Of a stretch of 64,000 nt of DNA, positions 1 to 64,000 are shown piece by piece. Both the position numbers and the translations under genes were made by a program. How positions within the stretch are numbered: the first letter of the stretch is position 1; every line of letters begins with the position of its first letter. This DNA is from Minisyncoccia bacterium (GTDB lineage Bacteria > Patescibacteriota > Minisyncoccia > UBA6257 > 2-01-FULL-56-20). Under the pieces are notes generated by a model. The model made no database searches. It saw only the letters and a list, made by a program, of their open reading frames with translations, and was not told where the DNA came from. Location of the stretch: assembly GCA_050008535.1 (NCBI GenBank), contig JBEKML010000001.1, positions 260,633 through 324,632 on the forward strand. Reading direction: 5' to 3'.

Positions 1-570
1 CCGTAAGAATTTCCCGAATCCGTAGGCTGCGAAAGCGGCGATGACAATTAAAGCGGCGATAAACGCCCAGCGAAGGCTTTTATCAACAAGGACGTAAAGG
101 TGCCCCAGGAAGTATCCCACGGCTATGAGCGCTCCCGTCCAGACGAATTGCCCGCAGAAATTGATAATGAAATATTTTTTGAACGGCACCCGCGCCGCCC
201 CCGCCGCGATGAGCGTCGCGAGGGCAAAGCCGAACCCCATGGTGATTTTGGAGAAAAAAAGGATCTTTACCGGGTGGTCCTGAAAGAACCGCTCCGCCTT
301 TTCGATATTCTCTTCGGTGATGCTGAAAAATCGTCCGTATTTGTCTACGAACGACCGGGCGCCGTGGCGGCCGAGGAAATACCACAACACGTCCCCCGTA
401 AGGTCGCCGGCCATGAGGATGAGATAAATAGGCCAGAACGAGAAGAAGCCTATGCGGACGAGAAATCCGGAAAGCATCATAACGACCGGCCCCTCGACGA
501 TGGCGAGGGGATATGCAATGGGATAACGGAACGCAAGAAGCCAAGAAACGATGGGGGACGTGAACGGCAT
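1..570 (-). CDS. DedA/SNARE-associated family membrane protein (3' end runs off window start)
   Basis: Own minus-strand translation in the frame not listed in the ORF track gives MPFTSPIVSWLLAFRYPIAYPLAIVEGPVVMMLSGFLVRIGFF...ERFFQDHPVKILFFSKITMGFGFALATLIAAGAARVPFKKYFIINFCGQFVWTGALIAVGYFLG. It is hydrophobic with DedA-like motifs. ATG at 568-570 is preceded by two in-frame stops. Confidence 0.7.
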   Translation of the reverse strand, partial: MPFTSPIVSWLLAFRYPIAYPLAIVEGPVVMMLSGFLVRIGFFSFWPIYLILMAGDLTGDVLWYFLGRHGARSFVDKYGRFFSITEENIEKAERFFQDHPVKILFFSKITMGFGFALATLIAAGAARVPFKKYFIINFCGQFVWTGALIAVGYFLGHLYVLVDKSLRWAFIAALIVIAAFAAYGFGKFLR

Positions 571-667
571 GGAAGAGAAGTTACTTTATTATAACATTTG
601 CCCACCGGGGTATAATTTCTCCGTTCGAGCAGTTGACTCGCGCGTCGCACGCTTCTAAAATATACCT

Positions 668-850
668 GTGATAGAACATTGGGTTTATGGCATCGTCGGA
701 TTTTGGATTTTGCTCTCGCCGTGGCTTTTGGGGTATGCGAACCTCTCGATCGCGAAGTGGAGCAGCATCCTTTGCGGGCTCATCCTCGTCCTTATGGGTG
801 TTTGGTCGCTTTTCGGGGAAAAACAAAATAAAAATAAAGATCAATCATGA
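668..850 (+). CDS. small 2-TM membrane protein (SPW-repeat-like)
   Basis: 60-aa hydrophobic ORF (WILLSPWLLGY...). Its stop overlaps the start of the downstream glutaredoxin gene by 4 nt. Confidence 0.45.
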   Translation: MIEHWVYGIVGFWILLSPWLLGYANLSIAKWSSILCGLILVLMGVWSLFGEKQNKNKDQS

Positions 851-1089
851 AAAAAGTTACCATTTACAGCACGCCGACCTGCGTCTATTGCAAAATGGCG
901 AAGGATTTTTTTGCGAAGAACAATATTGCCTACGAAGAGCATGATGTAGCAATGGACCAACAAGCGCGTGAGGAGATGTTCGCGAAATCGCATCAGATGG
1001 GCGTTCCCGTGATCGATGTGGACGGCCAGATCATCGTCGGTTTTGATAAAAAGGTTTTGGAAGACCTCCTGCTTTCCGCGAAGAAATAA
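847..1089 (+). CDS. glutaredoxin-like protein (NrdH/Grx family)
   Basis: 80 aa with a CxxC redox motif (TCVYC) and thioredoxin-fold pattern; sits immediately upstream of trxB. Confidence 0.8.
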   Translation: MKKVTIYSTPTCVYCKMAKDFFAKNNIAYEEHDVAMDQQAREEMFAKSHQMGVPVIDVDGQIIVGFDKKVLEDLLLSAKK

Positions 1090-1097
1090 CGAATGCA

Positions 1098-2015
1098 ATG
1101 TACGACTTGATCATTATCGGCGGGGGGCCGGGCGGCGTTGCTGCCGGCGTTTACGCCGCGAGGAAAAAAATAAAGACGCTTTTAATCACCGACGGCTTCG
1201 GCGGCCAGTCGGCGGTTTCCGGCGAGATCCAAAATTGGATCGGGACGAAATCGATCTCGGGATACGACCTTGCGAAATCGCTTGAGGAGCACCTGCGCGC
1301 ACAGGAGGATATTACCGTTATTGACGATGATCTGGCGGTCGGCGTCCAAAAAAAGGACGGCGGCTTTTCTTTGTCAACGCGGAACGGAAAAGCATATGAA
1401 GCGCGGTATTTGCTTTTGGCCTCCGGCAGCCGGAGAAAAAAGCTGGGTGTTCCGGGCGAAAAAGAGTTCGATGGCAAGGGCGTCGTGTATTGTTCCATCT
1501 GCGATGCGCCGTTGTTCAAAGATAAAACGGTCGCGGTCGTGGGCAGCGGGAATTCCGCGCTTGAGGCGGTGATCGACCTTCTCTCGTACGCCGCGAAAAT
1601 TTATTTGGTGGTCCGCTCGGAGGCTTCGAAAGGCGATCCGGTCACGCAAGATAAGGTAAAAAACGATCCAAAAGTCACCATCCTTTTGAGCACGGTGGTG
1701 GAACAGATACGGGGCAAGGATTTTGTGGCCGGCGTCCACCTGAAGAACGTAAAGACCGGCGAAGAAAAAGAACTTCCCCTGGACGGTGTGTTCGTGGAGA
1801 TCGGCCTTCTCCCCAATTCTGATTTTGTAAAAGAACTGGTGAAGCTGGATGAGCGTGGCCACGTCGTGGTTGATGCGAGGACCCAAGCAACTTCATGCGA
1901 AGGCATTTGGGCGGTGGGTGACGTGACGGATGTTTTGTACCGGCAGAACAACATCTCCGCCGGCGACGCCGTGAAGGCGGTTTTGAATATCTACGACCGC
2001 ATCAAGAAACAGTGA
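1098..2015 (+). CDS. trxB: thioredoxin-disulfide reductase
   Basis: GGGPGG FAD-binding motif at the N-terminus, redox CSICDAP (CxxC) motif, 305 aa. Confidence 0.9.
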   Translation: MYDLIIIGGGPGGVAAGVYAARKKIKTLLITDGFGGQSAVSGEIQNWIGTKSISGYDLAKSLEEHLRAQEDITVIDDDLAVGVQKKDGGFSLSTRNGKAYEARYLLLASGSRRKKLGVPGEKEFDGKGVVYCSICDAPLFKDKTVAVVGSGNSALEAVIDLLSYAAKIYLVVRSEASKGDPVTQDKVKNDPKVTILLSTVVEQIRGKDFVAGVHLKNVKTGEEKELPLDGVFVEIGLLPNSDFVKELVKLDERGHVVVDARTQATSCEGIWAVGDVTDVLYRQNNISAGDAVKAVLNIYDRIKKQ

Positions 2016-2016
2016 G

Positions 2017-2093
2017 CTTAGAGCAAGGGAAAGATACTTCAAAACGAGTACTAAGAAGGGCTCGTTTTGAAGTATCTTTCCCTTGCTCTAAGA
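2017..2093. repeat. 32-bp perfect inverted repeat (long hairpin, 13-nt loop) between trxB stop and groES promoter
   Basis: gcttagagcaagggaaagatacttcaaaacgag / ctcgttttgaagtatctttcccttgctctaag are exact reverse complements. There is no T-run after it; it is not a canonical CIRCE. Confidence 0.8.
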
Positions 2094-2104
2094 TTAAGTG
2101 TCGC

Positions 2105-2132
2105 TTGACACTAACTGCCCTGTGGATACAAT
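2105..2132 (+). promoter_or_regulatory. sigma70-like promoter for groES-groEL (TTGACA-16-TACAAT)
   Basis: Exact TTGACA hexamer, 16-nt spacer, TACAAT, about 10 nt upstream of the groES ATG. Confidence 0.5.
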
Positions 2133-2142
2133 ATTCATTGAT

Positions 2143-2433
2143 ATGAACCTCAAACCATTATCCAATCATCTGTTTTTGGAGCCGCTGGACGAGGAAAAAA
2201 AGACGAAAGGCGGCATTGTGCTTCCCGACACTGCGGAGAAAGAGAAACCGATAAAAGGCAGGGTGTTCGCCGTGGGTCCCGGCAAACGGAACGACAAGGG
2301 CGAGATTCAGCCGATGTCGGTCAAGATCGGGGATGTTGTCCTCTTCAAAAAATACGGGCCGGACGAGATAGAGATCGAGGGGAAGAAATATCTGGTCGGA
2401 GACGAAGACGACATTTTGGCCGTTATTGAATAA
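2143..2433 (+). CDS. groES: co-chaperonin GroES
   Basis: MNLKPLSNHLFLEPLDEEKKTKGGIVLPDTAEKEKP...; 96 aa. The ORF track's 2098 start is a GTG inside the promoter; the ATG at 2143 gives canonical length. Confidence 0.9.
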   Translation: MNLKPLSNHLFLEPLDEEKKTKGGIVLPDTAEKEKPIKGRVFAVGPGKRNDKGEIQPMSVKIGDVVLFKKYGPDEIEIEGKKYLVGDEDDILAVIE

Positions 2434-2443
2434 ATAAATAACC

Positions 2444-4084
2444 ATGGCAAAACAGATAAAATTCAACGAAGATGCTCGTGCGGCGATCAAAAAGGGGATT
2501 GATAAACTTGCGCAGGCGGTCACGATGACGCTCGGCCCCCGCGGGCGCGCGGTCGTGATAGAAAAAGGCTACGGCGCGCCGCAGGTGACGTTTGACGGCG
2601 TTTCCGTGGCGAAAGAAATTGAACTGGAAGACAAATGGGAAAATGTCGGCGCGGAATTCATCAAGCAGGCGGCCGACAAGACGAATGACGGCGTGGGCGA
2701 CGGAACCACAACGTCGGTTATCCTTGCGCACGCGATGATAGACGAGGGCGAGAAGGTGATCCGCGAGAAGGGATTCAATGTGATCCAGCTTGCGGAGGAG
2801 CTGCGGAGGGCGAGCCAGCGCGTCGTCACGGCACTGGAGGGGCAGCGCGAGCTCATTAACGACAACAAAAAGGTAAAAGAGGTTGCCACGCTTTCTGCGA
2901 AGGACGAAGAGATCGGCGGCCTCATCGCAACCGTGATGGAGAAGATCGGCAAGGAAGGCGTTGTGACCATTGAGGATTCCAATACCATCGGCAATTCGTT
3001 TGAGATCGTGGAGGGCATGCAATTCGACCGTGGCTACGTTTCGCAATATATGGTGACCAATCAGGAAAAAATGGAAGCGACGCTGGAAGATCCGTATGTT
3101 TTGGTGACCGACAAAAAGATATCTTCCATCCAGGAAGTCTTGCAGCTTTTGGAGAAGATCGTGCAAAGCGGGAAGAAAGAGCTCTTGATCATCGCGGACG
3201 ACGTGGACGGCGAGGCGCTTGCGACGCTCGTTGTGAACAAGCTCCGCGGCATCTTCAATGTGCTTGCGGTGAAGGCGCCGGGCTTCGGCGACCGGAAGAA
3301 GGAAATGCTGCAGGATATTGCCACGGTGACCGGTGCAACGTTCATTTCCGAAGAGCTCGGCAAGAAACTGGAAAATACGGAGCTGGACGATCTCGGCCAT
3401 GCGCATCGTGTGGTGTCCGGGAAGGATGCGACGACGATCGTCGGTGGCAAGGGCGGGAAGAAGAACATCGACGCGCGCATAGCGCAGATCAAGGCGCAGA
3501 TCAAAAAAACCGATTCGGATTTTGACAAAGAGAAATTACAGGAGCGGCTGGGCAAGCTTGCAGGAGGCGTGGCCGTCATCAAGGTGGGAGCGCCGACCGA
3601 GGCCGCACAGAAGGAATTAAAGCAACGCGTGGAGGATGCAGTGGCCGCGACGCGCGCTGCGATGGAAGAGGGGATCGTCCCGGGCGGCGGCATCGCACTT
3701 TTCAATGTAAGTGCGGGGCTCGCGCTGAAAACCGCGGGTGGCAAGGTGGACGAAGTGGTGCGGATCCTCGTGCGTGCGCTTGAGTCGCCGCTCCGTGCGA
3801 TCGTCGCAAACAGCGGTGAATCGCCGGACCGCGTGATCACTGAATTGCAAAAGCAGAGGAGCGAGCTGTGGCAGGGCTTCAATGCGGTCACAAATAAAAT
3901 CGGCGACCTCAAAGAAGCGGGTATCATTGACCCCTTGAAGGTAACAAGAACGGCATTCGCGAACGCGGTTTCCGTCGCCGCGAACTATCTTACTGTCGGT
4001 GCGGCTATCACGAGCATCCCCGAGAAAAAGAATCCGCCCGCCATGTCCGGCGGCATGCCGGGGATGGGAGGAGAGGACTATTGA
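2444..4084 (+). CDS. groEL: chaperonin GroEL (60 kDa)
   Basis: 546 aa, AAVEEGIVPGGG motif, C-terminal GGMPGMGG tail. Confidence 0.95.
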   Translation: MAKQIKFNEDARAAIKKGIDKLAQAVTMTLGPRGRAVVIEKGYGAPQVTFDGVSVAKEIELEDKWENVGAEFIKQAADKTNDGVGDGTTTSVILAHAMIDEGEKVIREKGFNVIQLAEELRRASQRVVTALEGQRELINDNKKVKEVATLSAKDEEIGGLIATVMEKIGKEGVVTIEDSNTIGNSFEIVEGMQFDRGYVSQYMVTNQEKMEATLEDPYVLVTDKKISSIQEVLQLLEKIVQSGKKELLIIADDVDGEALATLVVNKLRGIFNVLAVKAPGFGDRKKEMLQDIATVTGATFISEELGKKLENTELDDLGHAHRVVSGKDATTIVGGKGGKKNIDARIAQIKAQIKKTDSDFDKEKLQERLGKLAGGVAVIKVGAPTEAAQKELKQRVEDAVAATRAAMEEGIVPGGGIALFNVSAGLALKTAGGKVDEVVRILVRALESPLRAIVANSGESPDRVITELQKQRSELWQGFNAVTNKIGDLKEAGIIDPLKVTRTAFANAVSVAANYLTVGAAITSIPEKKNPPAMSGGMPGMGGEDY

Positions 4085-4109
4085 TTTTCTGATAGATTCG
4101 TGATATAAT
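4081..4109 (+). promoter_or_regulatory. strong extended -10 promoter (TTGATT-17-TGaTATAAT) immediately after groEL stop
   Basis: Direct sequence match to the sigma70 consensus with TGn extension. Confidence 0.5.
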
Positions 4110-4145
4110 GGGCGAAAGGTCGCGGTTTAAAACAACAACAATCCA

Positions 4146-4352
4146 ATGATCGCAGCAGAAGGAGAAAAGAAAAAAGTGTCGGGGATCGAGATGGAGCTCA
4201 ATGGGGATATTCTCCAGTGGCGCGAGCGGTATGCCGACAACTCCGTGGGTGAGTGGAACACCGAAGCAGAGATAAATCCTAGCAACGCGCCCGGGGTGAA
4301 AAGGCTTCGGGAGAGGCTTCTTGCAGAAAGGGGTCTTACGGAAAGAGAATAG
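4146..4352 (+). CDS. hypothetical small protein (possibly non-coding transcript instead)
   Basis: 68-aa ORF downstream of the promoter at 4081-4109, with no clear RBS. Confidence 0.25.
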   Translation: MIAAEGEKKKVSGIEMELNGDILQWRERYADNSVGEWNTEAEINPSNAPGVKRLRERLLAERGLTERE

Positions 4353-4391
4353 AAAGTTGCGGGCGTTTCTGCGGGAGGGTACAATAGACCT

Positions 4392-4946
4392 ATGACACCC
4401 ATTCTTTGGATCGTAGTTATAATCATCGTTCTCACGGTCTTATGGCTCGTTGCGGCCTATAACGGGCTTGTTCGGACGCGTAATCGTGCACAGGAGGCGT
4501 GGTCGGACATTGATGTGCAGCTCAAACGCCGGTACGACCTCATCCCGAACCTTGTGGAGACGGTGAAGGGATATGCGGCGCACGAAAAGACCGTTTTTGA
4601 GGATGTGACGAAGGCGCGGTCGCAGGCGATGCAGGCCTCGGGCGCGGCGAAGGCCGGAGCAGAAAACCAGCTTTCACAAACGTTGAAGTCGCTCTTCGCC
4701 GTTGCGGAAAATTATCCGCAGCTCAAGGCGAACGAGAACTTCATGAAGTTGCAGGATGAGCTTACCGATACCGAAGACAAGATCCAGGCGGCCCGCCGCT
4801 TCTACAACGGCATGGTCCGCGACCTGAACATAAAAATCCAGACCTTCCCGACGAACCTGTTCGCGAATGCGTTCGGTTTCAAACAAATGGAGTTCTTTGG
4901 CGACCTTGCGGATGCCGAGAAGCAGCCGGTGCGCGTGGCGTTTTAA
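4392..4946 (+). CDS. lemA: LemA family protein
   Basis: N-terminal TM then the conserved LemA core ([50 protein letters not shown]...). Confidence 0.9.
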
Positions 4947-5858
4947 ATGGCAAATTTATATACCTATCAATCGGCAAATATACGCAGAACGTGGGCTCTT
5001 TTTTTTGTCTTTTTCGTGGTGGTCGTCGGCATCGGTTATGTTTTTTCGCAGGCCTACGGCGATCCGAGCTTTATCGTCTTCGCATTGATCTTCAGCGTTG
5101 TCTATTCGTTTATCAGCTATTATTCCTCGGCGGCGATCGCGTTGCGGCTCGCGCGCGCCGTGCCTATTGAAAAAAAAGACAGTCCGCAGCTCTACAACAT
5201 CGTGGAAAATCTTTGCATCGCCGCGGGGCTGCCTACGCCAAAAATTTATATAACACCCGAGATGCAGATCAATGCGTTCGCGACGGGCCGCGACCCGCAG
5301 CATGCGGCGGTGGCGGTCACCCAGGGCGCACTCCAGCGTTTGAATAAGACCGAATTGGAAGGCGTGCTTGCGCATGAACTTTCGCACGTGGGCAACCGCG
5401 ATATCTTGGTCTCTACGGTGGCCGCGGTCCTTGCCGGCATTATTTCGCTTATCGCGGACATTTTCCTGCGATCGCTTTTCTGGGGCGGCATGGGCATGGG
5501 CGGCGGGCGGCGCAGCAACAACAGCGAAGCGGGCGAATTATTCTTCATTTTTGCGATAGTCCTTTCGATCCTCGCTCCCATCGGTACGATGCTTATCCAA
5601 TTCGCGATATCCCGCCGCCGCGAGGCCCTGGCGGATGCATCGGGCGTGCTCCTTACGCGCTATCCCGAAGGCCTCATCTCCGCGCTCCAAAAGATCGCGG
5701 TTGACGAAACGCCGATGCGCTCCGCGAAGGACTCCACCGCGCATATGTGGCTGGACAATCCTTTCAAGGGTTCGCAGACCTCCTGGTGGCACAAATTATT
5801 CATGACCCATCCGCCGATCGAAGAGCGGATCGCCGCCCTCCGGGCCCTCTCCGTTTAA
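4947..5858 (+). CDS. htpX: zinc metalloprotease HtpX (M48)
   Basis: HELSH zinc-binding motif, 4 TM segments. The lemA-htpX pairing is a common arrangement. Confidence 0.9.
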   Translation: MANLYTYQSANIRRTWALFFVFFVVVVGIGYVFSQAYGDPSFIVFALIFSVVYSFISYYSSAAIALRLARAVPIEKKDSPQLYNIVENLCIAAGLPTPKIYITPEMQINAFATGRDPQHAAVAVTQGALQRLNKTELEGVLAHELSHVGNRDILVSTVAAVLAGIISLIADIFLRSLFWGGMGMGGGRRSNNSEAGELFFIFAIVLSILAPIGTMLIQFAISRRREALADASGVLLTRYPEGLISALQKIAVDETPMRSAKDSTAHMWLDNPFKGSQTSWWHKLFMTHPPIEERIAALRALSV

Positions 5859-5868
5859 TAAGGATTTA

Positions 5869-6597
5869 ATGAAACACTCATTTAAAAACCCCGTGGTTGT
5901 TGCGCTCGGCGGTTCCATTATTTATCCGGACGGCATTGACACCGCGTTTCTCAAAAAATTCAAAAAGTTCACGGCGCCTTTCTTGCGGCGGGGGGTAAAA
6001 TTCGTGCTCGTGATCGGCGGCGGGAATCTTGCACGCCGTTTTCAGGACGCGGCGGCGAAAGTGGCGCCCGTGACCTCCGATGACAGAGATTGGATCGGCA
6101 TCCATGCGACGCGCTTGAATGGCCACCTCGTTCGCACGATCTTCCGCAAAGTAGCCGACCCCGTAATGATTGATGCGCGGCATAAGCTGCCGCGGCTCAT
6201 GTATCCGGTGACGGTCGCTGCAGGATGGCGGCCCGGATGGTCAACCGACTACGTCGCCGCGGTGCTTGCACATGATTTCGGCGCGGGGGAATATGTGGTT
6301 GCCGGAAAGCCCGCCTTTGTTTACGACAAAAATCCGGACGAATACCGCGATGCGCGTCCGCACCACGCGCTTTCGTGGAAGAAATACCGCGCGATGATCC
6401 CGAAGAAATGGATGCCGGGCGCCCACGCGCCGGTGGACCCGATTGCGGCGAAATTCTCAGACGAACACCGTCTCTCCGCGGTCATCATTGACGGGCGCAA
6501 CCTCGCAAACCTCAAGCGTTATTTGGAAGGGAAGCGGTTTGATGGTACGGTGATCAGTAAGGATGAAAGACCCTTACGAAGTTCTAAAAGAGCTTAA
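5869..6597 (+). CDS. pyrH: UMP kinase, archaeal/amino-acid-kinase type
   Basis: VVVALGGSII...VLVIGGGNLARRF...DWIGIHATRLN motifs typical of uridylate kinase. Confidence 0.65.
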   Translation: MKHSFKNPVVVALGGSIIYPDGIDTAFLKKFKKFTAPFLRRGVKFVLVIGGGNLARRFQDAAAKVAPVTSDDRDWIGIHATRLNGHLVRTIFRKVADPVMIDARHKLPRLMYPVTVAAGWRPGWSTDYVAAVLAHDFGAGEYVVAGKPAFVYDKNPDEYRDARPHHALSWKKYRAMIPKKWMPGAHAPVDPIAAKFSDEHRLSAVIIDGRNLANLKRYLEGKRFDGTVISKDERPLRSSKRA

Positions 6598-7081
6598 TAT
6601 TCCGTTTGAAAAGTACGATCACCCCGCGGTCTTTACCTGCGAGGAGGCGGATCGGCTCGCATCGCACGTGCCAGGCACGCCGGCAAAGAATCTTTTTCTT
6701 GAATCGGGAAAAAGCGAAAAATGCTATCTCGTGACGCTCACCTATGGTAAGCGTGCCAACCTTCGCCACTTGAGCGAATTTTTAAACGAGAAAAAGCTGC
6801 ATTTCGGCTCGCCTGAAAAGCTCCTTGCGGCACTCGGCCTTACTCCTGGAGCGGTATCGCCGCTCGGCGTGATCAACGATGCGGCGCATGAAGTCGCTTT
6901 TGTTCTGGACCGGGATTTTCTCGGCGTGGAGCGGATCAATTTCCATCCGAACGTGAATACCGCTTCGCTTGTCGTCGCAATGCCGGATTTTCTCCGCCTC
7001 ATGCGCGAATTAGGTCATGAGCCGCGTCTCTACGACGTCCCCGTTGAGGAAGCGGCGAAAAACCGTCAAGATTCTTTTTAG
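6563..7081 (+). CDS. YbaK/ProX-type aminoacyl-tRNA deacylase (Cys/Pro-tRNA editing)
   Basis: 172 aa, YbaK-like pattern (KNLFLES...GAVSPLG...). Confidence 0.7.
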   Translation: MKDPYEVLKELNIPFEKYDHPAVFTCEEADRLASHVPGTPAKNLFLESGKSEKCYLVTLTYGKRANLRHLSEFLNEKKLHFGSPEKLLAALGLTPGAVSPLGVINDAAHEVAFVLDRDFLGVERINFHPNVNTASLVVAMPDFLRLMRELGHEPRLYDVPVEEAAKNRQDSF

Positions 7082-7208
7082 ATAATTTTAATCTTTGTTG
7101 TGATAAGTTTACCTGGAAGGATCTATTTGTATGGCGAGAATTCTGTGGTAAAGTATCTCCGTACCTTCGGTTCTGCGAACCCCAGAATTAGCACTTTATA
7201 TAGAGAAT

Positions 7209-7295
7209 GGAAGGGTGCAGGAGTGGTTTAACTGGCGATCCTGGAAAGATCGTGTACTAGAAATAGTACCGCGAGTTCGAATCTCGCCCCTTCCG
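7209..7295 (+). tRNA. tRNA-Ser (anticodon GGA)
   Basis: Manually folded: acceptor GGAAGGG/CCCTTCC, D-arm CAG..CTG, anticodon stem CGATC/GATCG with loop CTGGAAA (anticodon GGA), long variable arm GTACTA..TAGTAC, T-arm GCGAG-TTCGAAT-CTCGC, discriminator G, no encoded CCA. Confidence 0.9.
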
Positions 7296-7323
7296 CGAAT
7301 CCGGCTCTAGAGCTGAGAAATTA

Positions 7324-7710
7324 TCACCTATAAACGAAACGTTTGCGCGCAATTTCCTTGCAATTATATCCACTTAAGTCAAAAGCTAGTGGTGGCGCTG
7401 GAGCCAGTTCTGGCTGGCGTTGATTCGTAATCGGGTTCCCGTCTGCGTCGAGGACCGAAAGATTGCCATCAAATCCCGTGCCTGTTCCCACTAAATAAAC
7501 CACGCTCCATAATTTTGTGCATTTTTGCACAAAACAAATAGGCGCACTCTGTTCTTGTGAACACGCTTCGGCAACATTCCGTGGAGTCTGCCACGGTAAT
7601 CGGTGATGATAATCGACGAAAGCTATGAAGATTATGACAACGCCTAAGATTATCAAAACAAGCCATAGCCTTCTCGACTTCGGGCGACTAGTGCTAGGCG
7701 AACCCTCCAT
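7324..7710 (-). CDS. hypothetical membrane-anchored protein
   Basis: 128-aa ORF with an N-terminal TM (LWLVLIILGVVIIFIAF), co-directional with the upstream surface-protein gene. Confidence 0.4.
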   Translation of the reverse strand: MEGSPSTSRPKSRRLWLVLIILGVVIIFIAFVDYHHRLPWQTPRNVAEACSQEQSAPICFVQKCTKLWSVVYLVGTGTGFDGNLSVLDADGNPITNQRQPELAPAPPLAFDLSGYNCKEIARKRFVYR

Positions 7711-7797
7711 GAAGTCATTGTATCATTATTGCTCCTCCCCTAGAATCGTTTGAACATCGTCGCAGGCTTCCCGCAGGATTATATAGGACTTCGCCGC

Positions 7798-9333
7798 TCA
7801 GTTTCCTGCGTTCAGCGCCGCCCGCGTACTCGGGCCAACATATCCGGCTGCGGTGATGCCGTGCGCGGTCTGATATTTCATAACGGCCTGTTCGGTAAGC
7901 GTGCCGTAAAAGCCGGTGACAGGGCCGGAGTAAAATCCGAGCGCGGCGAGCCGCTCTTGGAGCGCGGTTACCTGCGCATCCTGCGATCCTACGGTCAAAA
8001 GCTCTGTGAAGCGGGAAGCTCCGGACGAGGTGTTTGCGACGGCGCTCGCGCTCGCGTTGCCGGCGTTCACCTGCGCCTCAAGCTGATTGAGTTGGGTCTG
8101 GATAGACTGGATCTGCGTCAAAACCTGCGCCACCGCGGTTTTCAGTGTTTGGATTTCGGCGAGAAGCGTGGCGTTCACGACAGTTGTCCCTTGTTGCGTG
8201 GTTAGCGTCGTCGTTTGCGCGGTGTTATTAGTAGTGCTTGTAAGACCCGCCACCGTGACGGAAAGCGAACTGCACCCGCCGCCGGTGGCGCATATCGTGA
8301 GCAAATCAGTCCCCACGCTTGCGCCGTAGAGCGAGAGCGTGACGCTATTGGCCATGTTTGCCTGCACGATATCCGCATTTGCATTCGATAAAATGACGTA
8401 GCTCGAGGCGCTGCCCGAAAGCCCGACGTTCAGGTTCTGCCCGACCGCGAGCGTTGGATTGGTGACACTGAAAATAACGGCCTGGTTCGTGGCTGATGCG
8501 GTAACGGTCACGGAGAGGGTGCCGCAGACGCTGGTGCTCGACGTGTCGCAAACCGTTATCGTCGCGCTGCCGGCCGCAGTGGCATATACGGTGATCCCGT
8601 TGCCGGACATGCCCGTAGAGACAGCACTAGCGTTGGAGTTGTTGGATACATTATAGGTCCCGTTCCCGCCGGAAATGGCCACGATCTGGCTGCCGCCCGT
8701 TACCAGGGAAATGTTGTTCTGACCGAACGAGATGCTTGAAGTGCTTGAGGAACCGGAAGAATTAATAGTTACCGAAAGCGTGCCACAGGCTCCTGACGTG
8801 TCGCAAACGGTGATCGTGGCGCCGCCGGCCGCCAAGCCGGAAACCGCGAGCGTATTGCCGGATAGATTCGTGGAAGCGACACTGGCGTTAGAATTACTCG
8901 ATACGGTATAGGTCCCGTTGCCGCCGGAAACCGTCACCGATTGGTTGTTGCCTATCAATAAGGAAAGATTGCTTTGGCTGAAGGAGATGCCCGACACGCT
9001 CCCAGCCTGCACCGTGACGGCTAGATTTGTGCAGTCGGAAGACGTGCCGATCGCACAGACGGTGATGGTCGCCGAACCCAGTGCCTGCCCCGTGACCGTG
9101 ATTTGTGTTCCGTTCACCAAAACAGAAACAAGGGTGGGACTGGAATTCAATTCCATATAAACACTGACGCCATTTCCCGACGTAACCGTTGCCGACTGCC
9201 CGAGGCCGACGGTAACATTTGTTTGGTTCAGCGTAGGAACCATCGCATAGGCGACGCCCGCCGCGATGAACATTCCGACCGCCGCGGCACCCGCCGCCCA
9301 TGTGAGCCATGAAAATTTCATTGTTTTTATCAT
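7798..9333 (-). CDS. secreted surface protein with about 4 tandem Ig-like (BIG-like) repeats, coiled-coil and C-terminal peptidoglycan-binding domain
   Basis: Signal peptide; repeats of about 85 aa (SGGNGTYxVSxNSNAS...ATITVCDTS..CGTLSVT); Q/L-rich coiled coil; C-terminal LAALGFYSGPVTGFYGTLTEQAVMKYQ (PG_binding_1-like). Confidence 0.75.
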   Translation of the reverse strand: MIKTMKFSWLTWAAGAAAVGMFIAAGVAYAMVPTLNQTNVTVGLGQSATVTSGNGVSVYMELNSSPTLVSVLVNGTQITVTGQALGSATITVCAIGTSSDCTNLAVTVQAGSVSGISFSQSNLSLLIGNNQSVTVSGGNGTYTVSSNSNASVASTNLSGNTLAVSGLAAGGATITVCDTSGACGTLSVTINSSGSSSTSSISFGQNNISLVTGGSQIVAISGGNGTYNVSNNSNASAVSTGMSGNGITVYATAAGSATITVCDTSSTSVCGTLSVTVTASATNQAVIFSVTNPTLAVGQNLNVGLSGSASSYVILSNANADIVQANMANSVTLSLYGASVGTDLLTICATGGGCSSLSVTVAGLTSTTNNTAQTTTLTTQQGTTVVNATLLAEIQTLKTAVAQVLTQIQSIQTQLNQLEAQVNAGNASASAVANTSSGASRFTELLTVGSQDAQVTALQERLAALGFYSGPVTGFYGTLTEQAVMKYQTAHGITAAGYVGPSTRAALNAGN

Positions 9334-9386
9334 TTTACCACGTTATTATTTACGATGCCAAGGGCCATAAAGTTTCATTACTCTTC

Positions 9387-10109
9387 CTATTCCAGCGCTC
9401 CGACAAAAACCTTTTGTAGGATTTCGCTTTTTATAATAGAAGTTGGGCTCCCTTCGGCGACAACCTTCCCCTTGTCAAGCACGTACCCGCGATTCACGAT
9501 TTCAAGAAGCGATTTGATATTATGCTCTACAATAAATATCGCCGTTTTGTGCCGTTCGTTAATGCGCTTCACGAGCTCAAAAATTTCCCTCACGAGCTTG
9601 GGAGCCAACCCCAGCGATGGCTCGTCCAGGAGCAATACTTTCGGATCCGTCATAAGCCCGCGCGCCAGAGCCAACATCTGTTGCTGGCCGCCCGAGAGCG
9701 TTCCGCCTCTCGCCTTCCGTTTTTCCCTCAACGCCGGGAATGTTTTCATGATCTCTTCTATCCGGCGTTTAAGTTCCGCTTTGTCGCCGACGATAAATCC
9801 GCCGACTTCCAGATTTTCCTCTACGGTGAGATTTGTGAAAACGCGCCGTCCCTGCGGAACGAACGCCACCCCCCGTTTCACCATCTCGTGCGATACGGGC
9901 ATTATGCGCTGTTCGTGAAAAAGAACCTCGCCCGAAGATATCGGCGCGAGGCCAAAAATGGTTTTCAAAACGGTGGATTTTCCGGCGCCGTTGGGGCCCA
10001 TAAGCGCCACCATCTCGCCCTCGTCAATCGCCACACTCGCTCCGTCCAGGGCCTTGACGCCGCCATAATGGACGTGGATGTTTCGAAGTTGTAATAAAGT
10101 TTCATTCAT
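9387..10109 (-). CDS. livF: branched-chain amino acid ABC transporter ATP-binding protein LivF
   Basis: Walker A GPNGAGKST, ABC signature LSGGQQQ, 240 aa. Confidence 0.9.
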   Translation of the reverse strand: MNETLLQLRNIHVHYGGVKALDGASVAIDEGEMVALMGPNGAGKSTVLKTIFGLAPISSGEVLFHEQRIMPVSHEMVKRGVAFVPQGRRVFTNLTVEENLEVGGFIVGDKAELKRRIEEIMKTFPALREKRKARGGTLSGGQQQMLALARGLMTDPKVLLLDEPSLGLAPKLVREIFELVKRINERHKTAIFIVEHNIKSLLEIVNRGYVLDKGKVVAEGSPTSIIKSEILQKVFVGALE

Positions 10110-10117
10110 GGCTTCGC

Positions 10118-10850
10118 TTATTCCCCAAGATACGCCTCGATGACCTCCCGCGCCCTGAGGACCTCTTCTGGTTTTCCTTCGGCCAGAAGTTTCCCGCCGT
10201 CCATCACGAAAACATGATCCGAAAGCTTCCGCACCAATTCCATGTTGTGCTCTATAAGAACAACTGTTTTACCAGCGGCGCGAAATTCTTCCAGGAGAGA
10301 AACAACAAGCTTCACAATTTCCGGGAAAAGCCCCGCAAAGGGTTCGTCTAATAATAAAACCTCCGAATTCATTGCGAGCACTCGCGCAATCTCCAGAAGC
10401 TTTCTCTGGCCATAGGAACAATTAGCGGCAATTTCATTTCGCTTTTCCCACAACCCGACTTTTTTGAGAATTTCTTTCACCTGCGAAAGATGAAACTTCG
10501 TATGTTTCGCCGCAAGGGCGGGAAACACCCCCCGCTCCGTTAAGATCACAAGGATGTTATCCAAGACCGTCATTTGATTGAAAAGCCGGACTTCTTGGAA
10601 TGTGCGTGTTATGCCAAGCGCGGCAAGTTCGGGCGAGGATACTTTGCGAAACAACTCGCCCCCCACCACAATTAATCCGCCATCCATTGGATAAATTCCG
10701 GTCAAAACATTAACAAACGTGGATTTGCCGCTTCCGTTCGGGCCTATAATGCTGGTAATCTTTCCTTTTTCAAACGAGAGCGAAAGATCGTCCACTGCGT
10801 GGACCCCCCCCAAAGTGCTTCGCAAGATTTTTTGTTTCCAGGATGTTCAT
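10118..10850 (-). CDS. livG: branched-chain amino acid ABC transporter ATP-binding protein LivG, interrupted by a +1 frameshift in a G8 homopolymer (sequencing error or pseudogene)
   Basis: N-terminus MNILETKNLAKHFGG is in one frame and the rest (VHAVDDLSLSFEKGKITSIIGPNGSGKST...) in another. The frames join if the C8 run at 10804-10811 is read as C7. Confidence 0.8.
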
Positions 10851-10854
10851 GGCG

Positions 10855-11724
10855 TCATCCCAATTTGTATTCTCCGATGAACCCCTGCGGGCGGTAAAGC
10901 ATAAGAAGAACCAGAAGAAGCCCATACACGAGCTGGCGCATCTGCGCCGCAATATCCTCTGAAAAACCGATAAAGCGAAGCGCCTCGGGCAATATGGTCA
11001 GAACCAACGCACCGACAAGAGAGCCATTCAAATTCGCTGCGCCTCCCAAAATGACAATGGAAAATATGAAGGCGGACGCCATGACGTCGAATGAGGAGGG
11101 TGCGATAAACGTAAGATACGAAGCAAAAAGCGATCCGGCGACCGCCGCGAAAATGGCGGCGATGGAAAAAACCGCGAGCTTGTAATGGAGCGTATGGTAG
11201 CCGAAGATTGCAATAGCTTTTTCATCTCCACGAATGGCTTTTAATACCCTGCCAAACGACGAACGGACGATGAAACGGCAGAGAAAATAAACGGCGACAA
11301 GAACAAGAAAACACAAGAAAAGGAACTGTCCGTTGGTTGCGAAATGGATCCCAAAAAGCACGGGGCGTGGAATGCCAGGGATTCCTAGGGGGCCCCGCGT
11401 CAAAGATCCCCAGTTTGTAAAAATCCCGAACAGAATGAGATTCACGCCAACCGTCCCCAGAACATAGTAATCCCAGCTCAAGCCACGCAAAATTCTTCCC
11501 GTCAGGTATGCAAGTGCTCCTGCGACAACCATTCCCACAAAAACCGAAAGGAAAAAATTTGCGTGGTAGTCAACCGTTAAAATCGCCGTCGCATACGCGC
11601 CTACTCCGAAAAATGCGGCGTGCATGATGGACACCAGCCCCGTGTAACCGACGACCAGATTAAGTCCAAGCGCAAGGATCGCGTAGATGCAAAAGAGAAT
11701 GAGGATGTGGATGAGATACGGCAT
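10855..11724 (-). CDS. livM: branched-chain amino acid ABC transporter permease LivM
   Basis: 289-aa polytopic permease. Its stop lies 5 nt before the livG start. Confidence 0.85.
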   Translation of the reverse strand: MPYLIHILILFCIYAILALGLNLVVGYTGLVSIMHAAFFGVGAYATAILTVDYHANFFLSVFVGMVVAGALAYLTGRILRGLSWDYYVLGTVGVNLILFGIFTNWGSLTRGPLGIPGIPRPVLFGIHFATNGQFLFLCFLVLVAVYFLCRFIVRSSFGRVLKAIRGDEKAIAIFGYHTLHYKLAVFSIAAIFAAVAGSLFASYLTFIAPSSFDVMASAFIFSIVILGGAANLNGSLVGALVLTILPEALRFIGFSEDIAAQMRQLVYGLLLVLLMLYRPQGFIGEYKLG

Positions 11725-12603
11725 TTATTTTTTGGAAACGCCCCGCAAAATTCCCTGCGGACGGAAAATGAGAAAAAGGACGAGGAGCCCAATACCAACA
11801 GATGGTTTCCATACCGTATTTATTTTCCAGACGCCGAAGTTTTCCGCGAACGCGAGGAGAAACGCCCCAAGCACTCCGCCGTATACATTGCCGATACCGC
11901 CAATGATGGATGCTATCGCGGCCTCAAGGAGAAAGATAAGTCCCATTGTCGGGAAAATGCCGATATCGAAACCGACCAAAATCCCGGCTAAACCGGCGAT
12001 GGCACCGCCGAGAAAAAAAGTTATCGATATGATGCGGTCGGTGTTGATGCCGATGATTTTAGAAACCTCCTCGTCGTCCGAGATCGCCCGGATTGCCCGC
12101 CCGAAGGCAGATTTTTTGAGAACAAGCGTAAGGCCAAAAAGAACCGCCAACGCCGTAATGACGGTAATTATCTGCACAGAAGTGATAAAAGTACCGGCAA
12201 CGGCGTATACCGACGCGGGGGAATTCTGGTCGGCTAAGCTCTGATACTGCGAGGTGAAAAAAATTGCAATCGCCGCCTGCAGAAGAAACATAAGGCCAAG
12301 CGAAGCGACGACGTGTACCAAGCTTGTCGCCTTGCGCCGCCGCAGTTTCCTGAAAACGAGAACATCAGAAAGGTATGAGACGATGCCGGCCGCTATAATT
12401 GCAAGCGGTATACCGAGCCACAACGGCAGGGAATTCAGTCGGCAAAATAAGAACACGCCATACGCCCCGACGACCGCGACGGCGCCGTACGCCATATTGA
12501 GAAATTTTGTAATGCCAAAAATCACGTTAAACCCCAGAGCGAGAATGGCATACGCCGCCCCCGCGATAATGGCGTTCATCACCAACTGATTCAGGATGCC
12601 CAT
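11725..12603 (-). CDS. livH: branched-chain amino acid ABC transporter permease LivH
   Basis: 292-aa polytopic permease, directly abutting livM. Confidence 0.85.
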   Translation of the reverse strand: MGILNQLVMNAIIAGAAYAILALGFNVIFGITKFLNMAYGAVAVVGAYGVFLFCRLNSLPLWLGIPLAIIAAGIVSYLSDVLVFRKLRRRKATSLVHVVASLGLMFLLQAAIAIFFTSQYQSLADQNSPASVYAVAGTFITSVQIITVITALAVLFGLTLVLKKSAFGRAIRAISDDEEVSKIIGINTDRIISITFFLGGAIAGLAGILVGFDIGIFPTMGLIFLLEAAIASIIGGIGNVYGGVLGAFLLAFAENFGVWKINTVWKPSVGIGLLVLFLIFRPQGILRGVSKK

Positions 12604-12655
12604 ATGCGCCTTATTCTAACTTTCACAGGTCCGAAAAACAACCGCAAAAACGTGA

Positions 12656-13798
12656 TTATTGCCCAAGCTCCACTATTTTCCCTCCTTCGTATCCCTTAAT
12701 GATGTATTTCGCTGTTACGTCGTCGCCGTTCTGGTCTATCGTATACGTGTCGGCAATGCCTTTGTAGGTGAAATTGTTCTTCAACGCGGCGTTGATTTTC
12801 TCGCTATTCGCTCCGACGCTTTGCATAATCCCAGCTAGCGCTTTCAGAATATCGTAGGCACGTGGAGAATAAGCGATGAGTTGTGGCCCGCCCACCAGCT
12901 TCGCCATCTTATCAATGAATGATTGCGGTAATTGCTCGTTGGCTGGTATCACGTACATCGCACCATCCGCAGCCGATCCTGCTTCGGCAGGGATTTTGGG
13001 ATCATCCCAGCCGTCCGCTCCTATAAGTTTAACCTTGAGCCCCAGCTGTTTTATCTGTTTTAAGCCGATAATGGTTTCACCCGTATATGCCGGGAAATAC
13101 ACCACGTCCGGATTCGCGGCCTTGATTTTCGTAACTTGCGTCCGAAGGTCCTGTGCGCCCTGCTGGAAGCCCTCCTCGTCAACGACGCTAACGCCAAGCT
13201 CTCCAAGGCGTTGTTTCACAACATCATGGAGTCCAACGCACCAGTCGCTCAAACAATAGAGAATTGCCACCCTTTTTGCTTTGAGCGTATTGGCAATATA
13301 TTCAGCAGCAAATTTCCCCTGTAAATTGTCAGAGGGGACAAAACGATACTTATAATCTCCTGCTGTCGTAATCTTTGGGTTCGTGGAACCGTAACTGATG
13401 ATCGGAATATGGGCGGCTTGGGCAATGGGAATCGCCGCAAGCGTTTCAGAAGAACAGAGGCCGCCGATAATAGCGGTTACTTTATCCACATTCACAAGTT
13501 TATTGGCTGCATCCGCCGCAGCAGTCGGATCACATTTGCTGTCTTCGGCGATTACTTCAACTTGCCGGCCGTTTACACCGCCGGCGCTATTTATTTCATC
13601 CCGCGCTATTTGGACCGCCGCCAATCCATTTTCTCCGACCGATGCCTCGTCCCCCGTCAACGGTCCCATAAACCCGATTCTAATCGGGCCTGATGAAGTC
13701 TGGCTTGGGCTTCCAGTCCCACTAAACAATGAATATCCCGCCCAGATCACAATTGCCACGATAATAATTCCCGCAACCCACTTATTTTTTGTGCTCAT
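12656..13798 (-). CDS. ABC transporter periplasmic substrate-binding protein (LivJ/LivK-like)
   Basis: N-terminal signal/TM, type-I periplasmic binding fold (GFMGPLTGDEASVGE...GGVNGRQVEV...), first gene of the liv operon. Confidence 0.85.
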   Translation of the reverse strand: MSTKNKWVAGIIIVAIVIWAGYSLFSGTGSPSQTSSGPIRIGFMGPLTGDEASVGENGLAAVQIARDEINSAGGVNGRQVEVIAEDSKCDPTAAADAANKLVNVDKVTAIIGGLCSSETLAAIPIAQAAHIPIISYGSTNPKITTAGDYKYRFVPSDNLQGKFAAEYIANTLKAKRVAILYCLSDWCVGLHDVVKQRLGELGVSVVDEEGFQQGAQDLRTQVTKIKAANPDVVYFPAYTGETIIGLKQIKQLGLKVKLIGADGWDDPKIPAEAGSAADGAMYVIPANEQLPQSFIDKMAKLVGGPQLIAYSPRAYDILKALAGIMQSVGANSEKINAALKNNFTYKGIADTYTIDQNGDDVTAKYIIKGYEGGKIVELGQ

Positions 13799-14162
13799 TT
13801 TTTATGATTTTTATTATTCGACCCAAGTTTTATAACATACCTATTATATCAAGGGGATGGCGGGGGGCGCTAATACCGTCCCCGCCACGTAATTTCCCAG
13901 TATTGCCGGCTATTGTCTCATGCATACCGCCACGGCAGGCCAATATTCCAAATGGAATAGGCCCGTTCGACCACCGCACGATAACCACAAAACCAGCGTA
14001 TTCTCTTGATATTTATCGATTTTCTGGTCCTCCTAGTAGTAATATAGGCGTAGTAAAATTTTTGTCAATAGATATGTTTGAAAATTGTGTTAATTTACAG
14101 TGCAAAATAGTATTTTGTGGAAATAGTTTGACACAATTTGTTTTGCCGCATATACTGGCTTC

Positions 14163-14951
14163 ATGGATGCGCAAATGGAAAGGTTCAGAAATGCTCTGAT
14201 TTCCATAGGATTCTCCGCTAAAGAGGCCGAGGTGTATTTGGCGCTTCTTGACATCGGGAAGGGAACGGTTTCCCAGATTACACGTAAGGCGAAACTGAAC
14301 CGCACTACTGGTTATGATATTCTGGATAAACTTGTGGGACTTGGCCTCGCGCGCATTTCCGGAAAAGAGCCGAAGCAAGAATACGCGGTGGAGTCGCCCA
14401 CCGGCATCGAGAATATCGTAAAAAACAGAATCGCAGAGGCAAGCAAGAATGCCGAAATAATGCTCAAGCTCATACCCCAGCTCTCCTCCATCCATAATGT
14501 CGCGGGACGGCCGCAAATACGCTTTTATGAGGGTATCGAGGGTTTGAAACAGGTTTACGAGGACACGCTAACTTCCCATGAGCCTATCCGGGCTTGGGCT
14601 ACGGTTGAAGATATGTATAAGGGATTACCCGGCTATTTCCCAAAGTATTACAAACGGCGTGCCGCGCACAACATTTCGATCCGCGCCATTGTTCCCCGAA
14701 CCGAAATGGGACTGGAACTTGTGAAACGCGATAAAGAAGAAGCTCGCGAGACGGCTCTTATTCCGCTCGACAAGTTTTATTTCTCGCCGGAGATAAACGT
14801 GTACGACAACAAGATTATGATCGCTTCGTGGCGTGAAAAGCTCGGCATTATCATAGAAAGCGCCGAAATCGCGGATGCTCTGAAAAAAATATTCGAGCTT
14901 TCATGGGCGGAAGCGAAACGGCTTTCGGTCCAGCATTCGGGTATGATATAA
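14163..14951 (+). CDS. TrmB-family HTH transcriptional regulator
   Basis: N-terminal TrmB-type HTH (EAEVYLALLDIGKGTVSQITRKAKLNRTTGYDILDKLVGLGLA); divergent from the liv operon. Confidence 0.75.
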   Translation: MDAQMERFRNALISIGFSAKEAEVYLALLDIGKGTVSQITRKAKLNRTTGYDILDKLVGLGLARISGKEPKQEYAVESPTGIENIVKNRIAEASKNAEIMLKLIPQLSSIHNVAGRPQIRFYEGIEGLKQVYEDTLTSHEPIRAWATVEDMYKGLPGYFPKYYKRRAAHNISIRAIVPRTEMGLELVKRDKEEARETALIPLDKFYFSPEINVYDNKIMIASWREKLGIIIESAEIADALKKIFELSWAEAKRLSVQHSGMI

Positions 14952-14990
14952 TGGTTGGGATAGCTTTTTCTTTTTTACCTTCGTCTTCTT

Positions 14991-15476
14991 ATGGAAAACG
15001 CAATAGTAAGGAATGTAATTCCGAATTCGGTTCTGCCGTACCCTGAAGGTTTTTGGGACCGGATCAAATATTTTCTTTGGAAGATCATTACGCCCTGCCA
15101 CCCGTATGGCAGGGATGCGCTGCTCAAGCTTCACATCATCCATCACGAGGGCAGGCAGGATTATGTGATCGGCAGGATGGCGCCCGGCGTCAAGCTTGAG
15201 GATTTTCTCAGATATCTTCATACGCAGGGATTTTCGAACCACTTTATCGCATGGGAGGACGATGGCCAGGTTGTGAGCTTGCGGAAGCTCGTGAATTTTA
15301 AATGGCAGTACCATCTGCGCATCTTCGGCGACGGCGAGGTGCGCGGCCACTATGAACGTACGCCAGAAGGGCATCCGATATGGCACCTCAAAGAAATAGG
15401 GCGGGAGGAACGGCGCAAGGACTTTTTGCGGTTTATAGGCGACTGGGCGGTTCCTAAATCTCGGCGGGAAAGATAA
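14991..15476 (+). CDS. hypothetical protein
   Basis: 161 aa of globular-looking sequence; preferred over the overlapping minus ORF, which is K/R-rich and ends in a poly-K tail. Confidence 0.5.
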   Translation: MENAIVRNVIPNSVLPYPEGFWDRIKYFLWKIITPCHPYGRDALLKLHIIHHEGRQDYVIGRMAPGVKLEDFLRYLHTQGFSNHFIAWEDDGQVVSLRKLVNFKWQYHLRIFGDGEVRGHYERTPEGHPIWHLKEIGREERRKDFLRFIGDWAVPKSRRER

Positions 15477-16641
15477 GGTCCCACACCGCGGCGGCGACGT
15501 TGCGCGCCGGACCCCTGAACGGATAGTGATGGAGGTCTATGAACGGCAAGCTGTTGCATTCTATGACGCCGCATTTTTGGTTATGCCACGGGCGCGCCAT
15601 GTCTTCCATCATGAGGTCAACGCCGACAAGGGGATCGTTGAGCACCTCTGCGATCTTCACGAACAGCTTTTTATTTTCGGGATGAGCGTTCACGATCTCC
15701 GTGGTTGAGGCGCCGCAGGCGCGGCTCACTTTTGGATGAAGCACGACCGCAGCGCCTTTTGGGGGGACCGAAGCAAGCGAAAGATTTTGTTCCTTAAGCA
15801 TCGCGCGCGATTCTTCGCCGAGTTCTACCATGTGGAAGATCGGTCCGCGCCGGAGCGGATTTTTATTTTCTTCGCGGACGAGCTCGCGGACGGTGCGGCG
15901 TCCGTCGCCCGTGACGGAGGGCGGTTCGCGGCGCATGATGCCCGCGATCTTTCTGCCGACGAGCGTCACGCGGAACACGGACCCGGGAAGCTCCTCTTCA
16001 ATAACCACCCAAGGAGACAATTCTTTTGCCTTTAAAAATGCGCGGCGGAGCGTTGCAATGTCCGTGATGTGCAGATAGGTATGGCGGCTCCGCGAGCCGA
16101 GGTTCGGTTTTACGACGACGGGGCCGCCGATGGAAACGAACGTTTCTTCCGCACGGGCGTATGTCGTGCACGTTTTTCCGCGGGGTACGGGGATGCCGGC
16201 CTCCGAAAATCGTTTGATGATGATCCCTTTGTCGTCCATCCAATTAAGCGAGGCATTATGGGCCGCGCGCGGCCGGGGAAGGCCGTCAAAAGCGATGGTA
16301 TCGTCTTTGTAGGTAGCGAAGAAGAATTCCCGTGCGAGGCCGAACGGTCGGAATTCTTTCATGACGATGCCGCGCCGTTCCGCTTCTTCCCAGAGCACGC
16401 GCGCCCGCCAATTCGTTTTTTCATCTGGTTTCACGACGATCGTTCCGAGGCGTGCCGCCCTAAGACAGCGCACAAGGGGCGGTGCCATGCGGCCCAAGCG
16501 GAACGGCGCAAGGACGGGTTTTGCGCCGCGCAAGATAAGGTCAAAGGGCTTCGCGAGGCGGTCAATGAGCACGTCCATCCTCACCGACCAGCGTTCCACC
16601 CAATGGGGTACCGCGATGGGGCCGCAATCGGAGCAGTGCAT
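15454..16641 (-). CDS. ATP-grasp ligase resembling the N-terminal ATP-grasp domain of cyanophycin synthetase (CphA-like), standalone
   Basis: VVVKPNLGSRSRHTYL...DGRRTVRELVREENKNPLRRGPIFHMVELGEESRAMLKEQNLSLASVPPKG matches the CphA/RimK ATP-grasp pattern; no Mur-ligase domain. Confidence 0.65.
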   Translation of the reverse strand: MHCSDCGPIAVPHWVERWSVRMDVLIDRLAKPFDLILRGAKPVLAPFRLGRMAPPLVRCLRAARLGTIVVKPDEKTNWRARVLWEEAERRGIVMKEFRPFGLAREFFFATYKDDTIAFDGLPRPRAAHNASLNWMDDKGIIIKRFSEAGIPVPRGKTCTTYARAEETFVSIGGPVVVKPNLGSRSRHTYLHITDIATLRRAFLKAKELSPWVVIEEELPGSVFRVTLVGRKIAGIMRREPPSVTGDGRRTVRELVREENKNPLRRGPIFHMVELGEESRAMLKEQNLSLASVPPKGAAVVLHPKVSRACGASTTEIVNAHPENKKLFVKIAEVLNDPLVGVDLMMEDMARPWHNQKCGVIECNSLPFIDLHHYPFRGPARNVAAAVWDLIFPAEI

Positions 16642-16642
16642 A

Positions 16643-18166
16643 TTATGCGAATCCCGGGAAAAAATCGGTTTTGATGCGGCGCGCGGGAACGCCCATCGTG
16701 CGGAGCGTTCGGTGGAAGGCGGTGATCATGGCGTGCGTGCCGGAAATATAGAACATGCGTTCATGATAGTCGGGGATCGTCTGCGCGACAAGTTTCGCGT
16801 TGATGCGGCCGCGGTAATACCGTTCGTCGGGGAGCGTTTCGTTCGCATCAGTGATGGTATAGATCGTCCGCATGCCGAGTTGCGCCTCCGCCTCGTCAAA
16901 AACTTCGCGGTAGGCGATCTCGGCCACGGTGCGGTTGGAATAGAGAAGTACGACGTCGCGCCGTTCGCCGCAGTCAGTGAGATACTTGATCATGCTGCGG
17001 AAGGGCGTTATGCCGATGCCGCCCGCGACAAAGACCAGTTTCCTCCGCTTGTTCCGCGGGAGCGTGAAGTCCCCGGCGAGCTGCCCGCCCACGATCAGGT
17101 CGCCTGGCTTCATCACAAGTAAATTCTTCTTGAAGCTGCTCGGGGGATCGTAAAATTTTATGCCGAGCCGGAGATCGGCCTCGGTGGGCGAAGAAGCGAT
17201 GGTGAAGTAGCGGCGGTTGCCGCGGCTGTCGCTCTTTTTGTGCGCGAGCGTCCACTCCATGTATTGGCCCGGGCGGAAGTGCGGGGGCTCTTCGTTTGCG
17301 AATACGAAATCAAGCATATCCGTGCCGATCTTTTCTTTCTGTTTTAGCTTAAGGACATATTTCCCTTTGGGGCTTACGAGATAGGAAAAGACATTGCCGG
17401 CGATAAGCGCAAGTTCCGGCGTGGAATAGACGGAGCCCACGTGGATCGCGGGCGCAAAGAGGAAACCGACGAGCGCACCGTAGATGATGCGGAGCGTCCG
17501 CGTCGGCGGCGTGGTCAAGGGCTCCGTGATCATGATGAACGCGAAAAAGAAGATCGGCGCGTGGAGAAACGCTTTTTGGAGCGTGACAAATGGGTCGGAA
17601 GCGGTGTTGGTGAACACGATGGTCAAGAGGCCCACGGCCAAAAAGCTTGCCACGAGATCAAATCGTCGTATCTTCCGCGTGACCAGGAGCCCGCCCACAA
17701 GCACAAAGGCGAGCATTGGCAAATTGCCGCCGACCCACCAGCTTGCGGATTGGTTGATGGTGAATGCGGTCAAGGCCACCGCGAATGCCGCTGGATTGAA
17801 AAGGTGTTTCTTTTTTATGGCAAGGAGGTATTTGCACGCCATCGCCCAGATCGCGGCCCAGACAAGGAAGGAAATGCCCGTCGGGTCCTGCGGCGCCACG
17901 GGCGTGATGATGAGCGCCAAGATGAGCGCCGTGATATAGACGGATTCGGCGTTCGGCTGCGCGCCGAAGGTCTTTGCGAAGAGTTGGTTCGTGGTCCAGG
18001 AGACAAGAACGAGAACGGCAGTGGAGAACACAATTGCAGTCGGACTATAAGGGAGAATGCCCGCTGCGCCGAGAACCACTGCGATCGCGAGAAGCGCGGC
18101 CAAAAAATAAAATACCAGGCGGTACATCGTGATCCGGTTGAGAAATTGGTCGATGAAATTAATCAC
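16643..18166 (-). CDS. membrane flavoprotein: N-terminal NqrB/RnfD-like polytopic domain fused to ferredoxin-NADP-reductase-like FAD/NAD(P)-binding domain
   Basis: N-terminal half has multiple TMs. C-terminal RYFTIASSP (FAD) and FVAGGIGITPFRSM (NAD) motifs. Overlaps the apbE start by 8 nt. Confidence 0.75.
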   Translation of the reverse strand: MINFIDQFLNRITMYRLVFYFLAALLAIAVVLGAAGILPYSPTAIVFSTAVLVLVSWTTNQLFAKTFGAQPNAESVYITALILALIITPVAPQDPTGISFLVWAAIWAMACKYLLAIKKKHLFNPAAFAVALTAFTINQSASWWVGGNLPMLAFVLVGGLLVTRKIRRFDLVASFLAVGLLTIVFTNTASDPFVTLQKAFLHAPIFFFAFIMITEPLTTPPTRTLRIIYGALVGFLFAPAIHVGSVYSTPELALIAGNVFSYLVSPKGKYVLKLKQKEKIGTDMLDFVFANEEPPHFRPGQYMEWTLAHKKSDSRGNRRYFTIASSPTEADLRLGIKFYDPPSSFKKNLLVMKPGDLIVGGQLAGDFTLPRNKRRKLVFVAGGIGITPFRSMIKYLTDCGERRDVVLLYSNRTVAEIAYREVFDEAEAQLGMRTIYTITDANETLPDERYYRGRINAKLVAQTIPDYHERMFYISGTHAMITAFHRTLRTMGVPARRIKTDFFPGFA

Positions 18167-18914
18167 GGGTGTATTTTTTGAATCCTTTTGTCATGATTGC
18201 CACTTTGTTTTTTTCTATCATATATCCTTCTGTCCCCTTGAATCGTTCTATAAAGCGGATCCCTTCTCGCCCCATCGCGAAGGCGGCGGTCGCGAGGCGG
18301 TCTGCCTCATAGATATTCGGGCCGATGACGGTGAGGCTCACGATTTCATCCACCGCCCTGCCGGTCTTCGGATTATAGATGTGTTCGCCGCGGATGTAGG
18401 TGCCCGAGGTCGCGACACCCTCGTTGCTCACATACACCACCTTCACATTTTCTTTTTCATTGAACGGATTTTTTATTCCTACCGCCCATTTTTTCCCGTC
18501 GGCATTCGTGCCGCACGTTTGGATGTCCCCGCCGGCATCCACATAGAAGTTTTTGCAGCCGCGCTCTTCCATTTGCTTTGCGGCGTTCCAGATCGCCCAC
18601 CCCTTCACGAGCCCCGACGGATCGTATTTGCCATCCGGCCGCCTGATGTCAAAATAGCCGTCCGCGAGTTGCTTTGTTTCTTCGGCGAGCGAAAAAATGG
18701 TTTTCATGTCGTCGCTTGCCTCATCCGGTTTGAGCCGGCCGTCGTTTATCGCCGTGATCTCGCTCGTTGGTTTGTATGTGCTGAATTTTTCGTCAATATA
18801 CTTGAAATAATCGAAGGCTGCGCGGATGATTTCTTCTGTTGCGGCCGGTGTTGCGAAGTGGTCCACGACCTCCACGGTGACCGGCATGCCCATAATAACC
18901 CTCGTTTCTTTCAT
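18159..18914 (-). CDS. apbE: FAD:protein FMN transferase ApbE
   Basis: 251 aa, ApbE family signature (VDAGGDIQTCG...GVATSGTY). Confidence 0.85.
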   Translation of the reverse strand: MKETRVIMGMPVTVEVVDHFATPAATEEIIRAAFDYFKYIDEKFSTYKPTSEITAINDGRLKPDEASDDMKTIFSLAEETKQLADGYFDIRRPDGKYDPSGLVKGWAIWNAAKQMEERGCKNFYVDAGGDIQTCGTNADGKKWAVGIKNPFNEKENVKVVYVSNEGVATSGTYIRGEHIYNPKTGRAVDEIVSLTVIGPNIYEADRLATAAFAMGREGIRFIERFKGTEGYMIEKNKVAIMTKGFKKYTRD

Positions 18915-18971
18915 ACGAGAACGTTGCTCGATTTGGTGCTGATTTTCGGAATATCCATTACAATCTAACCT

Positions 18972-21554
18972 ATGATATCACGAAAGAAAAAGAACGTCCG
19001 CCTCCCGGCGCATATCGTTCCCATGCGGTACGACATTACCTTAAAGCCGGATCTTGAAGCGTTCACTTTCGAGGGAAAAGAAACCATCCATCTTTCTTTA
19101 AAAAAAGCGGCCAAGAAGATCACATTGCACTCGAAGGAGCTCGATATACGATCCGCGGAGATCGTGAGGGACGCCGGAAAAGGATCCGCGAAAGAATTCG
19201 CGTTGCGGATCAGCTATGACGAAAAAGCGGAGACCGCCACATTCGCTTTTCCAAGAAAGATACCGCGCGGCGATCTTGAATTGCGGCTCATCTTCAGCGG
19301 AATATTAAACGACAAAATGCGCGGTTTTTACCGGAGCCGGTACGAGGTCCGCGGCAAAACCCGCCACTTGGCCACTACGCAATTTGAGGCAACCGATGCG
19401 CGGCGCGCCTTTCCTTGTTTTGACGAGCCCGCCCTGAAGGCCAAGTTTGATGTCACTCTCGTTGTTCCGGAGGAGAGCACCGCTATTTCAAACACCCTGC
19501 CCGTCGCGATAAGCGAGCACGAGGGGGGTTATAAGGTGGTCAAGTTCGCCACGACGCCCGCGATGTCCACCTATCTTCTGGCTTTCATCGTCGGTGATTT
19601 TGAATCAATAGAAAAGAAAACAAAGGAAGGAGTGCTCGTGCGTGTGTGGACGACGCCCGGCAAAAAACACCAGGCGGCGTTCGCGCTTGATTGCGCCGTA
19701 CGGACCCTTTCGTTTTTCGGCGGATATTTCGATATTCCCTATCCCTTGCCCGTTCTTGACCTCATTGCCATTCCCGATTTTGCCGCCTTTGCGATGGAGA
19801 ACTGGGGCGCCGTTACCTATCGGGAAATCGCCCTACTTGTTGACCCGGAACATTCTTCGGCGGCTACCAGGCAGCGGGTGGCGATGGTTATTGCTCATGA
19901 ATTGGCGCACCAATGGTTCGGAAATCTGGTGACTATGGAGTGGTGGACGCACCTGTGGCTGAACGAAGGGTTCGCTTCCTATATGGAGTACTTTGCCGTT
20001 GATCGTCTTTTCCCCAAATGGGACACACAGACCCAATTTGTCATAGGGAGGCTCGGCGACGCCCTAATGCTCGACGCACTCATGAACACGCATCCGATCG
20101 AAGTAGACGTGCATCATCCGGATGAAATAGGGGAGATCTTTGATGACATCAGCTATTCAAAGGGGGCAAGCGTTATTCACATGCTTGCAGATTACCTTGG
20201 CAAAAAGGATTTCCGTGACGGCCTTCGCTATTATCTTAAAAAACACAGTTACGCGAACACTTCCACTGTTCATCTTTGGAAGGCGTTCGAAAAAATATCG
20301 GGCAAGCCGGTTACGAAGATGATGAGTGGCTGGACACGAAAGCCCGGCTATCCGCTCCTTACTGTTTCGGAAGGAAAGAACGGCCTCGCGGTGCGCCAAG
20401 AGCGATTCTTTGCGAATCCGGTTTCGAGATCGCGCAGCAAGGCTGCGGGGCCATGGTTCATTCCGGTAAGTGTCATGACGGATCGGCAAAGACAGAAGAA
20501 ACAATTCCTCATGAAAGAGAAAAACATATCCCTCCCAAAATACGGCGGGGCTTGGTTTAAATTGAACGCGGGCGAGGCGGGAGTTTTCCGAACGAGCTAT
20601 CCCGAAAACATTTTGAAGGCATTTAAGGAACCACTTCGAACCGGGCGGTTTGATGCGCGGGACCGCTTGGGCTTGATCCGGGACGTGATGGCGCTTGCGG
20701 GAGCGGGAAAAATCGCCACGACGGACGCTCTAGACTTCGCTGCATTCTATAAAAAGGAAACCGATTATGCCGTTTGGACGGAGTTGGCTTCAGACCTTAA
20801 TACCGTGGCCCTCCTCATCGCGGATGAACCCTGTGCGGAAAATTATCACCGCTTTGCCCGGGATATTTTTGCCGGCATCGCAAAAAAAGTTGGATGGCAG
20901 AAGAAAAGAGGGGAAGACCATCTGCAAACACTCCTGCGCGGCCTCGTTCTCCTCCATTTCGGTATGCATGGCGATCCAGAAACGATCGCCCGCGCGAAAA
21001 AAACGTTCTCCCGTGCGACGCACGTAAAAAATTCCCTTGATCCTGATGTAAGAATGGTGGTCTACGCCATTGTTGCAAGATACGGAGGGCGGAAAGAGCA
21101 GGCGAAACTTATGAAAATGTATAGGTCGGCGGCGCTTCACGAAGAAAAAAACAGGATCGGAAGGGCGCTTGCGGCTTTTAATGATAAAAATTTGCTCAAA
21201 AAAACCCTTTCGTTTTCATTGTCGGGGCATGTTCGGCTGCAAGATGCGGTGGGCATTATTTCTTGGGTGTGGGTCAATCCTGCGGGGAAGGATTTGGCAT
21301 GGTCTTTCGTCAAGGCCAACTGGAAAACATTTTTGGAACGTTACGGCGGGGGGCACGATCTTGCGCATCTCCTCGCTTTGGCTAGCTGTTTCACTTCATT
21401 GAAAAAGGCGAAAGAAATAGAACGATTTTTTAAAAAGAATCCGGCTCCGGGAGCGGCGCGAACCATAGCGCAAGTCCTGGAAAAAATACGTGGGAACGCT
21501 GCCTGGCTCGCGCGCGACCAGAAAGCGATTGAAAAACATTTAACAGAATTTTAA
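18972..21554 (+). CDS. pepN: aminopeptidase N (M1 family)
   Basis: HELAHQWFGNLVT zinc motif plus NEGFASYME, GAMEN-like exopeptidase motif (FAMENWGA), 860 aa. Confidence 0.9.
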   Translation: MISRKKKNVRLPAHIVPMRYDITLKPDLEAFTFEGKETIHLSLKKAAKKITLHSKELDIRSAEIVRDAGKGSAKEFALRISYDEKAETATFAFPRKIPRGDLELRLIFSGILNDKMRGFYRSRYEVRGKTRHLATTQFEATDARRAFPCFDEPALKAKFDVTLVVPEESTAISNTLPVAISEHEGGYKVVKFATTPAMSTYLLAFIVGDFESIEKKTKEGVLVRVWTTPGKKHQAAFALDCAVRTLSFFGGYFDIPYPLPVLDLIAIPDFAAFAMENWGAVTYREIALLVDPEHSSAATRQRVAMVIAHELAHQWFGNLVTMEWWTHLWLNEGFASYMEYFAVDRLFPKWDTQTQFVIGRLGDALMLDALMNTHPIEVDVHHPDEIGEIFDDISYSKGASVIHMLADYLGKKDFRDGLRYYLKKHSYANTSTVHLWKAFEKISGKPVTKMMSGWTRKPGYPLLTVSEGKNGLAVRQERFFANPVSRSRSKAAGPWFIPVSVMTDRQRQKKQFLMKEKNISLPKYGGAWFKLNAGEAGVFRTSYPENILKAFKEPLRTGRFDARDRLGLIRDVMALAGAGKIATTDALDFAAFYKKETDYAVWTELASDLNTVALLIADEPCAENYHRFARDIFAGIAKKVGWQKKRGEDHLQTLLRGLVLLHFGMHGDPETIARAKKTFSRATHVKNSLDPDVRMVVYAIVARYGGRKEQAKLMKMYRSAALHEEKNRIGRALAAFNDKNLLKKTLSFSLSGHVRLQDAVGIISWVWVNPAGKDLAWSFVKANWKTFLERYGGGHDLAHLLALASCFTSLKKAKEIERFFKKNPAPGAARTIAQVLEKIRGNAAWLARDQKAIEKHLTEF

Positions 21555-21578
21555 TGCCCTGCGTGGTACCATGCGGGG

Positions 21579-22712
21579 ATGAAAAATAAAATTATTTCTG
21601 CCGCAACTGCGGCGGCGGTTTTCGTGGTCGGGTCGTGGGGTGTTTTGGGGCCAGTGCGCGTGGCAGATGCCACTTACCACTTCTCCGGATTTTTGGGCAA
21701 GCCGCCGTTGCATATTTTCCGTTCCGCGCAAAAGGCTCCGGCGGGCCTTACGCCCGCAGAGGTAAAAAGAATATATAATATCCCGTCCAAGGGCGGACAG
21801 GGGACTATTGCGATCATTGATGCCTATGACGCGCCGAACGTCGAAAAGGACCTGGCTGTATTCAGCGATACCTATGGGTTGCCCGCGTGCACGACAAAGA
21901 ACGGTTGTTTTGAAAAACATACAATGGTAAGTTCCACGGCCACGAACGGCGGATGGGCATTGGAAGAATCACTTGATGTTGAGTGGGCGCATGCGATCGC
22001 GCCCCAGGCGAAGATATTGCTTGTGGAAGCGAAGACCGCAAGCGGGGCGAATCTGCTCGCCGCGATCGACTACGCGGCCTCAAGGAAAGACGTAGTGGCG
22101 ATTTCCATGAGCTGGGGCGGCGCCGAATTTTCAGAGGAAACATCGCTTGATTCACATCTAGTGAGCAAGTCGGGCGCCGTATTTTTTGCGGCATCCGGCG
22201 ACGACGGCGCGGGCGTTGAATGGCCGGCATCGTCGCCGAACGTGGTAGGCGTCGGTGGCACGTCGCTTGAATTATTTAAAAGCGGCGCTTTTATTTCGGA
22301 ATCGGCGTGGTCGGGAAGCGGCGGCGGCGTGAGCGCCTACGAACCGGAGCCGGACTATCAGAAGGCCTACAGCATCCCGAAGGCGAACGGCCATCGCGCA
22401 GTTCCCGACGTTGCATATAACGCCGATCCACAGTCGGGCTACGCGGTGTATAGAACAACAGGTTCGTCAAAGAACGGATGGTATACGGTTGGCGGCACTT
22501 CTGCCGGAGCGCCGCAATGGGCAGCGATCCACGCGCTCAGCCTTTCAGTTTCTTTGCTGAAGCTCTATGCTGATAAATCATCCGCCGACACGCTCAAATT
22601 TTTCCGCGACATCACAAGCGGCGCGAACGGCACCTGCAAATATTACTGCAATGCCAGGGCGCGGTATGACTACGTGACCGGCCTCGGGGTCCCGCAGACG
22701 GCGGCATTTTGA
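21579..22712 (+). CDS. secreted S8/S53 (subtilase/sedolisin-like) serine peptidase
   Basis: Signal peptide, AIIDAYD (Asp), GGTSAGAPQWAA (Ser) catalytic motifs. Confidence 0.75.
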   Translation: MKNKIISAATAAAVFVVGSWGVLGPVRVADATYHFSGFLGKPPLHIFRSAQKAPAGLTPAEVKRIYNIPSKGGQGTIAIIDAYDAPNVEKDLAVFSDTYGLPACTTKNGCFEKHTMVSSTATNGGWALEESLDVEWAHAIAPQAKILLVEAKTASGANLLAAIDYAASRKDVVAISMSWGGAEFSEETSLDSHLVSKSGAVFFAASGDDGAGVEWPASSPNVVGVGGTSLELFKSGAFISESAWSGSGGGVSAYEPEPDYQKAYSIPKANGHRAVPDVAYNADPQSGYAVYRTTGSSKNGWYTVGGTSAGAPQWAAIHALSLSVSLLKLYADKSSADTLKFFRDITSGANGTCKYYCNARARYDYVTGLGVPQTAAF

Positions 22713-22821
22713 AGCAAATCAGGCAATTTTTTGGGGTTCATAAACGCTTGGAAATTTGGGCAAAAATATGCTAAAATAAGATATCCGTTCGAGCGGGATT
22801 ATTTTTTGAAACGGCCTGAAT

Positions 22822-24891
22822 ATGCCCGAAAAACAAGCGAAAAAAGAGGACAAAAAGGATAATAATAAAGGTAGCGCGTCGTACGCCGCGAAGGATATTT
22901 ACGTCCTTGAAGGGCTTGAGCCCGTGCGCCGCCGGCCGGGAATGTATATCGGTTCCACGGGAACGATCGGCCTGCACCATCTGATCTGGGAGGTGGTGGA
23001 CAATTCCATTGACGAGGCGATGGCCGGACACGCCAAGAACATTGTGGTGGAGCTTTTGCCGGGGAACAAAGTGAGCGTGACGGACGACGGGCGCGGCATC
23101 CCGGTGGATATCCACAAGCAGACGAAAAAATCGGCGCTCGAAACCGTGCTCACCACGCTCCACGCGGGCGGCAAATTCGGCGGCGAATCGTACAAGGTTT
23201 CGGGAGGGTTGCACGGCGTGGGCGTGTCCGTGGTAAACGCGCTTTCCGACTGGCTGAAGGTTGAAGTGGAGCGCGATGGCGGATTGTTCGTTCAGGAATA
23301 TGAGCGCGGAAAGCCGAAATATAAAGTGAAAAAGATCGGCGCTTCCAAGCGGCACGGCACGAAGACCACCTTCTCGCCCGACCCGCAGATTTTTTCCGAA
23401 ATGGGGTTCGACGACAAGACGATTCTGGACCACCTGCGCCAGCAGGCGTATCTCACGAAGGGGGTGCGCATCAGTGTATTTGACCGGCGCGAGAAGGTGC
23501 CGATCTTCTATGGATTTTGTTTTGAAGGAGGACTGCTCTCGTTTGTAAAATTCCTGGCGCAAAAAAAGAATGCGCTTCATGAAGACGTTTTTTATACCGA
23601 CAAGGAGCAAAATAAAGTGGAGGTGGAGGCGGCATTTCTTTTTGTTGACGACACAAAGACCCAGGAAATGAGCTTTGCGAACAATATTTACACGCCGGAC
23701 GGCGGCATGCACCTGACCGGCTTCCGCTCGGCGCTTACCCGTTCTTTGAACGCCTACGCACGCGCCGAAGGTTACCTTAAGGAGAAAGATGAAAATCTTA
23801 CGAGCGACGACGTGCGCGAAGGGCTTATCGCGGTGATCTCCGTGAAGCTCCGCGAGCCGCAGTTCGAGGGTCAGACGAAGGCAAAGCTCGGCAACCCCGA
23901 GGCAAGGACGGGAACGGAGACGGTCATCAATGAGTCCCTGAAAGAATTTTTGGAAAAGCACCCGCAGGAGGCGAAGGCGATCATCGCGAAGGTGCTCTTG
24001 ACCGCGAAGGCGCGGCTCGCGGCGCGGGCGGCGCGCGAGACCGTGCTGCGCAAGGGCGCGTTCGAAGGGCTCACGCTGCCGGGTAAGCTTGCGGATTGCA
24101 TTTCGAAGAGCGCGGCGGAGTCGGAGCTTTTCATCGTGGAGGGCGATTCGGCCGGCGGCACGGCGAAGCAGGGGAGGAATCGCCACACGCAGGCGATCCT
24201 GCCGCTGCGCGGGAAGATCTTGAACGTGGAGCGGGCGCATCTTGATAAGATGCTTGCGAATGCGGAGATCCGCGCGCTCATTGTGGCGATCGGCACGGCG
24301 ATCGGCGAGGAATTCGACTTGAGCAAGCTTCGTTATCACAAAGTCATTATCATGACGGATGCCGACGTGGACGGCGCGCATATCCGGACGCTGCTCCTCA
24401 CGCTCTTCTACCGCTATTTCCGGTCGGTAGTGGATGGCGGGTATTTGTACATCGCCCAGCCGCCGCTCTATCGCGTCCAGCTCGGGAAAGCATTCCGCTA
24501 CGCCTTCTCGGACGCGGAAAAGGACAAAGCGATCGTGGAATTGCAGAAAGAAAAACCGGCGCAAAAATCTTCTTCAAAGAAAAAGACTGCGGCGGCGGAA
24601 GAGGCCGGAATGGAAGCGGCCGAAGGCGAAGGGGCCGTTGCGGAAGGCGAGGGCGACAGCAAGCGTTTGCCGAACATCCAGCGCTACAAAGGCTTGGGAG
24701 AGATGAATGCCGAGCAGCTTTGGGAAACAACGATGAATCCGGAACGCCGCATCATGAAGCAAGTGACCGTTGACGACGCCGAGAAGGCCGATAAGCTTTT
24801 CGATACCCTGATGGGCGATGCCGTAGAGCCGCGCAAGAATTTCATCCAGGCCCACGCGGCGGCCGTGCAGAATCTGGACCTTCAGGCATAA
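22822..24891 (+). CDS. gyrB: DNA gyrase/topoisomerase subunit B, with a K/E/A-rich low-complexity insertion near the C-terminus
   Basis: GHKL ATPase motifs (EVVDNSIDEAMAG, GLHGVG), toprim EGDSAGG, PLRGKILNVE, 689 aa. Confidence 0.9.
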   Translation: MPEKQAKKEDKKDNNKGSASYAAKDIYVLEGLEPVRRRPGMYIGSTGTIGLHHLIWEVVDNSIDEAMAGHAKNIVVELLPGNKVSVTDDGRGIPVDIHKQTKKSALETVLTTLHAGGKFGGESYKVSGGLHGVGVSVVNALSDWLKVEVERDGGLFVQEYERGKPKYKVKKIGASKRHGTKTTFSPDPQIFSEMGFDDKTILDHLRQQAYLTKGVRISVFDRREKVPIFYGFCFEGGLLSFVKFLAQKKNALHEDVFYTDKEQNKVEVEAAFLFVDDTKTQEMSFANNIYTPDGGMHLTGFRSALTRSLNAYARAEGYLKEKDENLTSDDVREGLIAVISVKLREPQFEGQTKAKLGNPEARTGTETVINESLKEFLEKHPQEAKAIIAKVLLTAKARLAARAARETVLRKGAFEGLTLPGKLADCISKSAAESELFIVEGDSAGGTAKQGRNRHTQAILPLRGKILNVERAHLDKMLANAEIRALIVAIGTAIGEEFDLSKLRYHKVIIMTDADVDGAHIRTLLLTLFYRYFRSVVDGGYLYIAQPPLYRVQLGKAFRYAFSDAEKDKAIVELQKEKPAQKSSSKKKTAAAEEAGMEAAEGEGAVAEGEGDSKRLPNIQRYKGLGEMNAEQLWETTMNPERRIMKQVTVDDAEKADKLFDTLMGDAVEPRKNFIQAHAAAVQNLDLQA

Positions 24892-24905
24892 GGTATAATT
24901 GAGGC

Positions 24906-25283
24906 ATGAAACCGTTTCTTAGAATCCTTTTTTTCCTCGCCCTTGCGGGACTTCTTTTTTCCGGCTACTTGAGCGCTGTCAAGCTTTTCTCCGGCTCGTG
25001 CGCTTTCAATGAATCCTGTCCGTATTTCCTCGGCTATCCGGCTTGCTGGTATGGTTTCGCCATGTATCTTTTTATGTTCATTACGGCCAGCCTTGGATTC
25101 GCCGGGAAGATATCGCCCGCCGCTACGCTCAAGGCGAGCGCGGTGGTGTCGTTCATCGGGATACTCTTCGCGGGCAGTTTTGTTGTCCAGGAACTGGTAT
25201 TTTCCACCTGCTTCTACGGCCTTGTTTTTTACATTGCTATTTTTATAACGTCCCTTGTTGGTCTTTTAAGGCGCCATGTATGA
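24906..25283 (+). CDS. small 4-TM membrane protein with a CX6C loop (weakly VKOR-like)
   Basis: 125 aa, hydrophobic, SCAFNESCPYF motif, no CxxC active site. Confidence 0.5.
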   Translation: MKPFLRILFFLALAGLLFSGYLSAVKLFSGSCAFNESCPYFLGYPACWYGFAMYLFMFITASLGFAGKISPAATLKASAVVSFIGILFAGSFVVQELVFSTCFYGLVFYIAIFITSLVGLLRRHV

Positions 25284-26376
25284 GTGGTTCTTAAGGCCGA
25301 TCCTTTTTTGTTTTGATCCGGAGCGCATCCATGATTTTTTTATTTGGGTGGGCGAAACGCTCGGGAATTTTTCTCTCGGACGCCGGCTCACAGGCGTTTT
25401 TTGCGCATATGATCATCCCGCTCTCCATACGCGGGTCTTAGGCATTGATTTCAAGAATCCCGTAGGGCTCGCGGCGGGCTTTGATAAAGATGTTCGCCTC
25501 ACGGAGATCATGCCGTCCGTCGGATTCGGCTTTGTGGAAGTGGGCGCCATAACGCACCATCCCTATGGAGGCAACAAGGGGCTCCGGCTCGCCCGTCTTC
25601 CCGCCGACCAATCGCTTATCGTCTATTATGGCCTCAAAAACATCGGGACCGATGCGGTTCTTCACAAACTGCAGCGGCTGCATTTTTCCATTCCCGTAGG
25701 CGTGAACATTGCAAAAACGAATCGTGCGGACATCAAAGGGGAAAAATCGGTGGAGGATTATGCGGCAACGTATCGTATGCTCGGAAAATATTTTTCCTAT
25801 ATAACCCTGAATGTTTCCTGTCCGAACGCGCAGGACGGATGTATGTTCCAGGACCCGCGCCTTTTGGAAGGCCTCTTAGCCGCGATCGCGAAAGAAAAAA
25901 AGACGTGCCCGGTGCTCCTCAAGATTTCCACACACCTTACCAAGAAGGAGGTGGACGACATTCTTGCGGTCGTTAAGAAATATCCTTTCGTTGATGGGTT
26001 CGTCGTCGGCAACCTTGCGAAGCAGCGCGATATTCTCAATTTAAAATCTTCGCGGGAGCATCTGAACCGCATTCCCGACGGTGGCATTTCGGGAAAGCCC
26101 ATCCGCGAACTTTCCACAAATCTTATCCGGCATATCTACCGCGCGGCCAAAGGAAAATATACGATCATCGGCCTCGGCGGCATCTTTACCGCAGAGGATG
26201 CCTACGAAAAGATCAAAGCCGGCGCATCCCTAGTGCAGATCATCACAGGTCTTATCTACAGAGGGCCCACGGCGGTCAAAAAGATCAACCGGGGGCTTGT
26301 GGAACTCCTCGCGCGCGACGGCTATGCGCACATAGGCGAGGCGGTGGGAAAGGAAGCGCGGGGTAATCTTGCATAA
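25276..26376 (+). CDS. pyrD: dihydroorotate dehydrogenase (quinone), class 2
   Basis: N-terminal membrane-association helix, FMN-binding TIM-barrel motifs (GLGGIFTAEDAYEKIKAGASLVQ). Confidence 0.9.
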   Translation: MYEWFLRPILFCFDPERIHDFFIWVGETLGNFSLGRRLTGVFCAYDHPALHTRVLGIDFKNPVGLAAGFDKDVRLTEIMPSVGFGFVEVGAITHHPYGGNKGLRLARLPADQSLIVYYGLKNIGTDAVLHKLQRLHFSIPVGVNIAKTNRADIKGEKSVEDYAATYRMLGKYFSYITLNVSCPNAQDGCMFQDPRLLEGLLAAIAKEKKTCPVLLKISTHLTKKEVDDILAVVKKYPFVDGFVVGNLAKQRDILNLKSSREHLNRIPDGGISGKPIRELSTNLIRHIYRAAKGKYTIIGLGGIFTAEDAYEKIKAGASLVQIITGLIYRGPTAVKKINRGLVELLARDGYAHIGEAVGKEARGNLA

Positions 26377-26466
26377 AACAGGAGCAGAGGTATACTGGTG
26401 GCAGATAGTGGGTATGCTAGTGATAGCTAGGTGAGCAGACCCCGCTCACCAATCCCTTCTGAGGAC

Positions 26467-26516
26467 GGGGCCTGCGACCACAGTATTTTTCTCACGCAGG
26501 CCCCCTTTTAGTTTTT
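26467..26516 (+). terminator. rho-independent terminator after pyrD
   Basis: GGGGCCTGCG...CGCAGGCCCC 10-bp stem followed by CTTTTAGTTTTT. Confidence 0.7.
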
Positions 26517-26538
26517 GTCGCCATTGTTTTAGAATTTT

Positions 26539-28314
26539 ATGGACCATCCTATGCCAGTCCAAAAACCATCAGCTATCCGGCGCGTCATAGTGCTTCTTAA
26601 GGACCACAAGCTGGCAGCCGCGTTTTTGCTCGTCCTCATCACGATCGCGCAGGGGGCGAACATTGCGGTGCCGTTCATCATAAAAGTTTTGATCGACGCA
26701 CTCACGAATTTTTTGAAGGTCGGCGGCGCTTTGCCGTGGAACGTGCTTATCTACTCAGGGATCGGCATGCTTGCTGCGACCGTTGTAGGCAGCGCTATCC
26801 AATCAAGCTACAATTATCATCTCTTTAAGCTGGTGACCACGGTGGAAGACCGGCTGCGCCACGCCGCGTTTGAAAAATACCTTCAGCTGCATACGCTGTT
26901 CCATCACGGTTCTTCAAGCGGGCAGATCATCGGCCGCATTGAACGTGGCGGCACGTCGGCATACGTCATTCTGAACGACATCGTTGGGCAAAACCTGTTG
27001 CCGCCGCTCATTATCTTTATCGGCTCGTTTGCGGCGCTCCTCTATCAAAACGTCTGGATCGCGCTCGCTATCCTCGTTCCTTTCCCCATCTATTTTTTCG
27101 CGACGCAGCATCTTTCAAACCGGATCTATCTGATCGAACAGCGCGCGAACGATGCGTTTGAAAATGTTTCAAAGGAAATGTATGACGTGGCGGGCAACGT
27201 TCTTACGGTGAAGAAATTTTCGCAGGAAAAAGCCGAAGCGGAACACAAAAAGGGGCTTTTGGCGGCCGCGCGTGAGATACAATACAGCGCCGAGCGGCTT
27301 TGGGGCGTGATAGAGAACGTGCAAGCCGCGATCGCGACCGTGGGCCGCGTGGCGGTCCTTGGCCTTTCCGCATGGTTCGTTTTTAACGGCACGGCGACGA
27401 TCGGCGACTTCGTGCTCTTTATCACGCTGCAAAATATGGCTTACCAGCCGCTTTCACAGCTCTCCATAATTTTCCCGCGCTTGCGCCGCAACGCAACGCG
27501 CGTGGAGCGGATGTTCGCCATTTTGGACGAGCCGGTCAGGGTGACCGATAAAAAGAACGCCCCTTCGCTCCCGCCGCTCAAACGGCAGATCGCCTTCAGG
27601 AATGTTTCATTCGGTTATCGTGACCGCGAGCCCGCGCTCAAGAACATCAATCTTATCATCCCCGCGGGAAAAACCTTCGCGCTCGTGGGACGCTCGGGCA
27701 GCGGGAAGACCACATTCATCAATCTGCTTTTGCGTTCGTTTGACCCGCAGAAGGGGCGCATTTTGATAGACGGCGTTGATATCCGCGATGTGACGCAGGA
27801 AAGCTTGCGGCGGCAGATCGCCGTCGTTCCACAGGAGGTGGATCTTTTCTCGCGGACGGTGGCGCAGAACATCGCTTACGGCCGGCCGACGGTGACGCAA
27901 GCGCAGATTGAAAACGCCGCAAGGACCGCCCTCGCACATGATTTTATTATGAAACTTGAGCACGGTTACGACACGGTCGTCGGCGAACGCGGCATTAAGC
28001 TCTCCGGCGGCGAACGCCAGCGCGTCGGCATTGCCCGCGCCGTGCTCCGCGACCCCCGGATCCTCATTCTTGATGAAGCTACGAGTCATCTGGACACCGA
28101 AAGCGAGCGCCTCATTACCGAAGCAACGAACGCGCTCATTCAAAACCGCACCTCCATTGTGATCGCCCACCGCCTCTCCACCATTTTGAACGCAGACACC
28201 ATCGTCGTGTTCAAAAACAACGAAATTGAGGCAACCGGCAGCCACAAGGAACTTCTCAAAAAGAGCCCCACCTATCGGCGGCTCTATGAGCTGCAGTTCT
28301 CACGGCGGAGATAA
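26539..28314 (+). CDS. ABC exporter, fused permease/ATPase (MsbA/multidrug type)
   Basis: 6-TM N-domain, Walker A GRSGSGKTT, signature LSGGERQRVGIARA, Walker B ILILDEATS. Confidence 0.9.
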   Translation: MDHPMPVQKPSAIRRVIVLLKDHKLAAAFLLVLITIAQGANIAVPFIIKVLIDALTNFLKVGGALPWNVLIYSGIGMLAATVVGSAIQSSYNYHLFKLVTTVEDRLRHAAFEKYLQLHTLFHHGSSSGQIIGRIERGGTSAYVILNDIVGQNLLPPLIIFIGSFAALLYQNVWIALAILVPFPIYFFATQHLSNRIYLIEQRANDAFENVSKEMYDVAGNVLTVKKFSQEKAEAEHKKGLLAAAREIQYSAERLWGVIENVQAAIATVGRVAVLGLSAWFVFNGTATIGDFVLFITLQNMAYQPLSQLSIIFPRLRRNATRVERMFAILDEPVRVTDKKNAPSLPPLKRQIAFRNVSFGYRDREPALKNINLIIPAGKTFALVGRSGSGKTTFINLLLRSFDPQKGRILIDGVDIRDVTQESLRRQIAVVPQEVDLFSRTVAQNIAYGRPTVTQAQIENAARTALAHDFIMKLEHGYDTVVGERGIKLSGGERQRVGIARAVLRDPRILILDEATSHLDTESERLITEATNALIQNRTSIVIAHRLSTILNADTIVVFKNNEIEATGSHKELLKKSPTYRRLYELQFSRRR

Positions 28315-28332
28315 CTTGACTCATGACCCCTG

Positions 28333-28361
28333 TCTTGTTATAAGACTTGTGTATGGGGCAG
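28333..28361 (+). promoter_or_regulatory. promoter TTGACT-17-TATAAG driving a ~140-nt structured leader
   Basis: Sequence match; followed by a GC-rich 5' UTR, then AAAGGAG RBS and ATG at 28498. Confidence 0.4.
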
Positions 28362-28497
28362 CCCCGTGCGGAGTATTGGTAAGACTCCTTAAAGAACTTC
28401 CTGACTGCGCCGGCGCGGTGCGGCAGTGGGAGGCTGTTTAAGCAGTACGGCTTCGACCTCCTTACCAAAACCATTCGCCCCTTGAAAGGAGATTGCG

Positions 28498-28932
28498 ATG
28501 AGAAAAAACTGGTTGCTGTTTCCGGCAAAGTTGTTTGTGGTCTTTTTTTTGCCGTCCCTTTTTACGCTGCTCGTAACACAAGAAGGATGCGGCAGAGAGG
28601 GGGTCTACTTCGGGAGCCGACACGATCGGTTCGCCATTAACCCACTCACGGTGAGGCTGAACGCGTATAAGGTGTGTGAACCCGCTTGGGGTGGTTGGTT
28701 CAATACTTGCCAGGAGCGGCCCGTCGCGGAAGGCAGGTGGTTCTACGAAGAGCTCTTCCTGCGGGCCGAAGGAAAAACGTTCCCGGCGGTAATGTTCCTG
28801 CTCCTGGGGGCACCGCTCATGTTTCTTTTCCGGCCTCGGCGGTGGCAGTGGTTCCTGTACGGTCCCGCGTGGCTGGCGGGACTTCTCCCGGTAATTTGGT
28901 TCTTCTCCACGGCACTCAGCCGTGCGGGATAG
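28498..28932 (+). CDS. hypothetical membrane protein
   Basis: AAAGGAG RBS 7 nt upstream, TM segments at both ends; preferred over the overlapping low-complexity minus ORF. Confidence 0.5.
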   Translation: MRKNWLLFPAKLFVVFFLPSLFTLLVTQEGCGREGVYFGSRHDRFAINPLTVRLNAYKVCEPAWGGWFNTCQERPVAEGRWFYEELFLRAEGKTFPAVMFLLLGAPLMFLFRPRRWQWFLYGPAWLAGLLPVIWFFSTALSRAG

Positions 28933-29043
28933 CAATATCGTCACGCCAGAAATGGCTCGCTGACTAAGTATAGTCTCGCCGACCGAGAACGGTCTTTTTA
29001 ATTAGCGCACAGGCCTGGACGATCTTCGAACGATTTTGATAAT

Positions 29044-29076
29044 GAAAAGCGTCACTCTCTCTGGGTGACGCTTTGG
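29044..29076 (-). terminator. rho-independent terminator for the small gene at 29095-29310
   Basis: AAAGCGTCAC...GTGACGCTTT 10-bp stem followed on the minus strand by a TTTTCATTAT tail. Confidence 0.55.
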
Positions 29077-29094
29077 CGCGGGGCAAGGAAGGCC

Positions 29095-29310
29095 CTAAAC
29101 CGGAACGACGGTGTATCGTCTCCACCACAACCAACCCCTTGAGGTGATTTCGACATCAACACCTGGTTGGACAGCTTCGCCGATGTTTTCTCGATTGGCG
29201 TCGAAGGTGCGCTTGGCGCCCGATTCGAGAACCACCGTGACCTTGTCAAGCGGATACGCGCCACTCCAATCCTGAAAAGGTCTGAATCTGAACAGAACTC
29301 GTCCACGCAT
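29095..29310 (-). CDS. hypothetical small protein (71 aa)
   Basis: MRGRVLFRFRPFQDWSGAYPLDKVTVVLESGAKRTF...; GGGAGGA RBS 7 nt upstream, a consensus promoter upstream and a terminator downstream. The ORF-track start (TTG at 29370) lies inside the -35 box. Confidence 0.6.
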   Translation of the reverse strand: MRGRVLFRFRPFQDWSGAYPLDKVTVVLESGAKRTFDANRENIGEAVQPGVDVEITSRGWLWWRRYTVVPV

Positions 29311-29341
29311 AATGTAGTCCTCCCGACAGCTTCTGTCGGAT

Positions 29342-29370
29342 ATTATATACGTATTTAATGCTTTCGTCAA
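29342..29370 (-). promoter_or_regulatory. consensus sigma70 promoter TTGACG-17-TATAAT
   Basis: Minus-strand reading ttgacgaaagcattaaatacgtatataat. Confidence 0.6.
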
Positions 29371-29418
29371 CTGTGCACAGGACAGGATTCGAACAACCCT
29401 AAGCGCGGGCAGAATTTG

Positions 29419-29952
29419 TTAGGAATATAATGCCGCGCGGCTCTTCCGTAAGAGCCAATGTACGAACCACGCCGAAAGGAGGCCGATGGCCGCGCCGCCC
29501 AAAATATCCAGTGGCCAGTGGACGCCCGTGTAGATGCGCGCGATGCCCATCACCGCGGAAAGCCCGAAGAACCACCATCCCCATTTCCGGTTCGCGTACC
29601 AGACGGTGAGCGAAAGCGCGAAGAACCACGTCATGTGTCCGGATGGGAATGACCACGCCGACTCGCTGATGAGCGGCGTGAAATTATAGAAAGAAAACGG
29701 CCGTTCAAGGTGGTAGAAAAACCTGATGGTTTCCGTGAGGATTCCGCGCGCGAGCATGACGGCGATCGCGCCTTCGCAAAAAAGATAGAACTTTTTCCGC
29801 CAGCCGTCCTCGTAGCCCACGAGCACCAGGAATCCCACGACCATGAGGTAGGGAAGGTATTTCGCAAAAAAAATGCCGAGGTCGTCAAGAAAAACGCTCC
29901 GGCCGGCGAAGTTGTGGATGAAGAGAAAAAGCGTTTGGTTCAGGGAGGACAT
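29419..29952 (-). CDS. PAP2-family phosphatase (undecaprenyl-diphosphatase/lipid phosphatase-like)
   Basis: PSGH and SRIYTGVHWPLD PAP2 motifs, polytopic. Confidence 0.8.
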   Translation of the reverse strand: MSSLNQTLFLFIHNFAGRSVFLDDLGIFFAKYLPYLMVVGFLVLVGYEDGWRKKFYLFCEGAIAVMLARGILTETIRFFYHLERPFSFYNFTPLISESAWSFPSGHMTWFFALSLTVWYANRKWGWWFFGLSAVMGIARIYTGVHWPLDILGGAAIGLLSAWFVHWLLRKSRAALYS

Positions 29953-29988
29953 GGAAGATGTTTTCCGGCGCGGTGCCGGTGCGCGCGG

Positions 29989-30192
29989 CTATTTCCGGAC
30001 GTAGGCCAGTAGCCCCATATAACGGGCGCGCTTGATCGCCTGGGCGAGCTTCCTTTGGTGCTTCGCGCATGTGCTCGTATGGCGCGGGTCAATGATCTTC
30101 GCCTGGCTTGAAACAAAACGTTTCAGGAGATCCACTTCTTTATAATCAACCTCTTTTAAGTTCTGCGAGCAGAAAAAACACTGTTGCGACAT
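29989..30192 (-). CDS. rpsR: 30S ribosomal protein S18
   Basis: [58 protein letters not shown], 67 aa. Confidence 0.9.
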
Positions 30193-30196
30193 GGTT

Positions 30197-30769
30197 TTAT
30201 ACTTTTTTTACCTGGAGCGAATCAAGTTCCACGGCGGTGTCGCGGCCGAAGATGGGGACGAGGACCTTTATACTTCCCTTTTCCTCGTTCACTTCCGCGA
30301 TTTTGCCGTCATATTCCTTGAACGGTCCGTCGGTTATTTTTACCAGATCGCCCACTTTGAGGTCAAGGATCATCTTACCTTCGTCCTTCCCGGTGCGGGC
30401 GAGCAATTGGTCCACTTCTTCTTTGGAGAGCGGGGTCGGCGTCGTGTTGTCGGGGCCGACGAAGCCGGTCACGCGCGGCGTGTTCCGCACCACGTACCAC
30501 GAATCCTCGGTGAGGATCATTTCCACGAGGACATACCCCGGATAGATCTTCTCCTCGGTGGTCTGCCGCTTGCCGCCCTTTACCCTGACCGTCTTCTCCT
30601 TCGGCACCAGGATGTTGAAAATTTTGTCGCCCATTTCTAGCGATTCAACTCGCTGTTTCAAATAGCGCGCGACAGCCTCTTCGTAGCCGGAATAGGTTTG
30701 GATCGCATACCACTGTTTTGATCCGGTTTTTTCGTTGTGCGCTCCGGGGCGCGAAGGATGCAGCGCCAT
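30197..30769 (-). CDS. nusG: transcription termination/antitermination factor NusG
   Basis: NGN domain ([14 protein letters not shown]) plus C-terminal KOW motif ([23 protein letters not shown]). Confidence 0.9.
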
Positions 30770-30770
30770 G

Positions 30771-30959
30771 CTAGTGGGTAATAAATAATTTTATCGCGTT
30801 CGTAAAAACATAATCAAAGAAGCCCAAAAACGCCGCGAGTCCGAGCGAGATGCCGATCACGATGCTCGTGAGGCGCACCGCTTCTTGGCGCGTCGGCCAG
30901 TTCACGTGGCGCAGTTCCTGCCGCGATTCCATGAAAAAGTTTTTGATGCGTGCGAACAT
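30771..30959 (-). CDS. secE: preprotein translocase subunit SecE
   Basis: 62 aa, single C-terminal TM, FMESRQELRHVNWPTRQEAVRLTSIVIGISL pattern; immediately upstream of nusG. Confidence 0.85.
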   Translation of the reverse strand: MFARIKNFFMESRQELRHVNWPTRQEAVRLTSIVIGISLGLAAFLGFFDYVFTNAIKLFITH

Positions 30960-31086
30960 TGCTTGAAACCCCCGACCCCCGAACTAAAATACCGCCATAC
31001 TCGCGGCATCGGAGATACGAAGAGTATAGCATCCTCCTGAAGCTTCGTCAATCGCTATTTTTCGGGGGACGTGGTAAGCTTGAGCA

Positions 31087-31488
31087 ATGGGATCGGCGGA
31101 AAAAACAAAATTGGCCCTGGACCGGAAATTTAAAGGAATTTGCGAAACTCCCGCAGGTTTCAATTTTTTTGTCTCGCTTCACGACTTCGTCCAATATATC
31201 GAAGCGACACCTTCTTTCGGTGTTTTTTTTCGCGGCACAAAAGGAAGCCGGGCGTCGGAAATTCCCCAAAAATATTCTATTCTTAAGCAGATCTATCAAG
31301 GCATAGAAGACATTGACGTCCGCACCACAAACGACCTTGGGCACGACCGTTATGTGGCAATCCGCGAGTTAAGCCTGATCCGGAACAAAGATGTCTCCGA
31401 CAATAATCCGTTCTGGAAGCGCCGGGAGTCGTTAAGGAAGTTGGCGGGCGATATCCACAAGACGTTGCACGGTTATCTTTCTGAATGA
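31087..31488 (+). CDS. hypothetical protein
   Basis: 133-aa ORF whose stop overlaps the helicase start (ATGA); competing antisense ORFs are less protein-like. Confidence 0.4.
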   Translation: MGSAEKTKLALDRKFKGICETPAGFNFFVSLHDFVQYIEATPSFGVFFRGTKGSRASEIPQKYSILKQIYQGIEDIDVRTTNDLGHDRYVAIRELSLIRNKDVSDNNPFWKRRESLRKLAGDIHKTLHGYLSE

Positions 31489-32732
31489 ACGTTCGGCCCA
31501 GCTTCCGCGGTCTCGGCATTGCCCCAAACATCCTCACTGTTCTTGATAAGCTCCGCTTCACGACGCCAACACCCATCCAGGCGCAGTCAATCCCGCAGGC
31601 GATGGAGGGAAAGGATATGATGGGAATCGCGCAGACCGGCACCGGGAAAACGCTCGCATTCGGCATCCCGCTTGTCCAAAATATGCTGAAGGACGCCCAT
31701 CGCAAGGCGCTCGTGCTTCTCCCTACGCGGGAACTTGCGGTGCAGGTGGAAGAGGCGTTGCGGAAGATCGGCGGACCGTTGGGCGTAAAGACCGCGGTCT
31801 TGATCGGCGGCGAATCCATACGGAAGCAGTGGCATGCGCTCGATCGCAAGCCGCAAATCATCTTGGCGACCCCGGGGCGGCTTATTGACCATCTTGAACA
31901 AAAAACAGTGAGCTTAAAGGAGGTAAGTGCGGTCGTTCTTGATGAGGCCGACCGGATGCTTGATATGGGATTCGCGCCGCAGCTCAGGCGGATCCTCGCG
32001 GTTCTTCCCCGTGAACGGCAAACGATGCTTTTTTCCGCCACGATGCCGGAGAGCATTGTTTCTATGGCCCGCGCGTTCCTTAAGCTTCCGGTGCGTGTGG
32101 AGATCGCGAGATCCGGGACGGCGGCAAAAGATGTTTCGCAGGAATTGTTTTTTGTGACCCAATCGGAAAAGCCGAGGTTGCTCGAGAAGGTTTTGCAGGA
32201 ATATCGCGGTTCGGTGCTTGTATTTTCCAGGACAAAGTTCAGCGCAAAGAAGATCGCGGCCCATCTTCGCACGCTTGGCCATGCGGCGGTGGAGTTTCAT
32301 TCCAACCGCTCGCAGAACCAACGGCAGGAAGCCCTTGAGGGTTTCAAGAATGGAAAATACCGCGTGATCGTTGCGACGGATATCGCGGCGCGCGGCATTG
32401 ACGTGAAGAATATAGAGCTCGTTCTCAACTATGACCTTCCGACCGTTGCGGAGGATTATATCCATCGCATCGGGCGCACCGGCCGTGCCGGCGAAAAAGG
32501 CCATGCCATTTCCTTTGCGCGGCCGGATCAAAAAGGGGACGTGCAGGCCATTGAGCGTCTGATGCGCGTCACATTGCCCGTGTCCCGGCTGCCGATGTTG
32601 CCGCCAGCTCCGCCTGCGTCGTTCGCGCCGCAAACCTTCGAGCGGGAACCTTCACGACGAATATTCTCGCCCCGCGCCGATCGTTTCCGCCAAAAACCCG
32701 GACGGCGTTTTGGGCGGCGACGTTCAAGATAG
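31485..32732 (+). CDS. DEAD-box ATP-dependent RNA helicase
   Basis: Q-motif, AQTGTGKT (motif I), DEAD (VVLDEADRMLDMGF), SAT, HRIGRTGRAG; R-rich C-tail. Confidence 0.9.
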   Translation: MNVRPSFRGLGIAPNILTVLDKLRFTTPTPIQAQSIPQAMEGKDMMGIAQTGTGKTLAFGIPLVQNMLKDAHRKALVLLPTRELAVQVEEALRKIGGPLGVKTAVLIGGESIRKQWHALDRKPQIILATPGRLIDHLEQKTVSLKEVSAVVLDEADRMLDMGFAPQLRRILAVLPRERQTMLFSATMPESIVSMARAFLKLPVRVEIARSGTAAKDVSQELFFVTQSEKPRLLEKVLQEYRGSVLVFSRTKFSAKKIAAHLRTLGHAAVEFHSNRSQNQRQEALEGFKNGKYRVIVATDIAARGIDVKNIELVLNYDLPTVAEDYIHRIGRTGRAGEKGHAISFARPDQKGDVQAIERLMRVTLPVSRLPMLPPAPPASFAPQTFEREPSRRIFSPRADRFRQKPGRRFGRRRSR

Positions 32733-32762
32733 TTATGCACACGCCCGCCTCTGGTTGGTTGT

Positions 32763-33773
32763 ATGAAGGGTTGTATAATGATAAGTAAAGCTATGCCGGA
32801 ATTTTCCGCGCAAAGACGGCGTGCGTTTCTGATAACAGGGGTCGTTTTTGTAGTTATTTTATTGGTTCCGGGGGCGGTTGGTATGATGTATTATCAAACC
32901 GACCAAAATCTTACAGCGCAGACGTACGCTCGGCAACAAACCCTGATCAATCTTGCGGCAACCGCAGTGAGGATCAAGATCGATCATCTCGTCGGGATAG
33001 CAAAAGCGATCGCATCGCTTGACCAGATCTCCCAAAGCGTTGCAAGCGGTCGTTGGGACGATGCGGCGCGGTCGGTGAGCGACTTTGAGAACAACGTTGC
33101 CTTTTACGACCCTTTTATTGACAGGGTCATCTTCTATGATGCAAGGGGTATTCAGCGGGCGGCGTACCCGACGCTCGTGGGTGGCATTGGGACGAGTGCA
33201 ACGAGCAGCGATTGGTACCGCGCGTTGAACCAAGGAGAAAATTCTTATGTTTCCGGCGTAGCACAACGGCTTTCTATGCCGCGGATCAATGTGGTGGGCG
33301 TCGCGGTGCCGATAGAGACTGGCGGGGCGATCAGAGGTTTTTTGGTTCTCCAGATCCCCACGAACAATTTCCTGGAGTTCGGTACGGATCTTTCCCTTGG
33401 GACCTACGGGTTTGCATATATTGTTGACGGGAAAGGAAACCTTGTGGCGAACCCGCACTTCTCTTCTCAGACCGGAGCGGTGACTGATTACTCTTTTGTG
33501 CCGGCGGTAAAAGAGATAATGGCGGGCAAGGCAGGGGTGATGGTCGCCAACGATCCGAGCGAGGGCGAGAAGAGTGTTATCTCATACGAGCCATTGCCGC
33601 AGTATCGTTGGGGGATCGTGATACAAGAGTTGTACGATGAGGCGTTTGCGGCAAGAGACAGCATACTTTTTTCCTACTTGTGGGAGATTATAGCCGCCAT
33701 CGTAATTGATCTTGCTTTTTCTTACCTTATATTTAGATTATTGATTGCCAGGTCCAAATACCCAAAGTCATGA
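32763..33773 (+). CDS. membrane protein with periplasmic Cache-like sensor domain, no output domain
   Basis: TM, then a ~260-aa extracytoplasmic domain with a dCache-like pattern, then a C-terminal TM; its stop overlaps the pilin start by 4 nt. Confidence 0.5.
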   Translation: MKGCIMISKAMPEFSAQRRRAFLITGVVFVVILLVPGAVGMMYYQTDQNLTAQTYARQQTLINLAATAVRIKIDHLVGIAKAIASLDQISQSVASGRWDDAARSVSDFENNVAFYDPFIDRVIFYDARGIQRAAYPTLVGGIGTSATSSDWYRALNQGENSYVSGVAQRLSMPRINVVGVAVPIETGGAIRGFLVLQIPTNNFLEFGTDLSLGTYGFAYIVDGKGNLVANPHFSSQTGAVTDYSFVPAVKEIMAGKAGVMVANDPSEGEKSVISYEPLPQYRWGIVIQELYDEAFAARDSILFSYLWEIIAAIVIDLAFSYLIFRLLIARSKYPKS

Positions 33774-34450
33774 AAAAAGGATTCACCCTCATTGAGCTTT
33801 TGATCGTGATCGCAATCATTGCGGTCTTGTCGGTGGTTGTCATCTTGTCCTTAAACCCGGCGGAATTGCTCCGCCAGGCGCGGGATTCCAACCGTATTTC
33901 GGACATGGCAACCCTGAAGAGCGCCATCGCGCTTTATTTGACGGACGTATCAAACCCCAATCTTGGTTCTGCCGCCTACTGTTATATCAGCAACAGCACG
34001 GCAACGGTTGCCATTGTGGCGAGCAGCACCGGGTCGTGGACCGCGCCTGCGGCCACTCCGGGGTGCGGCTATTGGTTTCCAAGTAATACCACGAACACCT
34101 GGATGAACGCCACAACAACAAGATCGATCGGGACCGTTGGCAGCACGACGGGAAACGGCTGGATACCGGTCAATCTTGCAAACATCTCTTCCGGTTCGCC
34201 TCTTGGCCAGGAACCGATTGACCCCACAAACCAGGGCGGAGTCGCCGCCTGCACCGGCACGGTCACTTCTGGCGTCTCGCTCTCAAACTGCTCCCTTTTC
34301 TACAGCTACATCGTGAGCGGTACGAGCTTCAAGCTCGCCGCGTTTATGGAAAGTAGGAAGTATTCCGCCGGCGGCGCCGGCGACGTGCCTTCGAAAGACG
34401 GGGGGTATAACCCGTATGTTTACGAACAGGGACTAAACTTGTCCCTGTAG
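33770..34450 (+). CDS. type IV pilin / pseudopilin (prepilin N-terminal methylation domain)
   Basis: MKKGFTLIELLIVIAIIAVL class III signal plus hydrophobic helix; S/T-rich globular part. Confidence 0.85.
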   Translation: MKKGFTLIELLIVIAIIAVLSVVVILSLNPAELLRQARDSNRISDMATLKSAIALYLTDVSNPNLGSAAYCYISNSTATVAIVASSTGSWTAPAATPGCGYWFPSNTTNTWMNATTTRSIGTVGSTTGNGWIPVNLANISSGSPLGQEPIDPTNQGGVAACTGTVTSGVSLSNCSLFYSYIVSGTSFKLAAFMESRKYSAGGAGDVPSKDGGYNPYVYEQGLNLSL

Positions 34451-34463
34451 ACCGCTCCTTGGT

Positions 34464-35603
34464 TCATCGCACCGAACGATATCCTCCGGGGACGCCCTCT
34501 TTTGACAGCACGATCTGCCAGAGTTGTGTTTCCCGGGCGCGGAAGGCGCCGGCGCAGGCAAGAAGATAGTATTTCCACATCCGATAGAATGTTTCGCCGT
34601 ATTTCGCGCTGATTTCGGGCCAGTGCCGATCGAAATTCTCGAACCACGCCATGGTGGTTTTTGAATAATCGGCGCCAAAATTATGCCAGTCCTCCATGAC
34701 GAACAATCGTTCAATCGCTTTCCCGATCCGCGCGACCGACGGCAGGGAAGAGTTCGGAAAAATATATTTTTCGAGCCATGGGTCTACGGACATATCTGAC
34801 GCATTGTTTCCGATCGTATGGAGAAGAAAAAGGCCGCCGTTCTTCAGGTGGTTGTGGGCGACCTGCATGTAACGCCGGTAGTGGTCGTGCCCTACGTGTT
34901 CGAACATGCCGAGCGAAACGATGTGGTCGAAAGAACCTTTCAAATCCCGATAGTCTTCCAGGCGGAATGTAACCGGCAGGCCCTTGCAGAGTTCGCGGCC
35001 CAGTTTCACCTGCTCTTCCGAAACAGTGGTGCCCGTCACGTGCGCGCCATACCGCTCGGCGGCGAATTTCGCGAAACTTCCCCAGCCGCAGCCGATGTCC
35101 AAAACCTCCTGGCCTTGTTTGAGGCCGATCTTGCGGCACACAAGATCAAGTTTCGCTTCCTGCGCCTCGTCAAGATTTTTCGCGTCTTTCCAATAGCCGC
35201 AGGTATAGACCAGGCGCTTATCAAGCATCCGTACAAAAAGGTCATTGCCGAGGTCGTAATGGCGCCGCCCGATCTCAAACGCCGCGCTTTTCGCGCTGCG
35301 GGATCTTTTAAAAAATGTTGAAAGATATGCCGCAAGGTTCGTCGGCGTCACCCATGCCTTGCTCACGACTTTTGTAAGAAAGAGCCGTTCAATCAATTGG
35401 TCGAGCCGGTCCACGTCCCAATATCCTGCCATGTAGGTTTCCCCGAACCCCAAACCTCCGCTGCGCACGACCATTTTATAGAAATCCTCGTTCCGCACGC
35501 GGATGTCCCACGGCCGATCACCGTTTATTTTTACGTCGGCTTCCGTAAGCAACTTTTCGACTGCTGTTTTGGCCCAATCCATAACTCTCACAATATATCT
35601 CAA
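34464..35603 (-). CDS. cfa: cyclopropane-fatty-acyl-phospholipid synthase-like SAM methyltransferase
   Basis: VLDIGCGWGSFAKFAAERYGAHVTGTTVSEEQ SAM-binding motif, 379 aa, CFA/mycolic MTase family pattern. Confidence 0.85.
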   Translation of the reverse strand: MRYIVRVMDWAKTAVEKLLTEADVKINGDRPWDIRVRNEDFYKMVVRSGGLGFGETYMAGYWDVDRLDQLIERLFLTKVVSKAWVTPTNLAAYLSTFFKRSRSAKSAAFEIGRRHYDLGNDLFVRMLDKRLVYTCGYWKDAKNLDEAQEAKLDLVCRKIGLKQGQEVLDIGCGWGSFAKFAAERYGAHVTGTTVSEEQVKLGRELCKGLPVTFRLEDYRDLKGSFDHIVSLGMFEHVGHDHYRRYMQVAHNHLKNGGLFLLHTIGNNASDMSVDPWLEKYIFPNSSLPSVARIGKAIERLFVMEDWHNFGADYSKTTMAWFENFDRHWPEISAKYGETFYRMWKYYLLACAGAFRARETQLWQIVLSKEGVPGGYRSVR

Positions 35604-35734
35604 CTCTCAAAGGCTTTCAAACCAGTCGTCCATTTCTGCGGGCAGCTCGGGTTAAGTACCCGTAGCATGCAATCAGTATAAGGGTTTCTTGGAGGTCGCG
35701 CGAGGCGCGGTTCTGAACCACGTGGGTCGGGGTC

Positions 35735-35805
35735 GAAATATGGGAATGTGCCAAATATGACACAAAACAGGCCGTGTCAAAATATGACACGGCACTGTCA
35801 TTTTT
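35735..35805. repeat. cluster of TGACAC/GTGTCA hexamers (direct AAATATGACAC x2 plus inverted copies) at left edge of phage-like island
   Basis: gaaatatgggaatgtgccAAATATGACACaaaacaggccGTGTCAAAATATGACACggcaCTGTCAttttt. Confidence 0.6.
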
Positions 35806-35935
35806 CTCAATCGATAAGGTTTTGGGAAGTTTTCACTATACTGAAGCAAGGTCGAATTCTGCGCGCGTTCTCCGTGCAAAGCGACACGGATCGGCGCGGT
35901 TAAAAAATAAACCCGAAAAACCATATAATACAAGT

Positions 35936-36304
35936 ATGGACAAAATGGATAAAACCAACCAAACCCGCGAGGGAGCCAATCCTGATGCCTTCGACGGTGG
36001 CACGGACGATCATAATTCCCGGCTCGACCTTATCGGCGACGGCGAGTATATGATAGCCCGTATTGCCTGCCCGAATTGTGGCGGCGTGGCGAAAACCCCA
36101 AAGATTAAGTCGAATGAACCTTACGAAGCGCGCAATGTCCGCTGCAGGAAGAAATGCGGCATCGACGGCTTCGACTGGCATTACGAGCCACAAAAGGTCG
36201 GCGACCGCTACACCTATATGAACAGTTCGGCGAGCGTTTCGGCAGACAATATGCCCAAAATGAAAATCTATAACGAGAGGCGTAACTTTTTGTCGAACAA
36301 GTAG
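35936..36304 (+). CDS. hypothetical zinc-ribbon protein (CPNCGG...CRKKCG)
   Basis: ATG 6 nt downstream of a TATAAT box (possible leaderless). The ORF-track GTG start at 35774 lies within the repeat cluster. Confidence 0.45.
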   Translation: MDKMDKTNQTREGANPDAFDGGTDDHNSRLDLIGDGEYMIARIACPNCGGVAKTPKIKSNEPYEARNVRCRKKCGIDGFDWHYEPQKVGDRYTYMNSSASVSADNMPKMKIYNERRNFLSNK

Positions 36305-36592
36305 TTATACATGATGCGGGGCTGGCGCTTATTGCGCCGTCCGGCAACTGGAAGTCAGATTAACAATTCGAACGCGGTTCCTTGCCCGAGCAATCGGGAC
36401 ACATAGCCGCTTACCTGTTCCCACGAACCATATCGCGGGAGCCGGTAAGCGGCTTTTTTGCCGTTACGGTCGATCAATGGCAAAAAATGGAAACTCTCAA
36501 TTGCAAATGCCGGAATCGGCAAAAGAGGATCAGGCGGAAACCACCCGGAAGGGTCGAGGATATGAATGCAAGCGAAATTTATAAGCAAAACC

Positions 36593-36985
36593 ATGGCAAA
36601 AACTGAAAATTCGGTTATCAAAATCGGTGAAAATGACCGGACGGGAGACGGCAACCTGCGGCCGGAGGCCAAGGAAAAGGCGCGCAGGATGGTTGCAGAA
36701 TATGTGCGCGAGACGGGGCGGGTCAACATATCCGAGCTTTCCAAGGAACTGGCTCTGTCGCGCCCGACGGTGCGAAACTTGGCGGACGAGGTACTCGCGG
36801 ATTGGCGCGGGGAAATCGAGGATCAGGCGGTGGTGATCCATAAATGGTGCGAGCGCGTGGCGAAAGAAATTGACGCGCGGCCGGATGACTTCGACAAGGA
36901 TGAGATTGCGCGCGTCCGGCTCAAGCTCCAGATGCTCGACAAGATGCGGGCGATGCGGAAGGTGCTGCGTAGGGGCGGCGAATAA
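36593..36985 (+). CDS. HTH DNA-binding protein (phage regulatory or small-terminase-like)
   Basis: ETGRVNISELSKELALSRPTVRNLADEV helix-turn-helix; precedes the ParB-MTase. Confidence 0.45.
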   Translation: MAKTENSVIKIGENDRTGDGNLRPEAKEKARRMVAEYVRETGRVNISELSKELALSRPTVRNLADEVLADWRGEIEDQAVVIHKWCERVAKEIDARPDDFDKDEIARVRLKLQMLDKMRAMRKVLRRGGE

Positions 36986-37033
36986 TCGGCAGGCAGTGGT
37001 CGGAAAAATAAATTAATCAATAAATTTAATCAA

Positions 37034-38419
37034 ATGGAACACGTTGATGAAAATACAATCAGGCAGACAATGGCGTTTATGGACGTAAAAATATCGGACA
37101 TCGTTTTTTCAGACAAGAATCCGAGGAAGATCGGCGACGAGGGCCGTACGACGCTCCGCGCGAGCGTCCAAGGCGACCCCGACTTCTTCCGGGCGCGGCC
37201 AGTGATCCTCTCCAACCGCACCGGCAAGCCCGTCATGGTCGCGGGGGAACAACGGGCGCGCGCGGCGCAGGACTTGGGTATGGCGACCATCCCGGCGATC
37301 ATCGTGACACTCACCGAGGAGAAGGAGAAAGAATGGTCACTGAAGGATAACTTGCATCAGGGAGAATGGGACTGGAACATATTCAAAGAATTGGGCCTCG
37401 ACGACGATTTCCTGAAAAAGGTCGGATTCACGAGCGAGCAGCGCGACGAGATCTTCAAGATCGAGGTCGAGCCAGAGCAGTTCGACCTTTCCCGCGCGCT
37501 CGAAAAAATCGACATCCATAAAATCGATGCCCAGAAGGGCGACATCTACGACCTTGGCGGCGGCTCGCGCCTGATGGTCGGCGACAGCACCGTGCCGGAG
37601 GAGTTCGCGAAGCTCATGGGCGGTGAAAAGGGCGAGAAAGCGGACCTTTGCCTCACCGATCCCCCCTATATTTTGGACTACTTGCACGGGAAGAAAAAGA
37701 AAGGCGCGGCAGTGACCGGCTTCGGCGCGAAGCGCGACCGCCGGTATCTCGAAACGGATTCGCTGCCGGACAACTTCACGGAACTTTGGATGCGGAACGT
37801 GAAGGCGGCGGCGAAGGACGATTTCCACATCATCGTGTATGAGAACTGGAAGAATATCCGCACGATCTGGAACGAGATGGAGAAATACTGGAAGGTGAAG
37901 AACATGCTGGTGTGGCATTTGCCGAACCGCGTGCAGGGGTTCGCCGCGAAGTTCAAGTTCTTTTCGAAGCACGACATCGCGATGGTTGGCAGCTCGCGCG
38001 CAGCGGAAGAGCTGAACCTCGAGCCAGAGGAAGAGCTTCTCGAAAACGAATACGAGACCGCGCTCTACGCGGTTTCCGGCAAGCCGCACTGGGAGGGATA
38101 TGAAAAGGGCAAGCGGATCTGCCCGACGGATTTCATCGAGCACGTCGCCGCTGATGAGAAGTCGAGCGGGCAGGGCGTCGTCTTCGGCACGAAGCCGCTC
38201 GAGATCCTCATCCCGTACATCAAGGTTTTGACGAAGCGGGGCGACCTCGTCCTTGAGCCGTTCGGCGGCAGCGGGTCAACACTCGTCGCCGCGCATAAGT
38301 TGGGACGGCGCTGCTACGCGATGGAAAAAAGCAATGTATACGCGACCGTGATCATGAAAAGGTTCGAAAAAGCAACCGGCATAACGCCGAAGAAAATCTC
38401 CGATGGACGAGACCAATAA
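37034..38419 (+). CDS. ParB-like nuclease domain fused to N6/N4 DNA methyltransferase (phage-type ParB-MTase)
   Basis: N-terminal ParB/Srx motif (VMVAGEQRARAAQDLGMATIPAII), DPPY catalytic motif, C-terminal FGGSGST AdoMet motif. Confidence 0.85.
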   Translation: MEHVDENTIRQTMAFMDVKISDIVFSDKNPRKIGDEGRTTLRASVQGDPDFFRARPVILSNRTGKPVMVAGEQRARAAQDLGMATIPAIIVTLTEEKEKEWSLKDNLHQGEWDWNIFKELGLDDDFLKKVGFTSEQRDEIFKIEVEPEQFDLSRALEKIDIHKIDAQKGDIYDLGGGSRLMVGDSTVPEEFAKLMGGEKGEKADLCLTDPPYILDYLHGKKKKGAAVTGFGAKRDRRYLETDSLPDNFTELWMRNVKAAAKDDFHIIVYENWKNIRTIWNEMEKYWKVKNMLVWHLPNRVQGFAAKFKFFSKHDIAMVGSSRAAEELNLEPEEELLENEYETALYAVSGKPHWEGYEKGKRICPTDFIEHVAADEKSSGQGVVFGTKPLEILIPYIKVLTKRGDLVLEPFGGSGSTLVAAHKLGRRCYAMEKSNVYATVIMKRFEKATGITPKKISDGRDQ

Positions 38420-38897
38420 CAAGATAAGGGTTTCGGTGAGCGCGCGGCAGAAGGAGGAAAGGGACAAGGTGCTTCAGGAACTGCGCAAACTGCCGATCGT
38501 TTCGGTCGCCTGCGACCGCGCCTCAATCAGCAGGTGGACGTACTATCGTTGGAAAACCCAAGACAAGGAATTCGCCGCTGCCGCCGACGAGGCCATGCGC
38601 GACGGTGAGCAGTTCGTTTCGGACCTGTCCGAGGCCCAAGTCATCGGGTTGATCAAGGATCGCAATTTGGCGGCGATCACCCTCTGGCTCCGCTCTCACC
38701 ACGAGAAGTACTCGAACAAGCTCGAACTCACCGGGCAGGTGAAAGTCGCGCCCGAGGAACTGACGCCCGAGCAGCAAGCGGCCGTCGACCGCGCGCTGCG
38801 CCTCGCGTCGCTCGCCGGCGGCGAGGCAGCGCCGGACGGCAGCCCGGACAAACAAAATAACCAAATCAACCATGACAAACAACCAACCGGCCAGTGA
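38403..38897 (+). CDS. phage terminase small subunit (putative)
   Basis: HTH-like IVSVACDRASISRWTYYRWK; its stop overlaps the terminase large subunit start. Confidence 0.55.
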   Translation: MDETNNKIRVSVSARQKEERDKVLQELRKLPIVSVACDRASISRWTYYRWKTQDKEFAAAADEAMRDGEQFVSDLSEAQVIGLIKDRNLAAITLWLRSHHEKYSNKLELTGQVKVAPEELTPEQQAAVDRALRLASLAGGEAAPDGSPDKQNNQINHDKQPTGQ

Positions 38898-40479
38898 GGC
38901 CGACCTCATCAAAACGCTCTACGCGGACAGGGCGGTGCGGACGCAGATCGTCCGCGAGAGCCATTACTGGTTCTTCAATTTCTTCTTCCCGCATTATGTC
39001 GAATGCGCCCCCGCGCCGTTCCAACGCGAGATGTTCAAGATCACCGAGGACGAGTCGATCAAGCTCGCGGTCATCGTCGCCTTTCGCGGCTCGGCGAAGT
39101 CGACACTGGTCACGATGTCCTACGCGCTCTGGTGCATCCTCGGCGTCCAAGAGAAAAAGTTTGTCCTCATTTTGAGCAAGACCCAGGCGCAGGCGAAGGC
39201 GCATTTCGCGAATATCAAGCGCGAGCTGGAATTCAACGAGATGCTGCGCGCCCACCTCGGGCCGTTCGAAACAAAAGATGATGAGTGGGGTTCCTACACG
39301 ATCGTGCTTTCGCGGTACGGCGCGCGGATCACGATCGCGTCGTCGGAACAGAGCATCCGCGGGCTGCGCCACGGCGCGTTCCGGCCGCAGGTCATTCTCG
39401 CGGATGACGTGGAGGATTTGCAAAGCGTCAAAACGCTCGAGGGCAGGGACAAGGCGCACGAATGGTTTGTCGGCGAGGTGATACCGGCGGGCGACCGGGA
39501 TTCGCGCATTGTCGTGGTCGGAAACCTCCTCCATGACGATTCGCTCCTGAAGCGGCTCGTCAAAGGGATTGAAGACGGCATCCTCACCGGCATTTACAAG
39601 TTCTATCCGCTGGTTGACGCGGACGGCAAAATCCTGTGGCCGGGCAAGTATCCCGACATGGCGGCCGTGGAAAGCGAGCGGAAGCGGGTGGGCAACGAAG
39701 CGGCGTGGCAGCGCGAATACCTCCTGAAGATCATTCCCGATTCGGAACGCGTCGTGCGCGAGGAATGGATTCATTACTACGACGGGCTGCCGAGCGACTA
39801 CAGCGACGATTTCCGTTTCGCGGCGACCGGCATCGACCTTGCCATCGCGGAAAATGCGACAAACGATTATACGGCGATGGTTTCGGCGAAGGTATTCGGT
39901 TACCGGGAGAACCTGCGGATTTTCATCCTGCCGAATCCCGTGAATGAGCGACTCGACTTCCCCGACCAGCTCGAGCGCGCAAAGGCGCTGTCCAGGAGTT
40001 TGGGCAGCGGCGTAGTGACGAAGCTCTTCATCGAGAGCGATGGGTACCAGCGGTCTCTCGTCCAGCAGCTCCAGCGGGAGAACTATCCCGCGTTCGAATT
40101 TCAGACGCGCGGCCATGACAAGCGTGCGCGGCTTTCGATCACGACGAACCCCATCTACAGCGGCACAATCCTTTTCCCACGGCACGGCGCGGAACAGCTC
40201 ATCCAGCAACTCCTTAACTTCGGCTCGGAACGGCACGAAGACCTTGCCGATGCATTCGCGATCCTCATCTTCAAGATTCTGGAAAGCGACACGGGCGGCA
40301 TTACTTTTCCCCGGCCGTACGGTGCCGCCGAGGCGGAGCAGCAAAAGACCCGCGAGGAGTTGGAGCGCGACGCCGATAACGAATTAATAGAGGAAAGCAA
40401 CCGTGAGCGCAGCAAGGGCAACTGGCGAAATTCGGGAAACGGACCGTCGTCCCGCCGCGCCGGTGGCTTCATGTGGTAA
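38872..40479 (+). CDS. phage terminase large subunit
   Basis: Walker A-like VAFRGSAKST, ATPase then RNaseH-like nuclease domain, 535 aa. Confidence 0.85.
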   Translation: MTNNQPASEADLIKTLYADRAVRTQIVRESHYWFFNFFFPHYVECAPAPFQREMFKITEDESIKLAVIVAFRGSAKSTLVTMSYALWCILGVQEKKFVLILSKTQAQAKAHFANIKRELEFNEMLRAHLGPFETKDDEWGSYTIVLSRYGARITIASSEQSIRGLRHGAFRPQVILADDVEDLQSVKTLEGRDKAHEWFVGEVIPAGDRDSRIVVVGNLLHDDSLLKRLVKGIEDGILTGIYKFYPLVDADGKILWPGKYPDMAAVESERKRVGNEAAWQREYLLKIIPDSERVVREEWIHYYDGLPSDYSDDFRFAATGIDLAIAENATNDYTAMVSAKVFGYRENLRIFILPNPVNERLDFPDQLERAKALSRSLGSGVVTKLFIESDGYQRSLVQQLQRENYPAFEFQTRGHDKRARLSITTNPIYSGTILFPRHGAEQLIQQLLNFGSERHEDLADAFAILIFKILESDTGGITFPRPYGAAEAEQQKTREELERDADNELIEESNRERSKGNWRNSGNGPSSRRAGGFMW

Positions 40480-40853
40480 TTAACGCAAACCATAAAAATA
40501 TGGAAAAGAATTTTATATTCAAATATAGTGTCATCCCCATTGGGGACCAAGCGATGTTCGTGCCGTGGTTCCAAGAAACCAAGGAACATTTACTCGCGAA
40601 CGTTATGATCAAAAGCTTCATGCAGAATCGGGAATCCATCAGTTATTTCTGGCATTTCTCGTTGATCATCGAGGTATCAATGGACATGGGATATTTGGTC
40701 GCGCCGACCGTGGTCGAGATCCTCTGGCATCTTTTCAAAGAGGAACTCATTCCGATTTATAGCTTGGTTAACGTTGACCGGGATTGGGTTCCCGAGAGCA
40801 CGCGGCAATGTTTCGCGGAAGCGAGGAAAATTGCAGCAGTGCAAGGCGTCTGA
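40473..40853 (+). CDS. hypothetical protein
   Basis: ORF directly after terminase, same strand; start uncertain (possibly Met at 40500). Confidence 0.35.
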   Translation: MVINANHKNMEKNFIFKYSVIPIGDQAMFVPWFQETKEHLLANVMIKSFMQNRESISYFWHFSLIIEVSMDMGYLVAPTVVEILWHLFKEELIPIYSLVNVDRDWVPESTRQCFAEARKIAAVQGV

Positions 40854-41172
40854 AAAAGACTTAAAAGGCGTTTGGGACAATCTTGACTTTCCCCACCAGC
40901 GCGTCATCCATCAAGTTATGGATGCTCGCAGGAGAAAACTTTTGGCGCAGATCGCGAAGTGCGGCCGGTGCGGCTCACGGCTTGTTCCCGTTAAGAGCAA
41001 ATATAAATCCATCCATTATATTTGCCCGAAAATGAAAAATCGGGCTTGTGAGGGATGCCATATCGGCGAAGAAGAATTTATAAAACAGCTTGCGGCTCTT
41101 TTAAAAAGGAAGAGGATCGAGATAACGCTGGAGGAAAAAGAAACCGGTACAAAGGTCGCAAAAGAAGAATGA
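40774..41172 (+). CDS. zinc-ribbon protein resembling the Zn-beta-ribbon domain of large serine recombinases (standalone)
   Basis: LLAQIAKCGRCGSRLVPVKSKYKSIHYICPKMKNRACEGCHIGEEEFIKQLAALL; true start may be Met at 40918. Confidence 0.4.
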   Translation: MTGIGFPRARGNVSRKRGKLQQCKASEKDLKGVWDNLDFPHQRVIHQVMDARRRKLLAQIAKCGRCGSRLVPVKSKYKSIHYICPKMKNRACEGCHIGEEEFIKQLAALLKRKRIEITLEEKETGTKVAKEE

Positions 41173-41381
41173 ATATCATGGACGAGAAAAACATTTTAAA
41201 ATCCTGCGATTGCGGCTCGACGGAATTCGAGGTGCTCGGCGCGACCTGCACCGTATTCAAGCTCAAGGCGAACGGTATCCTTGAGCGGACGATCACGGAA
41301 GATTTGAGCATAGACGGCGCGATCACTTGCGCCGAGTGCCGACGCGAGTACCAGCCGAAGGACTTCACGCTGATACTTTGA
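41169..41381 (+). CDS. small zinc-ribbon protein
   Basis: CDCGS...CAEC four-cysteine motif; ATGA overlap with the preceding stop. Confidence 0.45.
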   Translation: MNIMDEKNILKSCDCGSTEFEVLGATCTVFKLKANGILERTITEDLSIDGAITCAECRREYQPKDFTLIL

Positions 41382-41382
41382 T

Positions 41383-41751
41383 ATGATGGTTATATATATG
41401 GAGCACATTTTCAAATTCAAACGGGACCGATTCCGCCAAGCGCGCGGCGGCTATTCGCGCTTTTTGGAAATCTGCTGCGAGAAATGCGGGAACATGCTTG
41501 CCATCTACCAAAAGGATGGCCCCGGACCGTTAAAGCGGATGTATATCGACAGGATCCTCACACCGAAAAACCTTGCCGATCTTGCGGGCTTTCCGGTGAA
41601 GAGGCTGCCCCAGTTCACCTGCCCCCGATGCCATCAGCTCGTCGGCATCCCATACCTTTACGAGAAGGAAAAACGCCCTGCGTTTCGGCTGTTCGAAGGA
41701 TCAGTCACGAAGAAAATAACAAAGAAAAGGGCGAAGAACATAAAGGATTAA
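41383..41751 (+). CDS. small zinc-ribbon protein
   Basis: CCEKCG...CPRCHQ motif, K-rich tail. Confidence 0.45.
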   Translation: MMVIYMEHIFKFKRDRFRQARGGYSRFLEICCEKCGNMLAIYQKDGPGPLKRMYIDRILTPKNLADLAGFPVKRLPQFTCPRCHQLVGIPYLYEKEKRPAFRLFEGSVTKKITKKRAKNIKD

Positions 41752-41766
41752 TTCTGAATCGCCCCC

Positions 41767-42792
41767 ATGCCTTCCCCCGACATATTCGCGCGCATTAAAG
41801 CCCTCAACCTGCCGTTTGGGCAATACGTCGTCGTGGGAAGCGGCACGCTTGAGGCCTTGGGCATCCGCCCTGCCAACGACCTCGACATTGCCGTAACGCA
41901 GGAGCTGTTCGAAAAACTTCGCAAAGACGGAAGCTGGAAGGAAGAAGAGCGGTATGGGAAGGCGTTTCTCATGAAATCGGGCATCGACATTATTCTCCAG
42001 CTTTCATGGGACGCCTATCCCACCACCACTGCGGAAGCGATTGCCTCGGCGCTCGTGATCGATGGCGTGCCTTTTATGAGCATTAAAGAACTGAAACGTT
42101 TCAAGAGAGCGCTCGGGCGCGAAAAAGACATGGCCGACATCGCGCTCATTGAAGAATATGAGACGATCGTGCGCGATGTGCAATCTGGAAGAGTATGCAC
42201 ATTCTACGTTGTCCGTCACGGCGAGACCCACGCGAACACAAAAGGCCTTATCCAAGGGCAGTCTGATTTCATACTTTCGGAAAACGGGGAAAAGCAGGCT
42301 GCTAATCTCGCAAAGAAGTTGGGTCAGATCCATTTCGCCGCCGCCTTCTCCTCCGACCTTGTCCGCGCGCACCGAACGGCCGAGATAATCACTCTTGAAA
42401 GAAAACTTGCCATTAACACAAGCCAGCTCCTCAGGGAGCGGAATTTTGGGAAGTACGAGGGTAAGCCGCAAGAATCTTTCAGCGAAGAAAACAAGAAGTT
42501 TTTGGACCAACTCGCCTCACTGCCTTATGAAGAAGGGAAAAAACTCAAAGCAGCCGAAGACATCGAGAACGATGACGAATTGACCGACCGCTTCATAACC
42601 TTCCTGCGCGAAATTGCCGTGACGTACCAAGAGAAAACGGTTTTGGTGGTTACGCACGCTGGCCTTATGCGTGCATTCCTCAAACACATCGGCCATGATT
42701 TATCCAGCAGCTTTATAGAGAACATCGCTTATTTCCGATTGCGCTCCGACGGGATTGATTTTCTTATTGATGAAACTTCCGGCATCAAATAG
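41767..42792 (+). CDS. fusion protein: N-terminal minimal nucleotidyltransferase (Pol-beta-like) domain plus C-terminal histidine phosphatase (phosphoglycerate-mutase family) domain
   Basis: N-terminal GSGTLEALGIRPANDLDIAV (GS...DxD NTase signature); C-terminal VVRHGETHANTKGLIQGQSD (RHG catalytic motif) and later H. Confidence 0.7.
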   Translation: MPSPDIFARIKALNLPFGQYVVVGSGTLEALGIRPANDLDIAVTQELFEKLRKDGSWKEEERYGKAFLMKSGIDIILQLSWDAYPTTTAEAIASALVIDGVPFMSIKELKRFKRALGREKDMADIALIEEYETIVRDVQSGRVCTFYVVRHGETHANTKGLIQGQSDFILSENGEKQAANLAKKLGQIHFAAAFSSDLVRAHRTAEIITLERKLAINTSQLLRERNFGKYEGKPQESFSEENKKFLDQLASLPYEEGKKLKAAEDIENDDELTDRFITFLREIAVTYQEKTVLVVTHAGLMRAFLKHIGHDLSSSFIENIAYFRLRSDGIDFLIDETSGIK

Positions 42793-42863
42793 TGCTCCTT
42801 GACTATTTTCGCTTTTCAGTGTTTACTCTAGACAGAAATTTTACAACTTGGAGGTAGTTTCGA

Positions 42864-43739
42864 ATGCAAGAACTTCTCGATTTAATGACGCAGATATGGA
42901 TTAATTCCGGTCTGCCGACTTTCCGCTTTAACCGATTAACCGAAAAGAAATGGCATTTTGCAATCCGGCAGGAACTTCTTCCTCGGATCGAAATTTACTG
43001 GGCGAACCTCACGTATGCGTTATGTGAGAGGCAAGCCGTAAATTCGGTTTTCGAGGTTCCGTTCGCGGCAACCAACGAAGCCGCCATTATCTGGATTTCC
43101 AAACTGGAGTGCGTTTTCTCGGAACGTGCAGACGTTGATACTTCGAGAGTGCCGAAACCACACATTGTCCATCCGATAATGTTTGCTTTGGGTGGTCCGA
43201 GTGGGGTTGGCAAAACCGCAGTGATCAAAAAACTGAAAAGTGAAATGCCACAGACGGTATTAACTTTCCCCGCCTATACAACCAGGCCAAAGCGCCGCGA
43301 TGAAATTGAGGGCGTTGATTATTATTTTCGCAACAATGCCGATTTCATATCGGCCCGCAAGGATCCTCGTTTTGGCTGTTTTATAGAGGCGCGGGGATTT
43401 TGGTATTGGACAAGTCCGATAGTTATTCTGCGGAGCGTTTGGCATGACTCGGACAAGATCTATGCGACCGTCATCCAGCAACGCCACGAATTAGAGCAAA
43501 GGAGGCGGCTTTTCCCGAAGTTACGCTGGATCTGGCTTAGCGCACAAGAAGAAGATTTGCTGGATCGTCTCGTGGGGCGGGGCGATGAAGACGTTCAATC
43601 GTCGATTGCCTTTAACCGCAAACTGGCAGCGCAGGTTGTCGACGACTTGGTTGATCTGCGCATCACGACAAAATCCGGCGAGCTTGATCGTGTCGCCGAA
43701 CAAATCAAAGCATACTGCTTGAATCTGAAAGGAGCTTAA
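42864..43739 (+). CDS. protein with unknown N-terminal domain and C-terminal guanylate-kinase-like P-loop domain
   Basis: GGPSGVGKTAV Walker A plus TTRPKRRDEIEGVDYYF (Gmk signature). Confidence 0.7.
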   Translation: MQELLDLMTQIWINSGLPTFRFNRLTEKKWHFAIRQELLPRIEIYWANLTYALCERQAVNSVFEVPFAATNEAAIIWISKLECVFSERADVDTSRVPKPHIVHPIMFALGGPSGVGKTAVIKKLKSEMPQTVLTFPAYTTRPKRRDEIEGVDYYFRNNADFISARKDPRFGCFIEARGFWYWTSPIVILRSVWHDSDKIYATVIQQRHELEQRRRLFPKLRWIWLSAQEEDLLDRLVGRGDEDVQSSIAFNRKLAAQVVDDLVDLRITTKSGELDRVAEQIKAYCLNLKGA

Positions 43740-43741
43740 CC

Positions 43742-44521
43742 GTGCAAGCGATTGTGACGATCTGCGATAAGCATTACAAAGTCCTCCTTCCCCTTTGGAC
43801 GGAGAGAATTCGTTCTGTAACTTCAATGCCCGTTGTGGTTTTGGGTTTAGCGGGCGCGGAAATTTCCGCTTCACCGGATTACGAAGTGATCCCGGTCAAT
43901 CCAATCGGCAATCCGTTTCCTACGGAACTGCCCGATCACGCATGCGCTGAAAAGCTGCGTGTCTTCCATCATCTGCCGGAAAAGTTCAGCGAAGTCCTGT
44001 TTGTCGACGTAGATGCTTTGGTGCTCAATGACTTTTGGACGGAGGCGAATTATTTTCAAATCGCCCAATCCGTACTCGTCGCAGCGCCCGACCTCTTTGT
44101 CGGCTACAAGGAAAAAATGGAAGAAGAGTTCAGGCCGTTCGACCCCGGCTTTCGGATGAAGTTTTTTTCCGATGGCCGATACTTCTACTTCAATACCGGG
44201 GTGTTCTTCGCATCACAAAGAATTCACGCCGATATTTTCCGCGCCACCCTAAAAAAGTGGTCGGAGTACGTGGGGTGCGTCGGCAGGTATCCCTCCATAT
44301 TCGACCAGAACATCTTGAATTACTGCCTGATCAAATTCGGCGTCGAGGTTGTCCCCATGCCGGTACAAAATAATTGCCTGCGCCAGTACGATTCGGTTTG
44401 GATTGACGGTTGTTTGCGCTTAGGCGGGGAAAAGGTAAATGTATACCATTTCAACGGCGGCGAGGCGGCCGTTAAGCTACAGCGTTGGCATGAGTTCAAC
44501 CAGAAATATGGAGCGTCGTGA
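43742..44521 (+). CDS. glycosyltransferase family 8-like (GT-A, DxD)
   Basis: VDVDALVLND (DxD), FNTGVFF, FDQNILNY, HFNGG motifs parallel to LgtC/glycogenin. Confidence 0.65.
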   Translation: MQAIVTICDKHYKVLLPLWTERIRSVTSMPVVVLGLAGAEISASPDYEVIPVNPIGNPFPTELPDHACAEKLRVFHHLPEKFSEVLFVDVDALVLNDFWTEANYFQIAQSVLVAAPDLFVGYKEKMEEEFRPFDPGFRMKFFSDGRYFYFNTGVFFASQRIHADIFRATLKKWSEYVGCVGRYPSIFDQNILNYCLIKFGVEVVPMPVQNNCLRQYDSVWIDGCLRLGGEKVNVYHFNGGEAAVKLQRWHEFNQKYGAS

Positions 44522-45189
44522 TGAGCATACCTCAACTTAGCCCGAGCATTGTCTGTTATAACGGCTCCTTCCAGGAAACTGCAAACCTATTAGGTGCGCT
44601 CGGTTGTCAACGGGCGCATATCGATGTGACGATGGGTTACAGCATCCATGGATTGTTTCGTTATGAAAACTTTGAACTCGGAGATAGATTACACTTCGAT
44701 ATGGGAGTCGATCTGCACATCTTCGATTTTCGCCGCCAATGGGAATACCAAGATTTGCCCCTTCGCGAGAACGACTGCGTGATTTTCCATTGGTTTCCCT
44801 GGACTAATCGGCACGAAGTGGAAAAGCTGTTAGAGCGGGGTTTCCCGCGCGGGATCCGTTGCGGCCTTGCCTTGGATTTGCAAGCGCCGCTCTCGGACGT
44901 ACTCCCATTGTTCCCCGTAATTGATACCTTGATGGTCATGGGGATTGAAATTGGCGGCAGGGGAATTCCCTTGAATGAGAAGGCAATTTCGGATTTACGC
45001 AAAGCGAGATCAGCGGCGCTTGCCACGGGTAAGGAGATCTGCCTTGGCATTGATGGCGGTGTAAACGCAAAGACTTTCTCCGAGCTTGCCAAGCTTGCTG
45101 ATACGCTTGTAGTGGGAGGATTGCTCTTTAATGCTCCCGATATTGCTGCCCAATGGTTGGAACTCAACCGTTGGCTAAAGGAGGCGTGA
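44518..45189 (+). CDS. ribulose-phosphate 3-epimerase-like TIM-barrel protein (divergent)
   Basis: SIVCYNGSF...HIDVTMG...DLHIF...VMGIEIGGRG...IDGGVN...VVGGLLF parallels RPE motifs. Confidence 0.55.
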   Translation: MMSIPQLSPSIVCYNGSFQETANLLGALGCQRAHIDVTMGYSIHGLFRYENFELGDRLHFDMGVDLHIFDFRRQWEYQDLPLRENDCVIFHWFPWTNRHEVEKLLERGFPRGIRCGLALDLQAPLSDVLPLFPVIDTLMVMGIEIGGRGIPLNEKAISDLRKARSAALATGKEICLGIDGGVNAKTFSELAKLADTLVVGGLLFNAPDIAAQWLELNRWLKEA

Positions 45190-46229
45190 TGAAAGAACGT
45201 TCAGGTGGAGAAGTTATTAACCTCGTTGTCGGCGAACTGCTGGAAGCGTTCCGCGTCGATCCGGAAAGGGCGATGGTGGTCGGCGTGGCGGGGAAGGTTG
45301 CCAGTGGCAAATCCCGCTTTACGGCAAAATTCTGCAAAACTTTGTCCTCTGTCCTGTCGGGCGAAGTGGTCTATCTCCCATTCGATCTCTGGATTGATCG
45401 CCAGAATCTTAATGCGCCAAGCTATCACGATAGGTTTTTACTCGGCGAATTCGGAGCCGCTCTTGAAAGTATCTCTTTGGGCAGTTTATGGTTTTGTCCG
45501 CGGCACGATCTGACGAAACATGGCTTCAATGGGGCGCAAGCTCAATTGAACTATGAATCCCTGGAGGTGTCGTGGCATCATCGAAGCTTTAGAAAGGTCA
45601 GCAGCCTGCACGAGCTGGCCGATCTCGGAGGCGCTTCCGGCGTTTACGCAGACGCCGATACCCAAAGACTTTACAGTCTCTTCTTACCAAAACGAAACGT
45701 CGCATATGTCATTGACGGCACTCTCGTTTTTTGGCCCGAAGAGATAAAGCCTTACTATCACCGGAAGATATTCATTGCCAGCTCTTGGCCAGAACGGGTG
45801 GCAAGGATGATACGGCGCTTTAACCGGCACGAAGTTTTTGGCAGAACCAACGAAACGGAGCGCGAGTACGTCGGCTTTCTGGTGTCCGAGGCAAAGCAGT
45901 GCGCCGACAATGAGATAGACCAGCAGCTTGACGATAGCATGATCGTCGTCAAAAGTTCGGTGGAAACTATCTCGAATTTGCTCGATCTCCATCATCTTCG
46001 CGGCGAACTGATGCGCGACGGCGATTGCGCTGCGGCTTATGCTCTTTCCCTCGAAGAAGTTGATGGCGCGTTGAAAGCGGCGCGTGAACACCTGGCTTCC
46101 ATTGTCATGCCTGAACCGCTCTCGCTGCTCAGAGAGGAACTCAGCCATCTCATCGAAAGCAAACACTTGCTGTCCATTGAGGGCGTTGATGAGGTGCTGA
46201 GCCAACTGGCGGCAATCTTGTTAAGGTGA
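45189..46229 (+). CDS. P-loop kinase of the phosphoribulokinase/uridine kinase family
   Basis: VVGVAGKVASGKSRF Walker A; ATGA overlap with the previous gene. Confidence 0.55.
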   Translation: MKERSGGEVINLVVGELLEAFRVDPERAMVVGVAGKVASGKSRFTAKFCKTLSSVLSGEVVYLPFDLWIDRQNLNAPSYHDRFLLGEFGAALESISLGSLWFCPRHDLTKHGFNGAQAQLNYESLEVSWHHRSFRKVSSLHELADLGGASGVYADADTQRLYSLFLPKRNVAYVIDGTLVFWPEEIKPYYHRKIFIASSWPERVARMIRRFNRHEVFGRTNETEREYVGFLVSEAKQCADNEIDQQLDDSMIVVKSSVETISNLLDLHHLRGELMRDGDCAAAYALSLEEVDGALKAAREHLASIVMPEPLSLLREELSHLIESKHLLSIEGVDEVLSQLAAILLR

Positions 46230-46308
46230 TTTTTAGGGGTGATTTGATGTTTTATAACGTTGAATCGCCCCATTTTTATACATGATCACATCGTGATATC
46301 ATTTACTC

Positions 46309-46863
46309 ATGACAGATAAAAATTTAAATATGAATCCGGCAGATGAATTATTGCAATGCTTTGATGAACAAGGACGCGCCATTGAACCCCGGCGGCGCGG
46401 AGAAGTCCACACCGAACCTTTGCAGTATTGGCATGGCGTCGTCAATATTTGGGTTGCAGGAATTGATGGAAAGATTTTATGCTCGCGAAGATCGTCTTGG
46501 GTTTCGGGGAATCCCGGCAAATGGCAAAGTTATTTCGGCGGCCATGTGCGGGCAGGTGATTCATTCCGAGAGACAGCCATCCGGGAGCTTCAGGAAGAAA
46601 TTGGACTGTCGGTTCATCCGGATATGCTTTATCTTGTAGATAAAGGGCAATATCTGCCGTCAAAACATTTTTATGAAAGTTATTTATATGTTTTCAGCGG
46701 AAATTTGGACGCGATAAAGTTCAATGACGGGGAAATCGATCAGGTTAAATGGTTGGGCATGGAGGAATACCAGCGAGACCGGGAGAACAACCCAACTCAA
46801 TGGTGTAATGGCCTTTCGCCCGAAAACCAAGCGAGGATTAAAGATCGTCTCCATTTGGTTTGA
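46309..46863 (+). CDS. Nudix hydrolase
   Basis: Nudix box GGHVRAGDSFRETAIRELQEEIGL. Confidence 0.8.
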   Translation: MTDKNLNMNPADELLQCFDEQGRAIEPRRRGEVHTEPLQYWHGVVNIWVAGIDGKILCSRRSSWVSGNPGKWQSYFGGHVRAGDSFRETAIRELQEEIGLSVHPDMLYLVDKGQYLPSKHFYESYLYVFSGNLDAIKFNDGEIDQVKWLGMEEYQRDRENNPTQWCNGLSPENQARIKDRLHLV

Positions 46864-46945
46864 CAATGACTGCAGTTTGAGGTTTACTCTGGAAAGGTTT
46901 GTGAAGGTTTAAAATTTAAAATCGAACCACAGAAAGGAGGGTGTC

Positions 46946-47872
46946 ATGCGTGATCCAAACGATTTTGCCATCGTCACTTCTTATTACAACCCGATGGGCT
47001 ATGAAACCCGGCGCGTCAATTATGATTTATTCATTTCGGCGTTGAGCGGTTTGCGCGCGAACGTCATTACCATTGAATGCGCATTTCCGGGACAGGCGTT
47101 TGCGCTGCCGCCATCGCCTCAAATCATCCAGGTCAAGAGCGAAAGCGTTCTTTGGCAAAGGGAGAGGCTGGTCAATTTGGTCAACGCTTCTTTGCCCCTT
47201 TCGATTAAGTCCGTTGCATGGGTGGATTGCGACTTATTGTTTACCAACGTCAATTGGATTTCTGATGCGATGTCATTGCTCGATCGCTATCCGATTGCGC
47301 AGTTGTTCGAACGATGCATTCGCTTGCCCAAGGGACATCTGTCGTATCAGGGCGAAGGCAAGATATCAACGAGCTTTGCTTCGGTCACCACGAAGAACCC
47401 CGCAGTTCTCGCGCCTGGATCAAATCTAAAACATGGCATCACCGGAGGGGCATGGGCTGCGCGGTGTGAAGTGATCGAGGCTTGCGGATTGTACGAGTAC
47501 GCAATTGTCGGCGGTGCTGACGATTACTTGGCCCATGCCGTTTATGGGGATTTCGATTCTGATTGCGTCAAACGCAAAATGGAATACGATCCGGCGTTGA
47601 TTCGGCATTACCGCGAATGGGCGGAGTTATTTTATTCCCAGACGCGGGGAATGCTTGGCGTGGTGCCTGGCGACGTTCTGCATCTTTGGCACGGCGAATT
47701 GGACAACCGAAAATATTTCGATCGCCACAAGGAACTCCACCGATTGGGATACAATCCCTATCTCGATATAGTAGCCCCTCCGGGGCGGCCATTGGAGTGG
47801 TCATCCCACGCCAGCGTGCCCTTGCGCAATTGGTTCTACGATTATTTCCGGGAACGGAAAGAAGATGGATAG
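46946..47872 (+). CDS. GT-A fold glycosyltransferase (GT2-like)
   Basis: FAIVTSYYNP N-terminal motif and WVDCDLLF DxD motif. Confidence 0.55.
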   Translation: MRDPNDFAIVTSYYNPMGYETRRVNYDLFISALSGLRANVITIECAFPGQAFALPPSPQIIQVKSESVLWQRERLVNLVNASLPLSIKSVAWVDCDLLFTNVNWISDAMSLLDRYPIAQLFERCIRLPKGHLSYQGEGKISTSFASVTTKNPAVLAPGSNLKHGITGGAWAARCEVIEACGLYEYAIVGGADDYLAHAVYGDFDSDCVKRKMEYDPALIRHYREWAELFYSQTRGMLGVVPGDVLHLWHGELDNRKYFDRHKELHRLGYNPYLDIVAPPGRPLEWSSHASVPLRNWFYDYFRERKEDG

Positions 47873-48002
47873 CGACTGCCTCATCGAAAGTAAAACGATG
47901 GGGCATTTTTTATGCGCGCTATCATTTGCAATTATCCCTAAAATATTGTTAAATGCCGGTAGTTCCAGGCATAACTGAAAATTTTCATAGGAGGATAAGC
48001 TG

Positions 48003-55455: not shown

Positions 55456-58446
55456 ATGGAATCGCCGATTCTCAATTCACCCTATGCAGAGCCGGATCGG
55501 CACTTCAAGTCCAACGATCGCGGCCTCACGGACGAGGTGGCGCGCAGCCGCCGCGCGAGCAGCCTTTATATCCCTGTCCCGAGGGCGAAGACAAAACAGC
55601 AAAAGCTCGACCTGAACCTCGCGGAGGGCGCGTTCGGCAGCGAACTCCAAAAAGAGAACGAGTTCGTCAACAAGGTACGGGCGAAAATAAAAGCGTGGCG
55701 CGAGAGCGGATACCCGGGCATCACGAAAACATCTCGCGACCTCCTTGCCTACTGGAAAGACGAAACGAGGGAGAACAAGCTGTTCTTCTGCCAGATCGAG
55801 GCGCTCGAAACTTTCATTTTTGCGAACGAAGTCGCCGAGAAATCAGGGGAGAGTTGGCTCGTGAACGAACTCAAAAAGGCGAACGCGGACGCGAACCCCG
55901 GCCTTTACCGCATGGCGCTCAAGATGGCGACCGGATCGGGGAAGACGGTCGTGATGGCGATGATCATCGCGTACCACACGCTGAACAAGATCCGCTATCC
56001 CCAAGACACGCGGTTCACCGATGCCTTTGTGGTCGTTGCGCCGGGCATCACGATCCGCGACCGCCTCTCGGTGCTGTACCCGAACAACCCTCGCAACTAT
56101 TACCGCGAGCGCGACGTCGTTCCGTACCAAGATTTTGAGTTGCTCCAGCAGGCGGTCGTGTTCATCACCAATTTCCACCAGCTCGAGCAGCGGCAAAATC
56201 CCCGCCTGCCGTTGGGATCGGTATTGAAGGCTGCCGAACTTATCAAGGAGGAAGTGATCAAGGAAACTCCCAACGCCATGGTTCTGCGCACGTTCAAAAG
56301 CATCCTTGGCAAGCCGCGCGTTCTCGTCATCAACGACGAAGCCCACCACTGCTACCGCGAGAAGCCAACAAAGGAAAGATTCGTTGGCGAAGACCGGAAG
56401 GAAGCAGACGAGAACAACAAGGCGGCGCGCGTCTGGATCAGCGGCCTTGAGGCGCTTTCGAAAAAGATCCAAGTGAGCGCCATCGTCGACCTCTCGGCGA
56501 CGCCATATTTCTTGAGCGGATCGGGATATCGGGAGGGAACGCTGTTTCCTTGGACCATATATGATTTTTCGCTGCTCGATGCGCTCGAGTGCGGCGTCGT
56601 GAAAATTCCGCGCCTGCCGATCGAATCCGACACCATCAAGCAGGACGAAGAGCCCGAATTCCGCAACCTGTGGCTCCACATCCGGGAGGACTTGCCGAAG
56701 AAGGGGTTGAAAACCGGCGATTACGACCTTTCGGTTCTCGTCCTGCCCAAAACGCTCCAGGAGGCTCTCGAATCGCTCTACGGCAGCTATGAGCAATCCT
56801 ATCGGGCGTACGAGTCGGCGAAAAAGGACAACCCGAACGTCATGCCGCCGGTCATGATCGTCGTTTGCAACAATACTGCGGTGTCGGAACTGGTGTACCG
56901 GTGGATCGCCGGTTACCAGCGGGAAACGGCGAGCGGGAAAACGAAAATCGAAAAGGGCAATATGGAAATTTTCCGGAACGAAGACGGCGTGCGGTTCCTT
57001 GACCGGCCGAATACGCTGATCATCGACAGCGCGCAGCTTGAGAGCGGCGAGAAAGTCGGTGACGAATTCAAACAGATATTCGCAAAAGAGATAGAAGATT
57101 TCCAAAAAGAATACAAAAAGCGGTTTGCCGGGCGTGAAGAACCAACGGATGAGGAGGTTTTACGTGAGGTCATGAATACGGTCGGGAAACCCGGGAAGCT
57201 TGGCGAGAACATCAAATGTGTCGTCTCGGTGTCGATGTTGACTGAAGGTTGGGACGTGAACACAGTGACCCACATCCTCGGAGTCCGCGCCTTCTCGACG
57301 CAGCTCCTCTGCGAGCAGGTCGTCGGACGGGCGCTCCGGAGGGTGGACTACGGCGTTGACGAGAAGACTGGGCTGCTCTCGCCGGAATACGCGGAAGTGT
57401 ACGGCGTGCCGTTCAACTTCCTCAAGGCGGAGGGCGGGCCAACTACGGTGCAACCGCCCAAGGTGATCCACCGCGTCCACGCGATGCCCGACCGGGAGCA
57501 ATACGAGATCACCTTCCCGCGCGTCGAAGGATACCGGTACGAGTTGGACGAGGCGAAACTCGCCGCGCATTTCACCGAAGGCTCAAGAACGGTAATTGAG
57601 AATGAGCCAACCGAGGTGACAAGCAGCGGCATCGTCGGCGAGGAAACGAAAGAAACGATGGTGAAAATCAAGGAACGGCGCGAAGGCGAGGTGGTGATCC
57701 GGCTCGTCCAGGGACTGCTCAAAAGGTATTACACCGACGCCGACGGGAACGAAAAGTACTGGCTTGGGCCGCAGCTCATGCGGATCGCCGAGGAGTACGT
57801 GAAGCGCCACGTCGTCCTCAAGGACCGCATGGTGATAGGATACCTTCTGGTCGGCGAATATTTCTCCGGCGCGCTCACGAAAATTCAGCAGGCGATCGTC
57901 GCCGAGAATATCGAGCACCGGGAGAACAAGAAGCTCCTGCCCATCCTTGCCGCCTACGACCCGATAGGGTCGACCCGCTACGTCGATTTCCTCACGACGA
58001 AGCCGGTTTGGGAAACGGCAAAGAGCCATCTGAATTACGTCGTCGCGGACACGGAGGAATGGGAGCAAGGCGTGGCGAAGCGGCTGGAGCAGATGCCCGA
58101 AGTAATCTCCTATGTGAAGAACCAGAATCTAGGGTTCGCGGTTCCCTACGAGCATCAGGGCGTCGCGCATCATTATTTGCCAGACTTCATCGTCAAAATT
58201 GAGGGTCTGGACAAATCCGTCCTTTACCTCATCCTTGAGGTGACGGGAAAGAAGGACGACAAGAAGACGATGAAGGTAAAGACGGTGAAGGAATTTTGGG
58301 TTCCGGCGGTGAACAATGCGGGGCGGTTCGGGAAATGGGCGGCGCTCGAGGTGCAGGACATCCACGAGGTGCAGAACCTGATCCATGCCGGACTCGCGGA
58401 GGGGTTCGAAAACGTAAAAGCAGGAACGCTGTTTAATAAACGATAA
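55456..58446 (+). CDS. res: Type III restriction enzyme Res subunit (SF2 helicase plus C-terminal PD-(D/E)xK nuclease)
   Basis: MATGSGKT, DEAHH, LSATP, QVVGRALRR helicase motifs; C-terminal YLPDF...LILEVTGKKD nuclease motif; 996 aa. Confidence 0.85.
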   Translation: MESPILNSPYAEPDRHFKSNDRGLTDEVARSRRASSLYIPVPRAKTKQQKLDLNLAEGAFGSELQKENEFVNKVRAKIKAWRESGYPGITKTSRDLLAYWKDETRENKLFFCQIEALETFIFANEVAEKSGESWLVNELKKANADANPGLYRMALKMATGSGKTVVMAMIIAYHTLNKIRYPQDTRFTDAFVVVAPGITIRDRLSVLYPNNPRNYYRERDVVPYQDFELLQQAVVFITNFHQLEQRQNPRLPLGSVLKAAELIKEEVIKETPNAMVLRTFKSILGKPRVLVINDEAHHCYREKPTKERFVGEDRKEADENNKAARVWISGLEALSKKIQVSAIVDLSATPYFLSGSGYREGTLFPWTIYDFSLLDALECGVVKIPRLPIESDTIKQDEEPEFRNLWLHIREDLPKKGLKTGDYDLSVLVLPKTLQEALESLYGSYEQSYRAYESAKKDNPNVMPPVMIVVCNNTAVSELVYRWIAGYQRETASGKTKIEKGNMEIFRNEDGVRFLDRPNTLIIDSAQLESGEKVGDEFKQIFAKEIEDFQKEYKKRFAGREEPTDEEVLREVMNTVGKPGKLGENIKCVVSVSMLTEGWDVNTVTHILGVRAFSTQLLCEQVVGRALRRVDYGVDEKTGLLSPEYAEVYGVPFNFLKAEGGPTTVQPPKVIHRVHAMPDREQYEITFPRVEGYRYELDEAKLAAHFTEGSRTVIENEPTEVTSSGIVGEETKETMVKIKERREGEVVIRLVQGLLKRYYTDADGNEKYWLGPQLMRIAEEYVKRHVVLKDRMVIGYLLVGEYFSGALTKIQQAIVAENIEHRENKKLLPILAAYDPIGSTRYVDFLTTKPVWETAKSHLNYVVADTEEWEQGVAKRLEQMPEVISYVKNQNLGFAVPYEHQGVAHHYLPDFIVKIEGLDKSVLYLILEVTGKKDDKKTMKVKTVKEFWVPAVNNAGRFGKWAALEVQDIHEVQNLIHAGLAEGFENVKAGTLFNKR

Positions 58447-58457
58447 CCAAAAAAATC

Positions 58458-60896
58458 ATGCCAAGGAAAAAAATGTCACAACCGACAAACGCCGCTCCGG
58501 TGGAGTCGTACAAGCACCGCGAGAAGCGCGTCCGAATTCCAACGCAGGAAGAGTCCGTCAAGCTTCCGGCGCGGGACAAGCAGCCGATGAAGAAAAAATA
58601 TGATTACGATCCGTCGCTCGACCCGCAGCTCGTGTGGGCCGGCAAAAAAGAGGCGGGGGCGGAGTTCGGCGTGGCGACGGTGCCGATTTACGTCCAGGAG
58701 AATATCGCGCCCGAAGCCATCATCGCGCGCCTCAAGGCAGGCGCGAAGGAAGATTTCCAACCATTGCTTTTCGGCGAAACGGCGCAGATGCAGTTCTCGA
58801 AAGCAGTTGATTTTTACAAGCACGAGGAAAATTGGCGCAACCGCATGATCCTCGGCGACTCTCTGGTCGTAATGAACAGCCTGCTCGAGAAAGAAGGGCT
58901 GCGCGGCAGGGTACAAACAATCTATATTGACCCGCCGTATGGAATAAAATTCGGGTCCAACTGGCAGGTCTCAACGCGCAAGCGCGACGTAAAGGATAAT
59001 AAGCTTGAAGATTTTATCCGCCAGCCGGAACAAGTGAAGGCGTTCCGCGATACATGGGAACTTGGCATACATTCTTATCTTTCGTACTTAAGAGATCGAC
59101 TCACGGTAGCTCGCGAACTGCTCACTGAAAGCGGATCGTGTTTTGTGCAGATTAATGATGAAAATGTTCACCATATTCGGGAATTGATGGATGAGGTTTT
59201 TGGATATGACAATTTAGTTGCCCATATAGTTTTTGTAACACGAGGGGTTCTAAGTTCGGCGGACATTGTAAGTAAATTCGATCATTTATGCTGGTACGCT
59301 AAAGACAAGAAAACGGTAAAGTTTCGACAATTATTTACGGAGAAGAGTGAGGAAGATTTTGGAAACTACCCCTATTTTTGGGCCAAAGATGGGAGTCTTC
59401 AAAATGCGACAAAGGATACACCACCAGATCAACGTTTTGCGTTTGCCGATTTCAATTCGTCCGGCCTGACACCCACATGTGTTTTCCCGATCGAAATAAA
59501 CGGGCGAACATATATGCCGCGCCCTGGAAAGTCTTGGAGAACAAACAAGGCGGGAGCTGAACGGCTTATAAAAAAAGAAAGGTTGGTGCCAAGGGGCAAT
59601 AGTATTTCTTATATTACCTATTTAAATGAATTCCCCGTTTCTCGAATTACAAATCTTTGGAATGATACCGGACCGCAGTTGGGGAAGATTTATGTGGTTC
59701 AGACTTCCGAGGAAGTAAATAAGCGATGTGTATTGATGACGACTGATCCGGGTGATTTGGTTATTGATCCTACTTGCGGATCTGGCACGACTGCATATAT
59801 TGCCGAACAATGGGGTCGTCGTTGGATTACGGTGGATACTTCACGTGTCGCGCTTGCATTGGCGCGTACGCGTCTCATGACGGCAAAATTTCCCTATTAT
59901 AAACTTAGGGAAAGAAATGTTGTTGCGTCTGGATTTGAATGCAAAACTGTGCCACATGTAACTCTCAAATCTCTCGCCAATGACGAGCTGCCGGAACAAG
60001 AGGTGCTTTGCGATCAGCCATTTGAAAACAAAGAAATCACGCGCGTTTCTGGGCCGTTTACCGTCGAATCGTTATCGCCGCACCGGATCTCAGACGCGCA
60101 GGAAATGATTTCTTCGGAGCACTTTGTCGAAACCGTCATCTCCAACCTGCTCAAGTCCGGCGTTCAAACCGGTCAAAAAGGTGCCCGGGTTGAATTCGCT
60201 AATTTAGATATTCTCCCCGGCGGGCCGGAGATTCAGGCGGCCGGCGAATACGAGACCGAAAACGGGTTGAAGAAAGTCGCCGTTTCCATCGGGCCGGAAT
60301 TCGGCAGCGTTGACGACGACTTCATCCGGGACGGCGCGAGCGTCGCCAAGCGGTTCGCAGATCTGCTGGTCGTCGCAGCGACGTCCTTCGACGCGTCAGC
60401 ATTCTCAATGCCCGCCGAAATAGGCAACTTGAGAATCATGCGGGTGAAAATAAATCCGGATTTATCAATGGGCGATCTGTTGAAGAAAACGGGATCCGGC
60501 AACCTTTTCCTCGCGTTCGGCGAACCGCAGGTGAATATAAAACAAACAAAGGAAGGAGTTGTCGCCGAAGTCGTCGGCGTGGATGTCTACGATCCCGTGA
60601 CGAGCGAAATCCGTTCAAGCGGCTCCGGCGATCCCGAGCACGAAATCGCGGCATGGTTCATAGACACCAATTACAACGGCGAGGCATTCTTCGTAACGCA
60701 CGCATATTTTCTCGGAGCCGACAAACCCTACGAGAAACTGAAAAAAGCTCTCAAAGCCGATATCAACGAAAGCGCATGGGAAGAACTTTACTCAACCGTA
60801 TCTCGGCCGTTCCCAAAGCCAAAAACCGGTCAAATCGCCGTGAAAGTGATCAACCATTACGGAGACGAGGTGATGAAAGTGATTCCAGTTTCCTGA
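58458..60896 (+). CDS. mod: Type III-like DNA methyltransferase (Mod) with extended C-terminal region
   Basis: IYIDPPYGIKFG (motif IV) and DPTCGSGTTAYIA (motif I); 812 aa. Confidence 0.8.
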   Translation: MPRKKMSQPTNAAPVESYKHREKRVRIPTQEESVKLPARDKQPMKKKYDYDPSLDPQLVWAGKKEAGAEFGVATVPIYVQENIAPEAIIARLKAGAKEDFQPLLFGETAQMQFSKAVDFYKHEENWRNRMILGDSLVVMNSLLEKEGLRGRVQTIYIDPPYGIKFGSNWQVSTRKRDVKDNKLEDFIRQPEQVKAFRDTWELGIHSYLSYLRDRLTVARELLTESGSCFVQINDENVHHIRELMDEVFGYDNLVAHIVFVTRGVLSSADIVSKFDHLCWYAKDKKTVKFRQLFTEKSEEDFGNYPYFWAKDGSLQNATKDTPPDQRFAFADFNSSGLTPTCVFPIEINGRTYMPRPGKSWRTNKAGAERLIKKERLVPRGNSISYITYLNEFPVSRITNLWNDTGPQLGKIYVVQTSEEVNKRCVLMTTDPGDLVIDPTCGSGTTAYIAEQWGRRWITVDTSRVALALARTRLMTAKFPYYKLRERNVVASGFECKTVPHVTLKSLANDELPEQEVLCDQPFENKEITRVSGPFTVESLSPHRISDAQEMISSEHFVETVISNLLKSGVQTGQKGARVEFANLDILPGGPEIQAAGEYETENGLKKVAVSIGPEFGSVDDDFIRDGASVAKRFADLLVVAATSFDASAFSMPAEIGNLRIMRVKINPDLSMGDLLKKTGSGNLFLAFGEPQVNIKQTKEGVVAEVVGVDVYDPVTSEIRSSGSGDPEHEIAAWFIDTNYNGEAFFVTHAYFLGADKPYEKLKKALKADINESAWEELYSTVSRPFPKPKTGQIAVKVINHYGDEVMKVIPVS

Positions 60897-60907
60897 AATG
60901 CCATTTG

Positions 60908-62041
60908 CTATCCAGATTTTTGGCTGATAGTCGACTTCGGAAGCCAATCTATCTGGAGCACTCCCCATGCTACGAAGGTGATAAGCACACCAAAAGTCAT
61001 TGCGAGCGGAAAATTATGGAACCAAGCGGCAAGAGATCCGATGACTGCGGACGCAGATCCAATGATAGAGGCGGCGGAAGATAATGTTGAAAATTGGCCG
61101 TAGCTATTTTCAAATTCGATTACGGTCATTTTTTTGTGGGAAAACGGCACAAAGAGGAATCTGAACGCGATCAGGACGACCGGGAAGCCCACCGCCACCA
61201 ATATTCCAAGGAGCAGTTTGTTTTGCCAAAACAGATAAAGCGTGAGCAGCCATGGAAGCCACGAAATGAAAGGAATCATGAATGCATTCGCGTTCTTTTT
61301 CTGATGATCGTCTAAAATCTCCCACTTGAGAACCTCGTCCCTGTTCAAGAAAGAAGTTTTTCCCAACGTGCGTATTTTAATGTTGTCGTCGTTCACTTTG
61401 AGCAGCAGGACGTCCAGGAGCGGCTTCGTTTTACCGTTGAAATAAATATCCGCTCGGGGGGCGGAATGCCTCATCAACGAATAGTTCAATGCTATGAGGA
61501 TGAAAACGGAAAAGACCTGGACCGAAAATATCGAAATCCAGAAAATGCTTCCCGAAAGAAGTTCCAATGCGAAGATGAAAATGACGAACATTGAAAATAT
61601 CTGCAAGAAAATGGTGTTGATGTTCGTGACCCTGTCGAAAATTCTTTCCGCAGCGTCCTTATTAATTTCGGGATCGGGGTTTGGGAGTCCGTATTTTCCT
61701 TTACCCAAAATGCTCGCTGCGACGGTGCAATAGCTCCCAATGAGAAAAATGATGGCAAAATCAATCCAGTGGTAATTGACGGGGGCGACGTACGCAGGAA
61801 TCTGCGAAGCCCAACCCATGATGAAATCCTTGAAGCGCAGCAGAGTTCCTATGGCGATGATACCCGGCGGGAGTAGGAAATCGGCTAAAAACCAAAGCCC
61901 GGAAAATTCAATTTCCCAATCACGGTTGTCCGTGAATGCTTTTTGATCGGCGATGATTTTGCCAAAAAGATGCGTAAAATATGCGGCAATCGATAGTATA
62001 ATCGCGGGGGTGATCCACGGGGATAAATCCTGCCAGTTCAT
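60908..62041 (-). CDS. hypothetical polytopic membrane protein, AT-rich gene
   Basis: 377 aa with TM clusters at the N-terminus, middle and C-terminus; noticeably lower GC than the surroundings. Confidence 0.55.
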   Translation of the reverse strand: MNWQDLSPWITPAIILSIAAYFTHLFGKIIADQKAFTDNRDWEIEFSGLWFLADFLLPPGIIAIGTLLRFKDFIMGWASQIPAYVAPVNYHWIDFAIIFLIGSYCTVAASILGKGKYGLPNPDPEINKDAAERIFDRVTNINTIFLQIFSMFVIFIFALELLSGSIFWISIFSVQVFSVFILIALNYSLMRHSAPRADIYFNGKTKPLLDVLLLKVNDDNIKIRTLGKTSFLNRDEVLKWEILDDHQKKNANAFMIPFISWLPWLLTLYLFWQNKLLLGILVAVGFPVVLIAFRFLFVPFSHKKMTVIEFENSYGQFSTLSSAASIIGSASAVIGSLAAWFHNFPLAMTFGVLITFVAWGVLQIDWLPKSTISQKSG

Positions 62042-62193
62042 GCGTCAATCATATGGCTCTGCCGGAGAGGGGTCAAATCGGAGGCGGGTTATCAACTTGA
62101 TCGCTCTGGACGCGCGGATGCAACTGCGTCATCCCTGTTAATGCAGTCAAAGGTCGCAGGCAAAAAAAGAAAACCAACATGGGAAGGCATTAT

Positions 62194-62553
62194 ATGGGTG
62201 ACATCAACGGCAAGTTCTGGTTTGGGGTGCAATCGAGCGATGACGCGTCGTTTTTCGGCGGCGATGAGATCGAGCCGAGCTGCATCGAGTATTTTTTCGA
62301 CGGGGGCGACATGCCGGACATCGAGTCGGGGATCGGAGTGTGCAAGCAGAAGCTCGGCAAATACAAAATCGAGCTTGATGATTTCTTCAAAGATCACGAG
62401 GGATGGAAGGACGAGGAAGTGGCTGAGGCACTCAAGGTCGCGAAAGATCAAGCGTTGGAACTGCTCTCGTGGTACGCGCGGCTCGAGCTTGGATTGAAGA
62501 TCCAGAAGTGCGTCGCGGAAAACGGCTCCTGCGGGTTCGAGGCGGAATTCTGA
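62194..62553 (+). CDS. hypothetical small acidic protein
   Basis: About 119 aa with over 20% D/E; GGGAAGG RBS-like before the Met. Confidence 0.4.
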   Translation: MGDINGKFWFGVQSSDDASFFGGDEIEPSCIEYFFDGGDMPDIESGIGVCKQKLGKYKIELDDFFKDHEGWKDEEVAEALKVAKDQALELLSWYARLELGLKIQKCVAENGSCGFEAEF

Positions 62554-62779
62554 AACTGGACTTTTTCCGAAAGCCGCGTCATCATTGAGTTATAACTGAA
62601 TATCAGATAGAGACCTAACCCCGGACGAGCTTTTCAATGCTTTTCGGGCATGGTTGCAAACCCAGTCAAGGATAAAGACCCCATCATATGGGAACGCCTT
62701 GACTGGTCATAGCTGGAAACGGCTATGGGTGGCCCTTCGGGACCATCGCCCATGTGGTGGGTTTTTTGCCGCCTAAAAA

Positions 62780-63001
62780 ATGATCAACGATTTCTTCATC
62801 AACCTCATAAGGAAGTACCAGCGCGACATCTCGCCGGAATTGCAACGGCGCGGCGTGGAGTGCTTTTTCAACCCGAGCTGTTCCGAATATGCCATTGGGT
62901 GCCTGCAAAGATTCAATCTCGTAAAGGCCGGATTCTATATCGCCTACAGGCTGTTGAGTTGCAATCCGATCAACGCCCGGCGCGTGAGGGCGAAAGCATA
63001 A
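62780..63001 (+). CDS. yidD: membrane protein insertion efficiency factor YidD
   Basis: CFFNPSCSEYAIGCLQRFNLVKAGFYIAYRLLSCNP matches the YidD (DUF37) signature. Confidence 0.8.
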   Translation: MINDFFINLIRKYQRDISPELQRRGVECFFNPSCSEYAIGCLQRFNLVKAGFYIAYRLLSCNPINARRVRAKA

Positions 63002-63021
63002 AAATATAAAAACAAAACACT

Positions 63022-63291
63022 ATGGCTAAAGAATACAAGACACTCGTCTTCCCCGACACCATCGAGGGAAGGGTGAAGATGGCAAAAGACATTGACGCAT
63101 TGGCGAACGACGGTTGGGAAGTGAAAAGTAAGGAGGTGTCCGACCAGGGGTGGGATGCGGGGAAAACGTGCTGTCTCGGCGCGCTCTTTCTGCCGCTCGC
63201 GCTCCTCGGCAAAAAGGAGAAAGTGATAACGCTCATCATGGAGCGGGAGAAAGGCCGCACGGAAAACCAAAACTCGACGGGCGAAAAATAA
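63022..63291 (+). CDS. hypothetical small protein
   Basis: 89-aa ORF with a C-terminal hydrophobic stretch. Confidence 0.35.
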   Translation: MAKEYKTLVFPDTIEGRVKMAKDIDALANDGWEVKSKEVSDQGWDAGKTCCLGALFLPLALLGKKEKVITLIMEREKGRTENQNSTGEK

Positions 63292-63309
63292 AAATAGGAA
63301 AACATACTA

Positions 63310-64000
63310 TGGAAGAAGAAAATAAAAATGGTGAATCTCCGAAACAAGAAGGTGGCCGGAAAAGCGCCATGCGCGGGATTTTTATCGGCATCCTTGTATT
63401 TGCGGTCATCTTCGGCGTCATAGCAATGGTCGGATCAAGCGGATCAAATTCGGGCAACCCCTCCGCACCTTCCGCCCCGTCTGGCTGTAGCGACCCAAAT
63501 CTCCAACAGCAGGCACAAACGATAGACTACAAACAACTCGAAAAGGATCCTGGATCCTTCAACGGCACGATCGCAGAGTTCACCGGCCAGATTTTGCAAA
63601 TCCAGCAGTCGGATAGCCAAGGCATCATCCGCTTAGCCGTCGATAAGCTATTCGGAGACGCATGGAACCCGGGTGATGTTGTGTATGTGAGTTATCAAGG
63701 AAGCACCAATGCCGTGCAGGGCGACATCGTGAACGTCTACGGGCCGCTTACGGGATCGCAGACTTATACCTCGCAGGCGAATTTCCACATCACCGTCCCA
63801 AGCATGACGGGATGCGTCATAGAAGAGGCATCCTCTTCGGCGGCCGCAGCAACAGTTCCGCCTCCGGCCCCTGCCGTTCCCACGCCAACGCAAAAACAAA
63901 ATCCCGCACCGGTCACAGGCCAAGCAACTCCCAATTCCGCACCGCAGATTCCGGCCACGTCTCCTACTCCCAAGACATGGCACACTGCGACCACGGTTAC
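63310..64000 (+). CDS. membrane-anchored protein with Pro/Thr/Ala-rich C-terminal region (partial; runs off window end)
   Basis: Own translation: MEEENKNGESPKQEGGRKSAMRGIFIGILVFAVIFGVIAMVGSSG...; no stop before 64000; absent from the ORF track because it is open-ended. Confidence 0.5.

Follow-up and report, generated by a model that had tools for sequence, protein, structure and literature searches.

The closest described counterpart of the locus studied here is the 'NQR/RNF-like' flavinylation-associated system, which was catalogued by Meheust 2021 (eLife, PMC8238504) and modelled by Huang 2024 (mSystems, PMC11334425), and whose membrane domain is without a flavinylation site in both accounts. 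The system is common in Patescibacteria, Chloroflexi, Actinobacteria and some Proteobacteria. In this study, we analyzed an apbE gene and an adjoining gene for a membrane flavoprotein fusion within a window of 64 kb, by which we mean the whole stretch of DNA that was analyzed and all of the genome that was in view. An earlier note on this DNA had interpreted these genes as an overlapping pair belonging to the described flavinylation-associated redox systems of a small-genome organism, with the RnfD-type domain of the fusion as the target of ApbE and a one-subunit design. The overlap, the domain calls, the host and the membership in the NQR/RNF-like system were all borne out by our analyses, but the ApbE target and the one-subunit design were not. 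Our comparisons indicate that the locus is probably an Nqr/Rnf-like flavinylation-associated electron-transfer system whose flavinylated subunit gene has been lost, that is, not a one-subunit device by design but an already known system that is without its partner and may be decaying.

Both genes are on the reverse strand, apbE at positions 18159..18914 (251 aa; Pfam ApbE, PF02424) and the fusion gene, which has a GTG start, at 16643..18166 (507 aa). Reading of the sequence placed the apbE stop across the fusion-gene start in an 8-nt overlap, GTGATTAA, at 18159..18166 on the reverse strand, where the end of apbE (...TAC ACC CGT GAT TAA) lies over the start of the fusion gene (GTG ATT AAT TTC). 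This arrangement is consistent with translational coupling, and by an approximate method based on start positions, 32 of 58 related loci have overlaps of ~4–8 nt. Support for the GTG start comes from the homologs of the fusion, which start at the same M-x-x-x-I-D-x-F-L-N position. More than 7500 proteins matched the fusion at E<=1e-10 in a database search and its N-domain alone matched 1698 representative clusters; since many full-length homologs exist for both, the two are real genes and not chance open reading frames. The closest relatives are Patescibacteria/Minisyncoccia, which is our reason for viewing the host as a small-genome organism.

The fusion carries an N-terminal membrane domain (PF03116, NqrB/RnfD) and a C-terminal NAD-binding domain (PF00175) on one full-length protein whose cofactor motifs are all intact. 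Its membrane domain (aa 1-265; 17372..18166, reverse strand) has ten helices in an NqrB/RnfD fold with both termini inside, and it matched NQR2_RnfD_RnfE with 33.8 bits (gathering score 27.7), although over profile positions 171-285 of 296 only; the fold could nevertheless be aligned across ~248 residues. The cytosolic FNR-type FAD/NAD(P)H module (aa 270-507; 16646..17359, reverse strand) contains the motifs RRYFTIAS, GGIGITPF and YISGT, and matched NAD_binding_1 with an E of 5.9e-16 and FAD_binding_6 weakly.

The product of apbE is, on the strength of its alignments, a short homolog of the FAD:protein FMN transferases in which the catalytic residues are kept. It matched PF02424 with an E of 2.5e-44 and 152 bits (cut-off 25.6), E. 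coli ApbE (4xgw) with an E of 3e-21, and the NCBIfam ApbE model with an E of 9e-22, the last being below the cut-off of that model. The set S170 (TSG), H178 (GEHIYNP) and D205 (EADRLAT) aligned to the E. coli ApbE residues and is conserved across 70 family members, with Ser-to-His and His-to-Asp spacing as expected from the catalytic S241/H257/D285 of V. cholerae (PMC12052999). A signal peptide or lipobox was not found in the window ApbE, which has only seven residues ahead of its first beta-strand motif, MGM, and upstream extension of the gene is impossible because the open reading frame already uses the earliest start codon that follows a stop. The same signal-less N-terminus was found in at least 46 of 70 ApbE relatives.

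The evidence for a lost subunit comes from the related loci, in which the usual operon order is FMN_bind-apbE-fusion. In 103 of the 107 assessable loci, the gene directly 5' of apbE codes for a small, anchored FMN_bind protein whose motif is SGAT/SGAS or SGSSLT; 94 of these partners were identified by HMM, and nine are divergent anchored or lipoprotein forms with K[VI][SA]G[SA]SLT. The closer relative L084 (81% identity) and L001 (71%) both have the partner. Its placement outside the cytosol is suggested by the published model, by Pro/Thr-rich linkers and by the lipoboxes of the actinobacterial partners; a crude positive-inside count of the FMN_bind anchors, blurred in part by over-extended ORF starts, found the N-flank richer in 29 and the C-flank in 19.

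In the 64-kb window, no FMN_bind homolog was detected by tblastn or the family HMM. The syntenic locus L085 has the order gyrB, a 373-aa gene, pepN, FMN_bind, apbE and fusion, and in blastn comparisons window positions 22000..18997 corresponded to L085 5631..8643 and positions 18917..16643 to L085 9237..11572. Between these blocks there are 593 bp in L085 versus 79 bp in the window, with ~515 bp missing from the window relative to syntenic relatives. The scar (18915..18996) consists of the 57-bp leader between the divergent pepN and apbE genes together with the start of pepN, at the place where relatives have an FMN_bind gene of ~500 bp, and in a three-way DNA alignment the conserved leader runs straight into the apbE ATG. 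Judged from these alignments, the FMN_bind gene is cleanly deleted in the window relative to its syntenic relatives and the upstream leader is kept. Other Nqr/Rnf subunits (NqrA, NqrC-F; RnfA, B, C, E, G) were found neither among the neighbors of the locus nor within 10 kb in relatives. The family is normally a two-subunit one with a separate FMN_bind carrier, whose gene has been deleted here; the apparent minimalism of the locus that had suggested a one-subunit device is therefore a matter of loss, not of design.

Following Meheust 2021 (PMC8238504) and Huang 2024 (PMC11334425), NAD(P)H would reduce the FAD in the FNR module of the fusion and electrons would traverse the membrane via a flavin bound non-covalently in the RnfD-like domain, both the path and the non-covalent flavin being features of the 2024 model. 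In relatives, the electrons would then pass to the ApbE-attached FMN of an FMN_bind partner docked at the outer face, from which an external acceptor would take them. At this locus, the final carrier is not encoded in cis. Either a different part of the genome would have to supply this carrier or another substrate of ApbE, or the pathway would be truncated and the operon decaying. We lean slightly towards supply in trans, or some other role for ApbE, over decay because apbE and the fusion are intact and apbE has also been kept in the reduced operon of L095.

An unlikely but credible explanation is that the operon is a non-functional relic in which apbE and the fusion are neutral passengers that remain after loss of the FMN carrier in a reducing genome. 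Stepwise losses occur in relatives, as L095, which retains apbE alone, is without both FMN_bind and the fusion, the apbE of L084 is split into two open reading frames, and in six genome loci the fusion has no apbE or FMN_bind in its vicinity. In addition, the published model (PMC11334425) puts the FMN of the partner into the outer flavin site of the membrane domain, and the chain should therefore be broken once the partner is lost. Against a relic, however, apbE and the fusion gene have each kept their full length and all their catalytic and cofactor motifs, the promoter-proximal leader is retained, and the intact orphan fusions and orphan apbE genes of other genomes suggest an independent use for each.

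It is very unlikely that the organism in fact carries the usual operon of three genes and that FMN_bind is missing here through an assembly artefact or in a variant of a minority of the population. In favor of this, the deletion was read from a single assembled sequence, and a metagenome scan with ApbE for the identical allele had a best match of 74% identity. However, the junction is exactly at gene boundaries with the leader and the apbE start preserved, precise gene-sized deletions in non-repetitive sequence are rarely made by assemblers, and an analogous clean loss was found in the unrelated contig L095.

Equally unlikely is the proposal that the RnfD-like domain of the fusion itself receives covalent FMN from ApbE, for example at S142, in which case a single polypeptide would act as the wire between NAD(P)H and the outer face and the two genes would be self-sufficient. 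The covalent-FMN threonine loop of NqrB/RnfD (D-x-x-[ST]-G-A-T) is absent from the membrane domain of the fusion. Profile alignment matched query residues 53-131 to NqrB 137-212 and residues 143-262 to NqrB 272-395, and NqrB 213-271, which holds T236, had no counterpart. In place of the acceptor loop of ~60 residues there are ~11 residues, which form a short outer loop (aa 132-142, ...LTAFTINQSAS, followed by an invariant WW; 17741..17773, reverse strand). The nearest serine, S142, lies in Q-S-A-S-W-W at the exact site of the former acceptor loop, A141 is invariant and position 142 is S or T in 95% of 120 close homologs; in addition, apbE has been kept in apparent translational coupling with the fusion despite loss of the FMN_bind gene. 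Against these points, T-I-N-Q-S-A-S has just two of the four specified positions (A and S only) of the flavinylation motif D-x-x-[ST]-G-A-[ST] (PMC12052999), and position 142 varies family-wide, being N in L001, L015, L014, L035 and L032 and V/I/L/E/D/G/H in others. The topology places the S142 loop on the outer face of the membrane domain, whereas ApbE is without a signal peptide, and Huang 2024 (PMC11334425) reported no conserved Thr in the membrane subunit. S142 was rejected as a cryptic flavinylation site for its poor motif fit, its variability, the deletion of the surrounding loop and its outward position as against a cytosolic ApbE. The fusion membrane domain is thus not supported as the ApbE target by the sequence data, and the earlier note's own proposed test of that target, a search of the N-domain for the acceptor motif, went against it. 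It is extremely improbable that the N-domain is not a redox domain but a channel or transporter for solutes, of the Amt/Rh/urea-transporter type.

Other candidate substrates of ApbE were sought in the window. The patterns D..[ST][GSA]A[ST] and [ST]GA[ST] matched GroEL (DIATVTGAT), a 511-aa Ser/Thr/Ala-rich surface protein (NTSSGAS) and short spurious open reading frames among all window ORFs, a count at the level of chance, and these candidates were rejected. The motif of the 511-aa protein is in a low-complexity linker and is not conserved in homologs. The neighbors of the pair are an ATP-grasp ligase gene, a TrmB regulator, a Liv ABC transporter, pepN, a 377-aa protein and gyrB, of which the 377-aa protein had no Pfam match, at a position where relatives have a Peptidase_S8. 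The ATP-grasp gene (15454..16641, reverse strand), whose product resembles the G domain of cyanophycin synthetase, is 1 nt from the fusion stop and is probably co-transcribed with apbE and the fusion. Region 209-473 of its product matched the NCBIfam cyanophycin synthetase model with an E of 3.5e-56, below the full-length cut-off, and the gene is found at the same position in one subclade only (L001, L002, L084, L092-L095 and L122). Its CGAST, which we take to be the place of the conserved Gly-rich catalytic loop of ATP-grasp enzymes, is not conserved in L001, and this protein was also rejected as a substrate. A promoter and terminator scan of positions 14900-19100 gave counts near the shuffled expectation.

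The ApbE associated with this family is a short form of about 250 aa with no signal peptide, even though the FMN_bind partner looks extracytosolic, and neither PMC8238504 nor PMC11334425 comments on the missing signal peptide. Since a signal-less ApbE fits poorly with an extracytosolic substrate, the accepted maturation scheme may be incomplete family-wide. One conceivable, though quite unlikely, reading is that the short ApbE is not the maturase of the exported FMN_bind partner, or has a further role besides, and that it works from the cytosol. There it would flavinylate its substrate prior to export, or would have the RnfD-like/FNR protein as its target or lasting binding partner, for example in loading it with flavin or in modifying a non-canonical acceptor such as S142. 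If true, apbE and the fusion would be a self-sufficient module able to outlive loss of FMN_bind, as in this window, and would represent a novel way for ApbE to act and a genuine one-polypeptide transmembrane flavin wire.

The gene pair itself is not new, as the system was catalogued in 2021 and modelled in 2024 and has thousands of homologs. What the locus adds is a natural partner-less variant, which shows that the membrane reductase and its apbE can be maintained when the flavinylated subunit is gone. Together with the family-wide short, signal-less ApbE, this variant provides a cheap and concrete experimental handle on the site and target of ApbE. The same handle bears on whether an RnfD-like/FNR protein can move electrons without an outer flavin carrier, and would inform how, or whether, small-genome Patescibacteria with their few membrane redox devices reduce external acceptors.

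Comparison with known systems sets the fusion apart from the single-chain reductases of the NOX/SpNOX and ferric-reductase (FRD)/MsrQ-like types, whose membrane part is a di-heme six-helix bundle that is not homologous to its flavin-binding NqrB/RnfD fold. Unlike NqrB of Na+-NQR and RnfD of Rnf (7xk3_B, 8ahx_D, 7zc6_D), the fusion is without the covalent-FMN loop or threonine and without accompanying A/C/D/E/F/G subunits, is joined directly to its own NAD(P)H dehydrogenase module, and presumably has a one-way electron flow with no sign of ion pumping. That module differs from the FAD/NADH domain of NqrF, the reductase module of flavohemoglobin and the wider FNR family in having no 2Fe-2S ferredoxin or heme domain, and would pass electrons directly to the membrane flavin domain. 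The window ApbE shares with other ApbE/Ftp FAD:protein FMN transferases the PF02424 fold, the Ser-His-Asp set and the A-D-x-x-x-T Mg site, and shares the absence of a signal peptide with the cytoplasmic ApbE of Klebsiella pneumoniae, which flavinylates a soluble fumarate reductase. However, it is ~80–100 residues shorter than characterized ApbEs, since just ~10 residues remain of the helical insertion domain that separates the T-fold halves, and the usual neighboring substrate of the short form looks extracytosolic, with none encoded nearby here. The likeness is greatest to the Nqr/Rnf-like complex, from which the locus differs in that the extracytosolic NqrC/RnfG-like FMN_bind second subunit is not encoded in the window. 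Both have the same core protein, with an NqrB/RnfD-homologous membrane domain that is without the flavinylated Thr and a C-terminal PF00175 module, and both have it clustered with apbE, which here is immediately upstream with the 8-nt overlap. The taxonomic range of that complex takes in the candidate phyla radiation, and the Ktedonobacteria, the group of the published model, are represented in the same family as the window fusion (L028, L037).

Two overlapping genes, one for ApbE and one for an NqrB/RnfD-like-FNR fusion, were confirmed in the window as the earlier note had described them, by their reading frames, their 8-nt overlap and their domain matches. The apbE gene (18159..18914, minus strand, 251 aa, ATG start) precedes the fusion gene (16643..18166, minus strand, 507 aa, GTG start), and the sequence places the start of the latter and the stop of the former inside GTGATTAA. 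The ApbE matches Pfam PF02424 (E 2.5e-44) and the PDB structures of E. coli, Listeria, Salmonella and Vibrio ApbE (E 1e-16 to 3e-21). In Pfam, the C-terminal half of the fusion is an FNR-type module (NAD_binding_1, E 5.9e-16; FAD_binding_6, weak) whose PDB matches are flavohemoglobin and NqrF domains, and the hydrophobic N-terminal half matches PF03116 (NQR2_RnfD_RnfE) above threshold over just the last 40% of the profile. At E<=1e-10, the full-length fusion has more than 7500 protein matches, mostly from Patescibacteria (Minisyncoccia, Paceibacterota) and annotated as 'RnfABCDGE subunit D' or 'ferredoxin-NADP reductase', and the N-domain by itself matches 1698 representative clusters, mainly ~500 aa in length. 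Both genes are therefore real and widely conserved. Several long ORFs of 200-597 aa on the strands opposite the fusion gene, apbE and gyrB (16069-18968, plus strand; 22771-24564, minus strand) are unsupported by any family and seem to be products of base composition rather than genes.

Clusters of this kind were described as 'NQR/RNF-like systems', that is, flavinylation clusters with a protein combining N-terminal NqrB/RnfD and C-terminal PF00175 regions (Meheust et al. 2021, PMC8238504). Huang et al. 2024 (PMC11334425) described a two-subunit complex, the second subunit being an anchored NqrC/RnfG-like FMN_bind protein whose covalent FMN, in an AlphaFold-Multimer model, extends to the membrane subunit's flavin site. 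The gene order usual in our survey of 80 genome loci and 44 metagenome loci, FMN_bind, apbE, fusion, agrees with that description; apbE and the fusion gene overlap by ~4-8 nt in 32 of 58 loci, an approximate count based on estimated start positions. Besides an N-terminal anchor, the FMN_bind partners frequently have a linker rich in Pro and Thr, and they carry SGAT or SGAS close to the C-terminal end. Among the 107 loci with sufficient upstream sequence, an HMM detected the partner directly 5' of apbE in 94; in nine more (Saccharibacteria, Actinobacteria and others) the partner is divergent, either anchored or a lipoprotein, with K[VI][SA]G[SA]SLT..GF at its end; the partner of one further locus, L123, was missed by the filter. 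Only the window and loci L095 and L059 lack a partner at that position, and L059 differs in gene order. The divergent partners, encoded just 5' of apbE (L044, L051, L053-L057, L061, L064, L068, L070, L073, L075, L077-L082), are TM-anchored proteins or lipoproteins of 150-210 aa that end in K[VI][SA]G[SA]SLT..GF..A...IK in place of SGAT, and are paired with a longer ApbE (~285-310 aa), likewise without a signal peptide. At locus L021 (6955-7955), a tandem pair of FMN_bind genes, each with SGAT, lies upstream of the fusion gene, and the 8-kb flanks contain no apbE.

The syntenic locus L085, whose fusion is 74% identical, has the order gyrB, 373-aa protein, pepN, FMN_bind, apbE, fusion. The window has gyrB (22822-24891), a 377-aa protein, pepN (18972-21554), apbE and fusion, with FMN_bind missing. 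Two blastn matches, window 22000..18997 with L085 5631..8643 and window 18917..16643 with L085 9237..11572, leave 79 bp between them in the window versus 593 bp in L085, the latter containing a 504-bp FMN_bind gene. A three-way DNA alignment revealed a leader before FMN_bind that is conserved in L085 and locus L084, TTAGATTGTAA.GGATAT...CACCAAATCG..., and that the window keeps, fused directly to the apbE start TATGAAAGAAACG. The partner is also present in L084 (81% identical) and in locus L001 (71%), and no FMN_bind homolog was found across the whole 64-kb window. Because L085, L084 and L001 carry FMN_bind, while the window is without it and has the leader joined to apbE, the loss appears to be recent and lineage-specific. 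An artefact of assembly could also make a gene seem missing, but this is unlikely as the junction falls at a gene boundary. The 'minimal one-subunit module' of the earlier note was therefore not upheld, since relatives encode a separate FMN_bind subunit whose gene was deleted here; that appearance is best read as a derived, reduced state.

The AlphaFold2 model of the fusion (45 homologs, mean pLDDT 85.8) has ten membrane helices. Since the inside-assigned loops hold all 8 loop Lys/Arg residues and the outside loops none, with the FNR module set as cytosolic, the predicted topology is N-in, C-in, with loop 138-148 facing outward. In a profile of 40 diverse fusion N-domains compared with V. cholerae NqrB, query 53-131 aligned with NqrB 137-212, ending at the common FNPA helix, and query 143-262 with NqrB 272-395; NqrB 213-271, which bears the covalent-FMN T236, is shrunk to ~11 residues (aa 132-142). 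Neither that alignment nor motif comparison found a flavinylation acceptor in the N-domain. The sole candidate, S142 in T-I-N-Q-S-A-S-W-W, fits just the Ala and last Ser of the motif D-x-x-[S/T]-G-A-[S/T] (PMC12052999). Among 120 close homologs, 95% have S/T at this position; it is Asn in L001, L014, L015, L032 and L035, and V/I/L/E/D/G/H in more remote members, and the adjacent WW is invariant. In addition, S142 sits at the outer face, but the window ApbE has no export signal. S142 was rejected on these grounds: missing loop, weak motif fit, variability and location. This analysis independently reproduces the statement of Huang et al. that the membrane subunit lacks the flavinylation site (PMC11334425). 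The proposal that ApbE flavinylates the RnfD-type domain is not supported, because the N-domain is without an acceptor motif, an absence that its author had named as refuting it.

The window ApbE itself is short: compared with E. coli ApbE, its helical insertion domain (PMC12052999) lacks ~45 residues, and the insert separating the T-fold halves is just 10-12 residues long in 50 of 70 members of the family. The catalytic Ser-His-Asp (V. cholerae S241/H257/D285; PMC12052999) corresponds to S170, H178 and D205, which align with E. coli ApbE at the expected spacing after allowing for loop deletions. As this set is present, aligned with E. coli ApbE and conserved among the 70 members, the enzyme is probably competent. 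A signal peptide is absent, since the ORF is not extendable and has just 7 residues ahead of the first strand; at least 46 of the 70 relatives, including those of Ktedonobacteria, Mesorhizobium and Actinobacteria, likewise lack one, whereas the FMN_bind partners bear membrane anchors or lipoboxes. Neither Meheust et al. 2021 nor Huang et al. 2024 addressed a signal-less ApbE with an exported partner. Speculatively, flavinylation could precede partner export: ApbE accepts 7-residue linear tags (PMC12052999), and among the actinobacterial partners that of L082, at least, starts with an RRR-containing stretch (MAHTTRRRTLG...) that could be a Tat signal. Equally speculatively, ApbE could remain stably bound to the fusion in the cytosol.

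Based on homology and published models, NAD(P)H would reduce the FAD held in the FNR module, and electrons would then pass to a flavin in the RnfD-like domain, next to FMN on the FMN_bind partner and finally to an external acceptor. In the window, no carrier for the last step is encoded in cis. We slightly favor an FMN_bind partner, or other ApbE substrate, encoded elsewhere in the genome. Components can persist separately, as evidenced by L095, without FMN_bind and fusion (clean deletions) and with apbE intact and followed by an ATP-grasp gene; by L084, with apbE in two ORFs and FMN_bind and fusion intact; and by six genome loci in which the fusion has neither apbE nor FMN_bind as neighbor. 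The losses in L095 (VFSW01063036.1, 737-1536) were judged against loci L093, L092 and L122; there, the short apbE and the ATP-grasp gene share 4 nt. The L084 halves (1908-2662; 102 and 149 aa) reflect either a frameshift pseudogene or sequencing error. That the window operon, having lost one gene and kept the catalytic residues of another, is a relic in decay seems rather unlikely. A cytosolic action of ApbE on, or together with, the fusion itself is highly improbable, and it is just as doubtful that the gene pair is the self-sufficient module first envisaged.

One nucleotide past the fusion gene lies a stand-alone, cyanophycin synthetase G domain-like ATP-grasp ligase gene (15454-16641, minus strand; NCBIfam E 3.5e-56), whose product has an N-terminal Cys-x2-Cys...His stretch. 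A gene at that position occurs only in one Patescibacteria subclade (the window, L001, L002, L084, L092-L095 and L122), directly after apbE in L095. Just beyond gyrB, near the redox operon, is a gene for a 366-aa dihydroorotate dehydrogenase (25276-26376, plus strand; PF01180 E 5.5e-70), syntenic in L085, at its end. Dihydroorotate dehydrogenases include a membrane, quinone-dependent class; if this one belongs to it, the electron acceptor in a Patescibacteria genome is worth asking about. A complete operon for a Liv-type ABC transporter of branched-chain amino acids is also present (9387-13798, minus strand; binding protein, two permeases, two ATPases), and beside it 7798-9333 encodes a Ser/Thr-rich surface protein of 511 aa that contains Big_2 and PG_binding_1 domains. 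The window further has a full-length match to the LOOT RNA motif RF03000 (62612-62747, plus strand; Rfam 70.6 bits versus a gathering score of 46.4).

The gene pair is already known in kind. By three of four defining features the locus is a member of the Nqr/Rnf-like family, whereas the fourth, an FMN_bind subunit in the cluster, is absent. The fusion differs from bona fide NqrB/RnfD in being without the acceptor Thr and without other Nqr/Rnf subunits nearby. In functional outline it resembles single-chain NOX/ferric-reductase enzymes, although its membrane relay is flavin-based and theirs heme-based. What the locus adds to this known system is small: a state without the partner, and a short ApbE with no signal peptide.

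Follow-up and report, generated by a model that had tools for sequence, protein, structure and literature searches.

Does an open reading frame that joins a minimal nucleotidyltransferase to a histidine phosphatase encode an enzyme whose two active sites act together, or two enzymes that have come to share one polypeptide? We addressed this question for a gene of a Minisyncoccia bacterium, one of the ultra-small bacteria of the CPR (Patescibacteria), within a stretch of 64,000 nucleotides that was analysed as a whole and is referred to here as the window. The gene and its parts are the following:

41767–42792, + strand: the whole fused ORF, 341 aa (coordinates include the stop codon)
41767–42186, + strand: N-module, aa 1–140, predicted minimal Pol-beta-fold nucleotidyltransferase, of a family without a Pfam model
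42163–42195, + strand: junction, aa 133–143 (TIVRDVQSGRV), the part of lowest confidence in the full-length model
42196–42789, + strand: His_Phos_1 domain (branch 1 histidine phosphatase), aa 144–341, PhoE/CobC-like

The frame runs uninterrupted from an ATG start, with neither a stop codon nor a frameshift over 341 codons. An identical protein (P0112) is recorded in NCBI, where it is annotated as 'histidine phosphatase family protein' on a 535-kb contig of a 'Minisyncoccia bacterium', in JGI, where it carries the name broad-specificity phosphatase PhoE, and in Logan. At the DNA level, a 496-kb JGI metagenome contig is 100% identical to the window over 21.0 kb, and a 35.7-kb Logan assembly of run SRR13021960 is 100% identical over 18.9 kb. 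Because the same DNA came from different assembly pipelines, the fused ORF is not an assembler-specific error, and the concern that it might be a frameshift artefact of two genes, which the earlier note had named as a possible refutation, is answered by the continuous frame and by the identical DNA in three assemblies. The fused gene is a genuine, translatable two-domain gene. The NCBI, JGI and Logan records probably sample a single population. In comparison with relatives, the N-half has a dN/dS of 0.07–0.08 and the C-half a dN of 0.13 with saturated dS, so that strong purifying selection is seen on both halves, in figures that do not isolate the time since the fusion.

The catalytic motifs of the N-module are located as follows:

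41836–41841, + strand: hG[GS] motif, G24–S25, at the start of helix 25–30
41878–41886, + strand: [DE]h[DE]h motif, D38–L39–D40, on strand 39–43, predicted metal-binding carboxylates, invariant in the first family alignment
41986–41988, + strand: candidate third carboxylate D74 (h[DE]h), on strand 73–76, D or E in 158 of 167 homologues
42103–42138, + strand: C-terminal helical motif K113-x4-R118-x-K120-D121-x2-D124, near-invariant

Three motifs define the Pol-beta superfamily (Kuchta et al. 2009, PMC2794190). Of these, hG[GS] is found as V23-G24-S25 ahead of helix 25–30 and [DE]h[DE]h as D38-L-D40-I, and I73-D74-I75 is the candidate for the third, h[DE]h. Conservation among 167 non-redundant homologues is high throughout: position 24 is G or S in 97%, S25 is kept in 92%, R34, D38 and D40 in 99% each, D or E at position 74 in 95%, K113 in 100%, and R118, K120, D121 and D124 in 98–99%. 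The AlphaFold2 (AF2) model of the N-module, built with 38 homologues, is confident (pLDDT 94.1, pTM 0.86) and has the alpha/beta core common to solved nucleotidyltransferases, beyond which there are two helices only. The motifs and the fold bear out the proposal that the N-terminal part is a minimal Pol-beta nucleotidyltransferase with an intact GS...DxD signature, and the catalytic Asp pair, whose absence would have spoken against it, is present and invariant in the family.

Sequence searches do not place this module in a described family. Pfam gave no match to aa 1–141 even at E ≤ 10, NTP_transf_2, DUF1814 and the ANT(2'') family included, and the match to NTP_transf_2 (PF01909) that had been suggested as a check was therefore not obtained. 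With the N-half as the only query, NCBIfam and the PDB sequences likewise gave no match to a nucleotidyltransferase family, and a search with the family profile gave a marginal match (E 0.047) to the NTP_transf_2 protein 6wt9, over the DxD strand. Judged from motifs and predicted fold, the N-module is a new family of the Pol-beta superfamily, outside Pfam NTP_transf_2. It would bind NTP-Mg2+ through G24-S25, D38, D40, D74 and K113, and would move NMP onto an acceptor hydroxyl with release of PPi.

With the N-half as query, 111 proteins were found, with E values down to 2e-63; almost all are stand-alone and 130–140 aa long. The matches with a named source come from MAGs of Paceibacteria, Minisyncoccia, Lloydbacteria, Blackburnbacteria and similar groups, to which a genome scan adds loci from Nomura-, Magasanik-, Shapiro- and Saccharibacteria, Dojkabacteria, WWE3, Microgenomates and one Woesearchaeota MAG, and from a few MAGs with non-CPR names. 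Several contigs among loci L024–L051 that carry typical N-modules are labelled as MAGs of Gammaproteobacteria, Rhizobiaceae, Pseudomonadales or Chthonomonadales; as the module is otherwise confined to CPR, these labels look like errors of binning or taxonomy. The N-half (aa 1–141) also matches phrog_12854 (137 positions, E 4.6e-9). The module is absent from INPHARED phages and IMG/VR contigs, and these searches led us to decide against a phage origin despite the phrog_12854 match. The family is acidic, with a median pI of 5.0, 89% of members below pI 6 and a median net charge of −5, calculated over the whole domain. Since it also lacks the extra substrate-binding domain of RNA-modifying relatives, the acceptor is likelier to be a small molecule or a protein than RNA.

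Several nucleotidyltransferases resemble the N-module in part. In the case of FKRP, the group transferred is an alcohol-phosphate, with a CDP-alcohol as donor. The 156-aa protein TM1012 of Thermotoga maritima (PDB 2ewr), itself a putative nucleotidyltransferase, with 14% identity to the N-module and no match at the sequence level, was the closest template in modelling the nucleotidyltransferase domains of fukutin and FKRP (PMC2794190). Among the toxins MenT1, MenT3/TglT and AbiEii (DUF1814), MenT proteins have a larger C-terminal domain (they are 190–290 aa long, the N-module about 135 aa) and a catalytic core of net positive charge, act on tRNA and are paired with an antitoxin, whereas the N-module is acidic and no partner gene recurs beside it. 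Towards its C-terminus, the module has Lys and Asp residues that recall K137 and D152 of MenT1, which are conserved nucleotidyltransferase residues of that toxin (PMC11375011). Neither Pfam nor PADLOC gave a match indicating membership of the DUF1814/AbiEii/MenT group, and no neighbour was conserved across 55 loci. A HEPN gene, the partner of MNT antitoxins in HEPN-MNT pairs, is absent both from the flanking ORFs and from the recurrent neighbours. None of the features of CD-NTases and other cGAS/DncV-like enzymes was found, be it a two-lobe core some 300 aa long, an operon of the CBASS type or a match in PADLOC. Membership of a defence system was rejected because PADLOC gave no match. The antibiotic adenylyltransferases ANT(2'')-Ia and LnuA (158–176 aa) differ in an extra C-terminal substrate-binding region, and the N-module has no match to the Pfam ANT(2'') family.

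The C-half is more readily placed, and its catalytic residues are:

42214–42219, + strand: R150–H151 of the RHG motif, H151 being the phospho-accepting nucleophile
42364–42366, + strand: R200, second phosphate-binding Arg, aligned to an Arg of PhoE 1ebb
42436–42438, + strand: E224, catalytic acid
42655–42657, + strand: H297, second catalytic His

Pfam His_Phos_1 (PF00300) matches aa 147–314 with E 4.5e-42 and 144.4 bits (gathering score 21.7), and R150-H151-G152, R200, E224 and H297 align with residues of PhoE 1ebb, in agreement with the assignment of the C-terminal part to the phosphoglycerate-mutase family with an intact RHG motif. Among proteins of solved structure, PhoE of Bacillus stearothermophilus (1ebb/1h2e, E 2.5e-16) is the nearest in sequence, and TIGAR-like, CobC and phosphoserine phosphatase entries come next. 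PhoE and CobC are thus the best matches, with all catalytic residues aligned, but the C-half scores under every NCBIfam equivalog cut-off: CobC TIGR03162, the best match, gives 105.6 bits (cut-off 162.9), GpmB 75 bits (cut-off 261), and dPGM TIGR01258 46.2 bits over the N-terminal third only (cut-off 81.7). For this reason we place it as a PhoE/CobC-like phosphomonoesterase without an assigned specificity; it would act with broad specificity, through a phospho-H151 intermediate. Stand-alone homologues of 200–215 aa and about 50% identity are very common, and those with a named source come from CPR MAGs. One of them (P0150, 49% identity, L072 10001–10642, Doudnabacteria) is encoded between enolase and pyruvate kinase/PPDK, so that some lineages may use this CPR His_Phos family in lower glycolysis.

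The combination of the two modules is confined to one population. In a word-indexed full-length search of 5.8 billion clusters, P0112 was the only one of 365 matches to contain both halves, and none of the best 150 of 25,553 matches in an exhaustive phmmer search of 1.84 billion representatives spans both. One candidate for a second fusion, P0372, has its His_Phos domain at the same offset, and was rejected because its N-terminus is a hydrophobic, membrane-type segment and not an N-module. About 85% of N-module proteins are stand-alone, and the others have a variety of architectures:

NUDIX–N-module–PPase, 373 aa
N-module–NUDIX, about 270 aa
N-module–PPase, 241–244 aa
N-module–SAM methyltransferase, 341–343 aa
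N-module–DUF559, 267 aa
Ser_hydrolase–N-module, 308 aa

The repeated fusion to pyrophosphatase and NUDIX domains points to NTP/PPi chemistry for the N-module. The His_Phos module elsewhere bears other, unrelated N- or C-terminal extensions. We also considered an RNA-end-repair toolkit and abandoned it, because searches of PDB sequences show the partner methyltransferase, P-loop and NUDIX domains to be of generic types and because the N-module family is acidic.

Gene neighbourhoods give a similar picture. The link of the N-module to NUDIX, seen in three architectures and in neighbouring genes, is much stronger than its link to the phosphatase. In the closest stand-alone relative (L009 6001–6417, 82% identity) the stop codon of the N-module overlaps the start of a NUDIX gene (ATGA). 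One NUDIX gene ('MRHRAAVFVLD...') is shared by two relatives: in L009 it lies downstream of the N-module, and in L010 (5602–6723) it is fused upstream of it, with a PPase domain on the downstream side. The association with NUDIX has survived a reshuffling of the genes around the N-module. When the ORFs within 4 kb of the N-module were clustered over 55 loci, no frequent neighbour emerged, S51 peptidase and NUDIX genes occurring at about six loci each. A His_Phos gene is found near the N-module in 2 of the 55 genome loci at E < 1e-5, with a third marginal case, and by our rough estimate chance alone would give 1–2 of 55. In Lloydbacteria (L015) the N-module directly precedes a distant His_Phos paralogue (34% identity over 94 aa). 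Conversely, none of six loci of phosphatase orthologues has an N-module within 10 kb on either side; the surrounding genes vary, from a SUF operon in one place to enolase/pyruvate kinase in another, and one orthologue follows a NUDIX gene with a 4-nt overlap.

The origin of the fusion can be proposed from the closest relative (GCA_027318325; also L010), which encodes on one strand an LD-carboxypeptidase, the NUDIX–N-module–PPase protein, an S51 peptidase, a 165-aa P-loop protein and a His_Phos protein. Window positions 41779–42162 match L004 10400–10783 at 79%, and positions 42193–42786 match L004 12278–12871, also at 79% and in the same order and strand, with the PPase domain, the S51 peptidase gene and the P-loop gene lying between the two matches. 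Besides the two halves, the window shares no further synteny with the cluster of the relative. As both halves match genes of the cluster in the same order and orientation at 79%, a deletion of about 1.5 kb accounts for the fusion: within a local cluster, the 3' end of the nucleotidyltransferase gene would have been joined to the 5' end of the downstream His_Phos gene on the same strand, probably as a recent event in one Minisyncoccia (CPR) lineage. This scenario draws on a single relative, and at the junction the DNA can be aligned in more than one way. There, aa 133–143 resemble neither the tail of any stand-alone N-module nor the N-terminus of any stand-alone phosphatase; a stand-alone phosphatase starts with 'MCILYVVRHGET', compared with '...GRVCTFYVVRHGET' in the fused protein. 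Beyond the N-module there are no in-frame canonical starts except GTG at V134 and V138. An out-of-frame ATGTGCAATCT at 42176–42186 resembles ATGTGTATCCT ('MCIL'), the start of the separate phosphatase gene of a relative, and could be a relic of the ancestral phosphatase start, at a place where the DNA alignment is ambiguous. A 17-nt insertion was also considered as the fusing mutation and dropped, since the optimal DNA alignment differs and a gapless one is equally good.

The surroundings of the fused gene are made up of the following elements:

37034–41172: phage-type block upstream of the fused gene, with no portal or capsid genes following
41055–41381 and 41383–41751: small ORFs with paired CxxC (zinc-ribbon-like), directly upstream of the fused gene
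42864–47872: co-directional, tightly packed cluster downstream of the fused gene

The phage-type block encodes ParB_N with an N6/N4 DNA methyltransferase (phrog_498, 1.6e-63), a small terminase-like TerS (phrog_4044), TerL (phrog_38, E 6.5e-74) and an integrase zinc-ribbon fragment, and its GC3 is about 0.78, compared with 0.44–0.66 in the downstream genes; it looks like a degraded prophage or island. Neither of the small ORFs, the second of which ends 16 nt upstream of the fused gene, has a match in Pfam, PHROG or PADLOC. The downstream cluster begins with a guanylate-kinase/PhnN-like protein that has an N-terminal extension of about 100 aa and a weakly matched GT8-like glycosyltransferase, and continues with a ribulose-phosphate-3-epimerase (RPE)-like protein and a P-loop protein (uridine-kinase-like, weak). 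These are followed by the strongest terminator-like hairpin (46236–46271), a NUDIX protein (IPP-isomerase/YfcD-like) and a 308-aa protein without matches. A promoter and terminator scan showed no enrichment over shuffled sequences. The cluster may be a pentose-phosphate or nucleotide-sugar module, and it has no counterpart in the loci of relatives. In this setting, the fused gene has left its ancestral chromosomal context and now lies in a variable, island-like region.

Farther along, the window encodes a 415-aa protein of the HSP70/actin fold (48003–49250; HSP70 4.4e-30, with weak matches to MreB and phage partition proteins), which is possibly a ParM-like segregation protein of the island. 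At 55456–60896 a helicase-like protein of 996 aa precedes a DNA methyltransferase of 812 aa (phrog_67, 4e-89); this methyltransferase, the second one encoded in the window, may belong to a restriction-modification or mobile-element module. Two tRNA genes are also present, tRNA-Ser(GGA) on the + strand (7209–7296) and tRNA-Arg(TCG) on the − strand (53231–53315), and the second could mark an island boundary.

Evidence for functional coupling of the two modules is weak. In the full-length AF2 model both domains fold (pLDDT about 93 for the N-half and 78 for the C-half), and the pTM of 0.53, together with low confidence at aa 131–140, means that no interface is predicted. The earlier note had suggested that the enzyme serves the synthesis or editing of a phospho-nucleotide adduct or a signalling nucleotide, and this part of it finds no support in an architecture of one population, in modules that usually occur apart and have many unrelated partners, in the missing PADLOC or CD-NTase match, or in the pTM. 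A dedicated bifunctional enzyme in a wider sense, with both active sites acting consecutively on one molecule, could nucleotidylate an acceptor and then remove a phosphomonoester from the adduct, as CobC ends the assembly of the cobamide nucleotide loop, or dephosphorylate a precursor to expose the hydroxyl for nucleotidylation. We regard it as unlikely, though worth keeping in mind, given that both catalytic sets are intact, that the linker is so short (helix 119–140 leads directly into strand 144–150) that channelling could be selected, that each module independently associates with NUDIX, that the C-half finds its best NCBIfam match in the model for CobC alpha-ribazole phosphatase, and that the genes are co-directionally clustered in the closest relative and adjacent in L015, which hints at a shared pathway. 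What counts against it is the restriction of the architecture to one population, a neighbourhood association at chance level (0/6 and 2–3/55), the many unrelated fusion partners of both modules, a CobC score that stays below its cut-off, and an interface that is not confident. Precedents for such proteins exist. The chains 2qjo and 2qjt, both among the matches of the partner NUDIX domain, are bifunctional NMN adenylyltransferase/Nudix hydrolases (NadM-Nudix), a precedent for nucleotidyltransferase–NUDIX fusions like the recurrent N-module–NUDIX proteins; NadM is a Rossmann-type (H/T)IGH nucleotidyltransferase and not a Pol-beta fold, and no similarity between NadM-Nudix and the N-module was found. 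[quoted passage not shown]

The remaining explanations carry less weight. Healing and tailing of RNA 3' ends, in which the phosphatase clears a 3'-phosphate or 2',3'-cyclic phosphate before nucleotides are added, would suit the closest characterised structural relatives, MenT1 and MenT3, which act on tRNA 3' ends, and a set of partners and neighbours that includes NUDIX, a P-loop kinase-like protein and a SAM methyltransferase. It is nevertheless highly improbable, as the acidic family, with two helices past its core, has no evident RNA-binding surface, Pfam DUF1814 and NTP_transf_2 are unmatched, none of the labels on the matches of the methyltransferase partner names an RNA 3'-end methyltransferase (Hen1, for example), and the only match of the P-loop partner, a weak one, is labelled antibiotic resistance protein. 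A dead gene or an artefact, that is, a sequencing or assembly error or a recent disabling rearrangement that left one frame open by chance, its product absent or non-functional, might be suspected from a fusion that is a singleton in public data, from records so identical in DNA (100%) that they may stem from one sample, from the out-of-frame ATGTGC at 42176 with its resemblance to the phosphatase start of a relative, and from the adjoining degraded phage-like block; recovery of the same sequence by different pipelines, 341 codons free of stops and frameshifts, fully intact catalytic residues in both halves and termini that both match full-length homologues leave it very little room. We give the least credence to a self-regulating nucleotidyltransferase, switched off by auto-phosphorylation of S25, as in MenT/AbiEii toxins, and reactivated by the fused phosphatase: no antitoxin-like partner recurs near N-modules and PADLOC gave no match, the family differs from toxin families in being highly conserved, acidic and usually present as one gene per locus, the link to a phosphatase is a singleton, and the C-half resembles metabolite phosphatases in sequence and not protein phosphatases. 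Taking the locus as a whole, we favour, with some reserve, a recent fusion born by deletion, in which the halves have kept their own jobs and any cooperation is loose. Neither half has lost any of the catalytic equipment of its family, and each most likely continues in its own role. Such cooperation as there may be would belong to general nucleotide housekeeping with the NUDIX and pyrophosphatase partners, with no dedicated coupled reaction.

A more ambitious proposal is that the N-module is a CPR-widespread minimal nucleotidyltransferase working in a dedicated nucleotide-processing unit with NUDIX, pyrophosphatase and, here, the histidine phosphatase. We consider this a long shot; if true, the unit could be a miniature system for the repair or tailing of RNA/tRNA 3' ends, or a new pathway of nucleotide derivatives, and the singleton fusion would be a Rosetta stone that ties the phosphatase to it.

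The fusion itself is a modest curiosity and matters little: it joins two enzymes with familiar folds in one population, and the modules usually occur as separate genes without linkage. The N-module family is the more interesting object: about 135 aa, strongly conserved and complete in its catalytic motifs, it has neither a Pfam model nor an annotation, is named almost exclusively from CPR/Patescibacteria MAGs, and has joined NUDIX and pyrophosphatase domains in repeated, independent fusions. CPR bacteria depend on nucleotide salvage. A conserved nucleotide-handling enzyme in such minimal, salvage-dependent genomes is therefore a reasonable target for biochemistry, and to its pathway the fused gene adds one weak hint.

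Follow-up and report, generated by a model that had tools for sequence, protein, structure and literature searches.

A recurrent operon of divergent Gmk-, RPE-, and UCK/PRK-family enzymes with a GT8-type glycosyltransferase in a Minisyncoccia chromosome

Closest described systems and layout of the locus

Pathways to ketose nucleosides of the angustmycin/psicofuranine type use a pyrophosphokinase resembling PRPP synthetase together with a phosphoribosyltransferase. By analogy only, these pathways and the PRPP-forming chemistry of PhnN may share with the module reported here a 3-epimerase of the RPE family whose substrate is a ketose phosphate, the building of a sugar diphosphate, and hydrolytic trimming. 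The module has neither the pyrophosphokinase nor the phosphoribosyltransferase, however; in their place it has a GT8-type glycosyltransferase (GT) and P-loop kinases. For the individual enzymes, the closest described families are Gmk (PF00625) and PhnN, RPE and D-allulose-6-phosphate 3-epimerase (PF00834), the UCK/PRK/PanK clade (PF00485 and relatives), and the LgtC-type GT8 enzymes.

The window, that is, the whole stretch of 64,000 nucleotides that was analyzed, comes from a metagenome-assembled genome (MAG) labeled by NCBI as Minisyncoccia (CPR). It is bacterial chromosome, encoding GroEL, a GyrB/ParE-type protein, DHODH, and ABC transporters. Positions 42864 to 46229 hold four genes, for a Gmk-like kinase, a GT8-type glycosyltransferase, an RPE-like barrel, and a UCK/PRK-fold kinase, which like all features located below lie on the forward strand. 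All four are translationally coupled, the successive start/stop junctions being a 2-nt gap, GTGATG, and TGATG. The sequence-only reading had placed the enzymes between two glycosyltransferases. The operon does contain them, but the first (43742 to 44521) does not flank the interval: it falls within it and separates the Gmk-like gene from the RPE-like one. The second (46946 to 47872), a putative one assigned from fused relatives, comes after a Nudix gene. The upstream neighbor of the Gmk-like gene is no glycosyltransferase but a histidine-phosphatase fusion. Directly 3′ of the kinase gene, pattern matching gave a terminator-like hairpin (46236 to 46271; 16-bp stem with 6 GC pairs, then ATTTTTAT) and after it a promoter-like site (46275 to 46302).

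The encoded enzymes

The first gene (42864 to 43739) encodes a 291-aa Gmk-like P-loop kinase with an N-terminal domain and an NMP-kinase core. Its sequence contains AYTTRPKRRDEIEGVDYYF and, as P-loop, GGPSGVGKT, and ABSC29_01610, a protein of the Minisyncoccia MAG at NCBI, agrees with it at 100% identity. The kinase matches Pfam Guanylate_kin (E value of 1.4e-9, residues 109 to 175), NCBIfam guanyl_kin (3.3e-16), PHROG guanylate kinase (1.4e-18), and PhnN (2.2e-7), and its guanyl_kin score of 59.4 is far under the equivalog cutoff of 160.45. Aligned identity to genuine Gmks is 28 to 29%, diluted by the N-terminal extension, and local identity to most bona fide Gmk matches is 28 to 35%. Residue conservation was read from an alignment of 18 sequences, two genuine Gmks included, in which R141, R144, E147, Y153, and Y181 are invariant and E175 is nearly so. 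The protein shares with Gmk and PhnN the P-loop NMP-kinase core, the TTRxxRxxExxGxDYxF motif with its phosphate-binding Arg, Arg, and Tyr, Y181, and the equivalent of the guanine-binding Glu, and it would be expected to transfer phosphate onto a phosphomonoester. It differs from them, besides its low score, in its N-terminal domain and its guanine-contact positions, which in Gmk structures are the Ser before TTR, the Ser/Thr of YYG[ST], and the Asp of the IDxxG strand. In the Gmk-like family, GNYYGT has become GNWYW[I/T], and other residues stand in place of the Ser before TTR and of the acidic residue in the I-D-x-Q-G strand. These changed contacts and the score below equivalog level set the protein apart from functional Gmks. 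Because E175, the counterpart of the guanine-binding Glu, is retained, the enzyme may still use a purine nucleotide rather than a sugar phosphate.

The N-terminal domain had been called unrecognized and about 130 aa long; it matched nothing in any library tried and is about 105 aa (approximately residues 1 to 105, 42864 to 43178). Most family members keep it, with W46 and P99 invariant, and it is missing from loci L003, L017, and L023. A further difference from Gmk and PhnN is that the Gmk-like gene adjoins the GT8 gene in the cassette. The departure is L010, with a 480-aa Gmk-RPE gene fusion and no GT, so glycosylation is not obligatory.

The second gene (43742 to 44521) is the most conserved of the module and encodes a 259-aa GT8-type retaining GT-A glycosyltransferase. 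The single sequence reached only 0.0028 against Pfam GT8, and the family profile matched LgtC at 1.9e-4. With the AF2 model (pLDDT of 94.8), the top Foldseek match was LgtC (6.9e-12), followed by LARGE1 and GT6 enzymes. The DxD (D89, D91), D188-Q189, H236..G239..K245, and W249 motifs are invariant or nearly so and align to LgtC; fold and motifs (DxD, DQ, and HxxGxxK(P)W) are those of GT8 glycosyltransferases. Identity is 50 to 86% among cassette loci and 39 to 86% among protein-database homologues. While LgtC is the closest structure, the module's enzyme differs from LgtC-type enzymes in being small and soluble and in belonging to a tight family, described as operon-confined, of about 70 members among 5.8 billion proteins. 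A lone homologue lies in a polysaccharide cluster at L048.

The third gene (44518 to 45189), whose start overlaps the GT stop, encodes an RPE-like, metal-dependent epimerase of the (beta/alpha)8 type. Its match to Pfam Ribul_P_3_epim (1.2e-13) spans profile positions 22 to 198 of 198; it also matches the NCBIfam RPE subfamily at 2.6e-17, allulose-6-phosphate epimerase at 1.3e-10, and solved RPEs in the PDB down to 2e-13. All equivalog cutoffs are missed, with scores of 48 to 63 bits against cutoffs of 165 to 271 (48 against 213 for the rpe model). The metal/catalytic tetrad H34, D36, H67, and D179, together with D179-G-G-V, is invariant in nine cassette members and aligns to the corresponding residues of potato RPE (1RPX). 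The likeness to RPE and D-allulose-6-phosphate 3-epimerase covers the full-length barrel, the invariant His, Asp, His, Asp tetrad, and the C-terminal DGG and G-[SG] phosphate-binding loops. On the other side, the methionine "cushion" positions are replaced (T/M, F) in the pairwise alignment, and the family has the extra invariant residues D86, H91, D120, and R164.

The fourth open reading frame can be read from 45153 and carries GVAGKVASGKS. The true start is probably the ATG at 45189, giving a 346-aa protein (45189 to 46229): this ATG overlaps the RPE stop, GGAGG lies upstream, and homologues have 340 to 348 aa. The single sequence has no Pfam match, PF00485 included, so the family assignment needed a profile, and NCBIfam udk matches at 4.6e-5 over the P-loop only (score of 23 against a cutoff of 180). 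A 28-sequence profile searched against the PDB found UCK2 at 2.7e-7 and placed D78 opposite the catalytic Asp of UCK2. The protein has a UCK/PRK-type P-loop kinase fold with its catalytic Asp, and it lacks the nucleoside motif of uridine kinases: in the profile alignment, the ribose-binding FDHPDAF stretch of UCK2 coincides with a 7-residue deletion in the family. Further differences from the UCK/PRK/PanK clade, seen in the model (pLDDT of 89.5), are a beta-hairpin insertion of about 50 residues (128 to 177) and, at the C terminus, about 110 residues that form a helical domain. The protein also has an Arg-rich lid. In structure it is no nearer to PRK than to PanK, Udk, and FrcK-like kinases. 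Since the kinase is equidistant from UCK, PRK, PanK, FrcK-like kinases, and GLYK, no substrate can be transferred to it. Its homologues number 49 among 5.8 billion proteins.

The Gmk-, RPE-, and PRK/UCK-like assignments of the sequence-only reading held under profile and structure comparison. By the residues they keep and the scores they reach, the three proteins are catalytically intact, highly divergent members of the Gmk, RPE, and UCK/PRK/PanK families. The substrate residues, which that reading had proposed to check, gave a divided answer, in that the Gmk phosphate-binding Arg and Tyr residues are kept and the guanine-specific and uridine-ribose-binding residues are lost.

The last core gene (46309 to 46863), 3′ of the kinase in at least 17 loci, encodes an Idi/YfcD-like Nudix hydrolase (Pfam NUDIX, 5.8e-17). 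With the family profile, both IPP isomerase (3.7e-14) and YfcD (1e-13) are found. Residues E93, E96, E97, G99, and L100 of the Nudix box (E-x2-EE-x-GL) are invariant, so the hydrolase box is intact. Isomerase activity in Idi depends on a Cys/Glu pair; the Cys position is Gly here (G77-G78-H79), and the isomerase feature is therefore absent.

Two accessory genes follow. The 308-aa protein encoded at 46946 to 47872 has no Pfam, PHROG, NCBIfam, or PDB sequence match. It is probably a glycosyltransferase-like enzyme of an unmodeled family, as suggested by an invariant W92-x-D94-x-D96 in a family of 4,195 representatives and by multidomain relatives fused to GT2, GT4, GT8, NodZ, and methyltransferases. 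Its gene is found at the matching position in L020, L034, L045, and a contig with a 93%-identical module copy. The GT and NodZ fusions of this family and the polysaccharide neighbors at L048 and L017, the latter including a polysaccharide deacetylase, form a link to glycans. The second accessory gene (48003 to 49250) encodes an Hsp70/YegD-like actin-fold ATPase (Pfam HSP70, 4.4e-30; NCBIfam PRK11678, 2.7e-64) and also adjoins the module in L012, L017, L023, L045, L047, and the 93%-identical contig.

Recurrence and genomic setting of the module

About 25 independent metagenomic loci share one gene order: Gmk-like, GT8, RPE-like, (APH-like kinase), UCK/PRK-like kinase, Idi/YfcD-like Nudix. In 16 of them, the APH-like kinase is present. 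Some copies add the second GT-like gene and the Hsp70-like ATPase; in Nostoc and Brasilonema, the kinase stands alone beside an RPE remnant. Most loci are cellular chromosomes, with copies adjoining rpoBC, recA/ftsK, mnmA, tyrS, and PBP1, and the host labels are largely of CPR/DPANN type (Minisyncoccia, Patescibacteria, Saccharibacteria, and Woesearchaeota). The distribution is patchy and looks horizontally transferred. As judged from these comparisons, the module is a tightly conserved, rare operon, horizontally mobile and belonging to cellular genomes, chiefly those of Patescibacteria/CPR and other uncultured lineages.

The window's copy of the module sits in a mosaic island. A TerS/TerL pair (PHROG TerL, 6.5e-74) lies 2.4 kb upstream, with a ParB-methyltransferase just upstream of the pair; a truncated recombinase is also near, and a type III-like Res/Mod pair lies 8.6 kb downstream. 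GC content is 0.49 to 0.51 across the module versus 0.53 to 0.60 in the surroundings. The nearest copy, the 93%-identical one, has a DeoR-type gene on one side and ClpB/HtrA on the other, and neither a terminase nor phage genes surround it.

No neighbor family is enriched around the module overall. Restriction/conflict genes stand beside about a quarter of the longer loci, which fits defense at least as well as biosynthesis. Examples are a type III restriction-modification system 2.8 kb downstream in L003, where a Nudix-Tad2-like fusion lies on the divergent strand, McrBC and an MTase-REase directly upstream in L018, and GmrSD in L047, 1.7 kb upstream of the module. L003 and L018 also have M78/HTH pairs, and the neighbors in L024 are HerA-like, ThiF, and a GT4 that also matches a "GT4-conflict" model.

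Possible product and role of the operon

The operon probably makes a phosphorylated, glycosylated sugar. We give a probability of about 0.45 to the reading that we consider the best explanation, in which the divergent enzymes form a self-contained pathway whose product is a glycosylated and phosphorylated small molecule derived from a ketose. The RPE-like enzyme would invert C3 of a phospho-ketose (a pentulose-5-phosphate or hexulose-6-phosphate), and the UCK/PRK-like kinase, with the APH-like kinase where present, would phosphorylate sugar hydroxyls in the manner of PRK. The Gmk-like enzyme would add phosphate to a phosphomonoester to give a diphosphate, as in NMP-kinase/PhnN chemistry, the GT8 enzyme would use a UDP-sugar as donor in a retaining hexose transfer, and cleavage of a diphosphate by the Nudix enzyme would be the final or controlling step. 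The module has no conserved nucleotidyltransferase, so the GT donor would have to come from elsewhere. Candidates for the product and its use are the diversification of surface glycans, a metabolite resembling a compatible solute, and a conflict molecule.

The same families belong to nucleotide and pentose-phosphate metabolism, and the hosts are largely salvage-dependent CPR/DPANN-type organisms, so ordinary gmk, rpe, and udk/prk paralogues serving nucleoside and pentose salvage in a reduced genome, for example, in a nucleoside/RuBisCO pathway, have to be considered. We regard this as quite improbable. Scores reach 59 of 160 (Gmk), 48 of 213 (rpe), and 23 of 180 (udk) against the equivalog cutoffs, and identity to genuine Gmks is low. 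The loss of the guanine-specific and uridine-ribose-binding residues means that the genes are not housekeeping duplicates; duplication of housekeeping genes had been named as one outcome that would undo the sequence-only reading. Families as tiny as these (49 kinases and 70 GTs in a set of 5.8 billion proteins) are incompatible with a core function, and the genes are strictly linked to GT8 and Nudix genes, with the kinase persisting alone in Nostoc and Brasilonema. The sequence-only reading had itself favored a phage or mobile-element pathway to modified dNTPs. In such a role, DNA hypermodification would draw its modified dNTPs or bis-phosphorylated sugars from the module, and the GTs would decorate DNA; P-loop kinases and GTs take part in known phage DNA hypermodification, and the nearby terminase pair, ParB-methyltransferase, and truncated recombinase and the deviating GC content would fit. 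The wider comparison did not support the proposal, and we consider it very improbable. The 50,697 phage genomes of INPHARED gave no match at the DNA or protein level and contained no relative of the kinase or the GT. Among 2.9 million IMG/VR contigs, the GT again had no relative, and the kinase was found on a single Brasilonema contig, where it stands alone with an RPE remnant (L016, the same as L009) and without the cassette. No base-modifying enzyme accompanies the module, nor does a hydroxymethylase, dNTPase, or DNA polymerase, and no portal, capsid, or tail gene was found among the open reading frames examined in the window's island; only the TerS/TerL remnant lies near. Other copies lie beside rpoBC, recA, and tyrS or, in the 93%-identical one, away from phage genes. 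The adjoining McrBC and GmrSD, moreover, cut modified DNA, which is awkward for glycosylation of self-DNA.

Anti-phage defense has a real but minority chance of being the explanation. On infection, the operon would drain a nucleotide pool or yield an analogue of a nucleotide or nucleotide-sugar that is toxic or terminates chains, the kinases activating the analogue to a di- or triphosphate and the Nudix enzyme shielding the host. The presence of several kinases in series would be in keeping with a nucleoside analogue that is activated step by step, and restriction/conflict genes near the module in the window, L003, L018, L047, and L024, the M78/HTH pairs, and the patchy, horizontally transferred-looking distribution point the same way. 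Adjacency to defense genes is weak evidence, however, because small CPR genomes put most accessory genes in few variable regions, and many copies sit among housekeeping genes with no defense neighbor. None of the 5,027 models of PADLOC-DB v2 matched beyond a weak generic level (PDC-M51B, 0.0017; PDC-S07, 3.4e-7, through the Nudix fold; PDC-M61B, 0.0035), and no sensor or effector domain is recognizable.

It is possible, though unlikely, that the operon is a conflict system of a new kind, based on nucleotides or sugars: a mobile and self-contained pathway in which three to four kinases, the epimerase, GT8, and the Nudix enzyme would make a phosphorylated, glycosylated ketose or nucleotide analogue directed against phages or against the host cells of episymbiotic CPR bacteria. 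If so, this would explain the repeated placement of the module beside McrBC, GmrSD, and type III restriction genes.

Organization and enzymes of the operon

At positions 42864-46229 of the window, the plus strand carries four open reading frames (ORFs), not three. They encode a Gmk-like protein of 291 aa (42864-43739), with matches in Pfam, NCBIfam, and PHROG; a GT8-like glycosyltransferase of 259 aa (43742-44521), assigned by motifs and predicted structure; an RPE-like barrel of 223 aa (44518-45189), assigned by its Pfam profile; and a UCK/PRK-like kinase, assigned by a family profile and predicted structure. The kinase frame spans 45153-46229 as read, and its start is most likely the ATG at 45189, which is preceded by GGAGG. 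The gene junctions are a 2-nt gap, then GTGATG, then TGATG, which together with the GGAGG indicate translational coupling of the four genes. The sequence-only reading had found these genes correctly; its gene order and kinase start needed correction, as did the length of the N-terminal domain of the Gmk-like protein.

The kinase stop codon is followed by a terminator-like hairpin (16-bp stem; 46236-46271, plus strand). The segment 46236-46302, between the kinase and Nudix genes, combines this strong hairpin and its T-run with a promoter-like site, so in this copy the Nudix gene and those after it may have a transcript of their own. Three further genes, codirectional with the operon, follow the hairpin: a Nudix gene (46309-46863), a gene for a 308-aa protein without a family match (46946-47872), and an Hsp70/YegD-like gene (48003-49250), all on the plus strand. 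The Gmk-like protein has a 100%-identical counterpart, encoded on a 535-kb contig, in an NCBI metagenome-assembled genome labeled Minisyncoccia. In public annotation, operon genes other than the Gmk-like one are labeled "hypothetical" or generically. Directly upstream of the operon, 41767-42792 (plus strand) encodes a 135-aa N-terminal domain (phrog_12854, of unknown function) fused to a ribazole-phosphatase/PGM-like histidine phosphatase (His_Phos_1, 4.5e-42); this fusion adjoins the operon in no other locus.

The Gmk-, RPE-, and UCK/PRK-like families proposed earlier were borne out by library matches, a family profile, and aligned catalytic residues, and each operon enzyme represents a new subfamily within a well-known family. 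The Gmk-like protein matches Gmk models (Pfam, 1.4e-9; NCBIfam, 3.3e-16; PHROG, 1.4e-18) better than PhnN, a phosphoribosyl pyrophosphate (PRPP)-forming kinase (2.2e-7). In an alignment of the window protein with two genuine Gmks and 15 homologues from cassettes, the P-loop, the phosphate-binding residues R141, R144, and Y153, and Y181 were invariant and E175 nearly so, while the guanine-reading positions of Gmk were substituted; we take the residue roles to be those of known Gmk structures. Its N-terminal extension indeed matched nothing in any library searched, and it is about 105 aa long rather than about 130 aa. The extension is kept in most family members and absent from a few.

The RPE-like protein matches its Pfam profile nearly end to end (1.2e-13), with the four metal/catalytic residues and the phosphate loops invariant among nine cassette members. 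The UCK/PRK-like kinase has no match in Pfam. A profile of 28 sequences of its family recovered UCK2 at 2.7e-7; the alignment pairs the catalytic Asp and has a deletion at the ribose motif of uridine kinase. In the predicted structure of the kinase (pLDDT 89.5) UCK2, PRK, PanK, FrcK-like kinase, Yfh7, and GLYK are about equally close. The GT8-like protein has the DxD, DQ, and HxxGxxK motifs, and LgtC is nearest to its predicted structure (pLDDT 94.8). The Nudix protein resembles Idi and YfcD; its hydrolase box is intact, and it lacks the isomerase Cys.

The 308-aa protein belongs to a family with 4195 cluster representatives at E<=1e-3, for which there is no model in Pfam, NCBIfam, or PHROG; a sequence-profile search against the PDB gave no match. 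An invariant W-x-D-x-D plus HLWHG motif marks the family, including relatives P0240-P0389. Tandem duplications are frequent among the relatives, as are fusions with known glycosyltransferases and methyltransferases, the partners in multidomain relatives being GT2, GT4, GT8, NodZ, and methyltransferases. On sequence grounds, these fusions point to glycan or glycoconjugate chemistry.

Distribution and variants of the operon

Homologues are few: 49 of the kinase and 70 of the glycosyltransferase among 5.8 billion proteins. We collected about 45 loci from species-genome and metagenome scans and by exact look-ups. Across about 25 independent loci, tblastn showed a single fixed order: Gmk-like protein, GT8, RPE-like protein, an optional APH-like kinase (16 loci), UCK/PRK-like kinase, and Nudix. 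The hosts are labeled as Patescibacteria, Saccharibacteria, a Woesearchaeote, a gammaproteobacterial metagenome-assembled genome, Poribacteria, and unclassified bacteria; the operon occurs mainly in uncultured, reduced-genome bacteria. Of the accessory genes, the one for the 308-aa protein is carried by the window, loci L020, L034, and L045, and the contig with the nearest other copy (93% identity), and that for the Hsp70-like ATPase by the window, L012, L017, L023, L045, and L047.

Several loci depart from this arrangement. L010 carries a natural Gmk-like/RPE-like fusion of 480 aa (2947-4389) in a module copy without the GT8 gene. An extra AAA_33 kinase is encoded on the opposite strand in L010, L014, and L038; that of L003 is separate and does not cluster with them. 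In L003 (2872-8606, minus strand), the GT8 gene is inverted and stands first in a divergent gene string, which includes the AAA_33 kinase of 378 aa together with a fusion of Nudix and Tad2-like (Thoeris anti-defense 2) domains; the latter fusion hints at ADP-ribose-type ligands. Among Nostoc and Brasilonema loci, an intact UCK/PRK-like kinase lies next to a truncated RPE-like remnant in L006, L007, and L009, and L001 has the kinase alone with no RPE match; this persistence suggests that the kinase is used outside the full operon.

In the plasmid collection, the only related genes were a distant Gmk-like/GT pair on Geobacter anodireducens plasmid pSD, formed by two overlapping unannotated ORFs (7988-9624). 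Identity is 22% for the Gmk-like product, whose match extends to the N-terminal region, and 34% for the GT8-like product. The kinase profile matched neither flanking ORF, and the downstream one also lacked a match to the RPE profile, so pSD was rejected as a carrier of the full module. The pair may represent the oldest sub-module.

Genomic setting and alternative origins

The window is bacterial chromosome, with genes for GroEL, a thioredoxin-reductase-like protein, M1 peptidase, a GyrB/ParE-type protein, DHODH, ABC transporters, a DEAD helicase, and cyclopropane synthase. A mosaic island begins at about 35.7 kb and contains the ParB-methyltransferase, TerS, TerL, and truncated recombinase genes, the operon, tRNA-Arg (53231-53315), and the ResIII helicase and N6_N4 methyltransferase genes. 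Its first part (37034-41172, plus strand) encodes a ParB-like nuclease/DNA methyltransferase fusion (461 aa), a TerS-like protein (164 aa), TerL (535 aa; PHROG, 6.5e-74, without a Pfam match), and a recombinase fragment (132 aa) that matches a large serine recombinase in the C-terminal part only. The ORFs examined included no portal, capsid, or tail genes, and this part resembles either a prophage in decay or an island that hijacks packaging. At 55456-60896 (plus strand), a Res gene (ResIII helicase/nuclease-like, 996 aa) is followed by a Mod gene (N6_N4 DNA methyltransferase, 812 aa); L003 has a similar pair next to its operon copy. Within 33.5-54.5 kb, tRNA-Arg has no att-like direct repeat. 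Between small ORFs at the island's distal end, there is a full-length match to the LOOT RNA (Rfam RF03000; 62612-62747, plus strand; E 3e-11; 70.6 bits, gathering score 46.4).

The sequence-only reading placed the genes in a mobile element and likened the kinases to phage enzymes that make modified dNTPs or bis-phosphorylated sugars. The analysis did not support this phage/dNTP interpretation, and a neighboring terminase is no proof of phage cargo. Neither a 12-kb megablast nor tblastn with the kinase and GT as queries matched anything in 50,697 phage genomes; among 2.9 million IMG/VR contigs, the GT had no relative and the kinase had one, a lone gene without the cassette on a Brasilonema contig. 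Copies of the operon lie instead among chromosomal genes: the 93%-identical one is flanked by a DeoR-type gene and ClpB/HtrA, and others adjoin rpoBC, mnmA, PBP1, tyrS, proBAC, recA, and ftsK. A phage origin was therefore rejected. Simple duplication of housekeeping genes, the case that would have undone the earlier interpretation, was also rejected, because the scores are far under equivalog cutoffs and the base-recognition residues are changed; the tiny families, strictly linked to one another, likewise speak against it.

A role of the operon in defense is possible. Among loci with sufficient flank, roughly one in four has restriction or conflict genes no more than 10 kb away: a type III-like pair in the window, a type III restriction-modification system and the divergent Nudix-Tad2-like gene in L003, McrBC and a methyltransferase-restriction enzyme directly upstream in L018, GmrSD in L047, and HerA-like, ThiF, and a GT4 also matching the "GT4-conflict" model in L024. 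A pooled Pfam scan of 81 neighbor proteins showed no dominant family, and a known defense system was rejected because PADLOC had no model for any operon component. The neighboring type IV enzymes, which cut modified DNA, argue against glycosylation of self DNA. Analogy to NAD+ reconstitution (NARP) was rejected, as NARP3 is an unrelated PnuC/NadR pair; the match of the kinase profile to NRK1 was insignificant (E 0.29). A 7-deazaguanine link through the radical-SAM gene by the rearranged L024 copy was dropped, since that gene encodes a PflA-type activase. A riboswitch as a clue to the metabolite was likewise rejected: at the gathering threshold, Rfam had nothing upstream of the operon in the window and 23 related loci.

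A candidate pathway and its significance

The catalytic machinery kept in every enzyme, the coupled genes, and the one fusion are most simply read as a single small-molecule pathway. Its mechanism as a whole we infer from sequence. The RPE-like enzyme would epimerize C3 of a phospho-ketose; the UCK/PRK-like kinase, and the APH(2'')-like kinase where present, would phosphorylate hydroxyls; the Gmk/PhnN-like kinase would turn a phosphomonoester into a diphosphate; the GT8 enzyme would transfer a hexosyl group with retention; and the Nudix enzyme would hydrolyze the diphosphate.

The components are kinases, a glycosyltransferase, an epimerase, and a Nudix hydrolase, known kinds of enzyme in a new combination. 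The fixed operon is not described in Pfam, NCBIfam, PHROGs, or PADLOC, and a full-text literature search, including work from Aravind's group, found no description of the gene combination. We regard the window copy rather as a single example of an uncharacterized operon of uncultured bacteria that is both conserved and mobile. To our knowledge, the accessory metabolism of uncultured reduced-genome bacteria is almost entirely unknown. Identifying the product would establish a new pathway, of either the sugar-phosphate or the nucleotide-sugar kind, and would give functions to a GT8 clade, to a UCK/PRK-like clade not captured by Pfam, and to a very large unmodeled GT-like family (>4000 representatives); protection against phages, if shown, would make the operon a new defense system based on a metabolite.
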